DNA from: Gemmatimonadota bacterium
Lineage (GTDB): Bacteria > Gemmatimonadota > Gemmatimonadetes > Palauibacterales > KS3-K002
DNA length: 34,775 nucleotides
Direction: 5' to 3'
Assembly (NCBI GenBank): GCA_039589155.1
Contig: JBDHHX010000001.1
Coordinates: 1-34,775 of the forward strand
Shown here: positions 1-34,775 of the stretch, in pieces
Position numbering within the stretch: position 1 is the first letter of the stretch
Layout of the letters: the number at the start of each line of letters is the position of its first letter
The notes under the pieces: generated by a model
The model's database searches: none
Told to the model about the DNA's origin: nothing
Seen by the model: only the letters and a program-made list of their open reading frames with translations
Made by a program: the position numbers and the translations under genes

Positions 1-295
1 TGCCGTGGTACTTCACGCCGCCGGCCAAATCAAACCAGCCCAGGTCCAGCGTGTCCGCCGGATTCAGCAGGTTCACCAGACTGTCCTTCGTGCTGTCCCA
101 GTTGCCCCAGATCTCGTGGATTCCCGCCTCCGCAGCGTAGAACACCACACCGGATTCGTGCACCGCCTGCGACGAGCGTTGCTCGTCGCCACTGGTGATC
201 AGCGCCGCAACCGCCAGCGCCGTCATGATCACCAACCCGGACAGTATCACCGGCAGAATGAAACCACGTTCATTCAGCTCTTTATTCATGCTCAT
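1..295 (-). CDS. PilX_N-like minor pilin/pilus-assembly protein; only the N-terminal ~98 aa lie in the window
   Basis: Absent from the ORF track because it runs off the window edge. My minus-strand translation from the ATG at 295 reads MSMNKELNERGFILPVILSGLVIMTALAVAALITSGDEQRSSQAVHESGVVFYAAEAGIHEIW... This shows a short leader, one hydrophobic helix and the '..AAEAG..' segment typical of PilX N-terminal domains. It lies 41 nt downstream of the pilin-like gene on the same strand. Confidence 0.45.
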   Translation of the reverse strand, partial: MSMNKELNERGFILPVILSGLVIMTALAVAALITSGDEQRSSQAVHESGVVFYAAEAGIHEIWGNWDSTKDSLVNLLNPADTLDLGWFDLAGGVKYHG

Positions 296-336
296 TCGCT
301 CACACAGACCGTTTACGATACGGCGGGCCGCGATCG

Positions 337-1221
337 TCAACCTCTGACGGCGACGTTAATTCTCAACGAGTCGACCTGCGGCGTCGGGTTGCCGCCGACA
401 CGCCGCACATCGTTCAAACTCTCACCTCTAAAGAAGACTTCGACGCGTGCGATGTCCGCGATCACCGTGGTCGTGTCGCCCTGGGCATTGTAGTAGTTGA
501 AGACCATGCCGCTGTCCGCCGTCAACGGGCCTGTGAGCAGCTCCACATCGGCCACTACTCCCGAGCCTCGCACCAACCACGTACGCCCATCGATCACCCG
601 GGTGCCGTAGCGGATCCTGCGAAACGCTCGCACCTCCGACCCGACTTGCACGCCACTCAACAACTCGCCGCCCGCCGTGTCGACCGCGAGGGTCCACTCC
701 GGCGGCGTGGAATTCCAGGAGCAAGTAGGCAGATCGTCAATCGGCGTCAACGCGACAGCCTGCACCTTCGTCACCACCCAGCCCGAGCTTCCTGCACCTG
801 TATAGACCATCACGCTGTCGGCTAGCTCGTTGTCGAACACGCCGGAAGTCCCGTACAGTCCCAGCGCGCGGCCATTCATCGCTATACCGCAGACGATTCC
901 CGACGCTTTGGTGGATCGCACCGAGATCGAGTCCTCCCAGATCTGGTAGATGTCGCCATTGCTAGGCGACGACATCCGCAGCTCCACCGCCAGCAGCTCC
1001 GACGCCGCACGCAGGCTGGTCCGCACATCCATGATCTCGCGCTCTTTCGAGTAGAGACGCGTCTGCCCGATAAGCGCTTGGTAGACCGACCCGATGATGA
1101 TCACCCCGATGATCAGGTAGATGAGCACTTCGATGAGCGTGTACCCGCCCCTGCCGGTCAACCCGGCCCGTGCGCTTCCGCCAGTCTTTCCCCTCGCTCC
1201 GCTCATCTGTCCGGTTCCCAC
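337..1221 (-). CDS. Prepilin-type N-terminal cleavage/methylation domain protein (PilW-like minor pilin/pseudopilin)
   Basis: The N-terminus ...GRGG/YTLIEVLIYLIIGVIIIGSVYQAL matches the G|(F/Y)TLIE prepilin peptidase site followed by a hydrophobic helix. Position 1221 is a GTG start, and the ATG at 1206 (MSGARG...) is an alternative. Confidence 0.7.
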   Translation of the reverse strand: MGTGQMSGARGKTGGSARAGLTGRGGYTLIEVLIYLIIGVIIIGSVYQALIGQTRLYSKEREIMDVRTSLRAASELLAVELRMSSPSNGDIYQIWEDSISVRSTKASGIVCGIAMNGRALGLYGTSGVFDNELADSVMVYTGAGSSGWVVTKVQAVALTPIDDLPTCSWNSTPPEWTLAVDTAGGELLSGVQVGSEVRAFRRIRYGTRVIDGRTWLVRGSGVVADVELLTGPLTADSGMVFNYYNAQGDTTTVIADIARVEVFFRGESLNDVRRVGGNPTPQVDSLRINVAVRG

Positions 1222-1301
1222 CTGATTCCAGGGTCAGTCAAAGCGTCCGCCGGTCGTGGCAACAAGTCGGCCGCGGGCGGACTCCGACGCCGGCACCAAA
1301 A

Positions 1302-1318
1302 GGCAAAGCATGTGCCAA
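1302..1318 (-). promoter_or_regulatory. sigma54 (-24/-12) type promoter upstream of the pilin-like gene
   Basis: The minus strand reads TTGGCACatgctTTGCC. This is an exact TGGCAC-N5-TTGC match, about 80-95 nt upstream of the 1221/1206 start codons. Confidence 0.5.
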
Positions 1319-1414
1319 CTAGGAAAGATTTTTAGTGGCCTCTAAGCGTATGTAATCGAATCAGTTAAGAATCGTACGGCGGCCGACGTCGCGCCTGGAA
1401 CGAGTCCCGTTCGG

Positions 1415-4063
1415 TCATTCTGACTGGAATAGGCAGAATCTGGCCGATAGCAGTGCCAGCGCGGCCGACCAGGCCTGATCGGCGGTGACGCCTATGCTGC
1501 GGGGCTCTTCACCGTGGAGGACTTCGGGCCAGGCGCCAAGCGACCCGGCCGTCATTGCTCGTAGCGACAGCTCCGAGTGCCGGCGGGCGTCGCCGTGACG
1601 GCCGGCATGGGCCTCGGCGAGCGCGACCCAGCCGGTGAAGAGCGGCCAGACCGAGCCGGAGTGGTAACCGTCAGGCTGGTATTCGGGATCGGACCGTGGC
1701 ACCAACCGGACGCCCCATCCCGTTGTGAACTCCTCTGTGGCGACGCGATCGAGCCACGCCTCACATCGCTCGGGAAGCACCGCACCCAGCAGCAGGGGCA
1801 CCGCCGTCATGGCGGACTCTGATATGTTGAGCGAGCCGTCGGCGCGGCGGCCGTGGGCATAGCGACGCTCCAAGGGATCGAAGAAGGAGAGCTCGAGGCT
1901 GGCGCGGGCGGCGGCGGCTTGGAAGGCGAGCTCGTTTGCCAGCTCGTCGCGCCCGAGGCTGCGGGCCGCGACTTCCAGCTCGACCAGCGCCGCGGTCCAG
2001 ACGCCGGCCAGATAGAGGGACACGTGGTGCTCACCCAGCCGCCCGAACTCGACCCACCCATGGCCCACGCCGGTGTTTTCTATCAGCCCATCGCCGTCGC
2101 TGTCGGTGCCCAGGCAGAACCGGTAGGCTTTCTCGATGCGCGGCCACTCGCGTTCCAGCGTCTCGCGATCGCCAGTCGCCGCCAGGTAGCGCGCCGCCAG
2201 CAATAGGTACAGCGGCGTTGAGTCGGCCGCGTCGTAGTTGACCACACCGCTGGTCGTGCACTCGTGGAGGATCTTGCCCGTAATATCCTGGTGAGACCCG
2301 AGAAACTCGACGACCTCACGGGCGGCGTCATGCTGGCCGACGGCCACGCAGGCCAGCGCGGTCCAGCAGGCGTCGCGGCCGAAGAACCAGGCGTAGCCGG
2401 GCCGCCCATCGCCGAATTCGCCCGGCCCGGAGCGGCCGTAGCCGGCGACCAGCGAAGCGCCGAGGCCCGGGACGTTCACCCGGTAGCTGGACAGCCGCCA
2501 TTTCGCCCATTCCACCGCTTCCGCGAGCTCGGGATCGTCCGCCTCGAGCCGGTACTGCTCCTCCCGCTGGATGCGGCGCCGGGCCAGCCTCTTCGCCGCC
2601 CAGTCCGAAGGATCGGCACGGGCTGGTGGATCCTCGTCCGCCGTAGCGCCCAGCAGCAGAATCTGCGTCGGGCCCGCCAGCTCCAGTTCGGCCCGAATCC
2701 GGATCCGCGAGCGCTCGCCGTCCGACGCGTCGGAGACCTTCAGCACCGCCGGCGCCGGGTCGATCCTCACCCCCAGCCACTCGCCGGTCTCCGCCTCGAT
2801 CCCCAGGGCACCGCCCTCGCACCGGTACGATAGCCGGCCGGCCGTGCCCGCCGGGTAGGGCCACGTCAGCCGCAGGTCGGACTCCAGTTCCCAGACCAGC
2901 CGCGCCGGCCCGGCGACCGGCGTCAGCTCGACCAGGACGGCGGCCTCATCAGGAGCCACCGTCGTCCGCTCATCCACAGCACGGCCACCCAGCTCGAGCC
3001 GCCGCGTCACGACGCCCGGCTCGATCCGGAAGTGCGCAGCAGGTTCGCTGCTGCCGACCCCATCTCCGGCCCCCGTAACCGATTCCGCCGCGCAACAACT
3101 CCAGCGGCTCACGGCGCGGAGCGGATGGAACCAGGCCTCCTCGTGACCCGTTCGTTCGCGCCCGGCCAGCAACGCTCGAGAGCCCGCCAGCGTGTACTCG
3201 GCATCGGTAGCGTCGCGCTCGAGCGAGATGTCTCCGCCGGTCTCGAAGGCGCCATCCGCATCGAACTCCGGAGGCAAGGCCACGGCGTCATCGGCGGACG
3301 CGCCCCTGGTGGTCGGCCGCCACGCTCCGCCCAGCAGGCGGGCTCGGCTGCCGTTGGGAGCCACGCGTTGCAGCGCGTTCCGCATCAGCCGTTCGAGTTG
3401 GGGCCTGAACCTCTGATCTTGCGCCGCGAAATGAACGTAGCCGCCGATACATAGCGCCCAGCCGTCGCCGATCACGTGCTCCCAGGCGAGCCGGCGCCCG
3501 GGGTTCATCGAGATATAGGACTTCTCCACGGCCACGACCCGGCCGCTGGCCGGCCAGGTCGAGCCGCTGTAGGCATAGCGCTCGAACGGCTCGTTCGGCT
3601 GCGGCGTCCACGTGTACGCGCCGCTGCCCAATCCATCGAATAGCGGGTGTCCTCGGAAGCTCTGCAGGCCGCGGATGCGATGGACTTCGCTGAATCCCTG
3701 CGCCAGCTCATCTCCGGCATCGTCTGACCAATCGCCCGACGTCACCTCGTCGGGGGCGCTCTCCTCCCAGCCGAGCTGGAACGGCACCATCGAGGCGGCG
3801 AGCGTGGCCAGCAGACCACCGCCGGCCCGGACGTGAGCGTCCAGCGCCAGGCGCGTTTCCTCGTCCAGCTCCGGCTGCGTCCCGTGCAGCCAGACCGTCG
3901 TTCGCTTTCCGTGAAGCGGTCCCGCCAGGTCAGAGAGAGCGACAGGTCGGACGTCGCTCCAGCTTTGCGCGTCGAGCCACGCCAACGCGGCGGCGTTCTC
4001 CTCCGAGAGGTCTCCGTCCGGCCGGACGAAGTGGACGGTCATTTCCAATGCCATGCCGGACAA
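1415..4063 (-). CDS. Amylo-alpha-1,6-glucosidase / glycogen-debranching-enzyme family (GDE_C six-hairpin) protein with a long N-terminal extension
   Basis: 882-aa ORF. The C-terminal half carries ...GYAWFFGRDACWTALA...HECTTSGVVNYDAADSTPLYLLLAARYLAATGD...SGSVWPLFTGW..., which is typical of bacterial/archaeal GDE_C enzymes. The N-terminal ~250 aa is unassigned (GATase1/ThuA-like impression only). Confidence 0.75.
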   Translation of the reverse strand: MSGMALEMTVHFVRPDGDLSEENAAALAWLDAQSWSDVRPVALSDLAGPLHGKRTTVWLHGTQPELDEETRLALDAHVRAGGGLLATLAASMVPFQLGWEESAPDEVTSGDWSDDAGDELAQGFSEVHRIRGLQSFRGHPLFDGLGSGAYTWTPQPNEPFERYAYSGSTWPASGRVVAVEKSYISMNPGRRLAWEHVIGDGWALCIGGYVHFAAQDQRFRPQLERLMRNALQRVAPNGSRARLLGGAWRPTTRGASADDAVALPPEFDADGAFETGGDISLERDATDAEYTLAGSRALLAGRERTGHEEAWFHPLRAVSRWSCCAAESVTGAGDGVGSSEPAAHFRIEPGVVTRRLELGGRAVDERTTVAPDEAAVLVELTPVAGPARLVWELESDLRLTWPYPAGTAGRLSYRCEGGALGIEAETGEWLGVRIDPAPAVLKVSDASDGERSRIRIRAELELAGPTQILLLGATADEDPPARADPSDWAAKRLARRRIQREEQYRLEADDPELAEAVEWAKWRLSSYRVNVPGLGASLVAGYGRSGPGEFGDGRPGYAWFFGRDACWTALACVAVGQHDAAREVVEFLGSHQDITGKILHECTTSGVVNYDAADSTPLYLLLAARYLAATGDRETLEREWPRIEKAYRFCLGTDSDGDGLIENTGVGHGWVEFGRLGEHHVSLYLAGVWTAALVELEVAARSLGRDELANELAFQAAAARASLELSFFDPLERRYAHGRRADGSLNISESAMTAVPLLLGAVLPERCEAWLDRVATEEFTTGWGVRLVPRSDPEYQPDGYHSGSVWPLFTGWVALAEAHAGRHGDARRHSELSLRAMTAGSLGAWPEVLHGEEPRSIGVTADQAWSAALALLSARFCLFQSE

Positions 4064-4070
4064 TCTACGT

Positions 4071-4104
4071 AAAACCCCGGAGCCGCGTTCCGCGACCCCG
4101 GGGT
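4071..4104 (-). terminator. Candidate intrinsic terminator after the DUF411 gene
   Basis: The minus strand reads ACCCCGG-GGTCGCGGAACGCGGCT-CCGGGGT followed by TTTTAC. The outer stem is 7 bp with an inner CGCG/CGCG stem. The element ends only ~8 nt before the ATG at 4063. Confidence 0.4.
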
Positions 4105-4129
4105 CTCTCCACTTCTTCGCCTTGCACTA

Positions 4130-4627
4130 CTAGCGGTGGCTGGCGTAGACCTCCGTGTTCCCTTCCTGATCGAAGGTCAAAACATCGTACGGCTGCACCC
4201 GACCATCCGGCGTCGCCATGCCCGGTGACCCGGCCGGCATGCCAGGTACCGTCAGACCGCTGATCGTTGGTCTCTCCTCCAGCATCCGCAGGATGTCGTC
4301 GGCGGGAACGTGGCCCTCCACCACGTAGCCATCGATCAACGCCGTGTGACAGCTGGCCAGCTCGCCGCTCACGCCGTTGCTACGCTTGAACGCGACAAGC
4401 TCCGCGTCGCTTACCTCCACCGGCGTAACCGCAAAACCGCTCTCGCGCAGGTGACCCACCCACGCCTCGCAACAGCCTCAAGTGGGGGTCTTGTAGACCG
4501 TGATCGTCAGAGCCGACGCCAGCACCTGCGGCTCGGCCTCCGACCCGTTCTTCTGCAGCGTGGACAAACCCACGCCTACGACCGCTCCGAATACGATCGC
4601 GCCAACCATGAATCCTTTCGGGCTCAT
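4130..4627 (-). CDS. copG: DUF411/CopG-family periplasmic metal(Cu)-binding protein interrupted by an in-frame TGA at 4478..4480 (candidate selenocysteine; alternatively a pseudogene or sequencing error)
   Basis: Track ORFs 4478..4723 and 4130..4459 are in the same frame. Read through, the sequence is MSPKGFMVGAIVFGAVVGVGL (signal/anchor)...TITVYKTPT-[TGA]-GCCEAWVGHLRESGF...SCHTALIDGYVVEGHVPADDI...GLTVPGMPAGSPGM. The DUF411 hallmarks (CGCC, SCHTA, EGHVP, PGMP.GSPGM) are all present except that TGA replaces the first Cys. The ATG at 4627 is preceded by GGAAGG. Confidence 0.6.
4445..4470 (-). promoter_or_regulatory. Candidate SECIS-like hairpin beginning 8 nt after the in-frame UGA
   Basis: The RNA reads GCGAGG-CGUGGGUGGGUCA-CCU(G)CGC. 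That gives a 6-bp stem with one bulged G and a G/U-rich apical region that can extend by UGG/UCA pairing. It was folded by eye only. Confidence 0.3.
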
Positions 4628-4729
4628 CGCACCTTCCGCCTTCCGAGGGGGCTCGTTTTGTGGACGCGCGAATCTCGCCCGATCGGACCGCTCACGCAAG
4701 TCCGGCTCGCCGAACGGGGGCACCGCCTC

Positions 4730-4758
4730 TTGCCGAAGAAAACCCGAAGATATATCTT
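4730..4758 (+). promoter_or_regulatory. Possible sigma70 promoter for the radical SAM gene, overlapped by a 12-bp perfect palindrome
   Basis: TTGCCG, a 17-nt spacer, then TATCTT. The palindrome AAGATATATCTT (4747..4758) covers the -10 element. Confidence 0.3.
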
Positions 4759-4806
4759 TTAGGCCCTGAATACTTGACCTTTCGGCCCCAACCCGAAGGA
4801 GCTCTC

Positions 4807-5862
4807 ATGAGGGCGTTACCCGTCCGCGGCCGCGGCGCCTCCTACAATCCCGCCAACCGGTTCGAGCCGATCGAGGTCGTGCGGGACCGCTGGGACGACC
4901 CCGACGACCCTGCGCCGCGGACCCAGCTGTTCCGCGATGACACCCGCACGATCATCGCGCGCAACGACAGTCCTGACCTGGGCTTCGACGCCAGCATCAA
5001 CCCGTACCGAGGTTGCGAAATCGGCTGCAGTTATTGTTACGCACGCACCTACCACGAGTATCTGGGCCTGTCGGCCGGCCTCGATTTCGAGACGAAGATC
5101 TTCGTGAAGGGTGACGCAGCAGAACTGCTGCGCGTGGAACTGTCTCGTCCCGGTTGGCGGCCGCAGGTGCTGGCGATCTGCGGCGTCACCGACGCGTATC
5201 AGCCGGCGGAGCGCCGGCTGGGTATCACGCGGCGCTGCCTGGAAGTACTGGCCGAGTACCGGAACCCGGTGGGCGTGATCACCAAGAACTACCTGGTGAC
5301 GCGGGACATCGATCATCTCGAGGAGCTGGCCCGCTACGATGCGGTGAGCGTGACTCTCTCGATCACGACGCTCGATCGCCGGCTGCAGCGGTTGATGGAA
5401 CCGCGGGCGTCATCGCCGGAACGGCGACTGGCCGCGATCGCGAAGCTGGCGGAGGCCGGCATACCCGTGAGCGTGAACCTGGCGCCTGTGATTCCCGGGC
5501 TGACCGACCACGAGATGCCGCGCATCCTCGAGGCGGCGCGGGAGGCCGGAGCGAGGGGCGCCGGCTACCTGATGCTGCGTCTGCCCATGGGAGTGAAAGC
5601 GCTGTTCAACGAGTGGTTGGAGGGCCACTACCCGGAGCGCAAAGACAAGGTGCTGAACCGTCTGCGATCGATGCGGAACGGCGGCCTGGACGACTCACGG
5701 TTCGGGGTGCGCTTCAGGGGCGAAGGTCCGTTCGCCGAGCAGGTCGCGGACATGTTCCGAGTGACGTGCCGGCGGTTGGGACTCAACCGTGACCGGTTCA
5801 TCCCCTCTGCTGCCGCCTTTCGCCGTCCCGTCCGTGGCGTTCAACTGCGGTTGTTCGACTGA
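4807..5862 (+). CDS. Radical SAM protein, PA0069/Rv2578c-like (SPL/'DNA repair photolyase'-like family)
   Basis: Contains the CEIGCSYCY (CxxxCxxC) motif. The N-terminus RGRGASYNPANRFEP is typical of the PA0069 family. The ATG at 4807 is preceded by AAGGAG, and the upstream part of the track ORF (4660..) is an extension. Confidence 0.85.
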   Translation: MRALPVRGRGASYNPANRFEPIEVVRDRWDDPDDPAPRTQLFRDDTRTIIARNDSPDLGFDASINPYRGCEIGCSYCYARTYHEYLGLSAGLDFETKIFVKGDAAELLRVELSRPGWRPQVLAICGVTDAYQPAERRLGITRRCLEVLAEYRNPVGVITKNYLVTRDIDHLEELARYDAVSVTLSITTLDRRLQRLMEPRASSPERRLAAIAKLAEAGIPVSVNLAPVIPGLTDHEMPRILEAAREAGARGAGYLMLRLPMGVKALFNEWLEGHYPERKDKVLNRLRSMRNGGLDDSRFGVRFRGEGPFAEQVADMFRVTCRRLGLNRDRFIPSAAAFRRPVRGVQLRLFD

Positions 5863-5872
5863 GGTCGAGAGC

Positions 5873-8158
5873 CTAGAGCTCGATCAGCACCTGCGTGCCA
5901 ATGGTCGACTCGACCCTAACCATACCATCGACGCTGACCTTGAATCGCTCGCCTTCGATCCCGATGTCGATCTTGTGGCCGCGGAAGGGCAGTCCCGTGA
6001 GCCGCAGCGACTCGAGCTCGAAGGGGAACGGGTCGACGACGAACGCGTCACCGCCGGCGGCCCGGAAGCCGGCGACGTAGCTCACGAGCAGGTCGTTCAC
6101 CCACGAGTGTTGATAGTCATCGAAGCCGCGGTACTGGCAGGGCTGACCTGTATCGGGGTTGTAGTGCTCGTAGCAGTTCGGTCGTGACGGGTCGCCGTCG
6201 TGGAACATCATGCGGACGAATTTGCGAACGAACTCCACGGTGCGCTCGCGCAGGCCCGGGTCGTGCTCGATCGCGCTCCGGGCGATCGCCTCGATCACGT
6301 GCGAGTTCGCCATCGGCCAGACGCGGCCGTTCCACGGGCAGTTGTGGCGCTTGCCCTTCCACTCGGCGTCGGGGCTGTAGTACGGATCGTCGGCGCTGGT
6401 CGAGGGCACCGGGTAGACGGTCCAGAACTCCGACGGGTTGAGCAGGTGTCCCCGCAGACCTTCGACCTGGTCGGGGCCGGCGAGGTCGGTGAAGAAGGGA
6501 TAGAAGCAGACCGCGGCCTTCACGCCGGTGCGCTGCATGGTCCGCGGATCGACATCGGAGAACATGCCCGACTCCGCATCCCACATCAGCCCGCTGATCG
6601 CGGAGCCGGTTCGATCGGCGGCGGCCGTCCACCGTGCGGCATCGGCCTCCGCGCCCGTGCTGGCCGCGATCTCGGCCAGCGCCCGCTGCAGGCGATAGGC
6701 ATAGACCGTGGCGTCCACGCCCTTCAGCCGGATCAGGTTGCCCCACGACTCGCTGTCCGCCTTGGGACTCACCGCCATGTAGCGGCTCATGTACTCCTGG
6801 CCGGTCTCGTAGTGATCGACTACATCGTAGAGCCCGCTGTCTTCTCGATCTCGCTCCCCGTCCAGCCACTCGGCGTAGCGCGTGAGCGGCTCGTACGCAG
6901 CCTTGAGGAAATCGAGATCGGGATGCACACAGTCGACGGCGAGAACGGCGTCGCCCCAGTTCGCGAAATAGAAGTCGGTACGCGCCAGGTGGTTCACGTA
7001 GATGCGTCCGTGCAGCTTCCCGCCTTCCTTCTGGTGCGCCAGGATGTTGAGCAGCGTACCGCGAGCGCGGGCCGGGTCGGAAAGCCAGCGTAGCTCACGA
7101 GCGTGGCACTGCGCGCTGTAGGCGATGGGCACGTGGAAGTAGCCCGTCCCCTCGCAGCAGCCGGGATAAAGATGATTGCCGGCCCCGCCTTCATGACCGC
7201 AGAGTTGAAGACCGTACCAGCGGTAGTACCAATAGCGCTCGAAGAAGACGTCGGAACAGGCGAAGCCCGGGACGCCCTGGAAGTACTCGTTCCAATGTGC
7301 GCGGCTCGCCATACCCGGCTCCGACCCGGGCGTCGGCCGCGCGATCTCCCGGCGGCCCGGCGGCGGCACGTGTTTCTGAATGTGATAGGCAGCGGCTTCC
7401 GTCGCTTGCGAGTCGCCCAGTCCTGTGGGCCGCACTTGCGCTCGCAGGCACAGCGTCGCGTCGCCGCCGGCCGGCACAGTCACCGGCGACGCGACCGCCA
7501 CGTAGAGCACGCCCCGGGGACTTACACCGGCCACCTGCACAGATGTGACCGGGCCGCGTCGCCACTTCTCCGGAAACGGTGTGTGCTCCCAAACCGGGCC
7601 GGCGATGGTGCCCTCCGACAGAAACGCGCTACCAGCCACACCGCCGTCCGGCGCTTCCAAGCTCACCTCCACGTTCAAGCGGTGGACGTGTCGGTCCTGG
7701 AGCATGTGATTGAAGCTCACCGTGCCTGCCGCCGCCTGCACGCTGGAAAGCTCGAGACCCGCGGTGCTTTGTGCGGTCCACGCCACACCCAGCAGCTTGC
7801 GAGCGGAGCCGCCGGCGTTGCGGATCCTCCACTCCGACATGAAATAGCCACCGGGCAACACGGAGCGGTGTTCGTCCGCCGACAGATCGTCATCCAGCGC
7901 GTAGGTCGTGACCAGCTCCGCCGGCGTCCAGCGCCTGCCGGTGGGCCGAGCGGCCAGCGGTTGACCGGGCGGGTCACCGTCCTCGCCCAGCAGCGTGACG
8001 GTGAAGATGGGGGCGAGCTCGTAGTGATAGACGTGCGCTTCGTCCCAGAAGCCGGGCGAATCGAGCCAGCGTGGGTAGCGGGGCGCCCAGATGATGCCGC
8101 CCCCCGAGCCCAGGTAGTACTTGTCGGATCGCTCGAGCAGCCGTAGCGGATCGGTCAT
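5873..8158 (-). CDS. Six-hairpin (alpha/alpha)6 glycoside hydrolase, GH63/GH37/MGH1-like
   Basis: The segment ...DHYETGQEYMS...CFYPFFTDLA...CPWNGRVWPMANSHVIEAI...CYEHYNPDTGQ... resembles trehalase/mannosylglycerate-hydrolase-type catalytic domains. The start MTDPLRLL at 8158 overlaps the upstream stop (ATGA). The remaining 206 codons of the 967-aa track ORF overlap the CBM9-like gene in another frame. Confidence 0.65.
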   Translation of the reverse strand: MTDPLRLLERSDKYYLGSGGGIIWAPRYPRWLDSPGFWDEAHVYHYELAPIFTVTLLGEDGDPPGQPLAARPTGRRWTPAELVTTYALDDDLSADEHRSVLPGGYFMSEWRIRNAGGSARKLLGVAWTAQSTAGLELSSVQAAAGTVSFNHMLQDRHVHRLNVEVSLEAPDGGVAGSAFLSEGTIAGPVWEHTPFPEKWRRGPVTSVQVAGVSPRGVLYVAVASPVTVPAGGDATLCLRAQVRPTGLGDSQATEAAAYHIQKHVPPPGRREIARPTPGSEPGMASRAHWNEYFQGVPGFACSDVFFERYWYYRWYGLQLCGHEGGAGNHLYPGCCEGTGYFHVPIAYSAQCHARELRWLSDPARARGTLLNILAHQKEGGKLHGRIYVNHLARTDFYFANWGDAVLAVDCVHPDLDFLKAAYEPLTRYAEWLDGERDREDSGLYDVVDHYETGQEYMSRYMAVSPKADSESWGNLIRLKGVDATVYAYRLQRALAEIAASTGAEADAARWTAAADRTGSAISGLMWDAESGMFSDVDPRTMQRTGVKAAVCFYPFFTDLAGPDQVEGLRGHLLNPSEFWTVYPVPSTSADDPYYSPDAEWKGKRHNCPWNGRVWPMANSHVIEAIARSAIEHDPGLRERTVEFVRKFVRMMFHDGDPSRPNCYEHYNPDTGQPCQYRGFDDYQHSWVNDLLVSYVAGFRAAGGDAFVVDPFPFELESLRLTGLPFRGHKIDIGIEGERFKVSVDGMVRVESTIGTQVLIEL

Positions 8159-8925
8159 CTCAGCGGCGCCCCCGTCAGGACCAGCCGGCCCATCTTCCAC
8201 AACTCCCAACTCAGGCCAGCGTCGGAGCTGTAGCTCCAACGGTCGCTCCACATGATCTCGGTCAGCCGGCCGCCGCCATCGCCGTCGCTCACGAAAATTT
8301 GCAGGCCGAAGACGGCGCCGACGAACGGCCTCGCTTCCGGCAGCTCGGCCCAGGGGACCCGCATTTCGAACGTCCAGCCGCCTTCGACTGCTTCCGAGGC
8401 CAGGGCACCGCCCTCGATCGGGCCGTGGTAGTCGCTCCCCAGTCGCATCACCGGGAACGGCGACTCCCCGTCGCCGACGATGTGGGCGTAGACCCACTGG
8501 TCGTCGGGTTGCCAGCTGGAGGCGTCGGGCGCACGACCGTCGTAGCTGAGCGGATTGTTGTCGTTGTGGAAATCGAAGACCAGGTTGATTCGGTCGCTGG
8601 TCCAGGCCGCGCCAGCCGCCAGCGAATCGTCGGCGAAGCGACCTGCTACATATATATAGAGCGTGTCCCAAACGAACTGGATCGCGCCGCCGATGTCCGC
8701 TCTGCCGGAATAGAGCGCCGCCTCGGTCAACAAGAAGCTGCTCGAGTCCAGGCTCACCGCCGGAACGTCCTCCCACTCGGCCAGGTCACCGTCGATCACC
8801 AGCTCGAGAGTGCGGGCCGGTGCCACGGCGACCGCCAGGCTCTCGAGCGCCGGTCTCGCGACCGTCGAACCCAGGAAGAGGAGAACCGCGCCTATGACCA
8901 GCGCCCTCCCTTTGACTCTGCTCAT
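8155..8925 (-). CDS. Secreted CBM9/DOMON-like carbohydrate-binding protein
   Basis: From the ATG at 8925 the protein begins MSRVKGRALVIGAVLLFLGSTVA (signal peptide). It continues ...LVIDGDLAEWEDVPAV...GGWTFEMRVPWAELP...FGLQIFVSDGD, which is typical of family-9 CBM-like folds. Confidence 0.55.
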   Translation of the reverse strand: MSRVKGRALVIGAVLLFLGSTVARPALESLAVAVAPARTLELVIDGDLAEWEDVPAVSLDSSSFLLTEAALYSGRADIGGAIQFVWDTLYIYVAGRFADDSLAAGAAWTSDRINLVFDFHNDNNPLSYDGRAPDASSWQPDDQWVYAHIVGDGESPFPVMRLGSDYHGPIEGGALASEAVEGGWTFEMRVPWAELPEARPFVGAVFGLQIFVSDGDGGGRLTEIMWSDRWSYSSDAGLSWELWKMGRLVLTGAPLR

Positions 8926-8942
8926 GCCCTCTTGTCCGGCGT

Positions 8943-10934
8943 TCACTCTACTTGCAGCACGATCACACGTCGCTCGAAGTTGCCCTCCAGACCGACCACA
9001 TAGATGCGGTGCATGCCCGGCGGCGCGCTGAAGTTGACCTTGTAGACTCCGGAATCGCCATCTCGCTCGGTCATCATCACAACGTGGGGCCCGACGACGA
9101 CGGCGATGGCCAGGTTCGCGCCCTTCACGACTCGGCCCATCCGGTCGCGGACCCGGGCTTCCAGCGTGATCGCGGCATCGGCCGCGCCGCCGATACGCGT
9201 CGGCACCTCGATCCAGCCGCGCGGCTCGACGAAGATGGGGATTGCCCGCTCCAGGACTTCCGTACCAGAGTCTGCGGCCAACTCGGCCCGAACGCGAATC
9301 GTGTCGAGCCCCGGGGCCAGCTCTTCGTCGAGGGCCACGCTGTATCGCCCGTCCGCCAGCTCTTCCAAAGCGACCTCGCGCTCCGCCACCGTCGCCGTCA
9401 CACGGGCGCCGCTGACGCCGCGGTCCTGAGCGATGCGGACCGTCAGGTCGAACGGGGTACCGAGCCCGGCGACGATCTGGCCGGCCGCCGCGATCGACCA
9501 AGGATAGCGGCGCTCGAGCTCCACGGAACGAGAGACGAAGACGATCCCCGGCGCCTCCGCCTCGAGAGCGATGCGCCGCGCACCCGTCTCCTGCTCCACC
9601 AAGCGCGCCACGAAGTAGCCAGGCTCTCGCTCCTCGAACTCTAGCCCGGAAAGGCTGGCGCCCTCGACCCGCGGGCCGTTACCGCCCAGCCGGGCCTCGC
9701 GAAGCTCCACCACCAGCGCCTCGTCGCCGCCTTCCGTCTCTCCCGCGTAAGTCACGACCCGAGCCGGCGCCATCACGTCGCCCATGCCCAGCGGCACGAT
9801 CTCAGCCGTCGCCCCACCCAGCGTGACCTCGACGCGGTCCGCAGCTCCGGGCAGACCCAACCAGCCCGCCAGGTAGTTGCCTTCGAAAAGAACGCCGCCA
9901 TCGAAATCGGTGTGCTGGTAGGTTCTCCGTTCAAGGGTCGCCTGCCCACCGCCCGCCACGTCGGCGGCGGCCGTCCGCGCGCCGCGGCTGAATGCCGGGA
10001 GATAGACGTCATCATTGGCCCGGCTCAGGAAGATGCGATCGTAGAGCGGGCGCGGACCGCGCTCCGACGAGGCCGCCGCCGTCCGACCGTACTCCAATTT
10101 CATCCAGTCATCACGTGGCGTGCGTTGTAGCATCCAGGCATAGTAGATCAGCTGCATCGCCCACGGGTACGTCGCCCGGTTGGCCAACTCGCGCTCGGCG
10201 TAGACCAGCATTTCGTCATCATCATACTGAGGCCGGAAGGCGCCTGGCCGCTCCGCCAGCAGCGTCTCCATGTTGCGGCTCATCTCATCCGAGTTCAGGA
10301 ACGCATCCGGCATGCCGCTCATCGAGAACATATCGTCGATGTTATGGAGCACTTCGTGGATCATGATCTGCGAGATGCGGCCCGCGTCCCAGGCGAAGAC
10401 GCCGATCGAGTTGTAGCCCGCATCGGTCAGGAAATTGCCGTCGGGACCCACGGCGCCGCCGCCGTAAGCCAGCGCCGCGCCCTCGGCGTTGGCGTTGTTC
10501 CAGGCGTAGAGCGCGATGACTTCGTCGAACTCGTAGTCCAACATTCCAAGCGCGGCTAACTCGTCCGCGATGTCCTCCCGCGCCAGGTAGTACCGGCCCG
10601 GCGCGACTTCCGACACCTCGGCGAGCGCCAACTGACGATCGATCTGCAAGAGCGAGATGCGGAAGTCCACCGCGCCGCCCGCGGCCGTCCTGTAGAAATC
10701 GACGAACTCCAGCACCTCCTCGTGCACCCGCTCGACCTGTTCCCGGGTGAGCGCTTGCGAAAACGAGTGGGTGAACAGCACGATGAGAACGTCCAGCCGC
10801 CTGGCATCGCCATCTGCCATCGGCTGCTGTGCGAGGAGCGGCGCAAAACTCGATGCCAGGAAGCCTGCGATGCAGGCGCTGGCCAGCGCGGCGCGGGTGA
10901 AGCGGGCGGGTAGCGAAAGCTGAAGGCTGTCCAT
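8943..10934 (-). CDS. Secreted protein with an HExxH motif (putative metallopeptidase-like domain) and C-terminal Ig-like repeats
   Basis: Signal-like N-terminus MDSLQLSLPARFTRAALASACIAGFLASSFAPLLAQ. The only catalytic-type motif seen is IMIHEVLHNIDD. The C-terminal ~300 aa looks like repeated beta-sandwich modules. GTG at 10967 is an alternative start. Confidence 0.5.
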   Translation of the reverse strand: MDSLQLSLPARFTRAALASACIAGFLASSFAPLLAQQPMADGDARRLDVLIVLFTHSFSQALTREQVERVHEEVLEFVDFYRTAAGGAVDFRISLLQIDRQLALAEVSEVAPGRYYLAREDIADELAALGMLDYEFDEVIALYAWNNANAEGAALAYGGGAVGPDGNFLTDAGYNSIGVFAWDAGRISQIMIHEVLHNIDDMFSMSGMPDAFLNSDEMSRNMETLLAERPGAFRPQYDDDEMLVYAERELANRATYPWAMQLIYYAWMLQRTPRDDWMKLEYGRTAAASSERGPRPLYDRIFLSRANDDVYLPAFSRGARTAAADVAGGGQATLERRTYQHTDFDGGVLFEGNYLAGWLGLPGAADRVEVTLGGATAEIVPLGMGDVMAPARVVTYAGETEGGDEALVVELREARLGGNGPRVEGASLSGLEFEEREPGYFVARLVEQETGARRIALEAEAPGIVFVSRSVELERRYPWSIAAAGQIVAGLGTPFDLTVRIAQDRGVSGARVTATVAEREVALEELADGRYSVALDEELAPGLDTIRVRAELAADSGTEVLERAIPIFVEPRGWIEVPTRIGGAADAAITLEARVRDRMGRVVKGANLAIAVVVGPHVVMMTERDGDSGVYKVNFSAPPGMHRIYVVGLEGNFERRVIVLQVE

Positions 10935-11001
10935 ATAACAGGCTTGAGAGAGGGCGGCGCGAACCACTAACCGTTGTCGAGACTAGACGGACGTCCCAGC
11001 G

Positions 11002-12192
11002 ATGTCAACGATAGACCCCACGGAGAGGCGCACGCCGGCCGAAGCCGCGGTCGAAGCATTCCGGGTCGCCTTCTCTGCCAGGCCGGAGTGGAGCTGCCGG
11101 GCGCCCGGTCGGGTTAACCTGATGGGCGGACACGTGGACTACAACGACGGCCTGGTGCTGCCTGCCGCCATCGAATTGGAGATCGGCCTCGCCTTTCGTC
11201 CGCGCTCCGACCGCATAGTCCGCGTGCACTCGGTTGATTTCGATGACTCGGCCGAATTCGACATCGGCGACTTAGCGCCCGGCTCCGTCGAGGGGTGGGC
11301 CGCCTATCCGGCCGGCGTCGCCTGGGCCATGTCGCGGGCCGGCCTTGAGTTGATCGGCATCGATGCGGCCGTTTCCGGGTCCATCCCGGTCGGCGGCGGC
11401 CTTTCTTCATCGGCGGCGCTCGAGATCTGCTTCGCCGCCGCCTACCGACAGGCCGCCGGGCTGGAGACACCGAACCTGAAGCTGGCGAAGCTGAGCCAGG
11501 CGGCGGAAAACCGGTTCGTCGGCGTCCGCTGCGGAATCATGGACCAGGTCGCTTCCGCTTGCGCCGAGATCGGCCACGCCATCCTGATGGACTGCCGCAG
11601 CCTCGAGCTGACTCCGGTCCCCCTGCCAGCAACGCTGAGCATCGTGATCGTGGACAGCGGCGTTAAGCGGGAGCTGAGCGACTCCCAGTACAACGCGCGC
11701 CGCAGCGAGTGCGAGGAAGCCGTTCGCCTGCTCGGTGCCGTTGACGACGACGTCGCCGCTTTGCGCGACGTATCGCCGGAACAGTTGGGCCAGTTGATGC
11801 GCCACCTTCCCGCACCACTCGACCGCCGTGCACACCATGTCGTCGGTGAGATCGAGCGCGTACGGCTCGCCGCCGCGGCGCTCGTGCACGACGAGATCGA
11901 GCGATTCGGCGAGCTGCTCTTCGCCTCGCACCGTTCTCTCAAGGACGACTATGAAGTCAGCTGCGACGAACTAGACAGCCTGGTCGAACTGGCGCGGCAG
12001 GCGCCCGGCGTCATCGGCGCACGCCTCACCGGCGCCGGGTTCGGCGGTTGCACGGTGAACGTGGTGAGCGCCGCGCTAGCCGACGACTTTGTTGAATACG
12101 TGCAGGAAGGCTACGTGAAGCTTCACGGCCGCAAGCCGAGAACCTGGACCAGCGACCCGGCCGCCGGCGTCAGCGTCGACCCGCTCTGGTAG
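11002..12192 (+). CDS. galK: Galactokinase
   Basis: Carries the galactokinase signature GRVNLMGGHVDYNDG and the GHMP kinase motif PVGGGLSSSAALE. The length of 396 aa fits. Confidence 0.9.
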   Translation: MSTIDPTERRTPAEAAVEAFRVAFSARPEWSCRAPGRVNLMGGHVDYNDGLVLPAAIELEIGLAFRPRSDRIVRVHSVDFDDSAEFDIGDLAPGSVEGWAAYPAGVAWAMSRAGLELIGIDAAVSGSIPVGGGLSSSAALEICFAAAYRQAAGLETPNLKLAKLSQAAENRFVGVRCGIMDQVASACAEIGHAILMDCRSLELTPVPLPATLSIVIVDSGVKRELSDSQYNARRSECEEAVRLLGAVDDDVAALRDVSPEQLGQLMRHLPAPLDRRAHHVVGEIERVRLAAAALVHDEIERFGELLFASHRSLKDDYEVSCDELDSLVELARQAPGVIGARLTGAGFGGCTVNVVSAALADDFVEYVQEGYVKLHGRKPRTWTSDPAAGVSVDPLW

Positions 12193-12251
12193 GGCAGGGG
12201 GAACCCCGAAGGCGATTCCCGCATTTCTAGGGCTAAACGGGCCCTGCGCTC

Positions 12252-13352
12252 ATGCTGGCCACCTGCCAGCCCACGCTTTACCTTGCAAACTCAATGTCCG
12301 TGCACGATTTCCCCAGCCGTTTCCGTCAGGCGGTCGGCGCCGGCACCGCCCTCGTCGAGGCACCCGGTACCGGCGACAGCCTGATGACTTTCGCCCGCTC
12401 GGTCGCTGCGGGCCTCTCCGATGAGCCCAAGTGGCTGCATTGCCGGTTCCTCTACGACGCCGAAGGCAGCCGCTTGTTCGAGGTAATCACCGAACAGCCC
12501 GAGTACTATCCGACACGCACCGAAGCGGCGATCCTGCAGGCGCACGCCGAGGAGATCCGCGATTTGACCGGACCCGTCACCCTGGCCGAGCTGGGCTCGG
12601 GTTACTCAGTCAAGACCGAGTACCTGCTGAACGCCTACTCCAGCCACGACAGGGACGTGCTCTACGTTCCGGTGGACGTCAGCGTCAGCGCGCTGCGCGA
12701 GGCGAACCGCGCCATATCGGACAACTTCCCGGAAGTCCAGTTCACCGGTATCGCCGGCCCCTACCGCAGCGCGTTTCCCGTTCTGCGCCAGCTCTCGCCG
12801 CAGATGGTCGTTTTCCTGGGTAGCACGATCGGCAACTTCAATCCGGCGGAGACGACGGCATTCTTCAGCGCGCTCTCCGGACACTTGCCGGAGCACGACT
12901 TCTTCCTGCTGGGCATCGACCTGGTGAAGGACATCGATGTCCTGGAGGCGGCCTACAATGACGCGGCAGGGATCACCGCCCGCTTCACGACGAACTACTT
13001 CGCGCGGCTAAACCGCGAGCTGGGTTCCGACGTTGACCTGGACAACATCGAGCATGTCGCGCGCTGGAACCCCGAGCTGGAGCGGATGGAGATCTTCACG
13101 CTCTTTCATACGACCCAGCAGGTGTACATCGAGCCGCTCGACATGACCTTCGAGATCGAGGCCGGCGAGCGCGTCCTCATCGAGATCAGCCGCAAGTTCC
13201 GCCTGCCCGACATCACCAGAGAGCTCGGCAAGTACGGGTTCCGCTTGCGTCGATCCTTCACCGACCCAAAGGGTTGGTTCGGACTGCTGTTGTTGGAACG
13301 CGTCGATGACAGGGTGTTGCGGCGCGCGTCCTACCCCGCGACCGACCGCTAG
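12252..13352 (+). CDS. egtD: L-histidine N-alpha-methyltransferase (EgtD family; makes hercynine)
   Basis: Contains FLYDAEGSRLFEVITEQPEYYPTRTEAAIL, ELGSGYSVKT, FLGSTIGNF and AYNDAAGITARFTTN, which are the characteristic EgtD blocks. ATG at 12294 is an alternative start. Confidence 0.85.
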   Translation: MLATCQPTLYLANSMSVHDFPSRFRQAVGAGTALVEAPGTGDSLMTFARSVAAGLSDEPKWLHCRFLYDAEGSRLFEVITEQPEYYPTRTEAAILQAHAEEIRDLTGPVTLAELGSGYSVKTEYLLNAYSSHDRDVLYVPVDVSVSALREANRAISDNFPEVQFTGIAGPYRSAFPVLRQLSPQMVVFLGSTIGNFNPAETTAFFSALSGHLPEHDFFLLGIDLVKDIDVLEAAYNDAAGITARFTTNYFARLNRELGSDVDLDNIEHVARWNPELERMEIFTLFHTTQQVYIEPLDMTFEIEAGERVLIEISRKFRLPDITRELGKYGFRLRRSFTDPKGWFGLLLLERVDDRVLRRASYPATDR

Positions 13353-13355
13353 GCG

Positions 13356-16300
13356 ATGCACGAAGTGACCCTGAGCGGTCGCGCCGCGGCCGAAGCCAAT
13401 ACGCTCATCGAAAGAGACGGACTCTGCGGGATCTGCCCGGCAGGTTGCTGGGTGACCGTCGCATTGGAGGACGGCTCGATCAAGAGCGTACGCCCCCAGG
13501 ACGACCCGATGGGGATGATCTGCACCAACGGCGTCCACTCGGCGGAGATCGTCCACGACCCGGACCGGCTGCGCTATCCGATGCGCCGCAGCGGACCGAA
13601 GGGCACACACGAGTTCGAGCGTATCAGCTGGGACGAGGCGTTCGATATCATCGTCGAAAAGCTGCAGGGCTTGAAAGAGGAGCACGGGCCGGAGTCGACG
13701 GCGATATACACCGGCCGCGGCAGCTTCGAGCTGGCGCTCTGCGACGTCTTCCAACCGGACGGCGTCGCCATCTCGTCCGCTTCATCCGTTCTCTTTCCGT
13801 TCGGCTCGCCGAACACACTGGGCGTCGGCGCGCTCTGCTACGTCTCCTTCGCCATGATCGCGCCGCACTCGACGCTCGGTGAGTACTACCACACGATGGA
13901 CCACGACATCGAGAACGCCGAGCTCATCGTGGTCTGGGGCGCCAACCCGGCGACCGACTCGCCGCCGCTCGCACACGAGCAGATCAAGCGCGCCGTGCTG
14001 AGGGGAGCCGAGGTCATCTGTATCGACCCGCAGCGAAACCACACGGCCCGCGAGGTCGGCGCCGAGTGGATACCCGTCCGCCCCGGGACCGATGGCGCAC
14101 TGGCCCTCGGCATGATCAACGTGCTGATCGAGGAAGAGCTGTACGACGAAGCGTTCGTCAAAGACTGGACGCTTGGGTTCGACGAGCTGGCCCAGTACGT
14201 CCAGCACTTCCGGCCGGAGGTCGTCGAGGACATCACCGGCGTGCCGGCCGAAACGGTGGTCAACCTGGCACGTCGTCTCGCCCGCGCGCGCGGCGCCTGC
14301 CCCGTCATGTATACCGGGCTCGAGTACTCGGACAGCGGCGTACAGGCAATCCGCGCCGTCTTTACGCTTTGGGCGCTGGCGGGTCAGCTCGACGTGCCCG
14401 GCGGCCTCAACATCCGCATGCGGGAAAACCAGTTTCCGATCAACCGGTCCGGCCTGGTCGCGAACCCGAATCCGAAGAAGGCCCTGGGCCGCGATCGATT
14501 CCCGGTCTACAGCCTGTACCGGGGCGAATCGCACGCCATAGCGCTCCCCGACTCCGTGCTCAAAGGCGAGCCGTACAAGGTCCGTGGGCTCATCATCCTC
14601 GGTGGTTCCATCATTACCGCCTGGCCAAACCCATCGGTTTGGCGCGAAACGCTGGGCGCCCTCGATTTCATGGTCAGCATCAACCGGCATCACACCGCCG
14701 ACTCGGCCTACGCCGACATCGTGTTGCCGGCGACCACCATGTACGAGATCACCTCGTACATGACCTACGGCCCGATCTTCAAGATCAGGGAGAAGATGCT
14801 GGAGCCGGTGGGTGAAGCGCGCAACGATTTCCTCATCCTGGCGGAACTGGCCAGTCGCCTCGGCTACGGCCACCTCTATCCACAGACCGAGGAGGCGCTG
14901 CTGCGCCGCGTCCTCCACGGCTCAGGCTTCACACTCGAGGACGTGATCACCGCCGGCGGCGCGGTTCAAGTTCCCACCGTGATGACGCAGTACAAGAAGT
15001 GGGAGAAGGGCGGCCTGCGCGAAGACGGGGAGCCCGGGTTCAGCACTCCGTCAGGGAAGTTCGAGATCGCTTCCAGCATCCTGGAAGAACACGGCTACGA
15101 TGCGCTCCCCGTTTACACCGAGCCCGGCGAGGGTCCGCTGGCGCAACCGGCGCTGGCCGAGAGTTACCCGCTGGTCTTCAACTCGGGCGCCCGCATCTTC
15201 GCCGACTTTAGATCCCAGCACCACGGCGTTGTCGGACTCAATCGCAAAGCGCGCGTACCGCTGGTGACGATGAACACGAGCGATGCCGCACAACGCGGAA
15301 TAGAAGACGGCGATTGGGCTTGGGTCGCTACGCCACGCGGCCGGGTGAAGTACCGTGCGCGCGTGACCGATGACATTGCCGCCGGCGCCATAGACGCCAA
15401 CATGGGCGGCGGCGGTCCGCTGGGCCCGCAAGAGTGGCAAGACTGCAACGTGAACGACCTGACCGATCTGAACCGTTACGACCCGATCTCCGGCTTCCCG
15501 GTCTACAAGGCGCTGCTCTGCGATGTGGTGAAGGCGGAGGACTCGAACGGCGCAGGTCGCCGGACCGAAGAAGAAAGCGAAGCCGTGATCCGGGCGAGCG
15601 AGATCGAAAAGCCAATGCGCTACGTCTACCTGGATCACAACGCGACCACGCCGGTGGACCCCGAAGTGCTGGATGCTATTATGCCGCACTTGCAGGCCGC
15701 TTACGGCAACCCGTCAAGCATCCACAGCCGCGGAAGCGAGGCGCGCGATGCGGTAGAGTCGGCGCGCCGCACGGTCGCCCAGGCTCTGGGCTGCACGGCA
15801 CGCCGAGTCATCTTCACCGGCGGCGGCTCGGAGTCCGACAACCTGGCCATCAAGGGCGTGGCGCTGGCCAGGCGCTACCAGGGCAACCATATCATCACCA
15901 CCACGGTCGAGCACCCGGCGGTGCTGAGAACCTGCGAGGCGCTGCAGGAGTTCGGCTTCGAGATCACTTACCTGGATGTCGATGAGACCGGCTGCGTCGA
16001 TTCACAGGCATTGAAGGACGCGATGCGCCCGCAGACGACACTGGTCAGCGTGATGATGGCAAACAGCGAGGTGGGGAGCATCAATCCCATCGCCGAGCTG
16101 GCGGGCATCGCACGCGAGGGCGGCGCCCTGTTCCATACCGATGCAGTCCAGGGGCTGGGCAAACTGCCCATCGACGTGGACGAGCTGGGCGTCGACCTGT
16201 TGTCGGTCTCCAGCCACAAGCTCTACGGACCGAAGGGTGTCGGTGCTCTCTACGCGCGCAAAGGCATCAAGCTCCACCCCGTGATCCACGGCGGCGGCCA

Positions 16301-16781
16301 GGAGCGGAAGCTGCGGGCCGGCACCGAGAACGTCCCCGGTATCGTCGGTTTCGGGAAAGCCTGCGAGCTGGCCGTGCGGCGACTCAACCACAACGAGATG
16401 GACCGCGTGCTCCAGCTACGCGACCGCTTGGAGGCGGGAATAAGGGAGATCGTTCCCGAGGCCCGACTCAACGGCCACCCCGAGCATCGGCTCCCCAACA
16501 CGCTCAACATGACGCTGCCCGGCATGCGCGGCGAGTCGCTGGTCCTGTTCATGGACCGCCGCGGCGTCTACTTCTCTTCCGGCTCCGCCTGCAAGTCGGG
16601 GAATCCCGACCCGTCCCACGTGCTAACAGCGATGGGGCTCTCGGACGATGATGCCCACTGCGCTATCCGGCTCACGCTGGGCGTGGGAACCACAGAAGAA
16701 GACGTGGACTACGTGCTGGAAAGCCTGCGACAGATCATCGGCGACCGCGGTAGCAGCGTCCGTTTCGTAGCCTGCCGCTAG
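13356..16781 (+). CDS. Fusion of a molybdopterin/tungstopterin oxidoreductase (acetylene-hydratase-like MopB) with a NifS-type cysteine desulfurase: metallopterin-dependent ergothioneine synthase (MES)-like
   Basis: N-terminal Fe-S motif C24-G-I-C27-P-A-G-C31...C56, followed by MopB-like blocks over aa ~1-745. From M754 onward the sequence is a class-V aminotransferase: YLDHNATTPVDPEV..., PLP lysine SSHK955LYGPKG, and catalytic SSGSAC1079KSG. It starts 3 nt after the egtD stop. Confidence 0.8.
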   Translation: MHEVTLSGRAAAEANTLIERDGLCGICPAGCWVTVALEDGSIKSVRPQDDPMGMICTNGVHSAEIVHDPDRLRYPMRRSGPKGTHEFERISWDEAFDIIVEKLQGLKEEHGPESTAIYTGRGSFELALCDVFQPDGVAISSASSVLFPFGSPNTLGVGALCYVSFAMIAPHSTLGEYYHTMDHDIENAELIVVWGANPATDSPPLAHEQIKRAVLRGAEVICIDPQRNHTAREVGAEWIPVRPGTDGALALGMINVLIEEELYDEAFVKDWTLGFDELAQYVQHFRPEVVEDITGVPAETVVNLARRLARARGACPVMYTGLEYSDSGVQAIRAVFTLWALAGQLDVPGGLNIRMRENQFPINRSGLVANPNPKKALGRDRFPVYSLYRGESHAIALPDSVLKGEPYKVRGLIILGGSIITAWPNPSVWRETLGALDFMVSINRHHTADSAYADIVLPATTMYEITSYMTYGPIFKIREKMLEPVGEARNDFLILAELASRLGYGHLYPQTEEALLRRVLHGSGFTLEDVITAGGAVQVPTVMTQYKKWEKGGLREDGEPGFSTPSGKFEIASSILEEHGYDALPVYTEPGEGPLAQPALAESYPLVFNSGARIFADFRSQHHGVVGLNRKARVPLVTMNTSDAAQRGIEDGDWAWVATPRGRVKYRARVTDDIAAGAIDANMGGGGPLGPQEWQDCNVNDLTDLNRYDPISGFPVYKALLCDVVKAEDSNGAGRRTEEESEAVIRASEIEKPMRYVYLDHNATTPVDPEVLDAIMPHLQAAYGNPSSIHSRGSEARDAVESARRTVAQALGCTARRVIFTGGGSESDNLAIKGVALARRYQGNHIITTTVEHPAVLRTCEALQEFGFEITYLDVDETGCVDSQALKDAMRPQTTLVSVMMANSEVGSINPIAELAGIAREGGALFHTDAVQGLGKLPIDVDELGVDLLSVSSHKLYGPKGVGALYARKGIKLHPVIHGGGQERKLRAGTENVPGIVGFGKACELAVRRLNHNEMDRVLQLRDRLEAGIREIVPEARLNGHPEHRLPNTLNMTLPGMRGESLVLFMDRRGVYFSSGSACKSGNPDPSHVLTAMGLSDDDAHCAIRLTLGVGTTEEDVDYVLESLRQIIGDRGSSVRFVACR

Positions 16782-16792
16782 CCGGTGACCGG

Positions 16793-18652
16793 TTACCGAT
16801 TACCGGACATTGCTTCGAAGACCTCGAGGGAGAAATCCACTTTGCCGAACGGCGCACTAACCTGCACGCCCTGCACGTGTGGCTCGAGCTGCGCCACCAT
16901 CTCACGAGCTATCAATAGACCCTCCGCCATGCCGGCTTCCTTGCCCACGTCACTGGCGACGCGCATGCGCTCGAGCACGTGGTCGGGTACCTCGACGCCT
17001 GGCACTTCGTTGTTCATGAACTCGGCGTTGCGGTAAGAGACCAACGGCCAGATCGCGGCGACGACCGGGATGCGCACGTGATCGATGCGCTCCAGGAATC
17101 CCAAGAACTTCTCCACGTCGAAGATCGGCTGCGTTATCGCGTACTGCGCGCCGGCATCCACCTTCCACTCGAAATGGTGGATCTCGTAGTCGGGATCGAT
17201 CGAGGCATGATTCACGCCCACGCCGTGGTAGAAGGCGGTGGGCGCTCCGATGGGGTTGTCGCCTGGATCGAGACCTTCGTTCATCTTACGCACCAGGTTG
17301 GTGAGACCCACCGAGTCGATGTCGAAGACCGCCGTGGCTTCGGGATACGGACCCATACGCGGCGGATCGCCCGTGATGATCAGCAGGTTGCGCAGGCCCA
17401 GCGCGTGTGCGCCCAGAAGGTCGCTCATCATGCCCAGCAGGTTACGATCGCGGCAGCAGTAGTGCGGTATCGTCTCGATGCCGACCTCTCGCTCGATGAT
17501 GGCGCAGCTGGCCAGTACACCCATCCGCATCATCGCGCGCGGCCCGTCGGGCACGTTTACCGCATCGACGCCGGCTTCCTTGAGCTTGCGCACTTTCTCG
17601 ATGACGTCGTCCGGCTCGCCGCCCTTTGGCGGCAAGATCTCCACGCTGGTCACCGGGATGCCCGCAACGATCTTGGCCGCAAGCTGCGATCGCTGGGCCA
17701 CAGGAACCTGCTTGACGGCCGTAGTCGCCCTGCTCTCGGCCTCGCGCACCGTCTCGGCCACTACCGTGCGCCGCCGCGGCCGCAGCGCGCGCACCTGGCT
17801 GGCCATAGCGGCGATGTGCTCCGGCGTCGTACCGCAGCAGCCGCCGACGAAGCGGACGCCAGCCTGGATCAGCCGGCGCGTATACTTGGAGAAGTACTCC
17901 GGCGAGGCCATGTACATCTTGCGGCCTTCGATCTCCCGGGGCAGGCCGGCGTTCGCCATGGCCGAGAGCGGCCGGCTGGTGACCTCCGCCATTATCTGGA
18001 TCGCCTTCAGGATCATCGCTGGGCCGACGCTGCAGTTGAGCCCGATCACATCGGCGCCGAGTGCGTCCAGGTCTCGTCCGATTCGCGCTGGGTCGACGCC
18101 ATAAACCGTCTCGCCGCCGACTTGAACGGTCATTTGGGCGACGATCGGCAAATCCGCCGCCTCGCGGCAACCGAGGATCGCCTGCTCGATCTCCGACAGG
18201 TCGCTGAACGTCTCCACGATGAAGAGATCGGCACCGCCGTCGGCCAGCGCTTCCGCCTGCTCGCGGAAGAACTCACGCGCTTCCTCCCGCCCGGTCGGCC
18301 CGTACGGCTCGATACGAATGCCCAGCGGTCCGATAGAGCCCGCCACGTATAGATCATCGCCGGCGACCTCGCGTGCCAACTCGGCCGCCCTTCTGTTGAT
18401 CTCGTGAACCCGATTGCCGAGCCCGTGCTGGTCGAGCCGTACCCGGTTGCCGCCGAAGCTGTTGGTCTCGAGGATCTCCGCTCCCGCCTCCTTGTAGGCG
18501 CGGTGCACTTCGCGGACCAGCTCCGGTCGCTTAAGGTTCACCTCGTCGTAGCTGACGTTGATGAACACGCCGCGCCGGTACAGTTCGGTGCCGAGCGCGC
18601 CGTCGAAGAGGTGCGCGCTGCCGTCGTCGATCAGCGCTCGGAAATCTGGCAT
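16793..18652 (-). CDS. yitJ: Bifunctional homocysteine S-methyltransferase / 5,10-methylenetetrahydrofolate reductase (YitJ type)
   Basis: The N-terminus has an Hcy-binding domain (LFDGALGTELYRRG...GLNCSVGP...GGCCGTTPEHI) and the C-terminus has a MetF domain (VEILPPKGG...HYCCRDRN...ITGDPP...). The ATG at 18652 (MPDFRAL) is preceded by GAGAGGA. The track start at 18676 is a TTG inside the terminator U-tract. Confidence 0.85.
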   Translation of the reverse strand: MPDFRALIDDGSAHLFDGALGTELYRRGVFINVSYDEVNLKRPELVREVHRAYKEAGAEILETNSFGGNRVRLDQHGLGNRVHEINRRAAELAREVAGDDLYVAGSIGPLGIRIEPYGPTGREEAREFFREQAEALADGGADLFIVETFSDLSEIEQAILGCREAADLPIVAQMTVQVGGETVYGVDPARIGRDLDALGADVIGLNCSVGPAMILKAIQIMAEVTSRPLSAMANAGLPREIEGRKMYMASPEYFSKYTRRLIQAGVRFVGGCCGTTPEHIAAMASQVRALRPRRRTVVAETVREAESRATTAVKQVPVAQRSQLAAKIVAGIPVTSVEILPPKGGEPDDVIEKVRKLKEAGVDAVNVPDGPRAMMRMGVLASCAIIEREVGIETIPHYCCRDRNLLGMMSDLLGAHALGLRNLLIITGDPPRMGPYPEATAVFDIDSVGLTNLVRKMNEGLDPGDNPIGAPTAFYHGVGVNHASIDPDYEIHHFEWKVDAGAQYAITQPIFDVEKFLGFLERIDHVRIPVVAAIWPLVSYRNAEFMNNEVPGVEVPDHVLERMRVASDVGKEAGMAEGLLIAREMVAQLEPHVQGVQVSAPFGKVDFSLEVFEAMSGNR

Positions 18653-18668
18653 GGCAATGATCCTCTCT

Positions 18669-18710
18669 ACAAACAAACGCGACCCGGCTTCGCTTCGAGT
18701 CGGGTCGCGT
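18669..18710 (-). terminator. Intrinsic terminator in the yitJ leader (expression platform)
   Basis: The minus strand reads ACGCGACCCG-actcgaagcgaagc-CGGGTCGCGT, a perfect 10-bp stem, followed by TTTGTTTGT. It ends 17 nt before the ATG. Confidence 0.55.
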
Positions 18711-18822
18711 GAATCTCCATGTTCGGAGTCGCCGCGGCTGTCACTCGCTCCGCAGGCGCCCGGCTCTTTAGGCTTTTTTTAGGGTGGTTGCAAGCCGCCA
18801 CAAATCAGTCCACCGATGGAGT
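18711..18822 (-). promoter_or_regulatory. Candidate SAM-responsive riboswitch aptamer (SAM-II/SAM-V-like H-type pseudoknot)
   Basis: The RNA reads ...ACUGAUUUGUGGCGGCUUGCAACCACCCUAAAAAAAGCCUAAAGAG... (core 18766..18806). A GUGG/CCAC stem encloses a loop containing GGCUU. The 3' tail AAAAAAAGCC can pair back to GGCUU, and a U-rich strand lies upstream. This layout resembles the SAM-II consensus as I remember it. The class was not verified by a covariance model. Confidence 0.4.
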
Positions 18823-18824
18823 CC

Positions 18825-18852
18825 AACATACGCCTGCCCCGCTTGCCGTCAA
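18825..18852 (-). promoter_or_regulatory. sigma70-type promoter for the yitJ leader
   Basis: The minus strand reads TTGACG, a 16-nt spacer, then TATGTT. It lies directly upstream of the riboswitch-like leader. Confidence 0.45.
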
Positions 18853-18957
18853 GGTTTTGTTCGCAGCATGGCGGCTTGGCGGGACCCGCACGGCCCTTAG
18901 TAGCGTTCTCTCAGAAATGGAATTCCGATCCGAAAGCACTTGTCCGGAGGGCGTGAC

Positions 18958-20058
18958 ATGCGAGCAGCCCGTCAGCTGGTCCTAGCTCTGGTGATCCTCG
19001 CCGCGGCCACAATCTTCACCACTGATTTGCGGGGCCAGTCGCTTACCCGGCGAACCCCGAACATCTACGGCGCCTGGGTGACCTCGCCGTGGAACCTGTT
19101 CTTCGCCTTCAACCATCGGTTCCGCATAATCGGCGACGAGAACCTGGGCGACATCTTTGGCGATGCGTTCCTCAAGAACTCGCCGACGTTCAACCTGGCG
19201 CTCGGTCTCTGGTCGCCGCTGATGGCCGGCGTTCTCTACTCCAGCGAACCGGCGATCGTCAACGGTACGAAAGGGAACGAGTGGTTTCCCTACCTCAAGT
19301 GGGCGCCGCTGAGGAGAGATCACTGGTCGGTGTCTTTGTTGGGTGGTTATAACTCGCAGGCGGAAAGTGCGGACGGCGTACTGGCGGGGCAGCTCGATGT
19401 GGGCGGATTCGAGTTCCTGGGCGAGGTGCGCGGGTTCAGCGACGCGCTTCACACCGGCGAAGGGGGTCTGGCCCTGGCTGGCGGTCTAAGCTTTCGAGTC
19501 ACCGCTTACATCGCCCTGAGCGCTGACGTCGGCGGTTTCGTGGCGGGCCCGGATACTGGTGTCGCCTGGAGCGGCGGCATCGCGCTGGGCATTCCGTTCA
19601 CGCCGCACACTTTCTCCCTCCAGGTCAGCAACGCGATCGCGACGACACCGCAGCAGGCGTCGTTCAATAGCGCCGTGACGCGCGGCAGCGATCTGGTGTG
19701 GGGCTTCGAGTTCACGGTGCCGTTCAGCGGATTCGCCCGCTGGGGTCGGCTGTTCGATCCGCGTCAGACCCAGGCCGCAGACGATGGGCGCACGCCGGCC
19801 AGGGTCGCCGAGGTCGACATCAAGCGGCACGCCTTTCAGGGCGAAACCGTGCTGGTGCCGGAAGACGGACTTGTTCGCTGGGTCAACCGCGACCCGGTGT
19901 CACACACCGTGGTCGGCATTGGTGCCGAATGGAAGTCACCCGTGATCGCGCCGGGCGAGACGTACACGATACGCGTCGAGCGTCCGGGCAGGTACGAGTA
20001 CCGCTGTTCGCTTCACGACCACGAGTCGGGGTTCGTACTGGTAGAGCCGGGCGGCTAG
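18958..20058 (+). CDS. Secreted beta-barrel-like domain (DUF5777-like impression) fused to a C-terminal cupredoxin domain
   Basis: The ATG at 18958 is preceded by GGAGGG. The signal peptide is MRAARQLVLALVILAAATIF. The C-terminus ...VRWVNRDPVSHTVV...GRYEYRCSLHDHESGFVLVEP shows the His...Cys-x2-His cupredoxin pattern but lacks the usual axial Met. Confidence 0.6.
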   Translation: MRAARQLVLALVILAAATIFTTDLRGQSLTRRTPNIYGAWVTSPWNLFFAFNHRFRIIGDENLGDIFGDAFLKNSPTFNLALGLWSPLMAGVLYSSEPAIVNGTKGNEWFPYLKWAPLRRDHWSVSLLGGYNSQAESADGVLAGQLDVGGFEFLGEVRGFSDALHTGEGGLALAGGLSFRVTAYIALSADVGGFVAGPDTGVAWSGGIALGIPFTPHTFSLQVSNAIATTPQQASFNSAVTRGSDLVWGFEFTVPFSGFARWGRLFDPRQTQAADDGRTPARVAEVDIKRHAFQGETVLVPEDGLVRWVNRDPVSHTVVGIGAEWKSPVIAPGETYTIRVERPGRYEYRCSLHDHESGFVLVEPGG

Positions 20059-20060
20059 TC

Positions 20061-21317
20061 CTAACGGCTGGCGGCCGCCTCGAACCGGGCGATCAGAGCG
20101 GCGACCGCGGCGTCGGCTCCCTTGAACGCGTCGTCACCACCGGCGTTCACGGCGGCGAAAAGTCCGAGACCGCGCTCCGGCGCCAGCCACACCGACGCCC
20201 ACCACATCGTGTTGCTGCCATGGTGGTTGAGGACCCGGCCGCCGGCCCAACCGCGTGCCCCCACGCCCCAGCCCATGGCGTAGACCGATCCGGCGGGTGG
20301 TGTATGAAGCACCTGAAAGCTCGCAGCGCTCACGAGTCCGTCGACGCCGGCGGCGCCCGCCAGCTGTTCGATCATGTACCTCGCGTAGTCGGCGCCACTG
20401 CAGTGAACGGTGCCCGCCGGCCCCAACACAAGCGGATTGTCGGCGTAGGGGCCGGGCTCCACCGGCCGCCACGACCCGGCCTTACCGAGATGACCCCAAG
20501 GCTCGTCGCGGCTCGAATCGCCCGGGGCTCCGAAGCCGCACGAGCCCATCCCCAACGGCACGAACATCTCGACCGCCAGCAGCTCCTCCCAACCCAGCCC
20601 GGTCACCCGCTCCAACATCGCTCCGGCCACGATGTAGCCCGCGTTGCTGTACTGGAACTCCCCGCGCTCTCCCTCGGACGACATGCCGAGCAACTCGACG
20701 GCAAAACGATAGCGTTGAACGGTCATCGCCGCCGTGTCGGCACGCAGTGAGGCCCACGATGGGGCCCGCAGAACGTCGACCGGCAGAGCGGCCGTATGGT
20801 AGAGCAACTCTTCGAGGCGAACGTCCTCGTACTCCTCGTTCATGGTGCCCACCAGCTCGGGAAACACAGCGCCGATCGTCGTGTCCCAAGACAAGTCACC
20901 CCGCTCGACCAGCACCGCTGCCAGCGTCGCCGTCATCGCCTTGGTCAACGATCCCACGTGCCAGACATCATCTGCTGTTACCAGCTCGTCAAACCCGACG
21001 GCGCGCCGACCGGTCGCGGCCATCTCGACGATCTCACCATCGTGCACCAGTACCGCTACCAGTGCCGGTAGCTGATTGTCCGAGCGTATGGACTCAATGA
21101 CCTGCTGCAGGTTGACATCCCCGGCCACCCCGTAATCCTGAGCATGCCCGCTCTCACTCGCGACGAGCAACGCAACGACCGCCAGCGCCAACAATCCCCC
21201 GGTTCCCCGATACCCCGAATGCCAAAGTCCCCGAATCGCCTTCGACAATTCAATCAATCCAACCTCCCCAACTCCGATTATCAATTCCGGACCTCCCCAA
21301 CTCCCAACCCGGAACAC
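20061..21317 (-). CDS. Serine hydrolase / class C beta-lactamase-family protein
   Basis: Contains the SxxK motif (HVGSLTKAM) and YxN (YSNAGY). Position 21317 is a GTG start. A TTG at 21257, preceded by GGGGAGG with 5-nt spacing, gives a cleaner signal peptide (IELSKAIRGLWHSGYRGTGGLLALAVVALLVASESGHA), so the true start is probably 21257. Confidence 0.8.
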   Translation of the reverse strand: MFRVGSWGGPELIIGVGEVGLIELSKAIRGLWHSGYRGTGGLLALAVVALLVASESGHAQDYGVAGDVNLQQVIESIRSDNQLPALVAVLVHDGEIVEMAATGRRAVGFDELVTADDVWHVGSLTKAMTATLAAVLVERGDLSWDTTIGAVFPELVGTMNEEYEDVRLEELLYHTAALPVDVLRAPSWASLRADTAAMTVQRYRFAVELLGMSSEGERGEFQYSNAGYIVAGAMLERVTGLGWEELLAVEMFVPLGMGSCGFGAPGDSSRDEPWGHLGKAGSWRPVEPGPYADNPLVLGPAGTVHCSGADYARYMIEQLAGAAGVDGLVSAASFQVLHTPPAGSVYAMGWGVGARGWAGGRVLNHHGSNTMWWASVWLAPERGLGLFAAVNAGGDDAFKGADAAVAALIARFEAAASR

Positions 21318-21468
21318 TCATCCCAGGTCCGTGTAGGATAGTTGTCCCTGCCTCCCACGCTCCCCCGCATGTCACTCTAACCTTCGCAATAGCAACCACC
21401 TAGCCCCCGTCCCTGTCCCAGCGCGAGACCCCGACCATCAATTCCATGTATCGTTCGAGGAGGGAGTC

Positions 21469-21807
21469 ATGGATCTCGAGGTACTCAAACTCGCCGGCCT
21501 CATGATGGCAATCTGGATCCCCTGCTTCTGGGTCGCCATGAAGATCACACGCATCGGCGGCAACATGTTGGCGGCGTTGACGGTCAGCATCCCTTCCTTC
21601 GCCGTCGCCTATGCTGGCGGCTACTTCGGTGGGATATTCGTCGGGATCGGCGCGAGCACGATCGTGCTCTACGTCTTGACCTGCAAGCTATTGAAGGCGC
21701 CGGTCTTCCCCGATGCGTTTCTCACCGTCGTGGTGACGAACGTGCTATACCTGCTGGTCTGGTCGCAGCTCCTGATGGGCGCGGCCAAGAACGCAGCGGC
21801 GCAGTAG
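21469..21807 (+). CDS. Small hypothetical membrane protein (3 predicted TM helices)
   Basis: Strong SD GGAGGGAG before the ATG. The 112-aa protein is hydrophobic and matches no motif I recognise. Confidence 0.55.
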   Translation: MDLEVLKLAGLMMAIWIPCFWVAMKITRIGGNMLAALTVSIPSFAVAYAGGYFGGIFVGIGASTIVLYVLTCKLLKAPVFPDAFLTVVVTNVLYLLVWSQLLMGAAKNAAAQ

Positions 21808-21825
21808 CCGGCTAGCGGCAGGCGG

Positions 21826-23085
21826 CTATTGCCGTCTGAAGATCAACGTCGCGTTGATCCCGCCGAACCCGAAAGAATTGGACATCGCGAAGCCGACACC
21901 GGCCGCGCGACCTCCGCCTGACACGTAGTCGAGATCGCACTCGGGATCCGGCTCGGACAAGTTCAGCGTCGGCGGCATCCAGCCACGCTCGATGGTGAGC
22001 GCGGTGATCGCCGCCTCGATCGCACCGGAAGCGCCGAGCGGATGGCCGTAGTATCCCTTCGTGCCGCTGACCGGCACGCGATAAGCACGCTCTCCCAACA
22101 CAGCTTTGATAGCCTTCGTTTCCACTGGATCGTTGAGCCGTGTGGATGAGGCGTGCGCGTTCACATACTCCACTTCATCGGGCACGGCCGCCGCGTCGGC
22201 GAGCGCGATCTCTATGGCCCGGGCCGACTGTACGCCATCAGGCCGGGGCGCCGTCATATGGTAGCCGTCGTTGGTCGTGCCGTACCCACACAGCTCGGCA
22301 TAGATGCGCGCATCACGCTTCACCGCGCGACCCCATTCTTCCAGTACCAGTATCGCCGCGCCTTCACCCATGACGAAGCCATCGCGCTCGCGATCGAACG
22401 GCCGGCTCGCGGTGGCCGGATCATCGTTGCGCTTCGACATGGCGCGGATCAACGCGAACGCTCCGTAGGACAGCGGCGACAGCGGGCACTCGACGCCGCC
22501 CGCCAGGGCGACGTCGGCGCCGCCGTCACGAATCATCTGGAAGCCGTTGCCGATGCCCATCGCTCCCGACGCACAGCTCATCCCGTTGGTTGAGTTGGGA
22601 CCGGTGAACCCGAACTCGATCGCGATGTTGCAGCTCGTCGCACCACCAAATACGGCCAGGGCGAGCAGCGGGTTGACGGCCGCGGGGCCTTGCTCGAGGA
22701 AAACGTTGTGCTGGCTTTCGGCATAGGCGACGCCGCCCAGCGCCGAGCCCATCTGCACGGCGACGCGGTCGGACTCGAGTGACGCCGGGTCGAGGGCGGC
22801 GTCGCTCAGCGCCATGCGCGCCGTGGCCACGCTGAAGTGGCCGAAGCGATCGAGGCGCTTCGCTCGCTTGCCGTCCATGTGATCGATAGGGTCGAAGCCG
22901 TCGACCTCGGCCGCCATGCGACTGCGGAAATGGTTCACATCGAAGCGGGTGACCTCGCGGACCATCGAGCGCTCGCGTCGCAGACCGTCCCAAAGCCCCT
23001 CTGCGCCGCTGCCGATTGGCGTGATGCAGCCGATTCCGGTGACGGCGACGCGACGGCGGCCGTTGTGCTCCCTGTCATTGCTCAC
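21826..23085 (-). CDS. Beta-ketoacyl synthase (KAS I/II, FabF-like), stand-alone
   Basis: From the GTG at 23085 the protein begins VSNDREHNGRRRVAVTGIGCITPIG... The Cys-His-His triad contexts are GMSCASGAMGIG, VNAHASST and GYYGHPLGASG. The start overlaps the upstream stop (GTGA). Confidence 0.85.
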   Translation of the reverse strand: MSNDREHNGRRRVAVTGIGCITPIGSGAEGLWDGLRRERSMVREVTRFDVNHFRSRMAAEVDGFDPIDHMDGKRAKRLDRFGHFSVATARMALSDAALDPASLESDRVAVQMGSALGGVAYAESQHNVFLEQGPAAVNPLLALAVFGGATSCNIAIEFGFTGPNSTNGMSCASGAMGIGNGFQMIRDGGADVALAGGVECPLSPLSYGAFALIRAMSKRNDDPATASRPFDRERDGFVMGEGAAILVLEEWGRAVKRDARIYAELCGYGTTNDGYHMTAPRPDGVQSARAIEIALADAAAVPDEVEYVNAHASSTRLNDPVETKAIKAVLGERAYRVPVSGTKGYYGHPLGASGAIEAAITALTIERGWMPPTLNLSEPDPECDLDYVSGGGRAAGVGFAMSNSFGFGGINATLIFRRQ

Positions 23086-23543
23086 AAGAGCTCTACCTCT
23101 TTCTTGACTCCAGCCAGCGTCATGCCGGCGACATGATGGATGAAGGTCGGGCCGATGACCGCGTTTGCCGCGAACCTGCCGATGAGCGGCCAGCGCGGAC
23201 CGCGCGGCCAGTCGTGAATTATCTCGACTCGCGTGGCATCGCCCTCCCGGTGGAACCGCCACTCCACGTCCATCCCCTTCATGATTCCCGCCACGTGCCG
23301 GTATCGCACCACCGGCACGCTTTCGTCCGCCCACATCTCGCTGGCCCACCAGACCGGGTAGCCGACCGGACCGAACATTCGCCGGGCCGCCATCTCCACC
23401 AGCCCGCGGCCGAATCCGTCGCGCCGCTGGAACTGCACATAGCGGTAGTGCTCCAGTATCTCGGGCCAACGCTCCACGTCGGCGGCGACCTGAAAACAGC
23501 GCGCCGGAGACGAATCGATCGCGATCTCGTTGTGCGTGATCAT
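23082..23543 (-). CDS. SRPBCC-superfamily protein (polyketide cyclase/dehydrase / START-Coq10-like fold)
   Basis: MITHNEIAIDSSPARCFQVAADVERWPEILEHYRYV... is a typical SRPBCC N-terminal block, and the length is ~153 aa. It has an ATGA overlap with the upstream gene and a GTGA overlap with the downstream gene. Confidence 0.7.
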   Translation of the reverse strand: MITHNEIAIDSSPARCFQVAADVERWPEILEHYRYVQFQRRDGFGRGLVEMAARRMFGPVGYPVWWASEMWADESVPVVRYRHVAGIMKGMDVEWRFHREGDATRVEIIHDWPRGPRWPLIGRFAANAVIGPTFIHHVAGMTLAGVKKEVELL

Positions 23544-24778
23544 CGGTCGTACCTGTCTGACGCCAGGGCAGGCAGTAACCGCAACCAGAGTCGCGGATCC
23601 AACAGCGTGGCCGGGTGCGCCAGATCGCCTGCCGCGCGCAGCAGCCGGGCCGCGGCGTCTTCGCGACGCCCCAGGCCGCCCACGAATCGGGACATGAGGG
23701 CCGGCCGGCATATCGCCGCCTCGATGGCCCGCTGCAGAGTTCGAGTGGGGGCCAACGCTCGGCCAAGCTCGCGGCCGTACCGTTTGAAGCCGATCACCTC
23801 ACTGCAACGTTCGTCGAAGAGCGCGCCGATGGCTGACGCGGCCATCCTCGCGCTACGGATCGCCTGGTAGATCCCCTGGCCCGTGAACGGGTCGTAGTAG
23901 CCGGCTGCGTCACCGACCAACACGGCACCCGGCCCCCAGGCCCGCTGAACCGGCCGGTCGAACGGGCCCGTCACCATCACGCCCTGCTCCAGGCCCGCGG
24001 AAGATACCCGCGCCTTAACGGCTGGAAAATCATCCAGCGCGGTCGCCAGGAAAGCCGCCGCATCTCCTCCCAGGTCGCGTGCTTCCTCGCCGGGTATCAC
24101 CAGCGTTACGTTGGCGCCGCCCGTGAACGGAGCGTATCCGCACGTTCGCCTCCCCCGGACTTGCAGCTCGCCGTATTCGCCCGTCCCATTCGCCGATTTC
24201 AGGTGACCGACGATCGCGATCTTCCGCAGAATCGGGGGCCGCGCGCCAAGACCTAGACGACTCTGTACCACCGAACGAAGTCCGTCGGCGCCCACGATAA
24301 CCCGGGCGCGGAGCACGCGTACTTCCGTACCCTGGCGGATGACCACGCCGGCGGCCCGACCGTTCTCGAAAACCAGATCGAAGACCCGAGCGCCGAAGCT
24401 GGCACGGGCGCCGGCATCCAACGCCGCATCCAGCAAGGCTGCATCGAACTCGCTGCGCCTCACCGACCAACCCTCATCGCCGCCGCCGAACTCGGCCCTG
24501 AACCATCGACCGTCCGCCGCTTCGATTCGCCAGCCGCGCAGCGCCATCGGCGTCAGGCGCTCGCGCAGTTGCCCCGCGAGGCCAAGCGCCTCCAATTCCT
24601 TCACCGCACCAGGGTTCACGCAGTCGCCGCACGGCTTGTCACGCGGGAAAACCGCGCGCTCCAGCACGAGAACGTCCCGGCCCTGGCGAGCCAACTCCAG
24701 CGCCGCAGTCGCGCCAGCGGGCCCGCCGCCCACAACGATGACCTCGACGTCCCGTTCCCTCCTCACGGTCGCTTCCAT
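23540..24778 (-). CDS. FAD-dependent oxidoreductase, geranylgeranyl-reductase / UbiH-like flavoprotein family
   Basis: From the ATG at 24778 the protein begins MEATVRRERDVEVIVVGGGPAGATAALELARQGRDVLVLE (GxGxxG dinucleotide fold). It also has CGDCVNP and a GDAAGYYDPFTGQGI motif. Confidence 0.8.
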   Translation of the reverse strand: MEATVRRERDVEVIVVGGGPAGATAALELARQGRDVLVLERAVFPRDKPCGDCVNPGAVKELEALGLAGQLRERLTPMALRGWRIEAADGRWFRAEFGGGDEGWSVRRSEFDAALLDAALDAGARASFGARVFDLVFENGRAAGVVIRQGTEVRVLRARVIVGADGLRSVVQSRLGLGARPPILRKIAIVGHLKSANGTGEYGELQVRGRRTCGYAPFTGGANVTLVIPGEEARDLGGDAAAFLATALDDFPAVKARVSSAGLEQGVMVTGPFDRPVQRAWGPGAVLVGDAAGYYDPFTGQGIYQAIRSARMAASAIGALFDERCSEVIGFKRYGRELGRALAPTRTLQRAIEAAICRPALMSRFVGGLGRREDAAARLLRAAGDLAHPATLLDPRLWLRLLPALASDRYDR

Positions 24779-25491
24779 CGCAATCCCCAGCGAAACAGCG
24801 GTTGAGGCTCCACCACCGCATCCAGTCCGACACGCTCGGCCAGACCCCGCGCCTCCTTCAGCGTGAACGCGGCACGCAACGACGCCGGGGCATCGTGCCG
24901 CGTGTAGCGATGCCGGCCCCATACGGTGAGGGCAAGGCACAGCGACGCCAGGTACCCGGCGGTTCCACGACGCAGATCACTCACCACAACTCCCAGTTCG
25001 CTCACCCTGGACATCTCTCGCAACGCCTCAACCGCGTCTTCTGTTTCCAGGTGGTGCAGAAACGTGCTGCAAATCGCCACGTCGAAGGCTCGCTCTCCGA
25101 AGGGCAGCGACCTGGCGTCACCCCGGACAAGTCGAACCCGCGCGCCACGGTCACCCCCTTCCAGTCGCCGCTTCGCTATGCGGATCGTCTCCCGGCCTAG
25201 CTCGAGTCCCACGCCCTCCAACTCCACATCGCGACCCTCGCTCCAGCGTCCCAACGCCGCCAGCATGTCGCCGCCCCCGCAGCCCACGTCCAGGATCCGC
25301 AGCCGGCTGGGTATGACGCCGCCCAACAACCGCTCCACCTGATGGATCACCGTCGCCGTCGCTCCCAGCGAGCGGTTGTACCAGGCGAGATCGTTCAGAC
25401 TCTCGGCCAGCCGATCGGGGTCCGGTGAACCCTGATCCATCAGTTCGCGCACCAGCTGTCTTTGCATTGGACCCCAACGATGCCGCCACAC
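24763..25491 (-). CDS. Class I SAM-dependent methyltransferase
   Basis: Motif I is RILDVGCGGGDMLAAL. Position 25491 is a GTG start preceded by GAAGG, and the ATG at 25467 is an alternative. There is a 16-nt overlap with the downstream FAD enzyme gene. Confidence 0.8.
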   Translation of the reverse strand: MWRHRWGPMQRQLVRELMDQGSPDPDRLAESLNDLAWYNRSLGATATVIHQVERLLGGVIPSRLRILDVGCGGGDMLAALGRWSEGRDVELEGVGLELGRETIRIAKRRLEGGDRGARVRLVRGDARSLPFGERAFDVAICSTFLHHLETEDAVEALREMSRVSELGVVVSDLRRGTAGYLASLCLALTVWGRHRYTRHDAPASLRAAFTLKEARGLAERVGLDAVVEPQPLFRWGLRWKRP

Positions 25492-25594
25492 CAGCCTTCT
25501 GGCTAGAGCCCGGCAAATCGGCCGTACGGCCGACCCTTTATCCCGAGAACGATTCTTACTTGCATTCAGCCCGCGCTTTGGTTAGATTTCTTTT

Positions 25595-25658
25595 TTAGCC
25601 CAGGCTAAATACGGCAGCTTGCTGGTTTAGATAGACGCGATTAGCCCCGATTAGCCCC
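25595..25658. promoter_or_regulatory. Cluster of four TTAGCC/GGCTAA half-sites in the intergenic region upstream of the methyltransferase-KS cluster
   Basis: An inverted repeat TTAGCC-CA-GGCTAA sits at 25595..25608. A perfect tandem GATTAGCCCC x2 sits at 25639..25658. Confidence 0.35.
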
Positions 25659-25913
25659 ATTTGTCACCCGCCGCTGTTGGAGCGAGCCGATCAGGCCCTG
25701 CTCCACGGCGGCGTTCTCATTGGCGGACCTCCTCATCGCCATCACGGGCTTCTCGCGACCTCTAAACTGCGCCATCGCCACAGAAAGGTCTTGACGAAGG
25801 GGCGGGCTAGGCACCATCATTGGCGCACCTTGCCGAGCCGGTGACCTACCCCGGATCCCCGAATTTTTCCCCGACAGACTTACAGGTGCATCCAGCCCTC
25901 AGAGGGAGCCGGC

Positions 25914-26906
25914 ATGTTCTCAAACACGGGTCCTGAAGGCGAGTTTCCAGTTCGCCTGGATCTGGTACCGGGAAAGCTCAGCGCGCAGGTCTATCTGCAC
26001 GACGTGAAGTCCGTGCGTCGCAAGATTCCGTGCTGGACCTATGTGACGGACGGCTTGCGTGAGCGGGGTCAGAAGGAAGTAGTGATCACGCTGAGCAGGG
26101 AAGAAGATGAGAACGCTTCCGACTTTCCTCGAGCGCCGCTCAAGTTCTTTTCGCACCTGTACGAGTTCTCCGAGGGCGGTGAATCGGTGGACGTGGGTGA
26201 CGTCACGCAGTTCGAGGGGGACGGCTTCATGGGTCGGGCGGGGATCGTCTACGCCGAGCCGGAATCGCTGTACGGCCTGGAGTTGCCCTCATTCTCATTG
26301 GCGGCGGTTCTGCTGACAGAGGACGAGCTGCAGGCGGTTCACGCGTTCGGCGCGACACGAGTTCTAGCCCTACTCGGCAAGGCAGCCCGGCACTATCCGT
26401 ATCCGGCATGGTCGGATCGATCGCGGCCCGGACTCGAGCTCACGGCGACTTTGGAGCAGAGCGTCCTGGCACAGATCGACCGCAGGCGGATTCCCGGTTT
26501 GAGGGTGCGGGTCGAGGGCAACCGAATCGTTGCCTCGGTGGCGCCGGAAGCCGTCGAGGACCTGCAGACCGTGCTCTCACGAGCGACGGTCAATGTTCCC
26601 CTTGCTCTGCCCACGGACCTGGACCCGGTGGCGGACGGTTGCCTGGTTTGGGAACCGGGCCATCTGGAACCGACCGTTGCCGCGCCACCGGGCAGCCGGC
26701 GGACGCGTTTGAGCGGCTGCTTCCTGGCGCTGGTACCCGATCAAGAAGAGGACTGCAGCGAGATCGTCGAGGACGGAATGGTGGTATCGTTCACCGACAG
26801 CTCGTGGCTGGCGGTTAAGGGCGCCCTGGAAACGCAGGCGCCGATCACGATCCCCTCGACCAGCGGATCGCTGCACTTCACGCTCAGCTGGCGGCAACTG
26901 CTCTAG
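25914..26906 (+). CDS. Hypothetical protein with an N-terminal SUFU-like (suppressor-of-fused family) domain impression
   Basis: SD GAGGGAG precedes the ATG. The segments ...KIPCWTYVTDGLRERGQKEVVITL...LTEDELQAVHAFGATRVLALLGKAARHYPYPAWSDRSRP resemble bacterial SUFU-family proteins. The C-terminal ~150 aa is unassigned. Confidence 0.4.
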   Translation: MFSNTGPEGEFPVRLDLVPGKLSAQVYLHDVKSVRRKIPCWTYVTDGLRERGQKEVVITLSREEDENASDFPRAPLKFFSHLYEFSEGGESVDVGDVTQFEGDGFMGRAGIVYAEPESLYGLELPSFSLAAVLLTEDELQAVHAFGATRVLALLGKAARHYPYPAWSDRSRPGLELTATLEQSVLAQIDRRRIPGLRVRVEGNRIVASVAPEAVEDLQTVLSRATVNVPLALPTDLDPVADGCLVWEPGHLEPTVAAPPGSRRTRLSGCFLALVPDQEEDCSEIVEDGMVVSFTDSSWLAVKGALETQAPITIPSTSGSLHFTLSWRQLL

Positions 26907-27059
26907 CGATAGCCGGCTCCAGCCAGTCGCAGCGCCCTGTCTCCAACGACACATCCGCGAATCTCTCATCGTCGCCGGCGGTCGATGTTGCCGCAGGCCT
27001 GATAATGCGCCAATCTGATGGTGCGCCGTCTATCAGCGCGGCACATCGACGAAAGGACG

Positions 27060-27653
27060 ATGATGACCAGCCTGGGGTACCGAGCTCTGACGTCTGTCGC
27101 CGCTCTCGCGACGCTGGCGTCGACGGCATGGGCCCAGGAGACCGAGACATCGGCGCCGGCCGGGTTCGGCCTCGGCCTGTCGGCGGTCTACCAACGGTTC
27201 AGCGAGGATTTCGAGGGCCTCGATCCTGGCTTCGGTGGTGAGGCCTCGGTCCGCTACACGTGGGACGGCGGCTTCCAGCTACAGGGCGGTGTCCACTACA
27301 GTCTGCACGACATAGCGAGGCTTCCCGGGAACGTCGGCTTCCTCGAGTTCTTCGTCGACCCACGCTATGTGATCGAGCTGTTCGACTCCCAGCGGATCGT
27401 GTTGCTGGTGGCCGGGCGTGTCGGCTACGTCAGGCTTTCCAGTGGGGATTCCGACGTGGCGGTCGGCGGCGCGACAATCGGCGGTTCGGTGGGCGGCCTG
27501 TACGGTTTGCGACGGGCGCTGGCGGTCGAAGTGACGTTCTATTTCGGCGGTCTATGGATGGACCGCCTGCAGACCGAGCCCGCGCCGGCACCCACCATCA
27601 CCGGCAGCGTCACGTCGATTCAGGTCGGCGTCGTCTGGTCCTTCCCTAACTGA
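27060..27653 (+). CDS. Outer-membrane beta-barrel (OmpA-like 8-strand/porin family) protein
   Basis: The ATG at 27060 follows AAGGA. The signal peptide is MMTSLGYRALTSVAALATLASTAWA/QE. The rest shows an alternating hydrophobic beta-strand pattern with Gly/aromatic-rich ends. Confidence 0.6.
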   Translation: MMTSLGYRALTSVAALATLASTAWAQETETSAPAGFGLGLSAVYQRFSEDFEGLDPGFGGEASVRYTWDGGFQLQGGVHYSLHDIARLPGNVGFLEFFVDPRYVIELFDSQRIVLLVAGRVGYVRLSSGDSDVAVGGATIGGSVGGLYGLRRALAVEVTFYFGGLWMDRLQTEPAPAPTITGSVTSIQVGVVWSFPN

Positions 27654-28281
27654 GCGGGCCCAGACTGCCGGGCGGAAGAAGCAAAGCTCGCACCGGCGTC
27701 GCTTCCGCATCCATCAGCTTCATCGGTAAAGCCACGAGATCGTAGTCGCCCGGCTCGGCGGCCGACAGGTCGAGGTTCTCCAGGATAGGAATCGCCGCGG
27801 CACCCAGAACCCGGTGCGCTGCCATTGCCGCACTGTCCACGGGATCGACGGATGGGGCGTCCGTACCGAACAGCACCAGCCCAGCGCCGGCCATCGCCTC
27901 AGCAGCTTCCGGCGCGAGCGGCGGAAAGTCGCTCACGAACTCCTCCGGCCGCACGACATCTAGCGTCCGGACAAGCACCCGCTGCGAACCTATCGCCCCT
28001 CTCTCCTTCAGAGCAGCCAGCGTCAGCGCCTCATGGCCGCGCATGTCGACTATCCGTGCCGGCCCAAGAAAAGACGCCAGCCCAAGCGCGCCGCTGAGCG
28101 GACCCTCCATATCGTAGTGGGCTGGCGCGTCGGCGTGGGTTCCGATGTGTGGACTGAGCGTGATCCGCGAAAGCGAGACGTTGTCACCGCCCGACAGGCG
28201 CAGCGTCCAGTCGATCGCCAATGGCGTGTCGCCCGGCCACGTCGCCGTCGTCGCGCTCAGCGGTCGCGTGATGTCGATCAC
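27646..28281 (-). CDS. kynB: Kynurenine formamidase / arylformamidase (cyclase family)
   Basis: From the GTG at 28281 (SD GGAGGAA 8 nt upstream) the protein begins VIDITRPLSATTATWPGDTPLAIDW...LSPHIGTHADAPAHY, which contains the HxGTHxDxPxH motif. It has a GTGA overlap with the doxX stop. Confidence 0.8.
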   Translation of the reverse strand: MIDITRPLSATTATWPGDTPLAIDWTLRLSGGDNVSLSRITLSPHIGTHADAPAHYDMEGPLSGALGLASFLGPARIVDMRGHEALTLAALKERGAIGSQRVLVRTLDVVRPEEFVSDFPPLAPEAAEAMAGAGLVLFGTDAPSVDPVDSAAMAAHRVLGAAAIPILENLDLSAAEPGDYDLVALPMKLMDAEATPVRALLLPPGSLGPLS

Positions 28282-28742
28282 CGATCGACTTCCTCCAGGT
28301 CCGCCCGACGTCGCGGCGGCGCTCCCCAGCTCAGAATCTCGTAGTCGATCGAGAGCCGGCCGCCGCCGGTGACGATGAGGCAGATGGCTATCATGAACAG
28401 CGTGAAGTCGAACTCGAATCCGCCGACCAGACCCTGGTGCAGCTTGACCTTCATGATGGCGACCGCCATCACGCCGGCGATGAAGAGCGCGGCGAAACGC
28501 GTGAACAGGCCGCAGACGACCAGAAGACCACCGAAGAACTCGACACCGGCCACAGCCCACGCCCAAAACAACGGGTAGCGCCAGCCCCACGACTCGATGT
28601 TGAATCCCTCCGCCGTCCCCAACGGACCCTGCATCTTTTCCCATCCGTGGGCCATGATCACGGCTCCCAGGGCGAGGCGCAGAAACAGCGGGCCCCAATC
28701 GGGGAAGTACCGGTTCATGATCCACCAACGCAGCTGTTTCAT
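28278..28742 (-). CDS. DoxX-family membrane protein
   Basis: LRLALGAVIMAHGWEKM...VAGVEFFGGLLVVCGLFTRFAALFIAGVMAVAI is the canonical DoxX pattern. It has an ATGA overlap with the fxsA stop. Confidence 0.8.
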   Translation of the reverse strand: MKQLRWWIMNRYFPDWGPLFLRLALGAVIMAHGWEKMQGPLGTAEGFNIESWGWRYPLFWAWAVAGVEFFGGLLVVCGLFTRFAALFIAGVMAVAIMKVKLHQGLVGGFEFDFTLFMIAICLIVTGGGRLSIDYEILSWGAPPRRRADLEEVDR

Positions 28743-29230
28743 TCGCTCCGCTCGTTATCGTTTTGCTGTCCGACTTCGCGGCCGGGCGGGCGCCCATCTG
28801 TCTCTTCCCCACCGCCGCCCCGCGACCTCCAGCCCCCGGGCATCTGTACGAAGACCTGGCCCTGACGGATCAGGCGTCCGCCAAAACGGTTCACCACGCG
28901 GTCCTGGACCCAGCGACGGCTGGGCTTGAGAATGAAACTGAAGCCCAGCACATCGGTGATCAGCCCGGGTGTCAGCAGCAGGGCGCCACCGACGAAGATC
29001 GACAAGCCGTCCAGGATCGGGCGCCCCGGGACCTTGCCTTCATGGAGTTCCACCTGAAACGCGCGCCAGGCCCGCAGCCCTTCGTGACTGGCCAACGCCG
29101 CACCGAGGAAGCCGGTGGTGGCGATCAGCGCCAGCGTCGGCCACAGCCCGATCCAGCGGCCGACCTGGATGAGCAGCGCCAACTCGACGATCGGTATTAT
29201 GATGAACAGCGGTAACAAACGCCGGAACAT
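28739..29230 (-). CDS. fxsA: FxsA-family cytoplasmic membrane protein
   Basis: Contains MFRRLLPLFIIIPIVELALLIQVGRWIGLWPTLALI...LLLTPGLITDVLGF, the characteristic FxsA blocks. Confidence 0.8.
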   Translation of the reverse strand: MFRRLLPLFIIIPIVELALLIQVGRWIGLWPTLALIATTGFLGAALASHEGLRAWRAFQVELHEGKVPGRPILDGLSIFVGGALLLTPGLITDVLGFSFILKPSRRWVQDRVVNRFGGRLIRQGQVFVQMPGGWRSRGGGGEETDGRPPGREVGQQNDNERSE

Positions 29231-29236
29231 CTCACC

Positions 29237-29620
29237 TCACGAATTCGATTCTACAGTGCCGCGCCGGCACGCCGGGCTATTGCACCCGAATCGATGGCGC
29301 CGCCTGGCGATCCATCGATAGACGCGCTCCGCTACGAACATCGCACCCGGGGTGCGAAAAAGCCACGCCGCCGGCGCCAGACCCGGCAGCAATCTCATCA
29401 CTTCACGCGCCGCCTCGGCACCCCGGTGTACCTCACCGGTAGGCGATACCAGATGCATCGCCTCCTCCGCCCCACTCCGGCTGACGCCGAGGCCGTCCAG
29501 TTCCGCCGTTTGAAACGGGACGGCCTCGATGCGGCCGCGTTTGTCCCGGCGCTCGATGAACTTCACCTGCCGGCGACAGAACTCGCACTCGCCGTCGTAG
29601 ATGAGCGTCCACCGGCCCAT
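29237..29620 (-). CDS. Thiol-disulfide oxidoreductase DCC-family (DUF393) protein
   Basis: N-terminal LIYDGECEFCRRQV (the DCC CxxC motif), with a length of ~127 aa. Confidence 0.8.
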   Translation of the reverse strand: MGRWTLIYDGECEFCRRQVKFIERRDKRGRIEAVPFQTAELDGLGVSRSGAEEAMHLVSPTGEVHRGAEAAREVMRLLPGLAPAAWLFRTPGAMFVAERVYRWIARRRHRFGCNSPACRRGTVESNS

Positions 29621-29626
29621 GCGCCG

Positions 29627-30055
29627 CTACGCGCTCTCAGTCTCTCGGTAAAGCCAGCCACCGGCCAACGCACCGATGGTGAACTCCACCAGTCCCCATG
29701 CCGACCCGACGATCATCATCCACGCCGACCATACGCCCACCAGGTAGTCGCCGAGCAACGGCAAGAAGTAGCCGATGAACCAGACCACCAGCCCGGCGAT
29801 CACCGCCGTCTTCGGGCCGGCCCCAAGTCGCGGCCGCACCGCTGCGTAGAGCCAGGTCATCGCGATACCCATGATCAAACCGATGACCACGAAGATGCCG
29901 ATCGTCAGGCCCCCCGGCGGCTCAATGCCAAAGCGCTCCATCATCGCTTCCGCCTCGGCCGCGAACACCAGCTGGCCGATGATCTCGCCCACGTTGATGA
30001 TCAGGCCGGCGAGCAGGCCCCCCAGGATGACACGGCCGGTGTTGATGCGTCCCAT
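29627..30055 (-). CDS. Hypothetical 4-TM membrane protein
   Basis: The ATG at 30055 is preceded by GGAGG. The protein is MGRINTGRVILGGLLAGLIINVGEIIGQ... and is hydrophobic throughout. The longer track ORF (to 30580) runs antisense into pfk. Confidence 0.5.
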   Translation of the reverse strand: MGRINTGRVILGGLLAGLIINVGEIIGQLVFAAEAEAMMERFGIEPPGGLTIGIFVVIGLIMGIAMTWLYAAVRPRLGAGPKTAVIAGLVVWFIGYFLPLLGDYLVGVWSAWMMIVGSAWGLVEFTIGALAGGWLYRETESA

Positions 30056-30265
30056 GTCGACCTCCGCGTTGAAGTCCGGGACCGGAGGATCCGGAACCCG
30101 TGTTTGCTGCAATGCTCTGGAAGCTGGAAAGAGATAGAATGCCCTTCCCCACCGCCTCGTGTCCAGCCCGACGCCATTAGCCTTGAGAATCGCCCGCGGA
30201 AAGCGCAAGATGCTGCGTGTCGGATGCCGACGCCCCCAACCCCACTGCCACGCGGGAACAGGCAG

Positions 30266-31336
30266 ATGAAGAAGATCGCGATCAACACCGGCGGCGGAGA
30301 CGCGCCGGGCCTCAACGCGGTGATCCGAGCCGCCACGCTGTCGGCGCTCAACCGGGGTTGGGAGGTCTTCGGGATCCAGCGCGCCTACCAGGGCTTGTTC
30401 GTCGATGACGGCATTGTTCCGCTGACGCGGGACTCGGTCCGTGGCATAACGCACCTGGGCGGCACCATCCTGGGGACGACGAATCGAGGCAACCCGTTCG
30501 CAATCCCGGTCGAGCAGCCCGACGGCTCGGTGAAGACCGAAGACCGCTCGGACGCCGTTATCGCCGCATTCAAAGAACACCGGTTCGACGCGCTGATCGC
30601 CATCGGCGGCGACGGCAGCCTGACGATCGCCCGCGACCTGGCGGCGAAGGGCCTACCCGTGGTGGGCGTGCCGAAGACCATCGACAACGACATCGACGGT
30701 ACAACGTTGACTTTCGGCTTCCTCACCGCCGTCGACGTCGCCACCGACGCCATCGACCGCCTTCACTCCACCGCTCAGGCCCACGATCGCGTCATGGTCG
30801 TCGAGGTGATGGGTCGCCACGCCGGTTGGATCGCGCTCTTCGCCGGCGTCGCCGGCACCGCCGATGTGATACTCATTCCGGAGATCCCCTACCACATCGA
30901 ATGGATCTGCGAGAAGGTGCTCGAACGCGATCGACAGGGCCGGCGCTTCGCCATCATCGTCGTCGCCGAAGGCGCCGCTCCAGCCGACGGGTCACCCTCG
31001 TTCGCTGACGCCGAAACCAAGCGGTTGGGCGGCATCTGCGAGGTGCTCGCCCACCAGATCGGAGAACGCACCGGGAAGGAGACGCGGGCCATCGCGCTGC
31101 GCCACCTGCAACGTGGCGGTGGCCCCATCTCCTACGACCGGTTGGTCGCCTTGCGCTTCGGCGCCGCCGCCGTGCGCTGTATAGAGAACGGCGAGTTCGG
31201 TTGCATGGTCGCACTCGATCCGCCTAACGTGTGTCCCATCCCCCTCGCCCAAGCCGTCGCACTACGGAAGACGGTCCCAATCGACGGCGACGTAGTCATT
31301 ACCGCCCGTGACCTGGGAATCTGTTTCGGAGACTGA
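30266..31336 (+). CDS. pfkA: 6-phosphofructokinase
   Basis: Contains MKKIAINTGGGDAPGLNAVIRA, IGGDGS, PKTIDNDI and VMGRHAGW. The track ORF from 29294 is an artefactual 5' extension. Confidence 0.9.
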   Translation: MKKIAINTGGGDAPGLNAVIRAATLSALNRGWEVFGIQRAYQGLFVDDGIVPLTRDSVRGITHLGGTILGTTNRGNPFAIPVEQPDGSVKTEDRSDAVIAAFKEHRFDALIAIGGDGSLTIARDLAAKGLPVVGVPKTIDNDIDGTTLTFGFLTAVDVATDAIDRLHSTAQAHDRVMVVEVMGRHAGWIALFAGVAGTADVILIPEIPYHIEWICEKVLERDRQGRRFAIIVVAEGAAPADGSPSFADAETKRLGGICEVLAHQIGERTGKETRAIALRHLQRGGGPISYDRLVALRFGAAAVRCIENGEFGCMVALDPPNVCPIPLAQAVALRKTVPIDGDVVITARDLGICFGD

Positions 31337-31340
31337 GAAT

Positions 31341-31520
31341 ATGATCGAGATCACCAAACGAGATGATGTTCAGCCTATCTGCCCGCATTGCTCCACCGAG
31401 CTCAGATCGGTGTGGTATCAGCAGCTGGCCGGCATGTTCGGGAAACGCTTCGTCTACTTCTGCGGTACCTGTCGCAAGGTGCTCGGCGTATCGCACCGCA
31501 AGGGATTCTGGATGGGCTAG
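31341..31520 (+). CDS. Small (59 aa) zinc-ribbon-like hypothetical protein
   Basis: MIEITKRDDVQPICPHCSTELRSVWYQQLAGMFGKRFVYFCGTCRKVLGVSHRKGFWMG carries two CxxC pairs. It starts 4 nt after the pfk stop. Confidence 0.4.
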   Translation: MIEITKRDDVQPICPHCSTELRSVWYQQLAGMFGKRFVYFCGTCRKVLGVSHRKGFWMG

Positions 31521-33196
31521 TAGTGCAGGCGTTCCACCAGCCAGTCGGTCATGAAGCCCAGGAAGGCGCGGTCGACTTTCGCGGTGGGGTCGGCGTACTC
31601 CGCTACGCCCTGCCCTTTCGAGACCGCGAACAGGTGGTTGAGGTTGGGAAAGATCCTGACTTCGAAGTCGGGATTGCCGGCGCTCGCCAGCGCGGCACCC
31701 AACCGCCGGGCGTGCTCCGGCGGAATCTGCACGTCCATACCGCCCTGCACGACCAGTACCGGGGACTGCACCTGGCGAATCGTGGCCTCCGGGTCGTGGG
31801 AGAAGTGCTCCGTCAGCCACTTCCGGTACCGCGCCAGCCATCTGATCCCATCGGGGAGATCGACCTCGTCCAGGTCACGGCCTTCCCTGATGGCCAGCGA
31901 CAGTTCGGCGACTCCGTCTCGAGCCTCCTCGACGCCCGCCGAGTCGACTCCGGCGTCCCGCGCCGCCGCCGCCACCTGCTCCATGATCACCGAGTCGAGC
32001 GGTGCGGCGGTGCCAGCCATGAGCACGATCGCGGCGATGCCGGGATCGTCCGCCGCGACTACCGGAGCGACGATCGCACCTTCGCTGTGACCGATGAGAG
32101 AAACCCGACCCGCGTCGATCTCGCCCCGGCTCCGCAGAAACTGAACCGCCGACTCCACATCGCTCACCAGGTCGCTGAGGCCCGCGGTCGCGAGCGTGCC
32201 GCCGCTGCCGCCGACGCCGCGGTCGTCGTAACGCAGCACGGCGATGCCGCGCCGCGTCAGCGTGTCGGCAATCACCCTGAAGATCCCCATTTTCAGGCCG
32301 CCGGGGCCTTCCGTATCCTCGTCACGGTTCTGCGCTCCCGACCCGCTGATCAGCACGGCCGCCGGCCACGGACCATCCCCTCTGGGTAGTGTGAGCGTTC
32401 CCGCCAGCCTGATCGAGTCCGAGTCAAACTCGACCTCCTCGGCGTCGTACGGCGGCGGCTCGCCGTTCGCATCCGGCTCGCTCGCCGTCACCGTCAGCAA
32501 ATCGGCCCAGTCGGTATAGGCCTCGTTCAACGCCTCGAACGCCTGCATCGGAACGGTGAGCTTGAGCGGTGTCCCATCGGCGGCGAGCCAGACGAACGCT
32601 CCCACCCGATTGGCCAGGTTCAGATAGTAACGCCGCACGGTGAGCGTCTCGGCGCCGTGGCTCACCGCGCTCTCATGTTGAAGCTCGACCCCGATCGGAA
32701 CGTTCGGGAAGGCGGTGAACTCCTGAGTCTCGCCCAGTCCGCCGTCGTGCAGCCACGCGAACTGTATGATGTGGACGATGACGTTGTTGGTGAGGAGGAC
32801 GGAGGCCGCCGGCGTTTCGAGGTCTACCGAGGAAGAGATCGCGCCCTGTCGCGTCGCCTGCCGGCCGTTCGGTCCGTCGCGGACCAGCGTCGCTTCCGTC
32901 GTATCGGTCTCGTTCGCCGTCGCCAACACGGTGGCTTCCCGGAACTCGAGCTGAGGACCGGCCACGACCTCTATGTGCTGAACCAGGTGAAGATTGGGAA
33001 TCTGCAGATCGACGTCGGCGCGCAGCGAGTGGCCGCCGTCCGGCAGACGCTCGATGTGGAAGGTCTCCCAACCGGCATCGCTTCCGCCGAGCCTGAACAT
33101 CAGTCTCCCGTCGAGGGCCGCCGGGACCTGAGCGCTAAGGAAGTCCACCGACCCGAAGGTGAGTACGATGACAGCCGCGAGAGTCTTGCCCAGCAT
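31517..33196 (-). CDS. Secreted alpha/beta hydrolase (S9/dienelactone-hydrolase-like) with an N-terminal beta-rich domain
   Basis: Signal peptide MLGKTLAAVIVLTFGSVDFLSAQ. The nucleophile elbow is LIGHSEGAI (GxSxG), and the C-terminal half is hydrolase-like. Confidence 0.7.
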   Translation of the reverse strand: MLGKTLAAVIVLTFGSVDFLSAQVPAALDGRLMFRLGGSDAGWETFHIERLPDGGHSLRADVDLQIPNLHLVQHIEVVAGPQLEFREATVLATANETDTTEATLVRDGPNGRQATRQGAISSSVDLETPAASVLLTNNVIVHIIQFAWLHDGGLGETQEFTAFPNVPIGVELQHESAVSHGAETLTVRRYYLNLANRVGAFVWLAADGTPLKLTVPMQAFEALNEAYTDWADLLTVTASEPDANGEPPPYDAEEVEFDSDSIRLAGTLTLPRGDGPWPAAVLISGSGAQNRDEDTEGPGGLKMGIFRVIADTLTRRGIAVLRYDDRGVGGSGGTLATAGLSDLVSDVESAVQFLRSRGEIDAGRVSLIGHSEGAIVAPVVAADDPGIAAIVLMAGTAAPLDSVIMEQVAAAARDAGVDSAGVEEARDGVAELSLAIREGRDLDEVDLPDGIRWLARYRKWLTEHFSHDPEATIRQVQSPVLVVQGGMDVQIPPEHARRLGAALASAGNPDFEVRIFPNLNHLFAVSKGQGVAEYADPTAKVDRAFLGFMTDWLVERLHY

Positions 33197-33203
33197 ACGC
33201 AGG

Positions 33204-33524
33204 TTAGACCGGTTCCATCCTCACCGCGTTTCCGTATACGACGATCTCCGCGGCGCCGCCCATGATGAATGAGGTGGAGAACCGCACGGCTGTTATGCCG
33301 TTGGCGCCGAGATTGTTGGCCTGGGCGATCATGCGATCCAGCGCCTGCTCGCGCGCCTCGGCCATCATCTTCGTGTACTCTTCGATCTCGCCGCCGACTA
33401 TGCCCTTGAGCGCAGCAACGATGTCCTTACCCAGGTGACGTGCGCGGATAGTGTTGCCTCGAACGAGGCCCAGCGTCTCGACGACGCGATAGCCCGCGAC
33501 ATCGGCTGCAGGTGTTATGATCAT
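33204..33524 (-). CDS. ybjQ: YbjQ/UPF0145 family (heavy-metal-binding-domain-like) protein
   Basis: ...GYRVVETLGLVRGNTIRARHLGKDIVAALKGIVGGEIEEYTKMMAEAREQALDRM...GANGITAVRF... is the canonical YbjQ pattern. It has an ATGA overlap with the upstream gene. Confidence 0.8.
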   Translation of the reverse strand: MIITPAADVAGYRVVETLGLVRGNTIRARHLGKDIVAALKGIVGGEIEEYTKMMAEAREQALDRMIAQANNLGANGITAVRFSTSFIMGGAAEIVVYGNAVRMEPV

Positions 33525-33988
33525 CGCTCGACGTCCTTATACCGTTGCTGGCCGCCGATGAGGACTTTCTCTCGAACCACCGACACCAGCAAGACCACCA
33601 GCCCGAACAGCATCGCCACTAGCGCCGCCTTGATGAACCAGGGCAGCGTCGTATCGGCGATCAGCTGTTCCACTCCCTTCCAGGTACCGTACGTGAGCAA
33701 GATGATCGCACCGATTGATGCGAATATCCAGCCTAGGCCACGCTCGAAGCGTTTGTATACGGAGGTCCAGTAGTCGTCCCAGATCTCCGCCGGCGCAGGT
33801 TTGAGTGCCATCGAGTCGGTCACCTCCTTCAACCGCAAGAACCTCTTGCGCTCCTTCTCGAGCTCCGGATCGCCGGCGACGATGCGCTCGAGCTCATCGC
33901 GCTCACCGGCGGCCAGTTCACCGTCCAGCTCCGCCATCATCAGACGGCGCGCCCGCTCGTCGTGCCCCCGGGCTTCGCTATGGCTCAC
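33521..33988 (-). CDS. Putative membrane-anchored anti-sigma factor
   Basis: The gene sits immediately after the ECF sigma gene with a GTGA overlap. It has a charged helical N-terminus and two C-terminal TM helices, with no HxxxCxxC zinc motif. The call rests mostly on position. Confidence 0.5.
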   Translation of the reverse strand: MSHSEARGHDERARRLMMAELDGELAAGERDELERIVAGDPELEKERKRFLRLKEVTDSMALKPAPAEIWDDYWTSVYKRFERGLGWIFASIGAIILLTYGTWKGVEQLIADTTLPWFIKAALVAMLFGLVVLLVSVVREKVLIGGQQRYKDVER

Positions 33989-34620
33989 AGCACATCCTCC
34001 AGTTTTTCGGCGAGGCTCCGGCGGGCGGAGTAAAGCCGCGACATCACCGTTCCGATGGGGATCACCAGCAGCTCGGCGATCTCCCGGTATCGGAGTCCCT
34101 CGAATTCCCTGAGGACCAGCACCTCGCGCTCCCGCTCCGGCAGCTGCTCGATCGCAGCCTCCAGCCGCGCTCGCAGCTCGGATCGCTCCGCCGCACGGCC
34201 GGGATCCGTCGCCGCCGCACGGACGCCCGCCTGTTCTGCCAGAAACGGGGTCGCCAGCTCGAGCTTCTTGACCCGCGTTCGCCGGTCACGGATGTGGTTG
34301 AAGCAGAGGCGCCGCACGATCTGGTAGATCCAGGCATAGAACGGCCGGTCGGGATCCAGCGATTCCCGAGCCCGGTAGGCCCTGGCGAACGCCTCCTGCG
34401 AAAGGTCGAGCGCGTCATCGTGCGAGCCGACGAGGCCGAGCGCCACGTAATAGGCGCGCCGCATATAGATCGTCACCAGCTCGCCGAACGCCTCGCGGTC
34501 GCCCTCACGGGCGGCCGCCACCAGCGCGCGCTCGCTGTCTTCCCGCTCTCCCGTCACCGGGGTCTGTGTCAAAGCGATCTCCACGGAAATCTCCGCGTTA
34601 CCGGTCCCTGTTCTAGCCAT
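33985..34620 (-). CDS. ECF-type RNA polymerase sigma-70 family factor
   Basis: Region 2 reads FGELVTIYMRRAYYVALGLVGSHDDALDLSQEAF. Region 4 HTH reads REVLVLREFEGLRYREIAELLVIPIGTVMSRLYSARRSL. Confidence 0.85.
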   Translation of the reverse strand: MARTGTGNAEISVEIALTQTPVTGEREDSERALVAAAREGDREAFGELVTIYMRRAYYVALGLVGSHDDALDLSQEAFARAYRARESLDPDRPFYAWIYQIVRRLCFNHIRDRRTRVKKLELATPFLAEQAGVRAAATDPGRAAERSELRARLEAAIEQLPEREREVLVLREFEGLRYREIAELLVIPIGTVMSRLYSARRSLAEKLEDVL

Positions 34621-34685
34621 ACACGCGGGGCCGGCCTCTTATTCGCGGATCGGGCTACAGGGAGATTGGCACTTTGTCATGTGAG

Positions 34686-34771
34686 ATTCAACAGCCGACA
34701 GCCGACAGCCATCGCTCGACATGTTGGTATTCAACAGCCGACAGCCAGCAGCCATCGCTCGACGTCCAGGT
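34686..34771. repeat. Two tandem copies of a ~43-bp unit (35-bp near-identical core) at the window edge, upstream of the ECF sigma gene
   Basis: The cores are ATTCAACAGCCGACAGCCGACAGCCATCGCTCGAC (34686..34720) and ATTCAACAGCCGACAGCCAGCAGCCATCGCTCGAC (34729..34763), matching at 33/35 positions. Each core contains ACAGCCG heptad iterations. Confidence 0.7.
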
Positions 34772-34775
34772 TGTA

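Follow-up and report, generated by a model that had tools for sequence, protein, structure and literature searches.

CopG is a periplasmic protein of the DUF411 family (PF04214) and has been studied in Proteobacteria. In P. aeruginosa CopG (6WIS/6WJE), the CxCC motif and two Met residues bind a Cys-bridged tetranuclear copper cluster, and classical copG genes adjoin genes for multicopper oxidase or CusF (PMC7558416). The gene described here resembles CopG in its domain, in its putative N-terminal export segment, in the position of x-G-C-C and in the SCHT, EGHVP and PGMPxGSPGM blocks. However, the first Cys of its CxCC motif is encoded by UGA, the gene stands outside any cop, cus or cutO operon, and the UGA form is found mostly in uncultured members of the Gemmatimonadota, Acidobacteriota and Rokubacteria. 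A second group for comparison is the thioredoxin-fold selenoproteins (Sec-Trx, Sec-Grx, DsbA-like and Prx-like proteins), in which the leading Cys of a Cys-rich motif, where strand beta-1 ends, is exchanged for selenocysteine (Sec), Sec and Cys homologues occur as pairs, and an in-ORF SECIS hairpin directly follows the UGA (PMC13188914). The UGA-containing DUF411 protein would share these features, but with a UxCC instead of a UxxC motif and in an uncatalogued family; its Cys homologue has a metal-cluster site, whereas those of the UxxC selenoproteins have a dithiol/disulfide couple. Sec is also predicted at soft-metal positions in metal-handling proteins (the SO_0444 family Cu/Zn efflux transporter with UxC, MerT-like proteins, a cation-transporting ATPase, MbdU and YHS-domain proteins), and it ligates or handles a soft metal in FdhA and [NiFeSe] hydrogenase (PMC13188914). 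A Sec residue in DUF411 would be placed likewise, though in another fold and family, and its Cys counterpart bridges a tetranuclear copper cluster.

The gene occupies 4130..4627 on the minus strand of the window (the whole 34,775-nt stretch of DNA analysed) and extends over 165 codons from ATG (4627..4625) to TAG (4132..4130). A putative ribosome-binding site, GGAAGG (4632..4637), lies 4 nt 5' of the ATG. The first-pass annotation had described two ORFs in one frame with a TGA between them, and indeed the TGA at 4480..4478 was the only in-frame stop from ATG 4627 to TAG 4130. Translation of the minus-strand frame gave the read-through junction it had proposed, VYKTPT-[UGA]-GCCEAWVGHL, and the rest of the DUF411 signature (SCHTA, EGHVPA, PGMPAGSPGM) continued unbroken 3' of the UGA. 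It was also correct that the upstream piece is 49 aa long with a hydrophobic N-terminus and that the downstream ORF needs a GTG start, which is GTG 4459, the Val codon of WVGHL. Public gene callers split the locus into ORFs of 49 aa and 109 aa, which are unnamed or called 'hypothetical protein'. Reassignment of UGA in the genetic code was rejected because TGA is the normal stop of 11 of the 24 genes in the window. The earlier inference of a Sec-containing CopG was supported by the UGA/Cys column in the family alignment, the conservation of the UGA, selection on the hairpin, selenoprotein genes on related contigs and the standard code. We estimate at roughly 85% the probability that this single gene encodes an exported, thioredoxin-fold, CopG-like (DUF411) protein in which UGA 4480..4478 is decoded as Sec. 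Translation would start at ATG 4627, and the hairpin at 4465..4445 would act as a bacterial SECIS at the UGA, with its G/U loop about 21 nt past the UGA, and would presumably recruit SelB with Sec-tRNA(Sec). The predicted N-terminal hydrophobic signal/anchor segment MSPKGFMVGAIVFGAVVGVGLSTLQ (4553..4627), to which the N-termini of homologues are comparable, would export the product, as may be expected because the homologous CopG is periplasmic. The mature domain would then bear U-G-C-C where CopG has C-x-C-C.

The family assignment was clear. Pfam DUF411 matched residues 90-137 (4217..4360; SCHT...EGHVP...PGMPAGSPGM) with E=4e-27 and 94.1 bits, against a gathering cutoff of 27. The structure of P. 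aeruginosa CopG (6WIS_A) was matched with E=3e-28, residues 40-163 of the query aligning with residues 3-122 of the chain and thus spanning the UGA. In this alignment, the UGA codon (4478..4480; residue 50, proposed Sec) falls on Cys13 of chain 6WIS_A, the first Cys of NCGCC in the 6WIS/6WJE CopG. The U-G-C-C motif (4469..4480) would be the selenium counterpart of the CxCC copper-cluster motif, and the Met-bearing PGMPAGSPGM is conserved. Since the codon of the first ligand is UGA, the CxCC feature would be complete only with Sec or Cys at that residue.

The UGA could also be a true stop, in a pseudogene or through an assembly error, or as the end of a 49-aa peptide followed by a truncated DUF411 protein of 109 aa translated from GTG 4459. 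The public gene calls annotate just these two ORFs, GTG 4459 is usable as a start, and one relative (L006/P0003) encodes Leu (TTA) where the others have UGA, so that some contexts may not require the residue. However, a product of the downstream part only would be without the signal peptide, strand beta-1 and the entire CxCC motif, and residues 40-49, upstream of the UGA, align with residues 3-12 of the CopG structure, within the fold. Furthermore, a start codon was absent at the +7 position, that of GTG 4459, in 92 of 229 UGA-DUF411 sequences (40%), so that the downstream part cannot work as a gene of its own. The same TGA was present in three other independent NCBI assemblies (GCA_039590055.1, GCA_039591755.1 and GCA_039591015.1), which were 99.7-99.9% identical to the window. 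The five closest proteins among 5.8 billion were ORFs broken off at the same point as the window gene, and in all four of them with retrievable DNA the TGA was confirmed at the break; it is present in relatives at 74-92% protein identity. A DNA pattern scan of genome and metagenome collections, with at least 120 matches from each, revealed TGA at the codon of the first Cys of CxCC in at least 237 other DUF411 genes. Among the matches listed, 237 of 240 were in DUF411 genes with both flanking frames open, and in 237 of 240 the upstream open frame ended in VYKxPT. The part downstream of the UGA was under purifying selection (dN/dS about 0.15-0.2, with dS up to 1.07). An error or pseudogene fails to explain a TGA conserved across assemblies, relatives and diverged genes of many phyla, together with the purifying selection and the hairpin; judged from these comparisons, the locus is neither a sequencing error nor a pseudogene. 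A true stop is in our view highly improbable, the least probable of the explanations considered.

The genes with UGA came from Gemmatimonadota, Vicinamibacterales and other Acidobacteriota, Rokubacteria, Burkholderiales, Deltaproteobacteria, Binatia, Chloroflexota and others, about ten phylum-level groups of mostly uncultured hosts from soil, groundwater and marine habitats. Closed Vicinamibacterales chromosomes, such as OY759970.1, OY760734.1 and OZ220736.1, are among the carriers. The pairs of UGA and Cys that the first-pass annotation had proposed to look for at this column were found, with an invariant Cys in 14 Cys-form homologues. The complete Gemmatimonadota genome CP070722.1 has a Cys-form orthologue whose synteny (radical SAM, DUF411, GH116) matches that of the window gene. 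A rough tree gave at least about 14 switches between UGA and UGY. By these sequences, UGA-DUF411 belongs to a large, probably Sec/Cys-polymorphic family, widespread among uncultured bacteria.

A GC-rich hairpin with a G/U-rich loop had been noticed after the UGA. It was found, as nine base pairs closed by a GGU loop (GCGUGGGUG-GGU-CACCUGCGC; 4445..4465, over the codons A-W-V-G-H-L-R), but its distance from the UGA is 12 nt and not the 8 nt first stated. The window hairpin itself folded with -13.9 kcal/mol; however, the single-sequence fold of 4400..4490 (MFE -34.4 kcal/mol) was no better than dinucleotide shuffles (z=-0.02). Such a fold is uninformative because the DNA is GC-rich, and synonymous-null and comparative tests were used in its place; the significance of the hairpin is a matter solely of these. 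Codons +4 to +13 (30 nt from 9 nt past the UGA) had a mean MFE of -11.6 kcal/mol, compared with -7.9 kcal/mol for synonymous-resampled nulls, and 91% of the 217 genes exceeded their null in stability; three control regions gave z of about -0.1. Synonymous codon usage was strongly skewed at codons +5, +8, +10 and +11 only; for example, relative to background, GGT made up 65% vs 13% of Gly codons, GTT 61% vs 12% of Val, CTA 16% vs 2% of Leu and CAA 68% vs 21% of Gln. The first base of the Val/Ile codon and the third base of the His codon, which form one stem pair, covaried in a compensatory manner from G-C to A-U (Fisher p=3e-15), and this survived control for the His codon usage within the gene; 77.5% of cells were paired, against 29-55% with the partners slid. 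Of 229 sequences, 195 had G within the first two nucleotides of the apical loop, and in 212 this loop started 17-23 nt past the UGA. A hairpin is thus present and under nucleotide-level selection at the distance of a SECIS.

This arrangement is similar to that of bacterial SECIS elements, as defined for E. coli fdhF and by the bSECISearch consensus: the hairpin is in the ORF and begins about 11-12 nt past the UGA, and its apical loop with G (often GU or GGU) lies 17-23 nt past it. However, the candidate DUF411 stem is made of invariant motif codons (W-V/I-x-H-L) and occurs in two or more registers, namely type I, as in the window, and type II in Vicinamibacterales (GGGAUG-GGUCUCA-CAUCUC). One family-wide consensus hairpin was rejected: RNAalifold retained a core of only 4 bp (-1.7 kcal/mol), because at least two registers exist. 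Part of the structure is expected anyway, since its core comes from the conserved amino acids W, V/I, H and L, and the Cys-form Gemmatimonadota orthologue L279 folded well too (z=-2.3). Nine Cys-form DNAs (five from two viral-contig scans and four from contig look-ups) served as an external control; these are too few for statistics, and the within-gene background was therefore the main control.

No tRNA-Sec was detected by ARAGORN in the window and 1.5 Mb of related loci, and selA, selB and selD were not found in the same DNA. Rfam at the gathering threshold gave no match in the window, and tblastn of the related loci with approximate E. coli SelA, SelB and SelD sequences returned weak GTPase matches only, one of which was LepA. 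The lack of Sec machinery in the DNA covered would also suit a UGA recoded without Sec, either as Cys by a SelB-carried tRNA(Sec)-like tRNA(Cys) or by near-cognate read-through with Trp or Cys that the hairpin stimulates. SelB-dependent insertion of Cys at UGA is described for some bacteria, and both the hairpin and the conservation of the UGA would also fit it. However, six UGA-DUF411 contigs also carried genes in which an in-frame UGA takes the place of the active-site Cys and which belong to established selenoprotein families: DsbA-like (L120, L147), AhpC/TSA-redoxin (L081, L208), DUF3179 (L045) and OsmC (L197). These were the Pfam-confirmed candidates retained from a generic scan for in-frame-UGA genes, which in this GC-rich DNA yielded mostly antisense-frame noise, and none of the six contigs was demonstrably from Gemmatimonadota. 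Co-occurrence with known selenoprotein families, seen on contigs of several lineages, is the usual signature of true Sec decoding. In addition, the position is that of a metal- or redox-active Cys, a classic site for Sec, and the many switches between UGA and UGY are like those of other Sec/Cys families. Recoding without Sec is thus very unlikely in our judgement, and we favor decoding of the UGA as Sec.

DUF411 had been presumed not to be an accepted selenoprotein family, and the 2026 catalogue, NCBIfam release 20 and literature searches agreed. Table 1 of the catalogue, with 119 families, has no entry for DUF411, PF04214, CopG or UxCC (PMC13188914). The window protein gave nothing beyond a 17-bit mycoredoxin match in NCBIfam release 20, and DUF411 together with selenoprotein was not found in the literature searched. 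GOS_A, a hypothetical protein of the 2008 GOS study, was considered unlikely to be DUF411, judged by its description, as it has no COG or Pfam label there. If Sec decoding is confirmed, the prokaryotic selenoproteome would gain a widespread family, with at least 237 further genes in about ten phylum-level groups, that the latest catalogue and the NCBI annotation models have missed. Public gene calls in these MAGs would be systematically wrong here, with 'hypothetical' fragments of 49 aa and 106-109 aa, and TGA-GGN-TGY-TGY...TGG would be a simple marker for Sec-decoding members. Confirmation would also suggest that selenium use is commoner than assumed in uncultured Acidobacteriota, Gemmatimonadota and Rokubacteria of soil and groundwater.

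What Sec would do in this protein may be considered from its Cys homologue. The proposed Sec would stand on a residue that helps to hold the tetranuclear copper cluster in the solved structure, and by this analogy with the CxCC and two Met of P. aeruginosa CopG it most likely ligates copper or takes part in Cu(I)/Cu(II) handling as the redox-active nucleophile. We propose tentatively, at somewhat less than even odds for the reading as a whole, that the selenolate would ligate or bridge a multinuclear copper cluster, a natural Cu-Se site; that abundant and largely aerobic Vicinamibacterales, Gemmatimonadota and Rokubacteria of soil, groundwater and the sea would use it; and that the invariant W-V-x-H-L codons already encode a hairpin from which the SECIS may have arisen time and again, accounting for the numerous independent switches between Cys and Sec. 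No experimental demonstration of a natural Cu-selenolate site was found in the literature searched. A confirmed Sec form would offer a natural system for Cu-selenolate chemistry and for what Sec gains over Cys in the oxidising periplasm. If the Cu-Se reading is true, selenium availability would be coupled to periplasmic copper handling, and such a site would occur in Vicinamibacterales, Gemmatimonadota and Rokubacteria, which are not regarded as selenoprotein-rich.

Alternatively, Sec might be inserted for a role other than copper, as a thiol/selenol oxidoreductase or in handling another metal or metalloid (e.g. Hg, As or Se). Many predicted selenoproteins do concern Hg or As (PMC13188914), and the thioredoxin-like fold and the faint, mycoredoxin-like NCBIfam match would fit an oxidoreductase. 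The genomic context points the same way: copper resistance or oxidase genes (copA, cusCBA, cueO/cutO) were not found beside the window gene, whose neighbours are GH116/MGH1-like glycoside hydrolases and a radical SAM protein. Most of the other UGA-form loci are not beside copper genes either, and their neighbourhoods were heterogeneous, with no conserved operon found around them. However, all of the blocks that define CopG are conserved (CxCC, SCHT, EGHVP and PGMPxGSPGM with its Met residues), and we regard a non-copper role as unlikely, though less so than either of the readings without Sec. Some UGA-form genes do adjoin copper genes as classical copG does (PMC7558416): multicopper oxidase adjoins on the upstream side at 6 of 97 such loci, and CusF on the downstream side at 4 of 96.

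The DUF411/CopG-like gene extends on the minus strand from ATG 4627..4625, preceded by GGAAGG, to TAG 4132..4130, and the TGA at 4480..4478 is its only interruption. Reading through yields 165 residues (MSPKGFMVGAIVFGAVVGVGLSTLQKNGSEAEPQVLASALTITVYKTPT-U-GCCEAWVGHLRESGF...SCHTALIDGYVVEGHVPADD...VPGMPAGSPGM...), which matched Pfam DUF411 (E=4e-27) when Cys was placed at the UGA. The sole solved relative, CopG of P. aeruginosa (6WIS/6WJE), aligned with residues 40-163 (E=3e-28); the alignment was continuous across the UGA, which falls on the first Cys of N-C-G-C-C. Frame, Pfam match and CopG match therefore agree with the first-pass annotation, which had placed an in-frame TGA at the first Cys of the CxCC motif of a DUF411 protein. 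The UGA/Cys pairing it proposed to look for was also found: the UGA column is an invariant Cys in an alignment of 14 full-length homologues, in which C52, C53, W56, V57 and H59 are likewise invariant. The gene callers of NCBI, JGI, ENA and Logan split the gene in every cluster examined into a 49-aa and a 106-109-aa ORF, and these pieces (window 4130-4723; calls in the related loci L272 and L273) were unnamed or labelled 'hypothetical protein'.

The 109-aa downstream ORF was encoded identically in three NCBI MAG assemblies (GCA_039590055.1, GCA_039591755.1 and GCA_039591015.1), whose contigs share 99.7-99.9% identity with the window; in each of them the TGA and the next 36 nt are retained. The genetic code is standard, since TGA ends 11 of the 24 predicted window genes. 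One of the near-identical assemblies (L271, JBDHGE010000092.1) is without 202 bp matching window 4613-4814. The gap takes out the intergenic stretch and codons one to five, ATG 4627 among them, leaving Met7 as a possible start, and is due either to an artefact of assembly or to a genuine deletion.

Used as a query against 5.8 billion proteins, the read-through product found 6636 relatives. The five closest to its C-terminal part (74-92% identity) were 108-109-aa ORFs starting at the same in-motif Val/Met, and TGA occupied the same codon in all four whose DNA was read (loci L001-L005; P0028 excluded), while flanking synonymous sites differed among them. A degenerate DNA pattern for U-G-C-C-x-x-W-[V/I/M]-x-H-L (TGAGGNTGYTGYNNNNNNTGGNTNNNNCAYYT) was run on the GTDB genome and JGI metagenome collections and gave at least 120 matches in each. 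Among the 240 matches listed, 237 were DUF411 genes, so that there are at least 237; only L020, L053 and L110 were rejected as chance matches. In each of the 237, the frame before the TGA is open, begins with a hydrophobic N-terminus and ends in ...VYKxPT, and the domain after it is intact. The genome matches listed were MAGs without exception and, by record label, came from Gemmatimonadota (about 28), Vicinamibacteria (23), other Acidobacteriota (14), Burkholderiales/Betaproteobacteria (15), Rokubacteria/Methylomirabilota (11), Deltaproteobacteria-type lineages (Desulfuromonadales, Myxococcota and others; about 10), Chloroflexota (5), Binatia (3), and Tectomicrobia, Nitrospinaceae, Verrucomicrobiia and Pseudomonadales (one each). 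Two MAGs labelled Streptomycetaceae (L009) and Bifidobacteriaceae (L078) carried Sec-DUF411 genes that resemble the Burkholderiales and Acidobacteriota types in sequence; wrong binning of the contigs or wrong labels on the bins is the probable cause.

Between the window and L001, L002, L004 and L005, dN was 0.05-0.20 and dS 0.24-1.07 over 107 downstream codons; purifying selection clearly acts on a gene that can be made only via UGA read-through. A downstream protein started separately at the window's in-motif GTG, as the gene callers have it, would have neither export segment nor strand beta-1 nor any of the motif, and it is no general option because the codon at that position is a non-start in 92 of 229 distinct sequences.

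Downstream of the UGA, a SECIS-like hairpin (GCGUGGGUG-GGU-CACCUGCGC, -13.9 kcal/mol) occupies 4465..4445 on the minus strand, over the codons for A-W-V-G-H-L-R. The hairpin predicted by the first-pass annotation is present, but it starts 12 nt rather than 8 nt past the UGA. Folding of this region, which had been proposed as a check, did produce it, but with a single-sequence energy ordinary for such GC-rich DNA (z=-0.02). As the protein itself conserves W, V/I, H and L, four tests of selection beyond the protein level were applied. Firstly, synonymous codon usage in 217 distinct genes, each compared with the remainder of the same gene, was strongly skewed at codons +5, +8, +10 and +11 counted from the UGA. 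At +8, Gly was GGT in 65% (background 13%), Val GTT in 61% (12%), Asp GAT in 61% (30%) and Ser TCA in 90% (9%); at +5, Ala was GCG in 81% (43%) and Gly GGA in 58% (13%); Leu CTA reached 16% (2%) at +10 and Gln CAA 68% (21%) at +11. Codons +12 to +19 of these genes were at background usage. Secondly, when synonymous codons were resampled from each gene's own usage, codons +4 to +13 folded at a mean of -11.6 kcal/mol against -7.9 in this null (mean z -1.48), and 91% of genes folded more stably than their own null mean; z was only -0.04 to -0.13 in three control regions taken from these genes. Thirdly, one stem pair covaried between a non-synonymous and a synonymous site (Fisher p=3e-15): with Val (G..) the His codon was CAC in 144 of 172 cases, and with Ile/Met (A..) it was CAT in 42 of 57. 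In the latter class CAT made up 73% at the paired His site versus 43% at the remaining His codons of these genes. Fourthly, a 9-bp helix was 77.5% paired in 150 sequences, compared with 29-55% with slid partners, and none of 500 shuffles matched the observed pairing or covariation.

Of 229 sequences, 212 had an apical loop starting 17-23 nt past the UGA, and 195 had G among the first two loop nucleotides. Two hairpin registers occurred, that of the window and a Vicinamibacterales type (GGGAUG-GGUCUCA-CAUCUC), the latter accounting for the GGA, TCA, CAT and CTC preferences of that order. In Burkholderiales the hairpins lengthen to a perfect 12-bp stem (-20.9 kcal/mol). Nine Cys-form genes, a sample too small for more than illustration, gave about -7 kcal/mol and z near 0, except L279.

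This exception is the locus of P0012, a Cys-form in a complete Gemmatimonadota genome (CP070722.1, 949002-950189). It has the radical SAM and GH116 neighbours of the window gene on either side, and because of this common radical SAM, DUF411, GH116 synteny the two form an orthologous Sec/Cys pair. The stability of the L279 hairpin region is still unusually high (z=-2.3), as though a switch between Sec and Cys had been recent. The window protein shares 72-94% identity with its nearest Sec-forms and 67% with its nearest Cys-forms. Built from 131 Sec and 75 Cys representatives, a rough NJ tree holds large pure-Sec clades and requires at least 14 Sec/Cys switches, an order of magnitude only, given about 120 columns. 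In the close relative P0003 (60% identity), the codon is TTA (Leu), one substitution from TGA, where the others have TGA (L006, 3652-3654), and the hairpin after it is mostly kept. Either Leu has replaced Sec in nature or the base was called wrongly.

No tRNA-Sec or sel genes were found in the window, which also gave no Rfam matches, or in 1.5 Mb of related loci. On each of six UGA-DUF411 contigs there is also a gene from an established selenoprotein family (family list in PMC13188914) whose in-frame UGA stands at the canonical Cys: DsbA-like (DYV-U-PWC; L120, Binatia, and L147), AhpC/TSA-redoxin (W-U-PYC and TT-U-PLC; L081, Desulfuromonadales, and L208), DUF3179 (W-U-PLCGT; L045, Vicinamibacterales) and OsmC (LGA-U-MMS; L197). 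These genes lend indirect support to Sec decoding in the hosts. The Sec/Cys pair, UGA conservation and SECIS evidence support the Sec-containing CopG-like protein first proposed for this locus, and we put the probability that the UGA at 4480..4478 is decoded as Sec at about 0.85.

The six established-family genes are probably split-ORF mis-calls in public annotation. In two Rokubacteria loci (L027, reverse ~3948; L162, reverse ~2265), a BNR/Sortilin-like beta-propeller gene carries, within NPDCF-U-GW, an in-frame UGA that is conserved, and in both loci the frames before and after it are open and conserved; the product may be a further uncatalogued selenoprotein.

The first-pass annotation had doubted that DUF411 is an accepted selenoprotein family, and rightly so for the sources searched. 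The 2026 catalogue of 119 families has no entry for DUF411, PF04214, CopG or UxCC (PMC13188914), and NCBIfam release 20 has no model for Sec-DUF411. No paper joining DUF411 with selenoprotein was found in the literature search, where CopG with selenocysteine or selenoprotein, and COG3019, gave irrelevant matches only; nor does a DUF411 selenoprotein appear in a 2022 review, in the GOS and Tara-type surveys or in deep-Sep. Within what could be checked, Sec-DUF411 is an unlisted selenoprotein family using the standard bacterial mechanism, although absence from these sources is no proof that nobody has noted it. It would be a widespread, previously uncatalogued selenoprotein with attractive Cu-Se chemistry, and the way to it (Sec/Cys pair plus SECIS) is a well-established one.

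The CopG-like proteins, thioredoxin-like and located in the periplasm, bind a cluster of four Cu via the CxCC motif and two Met and contribute to anaerobic copper resistance; oxidation of Cu(I) to Cu(II) or Cu transfer to multicopper oxidases has been proposed as their role (PMC7558416). By homology, the window protein would act as CopG does, a selenolate replacing the first thiolate, and a role of Sec as copper ligand or redox residue has about an even chance. The window gene is flanked by glycoside hydrolases and a radical SAM gene. A multicopper oxidase was next upstream in 6 of 97 species-representative Sec-form loci and CusF next downstream in 4 of 96, and no other partner gene recurred; genomic context gives only partial support to a copper role.

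Elsewhere in the window, a 372-aa protein whose C-terminal domain is cupredoxin-like (18940-20058, plus strand) is encoded about 14 kb away from Sec-CopG, and 16793-18676 (minus strand) encodes a homocysteine S-methyltransferase/MTHFR fusion; no link of either to Sec-CopG was established. At 12252-16781 (plus strand), an EgtD-like histidine methyltransferase (PF10017, E=1e-99) comes directly before a 1141-aa protein in which a molybdopterin oxidoreductase is fused to a class-V aminotransferase/cysteine desulfurase; the pair resembles the metallopterin-dependent ergothioneine synthase (MES) pathway described for Caldithrix abyssi.

Follow-up and report, generated by a model that had tools for sequence, protein, structure and literature searches.

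Can ergothioneine be made by two adjacent genes and without molecular oxygen? The question is raised by a 34,775-nucleotide stretch of DNA from a Gemmatimonadota bacterium (hereafter the window), in which an egtD gene is followed by a gene that joins a metallopterin enzyme to a cysteine desulfurase in one reading frame. From the sequence comparisons described below, we consider it very probable that the pair is self-sufficient for making ergothioneine without O2, by a pathway of the MES type (metallopterin-dependent ergothioneine synthase), a class described in 2022 by Beliaeva and Seebeck (PMC9516567). An earlier note on this DNA had proposed such a pathway, and its individual claims are taken up where the corresponding results are given.

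Gene layout and the histidine methyltransferase

All features described here lie on the + strand. The egtD gene (12252..13352) starts with ATG and encodes a protein of 366 aa, a predicted SAM-dependent L-histidine N-alpha-trimethyltransferase whose product would be hercynine (trimethylhistidine, TMH). The fusion gene (13356..16781, including the stop codon) also starts with ATG and encodes 1141 aa. The junction between the two reads TAG (13350-13352)-GCG-ATG (13356), and both the ORF list and this sequence agree with the earlier statement that egtD stops 3 nt upstream of the 1141-aa ORF, the spacer being exactly 3 nt. Such close spacing suggests co-transcription and possibly translational coupling. 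A scan of 10800-17200 for promoters and terminators found nothing exceeding shuffle expectation, and no Rfam family, Moco and SAM riboswitches included, was matched anywhere in the window at the gathering threshold.

The EgtD protein matches Pfam PF10017 (histidine-specific methyltransferase) with an E-value of 1e-99 and scores 315.1 bits against the NCBIfam egtD equivalog TIGR03438, above the curated cut-off of 290.9. The structures of Mycolicibacterium smegmatis EgtD (PDB 4uy7 and 4pim) are matched at 248-253 bits across the entire domain, so that the assignment to the EgtD family of histidine trimethylases, originally made from the sequence letters, is upheld by family models and structures alike. 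In the HMMER alignment to 4uy7, PEYYPTRTE, FLGSTIGN, AYxDAAG(V/I)TA and E-x-S-x-KF are retained in the window protein; the motifs PEYYPTR, GSTIGN, AYxDAAGxTA and ExSxKF contact the substrate in the M. smegmatis structure. The window EgtD differs from the M. smegmatis protein in having an N-terminal extension of ~45 aa. It also differs in being paired with MES instead of EgtA/B/C/E. The domain E-values of both window proteins are far beyond chance.

The metallopterin module

The N-terminal module of the fusion protein, aa 1-728 (13356..15539), is predicted to bind a bis-pterin cofactor with Mo or W. It contains the Pfam domains Molybdopterin (aa 71-500, E 1e-43) and Molydop_binding (aa 618-719, E 3e-18), and a weak match to Molybdop_Fe4S4 at aa 23-67 (17 bits versus a cut-off of 22.7). 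By these assignments the module belongs to the DMSO reductase (bis-MGD) superfamily, with cofactor binding predicted. A four-cysteine motif, C24-x2-C27-x3-C31...C56 (13425..13523), is the predicted holder of a [4Fe-4S] cluster. Its residues align to C14/C17/C21/C48 of the Caldithrix abyssi enzyme (CaMES), as well as to the cysteines that hold the cluster in acetylene hydratase, and they are kept in 187-192 of 194 family members. The domains and the motif together substantiate the bis-pterin module with an N-terminal CxxCxxxC...C motif that had been read from the sequence. The predicted protein ligand of the metal is Cys161 (13836..13838), which aligns to CaMES C153 and is kept in 191/194 members. 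Cys161 also aligns to a cysteine within the GSPN...C segment of acetylene hydratase, the W ligand of that enzyme.

The placement of the module was compared among solved structures. A single-sequence search of the PDB placed acetylene hydratase (2e7z) at the top with 221 bits, ahead of polysulfide/thiosulfate reductase (186 bits) and formate dehydrogenases (~175 bits). With a profile built from 14 family sequences, the score of 2e7z rose to 305 bits (E 1e-89), against 252 for polysulfide/thiosulfate reductase and 239 for formate dehydrogenases, with Psr/Phs, FdhH and DMSOR ranking behind acetylene hydratase in that order. The check suggested in the earlier note, whether the module would side with formate and polysulfide reductases, thus comes out in favor of acetylene hydratase with either kind of query.

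Acetylene hydratase from Syntrophotalea (Pelobacter) acetylenica, which carries W-bis-MGD and [4Fe-4S], is therefore the closest solved structure to the module. The two differ directly after the second cluster cysteine, the motif being C-x-x-C-D in acetylene hydratase but C-G-I-C-P in the window protein. The Asp at this position is the catalytic Asp13 of acetylene hydratase. In the MES relatives the position is occupied by an invariant proline (Pro28 in the window protein; 190/190 relatives). Because Pro replaces the catalytic Asp, the window protein is acetylene-hydratase-like in fold but not an acetylene hydratase, and EC 4.2.1.112 was ruled out as its identity. Acetylene hydratase also lacks a desulfurase module and catalyses hydration rather than C-S bond formation. 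It is only a distant homologue of the window MES, and CaMES has been reported to be 27% identical to it (PMC9516567).

The linker and the desulfurase module

A variable linker, aa ~729-754 (15540..15617), connects the two modules. It falls in a poorly conserved segment of the alignment, and the reading frame is unbroken through it. The C-terminal module, aa 755-1141 (15618..16778), is a PLP-dependent cysteine desulfurase of the NifS/IscS type, as judged from Aminotran_5 (aa 757-1120, E 3e-80), the NifS model TIGR03402 (512 bits), the IscS subfamily model NF002806 (330 bits, cut-off 304) and PDB cysteine desulfurases, matched at up to 385 bits. Group I desulfurases such as E. coli IscS (1p3w) and H. 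pylori NifS (5wt2) align with the module from end to end at 308-385 bits and, like it, possess a PLP lysine and a loop with the persulfide cysteine. Lys955 (16218..16220) in the SSHK motif is the predicted PLP Schiff-base lysine, aligned to CaMES K952 and kept in 191/194 members, and Cys1079 (16590..16592) in SGSACKSG is the predicted persulfide-forming cysteine, aligned to CaMES C1074 and kept in 190/194. These motif positions and the Aminotran_5 match agree with the description of a complete NifS-type desulfurase that had been given before.

Two further cysteines follow. Cys1102 (16659..16661), kept in 186/194 members, aligns to CaMES C1097, which is non-essential there. Cys1140 (16773..16775) is the penultimate residue (…VRFVACR); it aligns to CaMES C1135, is kept in 189/194 members, and is proposed to act as a sulfur-relay cysteine on the C-terminal tail. 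Unlike NifS and IscS, the window module is covalently joined behind a metallopterin enzyme and has this extra cysteine at its extreme C-terminus, which is essential in CaMES. The desulfurase of CaMES also differs from NifS/IscS in giving its sulfur only within its own chain, and not to scaffolds such as IscU.

Comparison with CaMES and the published MES class

Four MES enzymes (CaMES, AbMES, EaMES and hvMES) made ergothioneine in E. coli, and desulfurase activity has been demonstrated in orthologues (PMC9516567). In CaMES, C153S abolished activity, K952A was inactive, C1074S lowered the product 2000-fold and C1135S killed activity, C1135 being essential, while mutation of C1097 had only a 2-fold effect (PMC9516567). 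Complementation between MES chains fails, and sulfur transfer is obligatorily intramolecular (PMC9516567).

The exact 1136-aa sequence of CaMES, recovered from a contig of C. abyssi (L045), served for comparison. The window fusion is 64.6% identical to it over aa 12-1141, the N-module alone being 70.5% and the desulfurase 57.7% identical. Identities to AbMES, EaMES and hvMES are at least 64%, 58% and 54%, respectively, and are lower bounds, as these sequences were machine-read from the SI with errors. The nine defining residues of CaMES given in PMC9516567 (C14/C17/C21/C48, C153, K952, C1074, C1097 and C1135) are all kept in the window fusion, the last five as C161, K955, C1079, C1102 and C1140. 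The two proteins are of similar length (1136 and 1141 aa), have an identical order of modules and the same penultimate cysteine, and are both paired with egtD. They differ in linker sequence and host phylum, which is Gemmatimonadota for the window protein; its host lineage, unlike that of CaMES, may be facultatively aerobic. The identity and the nine shared residues bear out the claim of a Caldithrix abyssi-type fusion, and on these alignments the window protein is confidently assigned as an MES orthologue of an already published class. No MES structure was found in the copy of the PDB searched.

It should be mentioned that the novelty of the locus was overstated, because the 2022 paper already established the class, and its Table S1, based on the catalytic residues C153, K952, C1074, C1097 and C1135 (CaMES numbering), includes three homologues from Gemmatimonadetes (PMC9516567). 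The known picture of ergothioneine pathways is left unchanged by this gene pair.

Family conservation, synteny and annotation

A genome scan found at least 517 matching stretches among species-representative genomes. All 80 loci inspected from these carry a fusion, either full-length or cut by a contig end, and the best 120 database matches are likewise fusions, of 975-1173 aa and 66-100% identity to the window MES. Among the matches listed, identities within the family are 62-86% across bacterial phyla and archaea, and the key MES residues are at least 96% conserved among 194 full-length relatives; by sequence, the family is unusually conserved across phyla. MES is little studied as a class, but in sequence databases it forms a large family and is not rare. 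Four extra cysteines of the window protein, C129, C722, C813 and C860, are near-invariant and are candidates for the MES sulfur relay.

Of 71 informative loci, drawn from many phyla and including archaea, 65 have egtD beside the fusion gene, which answers the earlier call to check whether this synteny is conserved in relatives. The pairing is not absolute, since five relatives have the fusion without egtD within at least 1.3 kb on either side. When every ORF lying up to 5 kb from the fusion was clustered for 81 loci in search of a third cross-phylum partner, egtD was the only gene recurring across phyla, the other clusters being antisense shadow ORFs or lineage-specific synteny.

Source databases label MES proteins as 'cysteine desulfurase NifS', 'IscS subfamily' or 'aminotransferase class V', much as the earlier note had predicted of generic annotation. 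NCBIfam holds no model for the fusion as such, only the generic IscS subfamily model being above its cut-off. Because of these labels and the missing fusion model, ergothioneine capacity is probably under-called in genomes that carry the fusion.

Proposed pathway

In the pathway that we propose, EgtD would convert L-histidine to hercynine (TMH) at the expense of three SAM. The PLP module, through Lys955, would then draw sulfur from L-cysteine, leaving alanine and a persulfide on Cys1079. The sulfane sulfur would move within the same polypeptide, via Cys1140 of the tail, to the Mo or W of a bis-pterin cofactor held by Cys161, beside the predicted [4Fe-4S] cluster on C24/C27/C31/C56. The resulting metal-sulfido species could sulfurise C2 of the TMH imidazole to give ergothioneine, and the reduced metal would be re-sulfurised for the following turnover. 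The 3-nt-spaced genes would be co-transcribed and possibly coupled in translation. For the window protein, we infer its catalytic activity, its metal (Mo or W) and the metal-sulfido mechanism by analogy with the characterized orthologues; the mechanism is termed tentative by the authors who described MES (PMC9516567).

The same outcome, sulfurisation of TMH at imidazole C2, is reached by EgtB/Egt1, which are O2- and Fe-dependent sulfoxide synthases, and by the rhodanese-like sulfurtransferase EanB, but their folds and chemistry are unrelated to those of MES. A scan that covered 22 ORFs of the window, each at least 200 aa long, found no homologue of EgtB/Egt1 or EanB, in accordance with the statement that egtB and eanB are missing from the window. 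Genes of cofactor supply (bis-MGD biosynthesis, Mo/W uptake) are also not found in the window.

Host lineage and oxygen

The word 'anaerobic' applied to this pathway refers to its chemistry rather than to the uncultured Gemmatimonadota host. There are no respiratory genes in the window. The FAD-binding ORF at 23540-24940 encodes a protein of the geranylgeranyl-reductase family and was therefore rejected as a possible marker of O2-dependent chemistry.

According to the abstract of the 2022 paper, MES occurs exclusively in anaerobes (PMC9516567). Among the matches listed, the closest named relative is Ca. Kutchimonas denitrificans, whose MES is 81% identical and shares the synteny; over six shared genes, the window lineage and this organism have a mean protein identity of ~73%. 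The order of Ca. Kutchimonas denitrificans, Palauibacterales, has been predicted to be facultatively aerobic (PMC10469786). This prediction, together with the relatedness of the window lineage, qualifies the published statement on exclusively anaerobic hosts. We tentatively suggest that MES is not confined to strict anaerobes and that the window lineage runs it in an O2-respiring cell, a proposal that we regard as possible but somewhat more doubtful than probable. If this is true, MES would have to be oxygen-tolerant or else be used in a regulated way during anoxic phases, and the view that it is a relic, replaced by EgtB in all settings that offer O2, would be weakened.

The same observations could be turned against a working pathway. 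With a closest named relative, among the matches listed, in an order predicted to be facultatively aerobic, and with MES previously reported from anaerobes only, the genes might be intact yet silent or non-functional in this host, for example as a recently transferred relic inactivated by O2. The gene order galK-egtD-MES, however, is found in nine of the Gemmatimonadota loci inspected (L004-L011, L046) and a convergent HMT/MTHFR gene in ten (L001-L009, L012), with protein identities of 64-86% in these loci and 80-86% for MES alone, and every catalytic residue is retained. The recurrent synteny, the identities and the kept residues point to purifying selection and vertical inheritance rather than decay, and we judge a silent pathway to be very unlikely.

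Alternative products and functions

If the two genes do form a working MES pathway, its product could still be a relative of ergothioneine, either selenoneine, with the C-module acting like a selenocysteine lyase, or another thiolated amino-acid betaine. Selenocysteine lyases are kin to NifS/IscS, and the module matches 3a9x and 3gzc in the PDB at ~235 bits and the SclA model NF040779 at 109 bits. This last score stands against 512 and 407 bits for the NifS/IscS models. Similarly, EasF-like enzymes, which act on other substrates, belong to the EgtD family, and their model TIGR03439 gives 166 bits; that score is under its cut-off, while the window EgtD exceeds the cut-off of the histidine-specific equivalog and shares its substrate-binding motifs with M. 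smegmatis EgtD. As orthologues at 54-65% identity made ergothioneine from TMH and cysteine-derived sulfur, a different product is highly improbable.

The sulfuration of molybdenum cofactors by desulfurases is a known theme (PMC9516567), which allows the fusion to be read as a protein of cofactor maturation or Fe-S/Moco sulfuration, like the eukaryotic Moco sulfurase ABA3 or a NifS feeding XdhC or FdhD, with egtD as an unrelated neighbor. An unrelated neighbor does not fit a gene that adjoins the fusion in 65/71 loci and is its sole neighbor conserved across phyla. Rather than a Moco-carrier domain, the N-module is predicted to be a complete catalytic subunit of the DMSO reductase family, equipped with a Cys ligand and an Fe-S cluster of its own, and four orthologues work catalytically; a maturation role is scarcely credible.

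Finally, the apparent metagenomic origin of the window and the poorly conserved linker (aa 729-754) might suggest that a separate molybdopterin oxidoreductase and a NifS gene were joined by faulty assembly or as a pseudogene, an assembly join being among the refutations named in the earlier note. This reading can be dismissed, as the ORF is continuous, neither the essential C-terminal cysteine nor the cluster motif at the N-terminus is damaged, the best 120 database matches are fusions, the 80 inspected loci, from different genomes, have this fused gene too, and the identical 1141-aa protein was assembled on independent contigs from two other JGI metagenome samples, which excludes an assembly join.

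The egtD-fusion gene pair

The 366-aa ORF at 12252..13352 (+) and the 1141-aa fusion ORF at 13356..16781 (+) meet at a TAG-GCG-ATG junction as read from the sequence, so that the fusion gene starts 3 nt past the egtD stop codon, in agreement with the earlier note. The 366-aa protein matches Pfam PF10017 (E 1e-99), passes the NCBIfam egtD equivalog TIGR03438 (315.1 bits, cut-off 290.9) and scores about 250 bits against the crystal structures of M. smegmatis EgtD, with the characteristic motifs kept. Judged by these matches, the protein is EgtD. In the fusion, Molybdop_Fe4S4 (weak), Molybdopterin and Molydop_binding (Pfam) occupy aa 23-719, and a full Aminotran_5 domain lies C-terminal to them at aa 757-1120. 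These domains bear out the claimed order of a metallopterin module followed by a complete desulfurase. The motifs described before were all found, namely C24-x2-C27-x3-C31...C56, Lys955 in SSHK and Cys1079 in SGSACKSG, and the original observation is confirmed without reservation.

The earlier note had allowed for an assembly join or a break near the linker. The reading frame is open across the linker (aa ~729-754, nt 15540-15617), and the identical 1141-aa protein, within the same neighbourhood of galK (galactokinase gene), egtD and fusion, is present on contigs of two other JGI samples. In a 5.8-billion-protein collection, the best 120 matches are fusions (975-1173 aa, 66-100% identity). Each of the 80 loci inspected, taken from different species-representative genomes, has the fused gene as well, complete or truncated only where the contig ends. 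Together, these findings exclude an assembly join as the source of the fusion.

Comparison to CaMES and acetylene hydratase

Metallopterin-dependent ergothioneine synthase (MES) was described in 2022 by Beliaeva and Seebeck, the Caldithrix abyssi enzyme (CaMES) combining, in one fused chain, a metallopterin module resembling acetylene hydratase with a functional cysteine desulfurase (PMC9516567). All four of CaMES, AbMES, EaMES and hvMES gave ergothioneine from trimethylhistidine (TMH, hercynine) in E. coli, production was abolished in CaMES C153S, K952A, C1074S and C1135S, and the sulfur transfer was found to be necessarily intramolecular (PMC9516567).

The authentic 1136-aa CaMES sequence from the C. 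abyssi contig (L045), with numbering in exact agreement with PMC9516567, was used as the reference. Full-length identity between the window fusion and this reference is 64.6%; the metallopterin module is the closer part (70.5%) and the desulfurase the more divergent one (57.7%). The nine CaMES residues compared in this alignment are all kept (CaMES numbers in parentheses): the predicted [4Fe-4S] cluster cysteines C24, C27, C31 and C56 (C14, C17, C21 and C48), the predicted Mo/W ligand C161 (C153), the predicted PLP lysine K955 (K952), the predicted persulfide cysteine C1079 (C1074), the conserved C1102 (C1097, non-essential in CaMES) and the C-terminal C1140 (C1135, essential in CaMES). Each is at least 96% conserved across 194 full-length relatives. 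Near-invariant in the same 194 family members are C129 (13740-13742; 191), C722 (15519-15521; 187), C813 (15792-15794; 187) and C860 (15933-15935; 179). These cysteines lie outside the residue set examined in PMC9516567 and are candidates for sulfur relay or structural roles.

Among solved structures, the closest to the metallopterin module is acetylene hydratase, as the earlier note had proposed over formate and polysulfide reductases. The single sequence scored 221 bits against acetylene hydratase (2e7z), 186 against polysulfide/thiosulfate reductase and about 175 against formate dehydrogenases; the corresponding values for a profile of 14 sequences (12 named lineages, including one archaeon) were 305, 252 and 239 bits. 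Directly behind the second cluster cysteine, acetylene hydratase has an Asp, its catalytic residue, but the MES family has an invariant Pro. With Pro replacing this Asp, the window fusion is rejected as an acetylene hydratase. No MES structure was present in the PDB copy searched with the metallopterin module and the desulfurase.

Far closer to the metallopterin module than acetylene hydratase are the unfused database proteins P0122, P0123, P0127, P0130 and P0131 (715-735 aa), which match the whole module with 38-55% identity. Cluster cysteines and Cys ligand are retained in them, as is the 'LLC(D/E)' motif at the C-terminus. They may represent split MES systems or else different heterocycle sulfurases.

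The assignment of the window pair to the MES class is very probably right, and the sequence reading and interpretation of the earlier note were correct, the fusion being an orthologue of the published class.

Conservation of the gene neighbourhood

Adjacency to egtD was judged in the 71 of 80 fetched loci with enough flank. The pairing, which the earlier note proposed to check in relatives, is seen in 65 of these, with egtD upstream on the same strand in 42 as in the window, downstream on the same strand in 21 and divergent in 2. In one further locus egtD is 2.3 kb away, and in five (L003, L020, L027, L032 and L061) egtD is absent from both flanks out to at least 1.3 kb. L003 is a complete Gemmatimonadota chromosome (CP070812), which has extra DNA also between the fusion gene and the homocysteine-methyltransferase gene described below. 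When neighbouring ORFs were clustered all against all, egtD alone emerged as a partner kept across phyla, which makes the gene pair the functional unit.

The arrangement in which galK and egtD precede the fusion gene occurs in 9 loci, in Gemmatimonadota only. Downstream, and convergent to the fusion gene at 11 nt from its stop codon, is a bifunctional homocysteine S-methyltransferase/methylenetetrahydrofolate reductase gene (16793-18676, -; NF006396, 706 bits, cut-off 453). This convergent neighbour is found in 10 Gemmatimonadota loci (L001-L009, L012) and is absent from other phyla. Its product might help regenerate SAM for EgtD, but lineage synteny explains the neighbour equally well.

Proposed mechanism

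Residue-level roles were demonstrated for CaMES, and its metal-sulfido chemistry is a tentative proposal of the same authors (PMC9516567). Carried over by orthology, EgtD would convert histidine and three SAM to hercynine, and the PLP module would desulfurate cysteine to form a Cys1079 persulfide. Sulfur would then pass to Cys1140 on the C-terminal tail and on to a Mo or W centre coordinated by Cys161. The metal-sulfido species may sulfurise the imidazole C2, after which the reduced metal would be re-sulfurised. The net reaction would be TMH + Cys -> ergothioneine + Ala, with no O2 required. Genes for cofactor biosynthesis and Mo/W uptake were not found among the window ORFs; no riboswitch was detected in an Rfam scan of the whole window, and no promoter or terminator was recognisable in 10800-17200.

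Distribution and host

The MES family is large and abundant in databases. A genome scan gave at least 517 confirmed matching stretches among species-representative genomes, and the 80 inspected loci include the cultured Geomonas paludis and Pelotalea chapellei, the anammox genera Scalindua and Kuenenia and a Methanosarcinales archaeon. Clustering at 50% leaves about one full-length representative (P0121) of the fused family, showing very strong sequence constraint. The fusion proteins are labelled solely NifS, IscS or class-V aminotransferase in source annotation, and no NCBIfam model claims the fusion as a whole; the one model to score above its cut-off is generic, for the IscS subfamily. In the literature searched, MES is treated only in the 2022 paper and in publications that cite it, so the remark that few members have been studied still holds.

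Close homologues that carry a name, like all syntenic loci, come from Gemmatimonadota MAGs (80-86% identity). Since Table S1 of PMC9516567 has three Gemmatimonadetes homologues, the phylum is not new for MES, and the window fusion adds an orthologue to a published class from a phylum where the class had been recorded before. Among named relatives, Ca. Kutchimonas denitrificans, a member of Palauibacterales, is the closest, with 81% MES identity, common synteny and 63-81% identity across six shared proteins. Given complex IV genes in nearly every species, Palauibacterales are described as most likely facultative aerobes (PMC10469786). The restriction to anaerobes repeated in the earlier note is indeed stated in the 2022 paper ("exclusively"); however, it is qualified by the physiology predicted for this relative at the order level. 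Mildly new are the annotation gap, the host physiology, the extra near-invariant cysteines and the unfused metallopterin-module relatives.

Other genes in the window

Upstream of the pair is a carbohydrate-use neighbourhood (1415-4063, 5873-8776, 8155-9501 and 8943-10967, all -; 11002-12192, +) with two large MGH1-like/GH116-like glycoside hydrolases, a CBM9-domain ORF, galactokinase and a 674-aa ORF that lacks a Pfam match and is 62-73% conserved in Gemmatimonadota relatives. A possible cluster for lipid or isoprenoid modification occupies 21826-25491 (-), where the gene for a beta-ketoacyl synthase, extended at its N-terminus by 237 aa, is in a run with those for a flavoprotein of the geranylgeranyl-reductase family and a class I SAM methyltransferase. 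In the phosphofructokinase ORF at 29294-31336 (+), about 325 aa before the PFK domain have no family match, most likely because the ORF was called too long in GC-rich DNA, not because of a real extension. The 330-aa ORF at 25914-26906 (+) matches Pfam SARA_C (Smad anchor for receptor activation-like, C-terminal; E 4e-11), an unexpected family name in a bacterium.

Follow-up and report, generated by a model that had tools for sequence, protein, structure and literature searches.

The locus described here lies in a 34.8-kb stretch of Gemmatimonadota DNA, the whole of which was analyzed and is called the window below. Four minus-strand genes code for a methyltransferase (MT), an FAD-dependent oxidoreductase (FAD enzyme), a small SRPBCC-fold protein and a ketosynthase (KS) (Table 1). 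The length of the MT is counted from its ATG, with a GTG at 25491 as an alternative start.

Table 1. Features of the locus and its flanks.
Feature	Position	Strand	Basis or remark
MT, SAM-dependent methyltransferase, 234 aa	25467..24763	minus	length from ATG; Pfam and NCBIfam match
FAD-dependent oxidoreductase, 412 aa	24778..23540	minus	Pfam and NCBIfam match
SRPBCC-fold protein, 153 aa	23543..23082	minus	Pfam and fold match
KS, FabF-like beta-ketoacyl synthase, 419 aa	23085..21826	minus	ketoacyl-synt N and C domains
5' intergenic region, presumed operon promoter region	25468..25913		between MT and divergent 330-aa gene
Convergent 112-aa membrane-protein gene, 3' neighbor of KS	21469-21807		60.5% GC

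Operon structure and flanking regions

Direct reading of the sequence confirmed the predicted run of overlapping, co-directional genes. MT and FAD share 16 nt (ATG at 24778 to TGA at 24763), FAD and SRPBCC share an ATGA (4 nt, 23543-23540), and SRPBCC and KS a GTGA (4 nt, 23085-23082); all four form one translationally coupled operon. The original prediction also placed low-GC intergenic DNA on both flanks, which applies to the 5' side (25468-25913, 59.6% versus 67% GC in the cluster) but not to the 3' side. There, the KS gene is followed by a mere 18 nt at 83% GC and then by the membrane-protein gene, and as the lower GC belongs to this gene, it is not intergenic. A search of the 5' region against Rfam gave no match at E<=1, and a promoter search of the same region gave a single weak site on the plus strand, a count not above that of shuffled controls.

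No ACP, ketoreductase, dehydratase, acyltransferase or type III PKS gene was found when they were looked for in the entire window, so their reported absence from the vicinity of the operon holds for all 34.8 kb. Searches for ACP (with the E. coli protein as query, and that of B. subtilis added in one search) and type III PKS in about 170 related loci found neither in any of them.

Features of the four proteins

The MT matches Pfam Methyltransf_25/11 and, over its full length, the NCBIfam model PRK06202 with 133.5 bits (cut-off 243) versus at most 39 bits for UbiE/MenG models; by these scores, it is classed as a divergent PRK06202-family member. This family also includes the methyltransferases of MT-FAD-type III PKS operons, the one at locus L086 scoring 222.9 bits, while the MT of locus L084 scores 132. 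The MT shares 35 to 37% identity with its type III PKS-linked counterparts at L086 and L091, and in a neighbor-joining tree these two pair together, slightly farther from the SRPBCC/KS-linked MTs than the latter are from one another.

The FAD enzyme matches Pfam FAD_binding_3 and scores 150 bits on TIGR02032 GG-red-SF (cut-off 158.8), 117 bits on MenJ (cut-off 700) and 104 bits on QhpG, and among solved structures it is nearest to the halogenases 3e1t and 8zop and to the archaeal geranylgeranyl reductase (GGR) 3oz2. It carries a K-x-C-G motif, which we take to be typical of geranylgeranyl reductases, and no WxWxIP halogenase motif was seen when the sequence was read by eye. Rather than a UbiH-type enzyme, it is a flavoprotein of the geranylgeranyl-reductase family or of a halogenase-like kind, and it shares 33% identity with its counterpart in the L086 type III PKS operon and 26% with that of L091. 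Three related operons (L073, L125 and L157) have a flavin reductase (PF01613, 144 to 156 bits) embedded between FAD and MT, so the protein is probably a two-component flavin monooxygenase in a HidB-like operon position.

The SRPBCC protein matches Pfam Polyketide_cyc with 26 bits and nothing in NCBIfam. The best Foldseek matches of its AlphaFold model (pLDDT 89.8) were TTHA0849, ZhuI, TcmN and WhiE ORFVI (TMq 0.71-0.86), and the family profile matches WhiE ORFVI with E=1.5e-7. By sequence and predicted fold, it is therefore closest to the aromatase/cyclases of type II PKSs, in agreement with the TcmN-like option raised for it, and it may serve as a cyclase or carry a lipid substrate. The family comprises 679 clusters (50% identity, E<=1e-3) in a set of 1.84 billion representatives, which makes it small. 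Each of the residues W26, P27, H32, Y33, R34, M51, R55, W66, H83, M91, W95 and H110 occurs in at least 89% of 104 diverse members. The equivalents of the cyclase residues Tyr35 (catalytic, aligned to Y33), Trp65, Met91 and Trp95 are kept, but a Met (Met70) replaces the catalytic Arg69 in the window protein and throughout its 15-sequence alignment, and the wider family shows no conservation at this position. The JGI annotation calls this protein RatA/COQ10.

The KS contains both ketoacyl-synt domains, and its Cys-His-His triad is intact, as predicted: Cys171 (codon 22575-22573), His311 and His348 are, together with Lys343 and Phe407, invariant in 69 family members. The full-length match to the TIGR03150 fabF equivalog reaches 499.3 bits, barely over the 493.75 cut-off, and the nearest solved structures are true FabFs (1e5m, 412 bits; 1j3n, 397 bits), with the actinorhodin KS at 304 bits. 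However, identity to five canonical FabFs is only 39 to 48%, whereas these share 50 to 60% among themselves across phyla (71% for two Firmicutes). The family has invariant changes (E. coli numbering) at I108L, V134A, P135L, N140G, A162S and T305S and nearly invariant ones at F133L (59/69), I138F, M141A/S and T161M, so that segment 132-141, at the acyl pocket and dimer interface, is remodeled and Met-Ser replaces Thr-Ala just before the active-site Cys. All FabF catalytic residues are retained, as are most of those in contact with ACP (Arg77, Arg214). Judged from its sequence, the protein is a divergent, FabF-like KS II, an outlier among FabFs.

Conservation of the operon across genomes

The four-gene operon is frequent in Gemmatimonadota and in other environmental bacteria with a high GC content, and the recurrence of its order in relatives, including divergent metagenome loci, bears out the suggestion of a real, conserved and syntenic unit. 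SRPBCC and KS are adjacent in 68 of 69 Gemmatimonadota genome loci and, by script, in 47 of 51 divergent metagenome loci, or about 48 counting L139, in which the two genes overlap but were missed by the script criterion. The 4-nt overlap of this pair was found again in about 30 related loci, and the gene order is seen again in lineages with proteins merely 31 to 60% identical; this recurrence makes the arrangement more than chance. A second divergent lineage (L084, L087 and L088) has the four genes in the same order at 34 to 59% identity, with the KS as the most conserved protein (59% versus 34 to 37% for the others).

Where enough upstream sequence was available, MT-FAD precedes SRPBCC-KS in 29/63 Gemmatimonadota and 32/37 metagenome loci, while the other 34 Gemmatimonadota loci have SRPBCC-KS without it. 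The conserved core is thus the SRPBCC-KS pair, present phylum-wide in Gemmatimonadota, with MT-FAD missing from about half of the loci. Its surroundings are conserved and of a housekeeping type (peptidase M42 upstream, a sigma factor downstream), which, together with the loci lacking MT-FAD, makes the pair look less like a sporadic biosynthetic cluster than like a core function. The KS was never found adjacent to acpP or fab genes in the roughly 170 loci examined. At L032, in one MAG, the KS is cleanly missing.

One variant (L089) has the order MT-SRPBCC-KS, and we found apparent fusions of MT and SRPBCC (P0376) and of FAD and SRPBCC (P0483 and P0480), which could be frameshift or read-through artifacts of metagenome gene calls. 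These variants and apparent fusions link the SRPBCC protein with the tailoring enzymes. In 4 loci, a ferredoxin gene lies upstream of the operon, and about 9 of the 80 metagenome loci have an adjacent FtsX-type ABC exporter.

Comparison with known systems and possible function

Published hidABC operons have the order MT-FAD-type III PKS, with HidA methylating an alkylresorcinol (PMC10896814), and planctomycetal alkylresorcinol operons show the same mtr-fdo-t3pks order (PMC6836626). The operon in the window also starts with MT and FAD, is equally compact, translationally coupled and devoid of an ACP, and has SRPBCC and a FabF-like KS in the position of the type III PKS. At L086 and L091, homologs of MT and FAD belonging to the same families (PRK06202 and GG-red-SF) precede a type III PKS, so the proposed link to phenolic-lipid operons of this kind has gained support; the likeness (33 to 37% identity to the L086 pair, and to the L091 MT too) is to these metagenomic loci and not to HidA and HidB themselves. 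Outside the SRPBCC-KS cluster, type III PKS operons, not quinone genes, were the nearest MT-FAD contexts. Differences are the separate pairing of the two sampled type III PKS-linked MTs and the occurrence of SRPBCC-KS alone. Functionally, the SrsABC and PkqABC alkylresorcinol/alkylquinone operons are also among the closest known systems.

With type II PKSs, the operon shares a Cys-His-His KS I/II-type enzyme beside a small SRPBCC protein, and TcmN is, from its molecule name, a methyltransferase-cyclase fusion too; it differs in having neither a chain-length factor nor a dedicated ACP, and in a KS nearer to FabF than to the actinorhodin enzyme. DarAB/BrtCD offers an analogous logic only. DarB is a FabH-like ketosynthase, and DarA is not known to be an SRPBCC protein. 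In DarAB/Brt, a KS and a small aromatase partner give resorcinols from ACP thioesters of the fatty acid pathway, some clusters lacking an ACP of their own, but DarB is of a ketosynthase class distinct from the FabF-like KS found here (PMC6836626).

We tentatively propose, at slightly less than an even chance, that the KS and the cyclase-like protein turn FAS-bound acyl chains into a phenolic or polyketide lipid, with MT and FAD acting on it afterward as tailoring enzymes. The divergent KS would draw a fatty acyl chain from the endogenous fatty acid ACP pool and condense it with malonyl-ACP, skipping the usual reduction cycle, and the SRPBCC protein would hold the reactive beta-keto chain and then fold or aromatize it, so that the two jointly would do the job of the type III PKS in hidABC/srs/pkq-type operons. 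The HidA-like methyltransferase would then methylate the ring and the HidB-like flavoenzyme would hydroxylate it with reduced flavin from a separate reductase, while lineages with SRPBCC-KS only (Longimicrobium, Gemmatimonas) would make an untailored product. The tailored product would most likely be a resorcinolic or phenolic polyketide-type lipid, possibly a quinone-forming one.

Evidence in favor of this pathway is the coupling and conservation of the block, the MT/FAD homology, the cyclase-like fold, the intact KS site with no ACP gene nearby, the embedded flavin reductase, the ferredoxin and exporter near some operons, the variants and apparent fusions, the absence of the KS in L032 and the DarAB/Brt precedent for resorcinol formation by a KS and an aromatase that draw on FAS without an ACP of their own (PMC6836626); the nearly invariant His/Arg and cyclase-equivalent residues of SRPBCC and the invariant pocket substitutions beside the KS cysteine also appear to fit. 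Against it stand the lack of a chain-length factor and dedicated ACP, and we know of no direct precedent for a poly-beta-keto chain being made by a FabF-like homodimer on its own. The unconserved Arg69 position, the FabF cut-off score and FabF structural relatives likewise argue against it, as do the housekeeping-type surroundings and the many pairs without MT-FAD. Even within type III PKS operons, the role of HidB-type flavoenzymes is unproven (PMC10896814).

In a rival reading, the KS would be a housekeeping FabF or a fatty-acid-elongating paralog and the SRPBCC protein a Coq10/RatA-type lipid or quinone binder. MT and FAD would tailor something else that is hydrophobic, for example a menaquinone or an isoprenoid chain (MenJ/MenG-like), with all four co-located by acting on membrane lipids and no new scaffold made. 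The FabF score, catalytic and ACP-contact residues, the KS being the best conserved of the four, the phylum-wide pair in its housekeeping-like setting, the GG-red-SF and MenJ matches and K-x-C-G motif, the RatA/COQ10 name and the loss of Arg69 all speak for this reading, but we judge it rather doubtful. The KS is more distant from canonical FabFs than these are from each other, carries family-invariant substitutions both in the pocket and beside the catalytic Cys, does not adjoin acpP/fab genes in any of about 170 loci and is cleanly missing from L032; the MT scores far higher on PRK06202 than on UbiE/MenG, the MenJ score is far under its cut-off, the nearest other MT-FAD contexts are type III PKS operons instead of quinone genes, and a narrow SRPBCC family with nearly invariant His/Arg/Tyr is unlike a generic lipid binder. 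A single KS without chain-length factor or dedicated ACP would also fit one or a few specialized condensations, with SRPBCC as a dehydratase, isomerase, decarboxylase or thioesterase-like partner and a non-aromatic lipid then methylated and oxidized or reduced by MT and FAD; DarB-like head-to-head coupling, release of a beta-ketoacyl product as methyl ketone or pyrone, or a specialized unsaturated or branched acyl chain are candidate chemistries. The lost Arg with nearly invariant His32, Arg34, Arg55, His83 and His110 suggests chemistry unlike TcmN-type aldol cyclization, GGR-like flavoenzymes, the family to which the FAD enzyme is assigned, can reduce C=C bonds, and DarAB is a precedent for a KS and partner acting on FAS intermediates (PMC6836626). 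We nevertheless consider this unlikely: the occurrence of MT-FAD relatives with alkylresorcinol-forming type III PKSs speaks for an aromatic substrate, a flavin reductase within the operon makes a monooxygenase likelier than a reductase, and DarB is not a KS II (PMC6836626).

Under the phenolic-lipid pathway proposed above, the presence of an SRPBCC protein and a divergent KS at the position of the type III PKS suggests an undescribed route to alkylresorcinol-like phenolic lipids.

Operon layout and surrounding genes

The four minus-strand genes, coding for a methyltransferase (MT), a flavoenzyme (FAD), an SRPBCC-fold protein, and a FabF-like ketosynthase (KS), were located by direct reading of the reverse-complement sequence, and an independent GC3-based gene call returned exactly the same genes. 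The predicted overlaps (16 nt between MT and FAD, ATGA between FAD and SRPBCC, and GTGA between SRPBCC and KS) were confirmed by reading the sequence. The block had also been described as flanked by low-GC intergenic DNA on both sides, which is only half right, as the 5' flank is such a region (446 nt, 59.6% GC) but the 3' side consists of 18 nt followed by a convergent gene of 60.5% GC coding for a membrane protein. This small protein occurs at the same position in three related loci (L001, L012, and L016; 54 to 63% identity) and belongs to no Pfam family. The 5' intergenic region contains a tandem direct repeat. A search of Rfam for a riboswitch or other RNA element over positions 21300 to 26000 of the window gave zero matches at an E value of ≤1, and promoter and terminator scans of the operon region gave counts not above those of shuffled controls.

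Genes for an acyl carrier protein (ACP), ketoreductase, dehydratase, acyltransferase, or type III PKS (T3PKS) had been reported as absent near the block, and this was borne out across the window, which codes for no homolog of Chal_sti_synt. The other genes in the window are unrelated: glycoside hydrolases, a galactokinase, an ergothioneine-type module, a MetH-like protein, a beta-lactamase-fold protein, PFK, and an ECF sigma factor. In the ergothioneine-type module, the gene for an EgtD-like histidine methyltransferase (PF10017, 334 bits) stands directly before one for a 1,141-aa protein that fuses molybdopterin-oxidoreductase and class V aminotransferase/cysteine-desulfurase domains, an arrangement presumably akin to the metallopterin-dependent ergothioneine synthase pathway of Caldithrix. 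Beyond the 5' end of the operon, the window codes for a SARA_C-like protein where six close relatives (L001 to L004, L010, and L016) have an ICMT-family membrane methyltransferase (NF040696, 82 bits) divergently upstream of MT. We take this family to be one that accompanies T3PKSs in Bacillus (BpsB).

Coordinates of the operon genes and of features in the window and in related genome or metagenome loci
Locus	Feature	Coordinates	Strand	Remarks
Window	MT	25467..24763	-	234 aa counted from ATG; GTG at 25491 is an alternative start
Window	FAD flavoenzyme	24778..23540	-	412 aa
Window	SRPBCC-fold protein	23543..23082	-	153 aa
Window	KS	23085..21826	-	419 aa
Window	Predicted membrane protein	21469-21807	+	112 aa; convergent to KS, 18 nt from KS stop codon
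Window	Tandem direct repeat GGGGCTAATCGGGGCTAATCG	about 25635-25655		Minus-strand reading
Window	SARA_C-like protein	25914-26906		330 aa
Window	EgtD-like gene and fusion gene	12252-16781	+	
L016	ICMT-family methyltransferase	3387-4055	-	
L054	Sigma-70 factor	8278-9138		Behind KS
L084	Conserved 70-73-aa ORF	11806-12027		Behind KS
L087	Conserved 70-73-aa ORF	10049-10261		Behind KS
L073	FAD-flavin reductase-MT-SRPBCC-KS variant	948-1388		4-nt overlaps
L125	FAD-flavin reductase-MT-SRPBCC-KS variant	696-1163		4-nt overlaps
L157	FAD-flavin reductase-MT-SRPBCC-KS variant	1849-2343		4-nt overlaps
L116	Exporter/ferredoxin neighbor	5080-7662		
L135	Exporter/ferredoxin neighbor	5176-6042		
L105	Exporter/ferredoxin neighbor	2888-3130		
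L089	KS with insertion	6453-7928		
L032	SRPBCC gene directly followed by sigma factor gene	6001-7590		KS missing; zero Ns

Conservation of the block and its tailoring genes

The window comes from a member of the Gemmatimonadota. A scan of one genome per species returned 369 relatives of the SRPBCC protein, and nearly all of the best 80 of these are titled Gemmatimonadota (the exceptions being one Acidimicrobiia-labeled MAG and three "uncultured bacterium" records). A metagenome scan seeded with distant members (34 to 58% identical to the window or L084 proteins) yielded 80 further loci of 62 to 77% GC. KS lies directly downstream of SRPBCC in 68 of the 69 loci with enough sequence among these best 80 Gemmatimonadota loci, and in 47 of 51 among the 80 metagenome loci (48 when counting L139, in which the genes overlap); the 4-nt overlap of both genes was seen again in about 30 loci. 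The MT-FAD pair is directly upstream of SRPBCC in 29 of 63 and 32 of 37 loci of the two sets, respectively. The 34 Gemmatimonadota loci without it include those of Longimicrobium and Gemmatimonas, and there a peptidase M42 gene is found upstream and a sigma-70 gene downstream. A second, deeply divergent lineage of about 60% GC (L084, L087 on a 3.96-Mb contig, and L088) has a HemL-like aminotransferase followed by MT-FAD-SRPBCC-KS, with identities to the window proteins of 37% (MT), 34% (FAD), 36% (SRPBCC), and 59% (KS). The synteny in relatives on which the original prediction hinged was thus found in genome and metagenome loci and in the second lineage; from these counts, the four-gene order is the prevailing architecture of the wider family and SRPBCC-KS its invariant core.

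Searches for the usual partners of a polyketide pathway were negative. Some 170 related loci were searched over 5 to 10 kb by tblastn with the L086 T3PKS (for 160 loci, also with the one of L091), and no T3PKS was found; nor was a second KS or a chain-length factor/KS-beta found in the related loci, which have only one KS gene each. There was no ACP in the window and 83 loci (tblastn with the Escherichia coli and Bacillus subtilis ACPs, E ≤ 1) or in the 80 metagenome loci (E. coli ACP alone, E ≤ 1e-6), and ACP Pfam domains were absent from the listing of called genes in the loci. The SRPBCC-KS spacers of Longimicrobium (100 to 390 nt) were searched for a small conserved ORF and none was found. 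A conserved ORF does follow KS in L084 and L087; its product does not resemble ACPs and matches no Pfam family.

Around this core we found several variable elements. A sigma-70 factor of about 286 aa is codirectional behind KS in 36 Gemmatimonadota loci (L022 to L081 and others), and the SRPBCC-KS pair may be cotranscribed or coregulated with it. One locus, L089, has MT-SRPBCC-KS with no FAD gene, and its KS carries a low-complexity charged insertion of about 70 aa right before the C-terminal NSFGFGG motif. Metagenome proteins with apparent MT+SRPBCC (P0376 and P0427) and FAD+SRPBCC (P0483 and P0480) fusions were also seen; as the genes overlap in many genomes, some of these may be frameshift artifacts. 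In about nine metagenome loci, the block has an FtsX-type ABC exporter pair (ATPase and 860-aa permease) next to it, and in four a 4Fe-4S ferredoxin of 80 aa is upstream of the operon. A DUF92 membrane protein precedes the block in L157 and L168, and an MIP channel is found behind KS in five loci.

The best model for the window MT is PRK06202 (133.5 bits over the full length, below the curated cutoff of 243), and UbiE/MenG models give at most 39 bits. More distant relatives of this MT are found in MT-FAD-T3PKS operons, represented by two metagenomic loci (L086 and L091) to whose MTs the window MT was compared (35 to 37% identity); the L086 protein scores 222.9 bits on PRK06202, also below the cutoff. 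In a neighbor-joining tree, the two T3PKS-linked MTs pair together, apart from the SRPBCC/KS-linked ones (mean distance of 0.79, against 0.73 between SRPBCC/KS-linked groups). Members of the MT family do not always belong to a cluster, as the homolog in L085 has no partner genes beside it.

By its profile scores, the FAD enzyme belongs to the geranylgeranyl-reductase/halogenase-like group: it reaches 150 bits on GG-red-SF (TIGR02032), just under the cutoff of 158.8, and 116.8 bits on MenJ, for which the cutoff is 700. The L086 enzyme matches the same profile (134 bits on GG-red-SF), and the window enzyme is 33% identical to it and 26% identical to that of L091, the comparison again being with these two metagenomic loci. 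A MenJ/UbiE reading of both tailoring genes as quinone-tailoring enzymes was rejected because the scores are far below the cutoffs. Among solved structures, it comes closest to two halogenases (3e1t and 8zop) and to an archaeal geranylgeranyl reductase (GGR; 3oz2); despite these top relatives, a halogenase function was rejected, as the WxWxIP motif was not seen on reading the sequence. A flavin reductase (PF01613, 144 to 156 bits) is embedded between FAD and MT in the five-gene variant, and another is found two genes upstream in several Gemmatimonadota loci. Such an embedded reductase suggests that the FAD enzyme is a monooxygenase of the two-component type, supplied with reduced flavin, rather than a reductase like the GGRs.

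The order MT-oxidoreductase-T3PKS has been published for the cyanobacterial hidABC operon (hierridins) and for an operon of 58 planctomycete strains; their T3PKS makes alkylresorcinols, HidA methylates an alkylresorcinol, and the ring hydroxylation by HidB is assumed but unproven (PMC10896814, PMC6836626). Functionally equivalent three-gene operons of Streptomyces and mycobacteria lead to alkylquinones (PMC9927152). As the homologous MT and FAD genes precede a T3PKS elsewhere, occupying the same first and second positions in hidABC-like loci as in the window, SRPBCC and KS appear to hold the place of the scaffold-forming T3PKS. The block resembles hid/srs/pkq operons, type II PKSs, and DarAB in logic, but it is not a member of any of them. 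It has no T3PKS, unlike the first group. Type II PKSs have a KS-alpha with the same catalytic triad as the window KS, but they also have a chain-length factor and a dedicated ACP, both missing here, and cyclases with Tyr35 and Arg69, of which the window SRPBCC protein keeps only the tyrosine. The KS of DarAB belongs to a different class. No description of this block turned up in our searches of the literature; papers on fabF in Gemmatimonadota were judged irrelevant by title and abstract, as were those on alkylresorcinols except for planctomycete species descriptions.

The ketosynthase and the SRPBCC protein

The KS contains full-length N- and C-terminal ketoacyl-synt domains, and its Cys-His-His triad (Cys171, His311, and His348), originally predicted to be intact, is invariant in 69 family members, as are Lys343 and Phe407. 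The protein passes the FabF equivalog TIGR03150 by a very small margin (499.3 bits, cutoff of 493.75; 497.5 bits for the L084 ortholog). Among proteins of solved structure, it scores highest against true FabFs, with 412 bits for Synechocystis 1e5m and 397 bits for Thermus 1j3n, and reaches 304 bits against the actinorhodin KS. It could thus be the organism's FabF, or a plain elongating paralog, with the SRPBCC protein as a lipid binder; this is the main rival reading, which we consider unlikely but to which we leave a real chance. Against it, the KS is an outlier among FabFs, with 39 to 48% identity to five canonical FabFs of four phyla that share 50 to 60% across phyla, and its predicted pocket has changed. 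In E. coli numbering, I108L, V134A, P135L, N140G, A162S, and T305S are invariant in the family, and F133L, I138F, M141A/S, and T161M are nearly so, all of them at positions conserved in the five FabFs; A162S adjoins the catalytic cysteine, and residues 108 and 132 to 141 should form the wall of the acyl pocket where the two subunits of the dimer meet. In addition, the loci examined provide no acpP or fab context for the KS, and in one Longimicrobiaceae MAG (L032) the gene is cleanly missing.

The SRPBCC protein has only a weak Pfam match (Polyketide_cyc, PF03364; 26.2 bits, cutoff of 23.4) and no NCBIfam match. Searches with its sequence link it to only one group of solved structures, the type II PKS aromatase/cyclases (E = 8e-5 for TcmN with the single sequence and E = 1.5e-7 for WhiE ORFVI with the family profile), and the best fold matches of its AlphaFold model (pLDDT of 89.8) are TTHA0849, ZhuI, TcmN, and WhiE (TMq of 0.71 to 0.86). 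The name RatA given to these proteins stems from automatic JGI annotation; the gene context is KS, and neither smpB/ratB nor ubiquinone genes are its neighbors. With 679 clusters (50% identity) that reach E ≤ 1e-3 among 1.84 billion representatives, this is a narrow family, and in a diverse set of 104 members, with a median identity of 40% to the window protein, W26, P27, H32, Y33, R34, M51, R55, W66, H83, M91, W95, and H110 each occur in 89% or more. Y33 (in 101 of the 104), W66, M91, and W95 are equivalent to Tyr35, Trp65, Met91, and Trp95 of the cyclases, but in place of Arg69 the window clade has Met70 and the wider family various residues, and Gln110 is replaced by the nearly invariant His110. 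Judging from sequence and model, the protein probably has the fold of an aromatase/cyclase and part of its catalytic machinery, although with these two replacements the chemistry cannot be identical. That the SRPBCC-KS pair carries out some limited, nonaromatic chemistry seems to us rather improbable.

A possible lipid pathway and its meaning

The reading that we prefer, with a confidence somewhat short of even, is that the block makes a hierridin-like or polyketide-quinone-like lipid, its scaffold built by KS and the cyclase-like SRPBCC protein and tailored by MT and FAD. The divergent KS would take acyl-ACP and malonyl-ACP from the fatty acid pathway and extend them without reduction, the SRPBCC protein would capture the product and fold or aromatize it, and methylation by MT and hydroxylation by FAD would follow; from lineages that have SRPBCC-KS alone, an untailored compound would be expected. 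The layout of the operon, its conservation, the homologies, the intact active site, and the lack of an ACP gene in this scheme are observed; we infer the substrate, the number of condensations, the formation of a ring, and the order of tailoring. A broader proposal can be put forward only tentatively: T3PKSs, DarAB, and type II PKSs may be joined by an unrecognized fourth way of making resorcinolic or quinone lipids, in which a homodimeric KS derived from FabF and a TcmN-like cyclase of the SRPBCC fold use the fatty acid ACP of the cell. This route would belong to the core of Gemmatimonadota, would be widespread among soil bacteria of high GC, and would have changed places with T3PKSs before the same HidA/HidB-like pair. 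The apparent exchange of T3PKS and SRPBCC+KS before homologous tailoring genes would be a clear case of nonorthologous replacement.

With its wide distribution and strong conservation, the block is an orphan operon that lends itself to experiments. Should the KS turn out to be a housekeeping FabF, there would still be a strongly conserved partner protein of FabF to explain. If the preferred reading is true, a minimal KS and cyclase pair, now automatically annotated as "FabF" and "RatA/SRPBCC," could make phenolic or quinone lipids, compounds that in Azotobacter, Streptomyces, and mycobacteria have been associated with dormancy, a hardened envelope, and alternative respiration. Since an entire, little-studied phylum of soil bacteria and numerous other environmental lineages have kept the operon, the compound it makes could be an abundant and so far unrecognized membrane lipid or biomarker.
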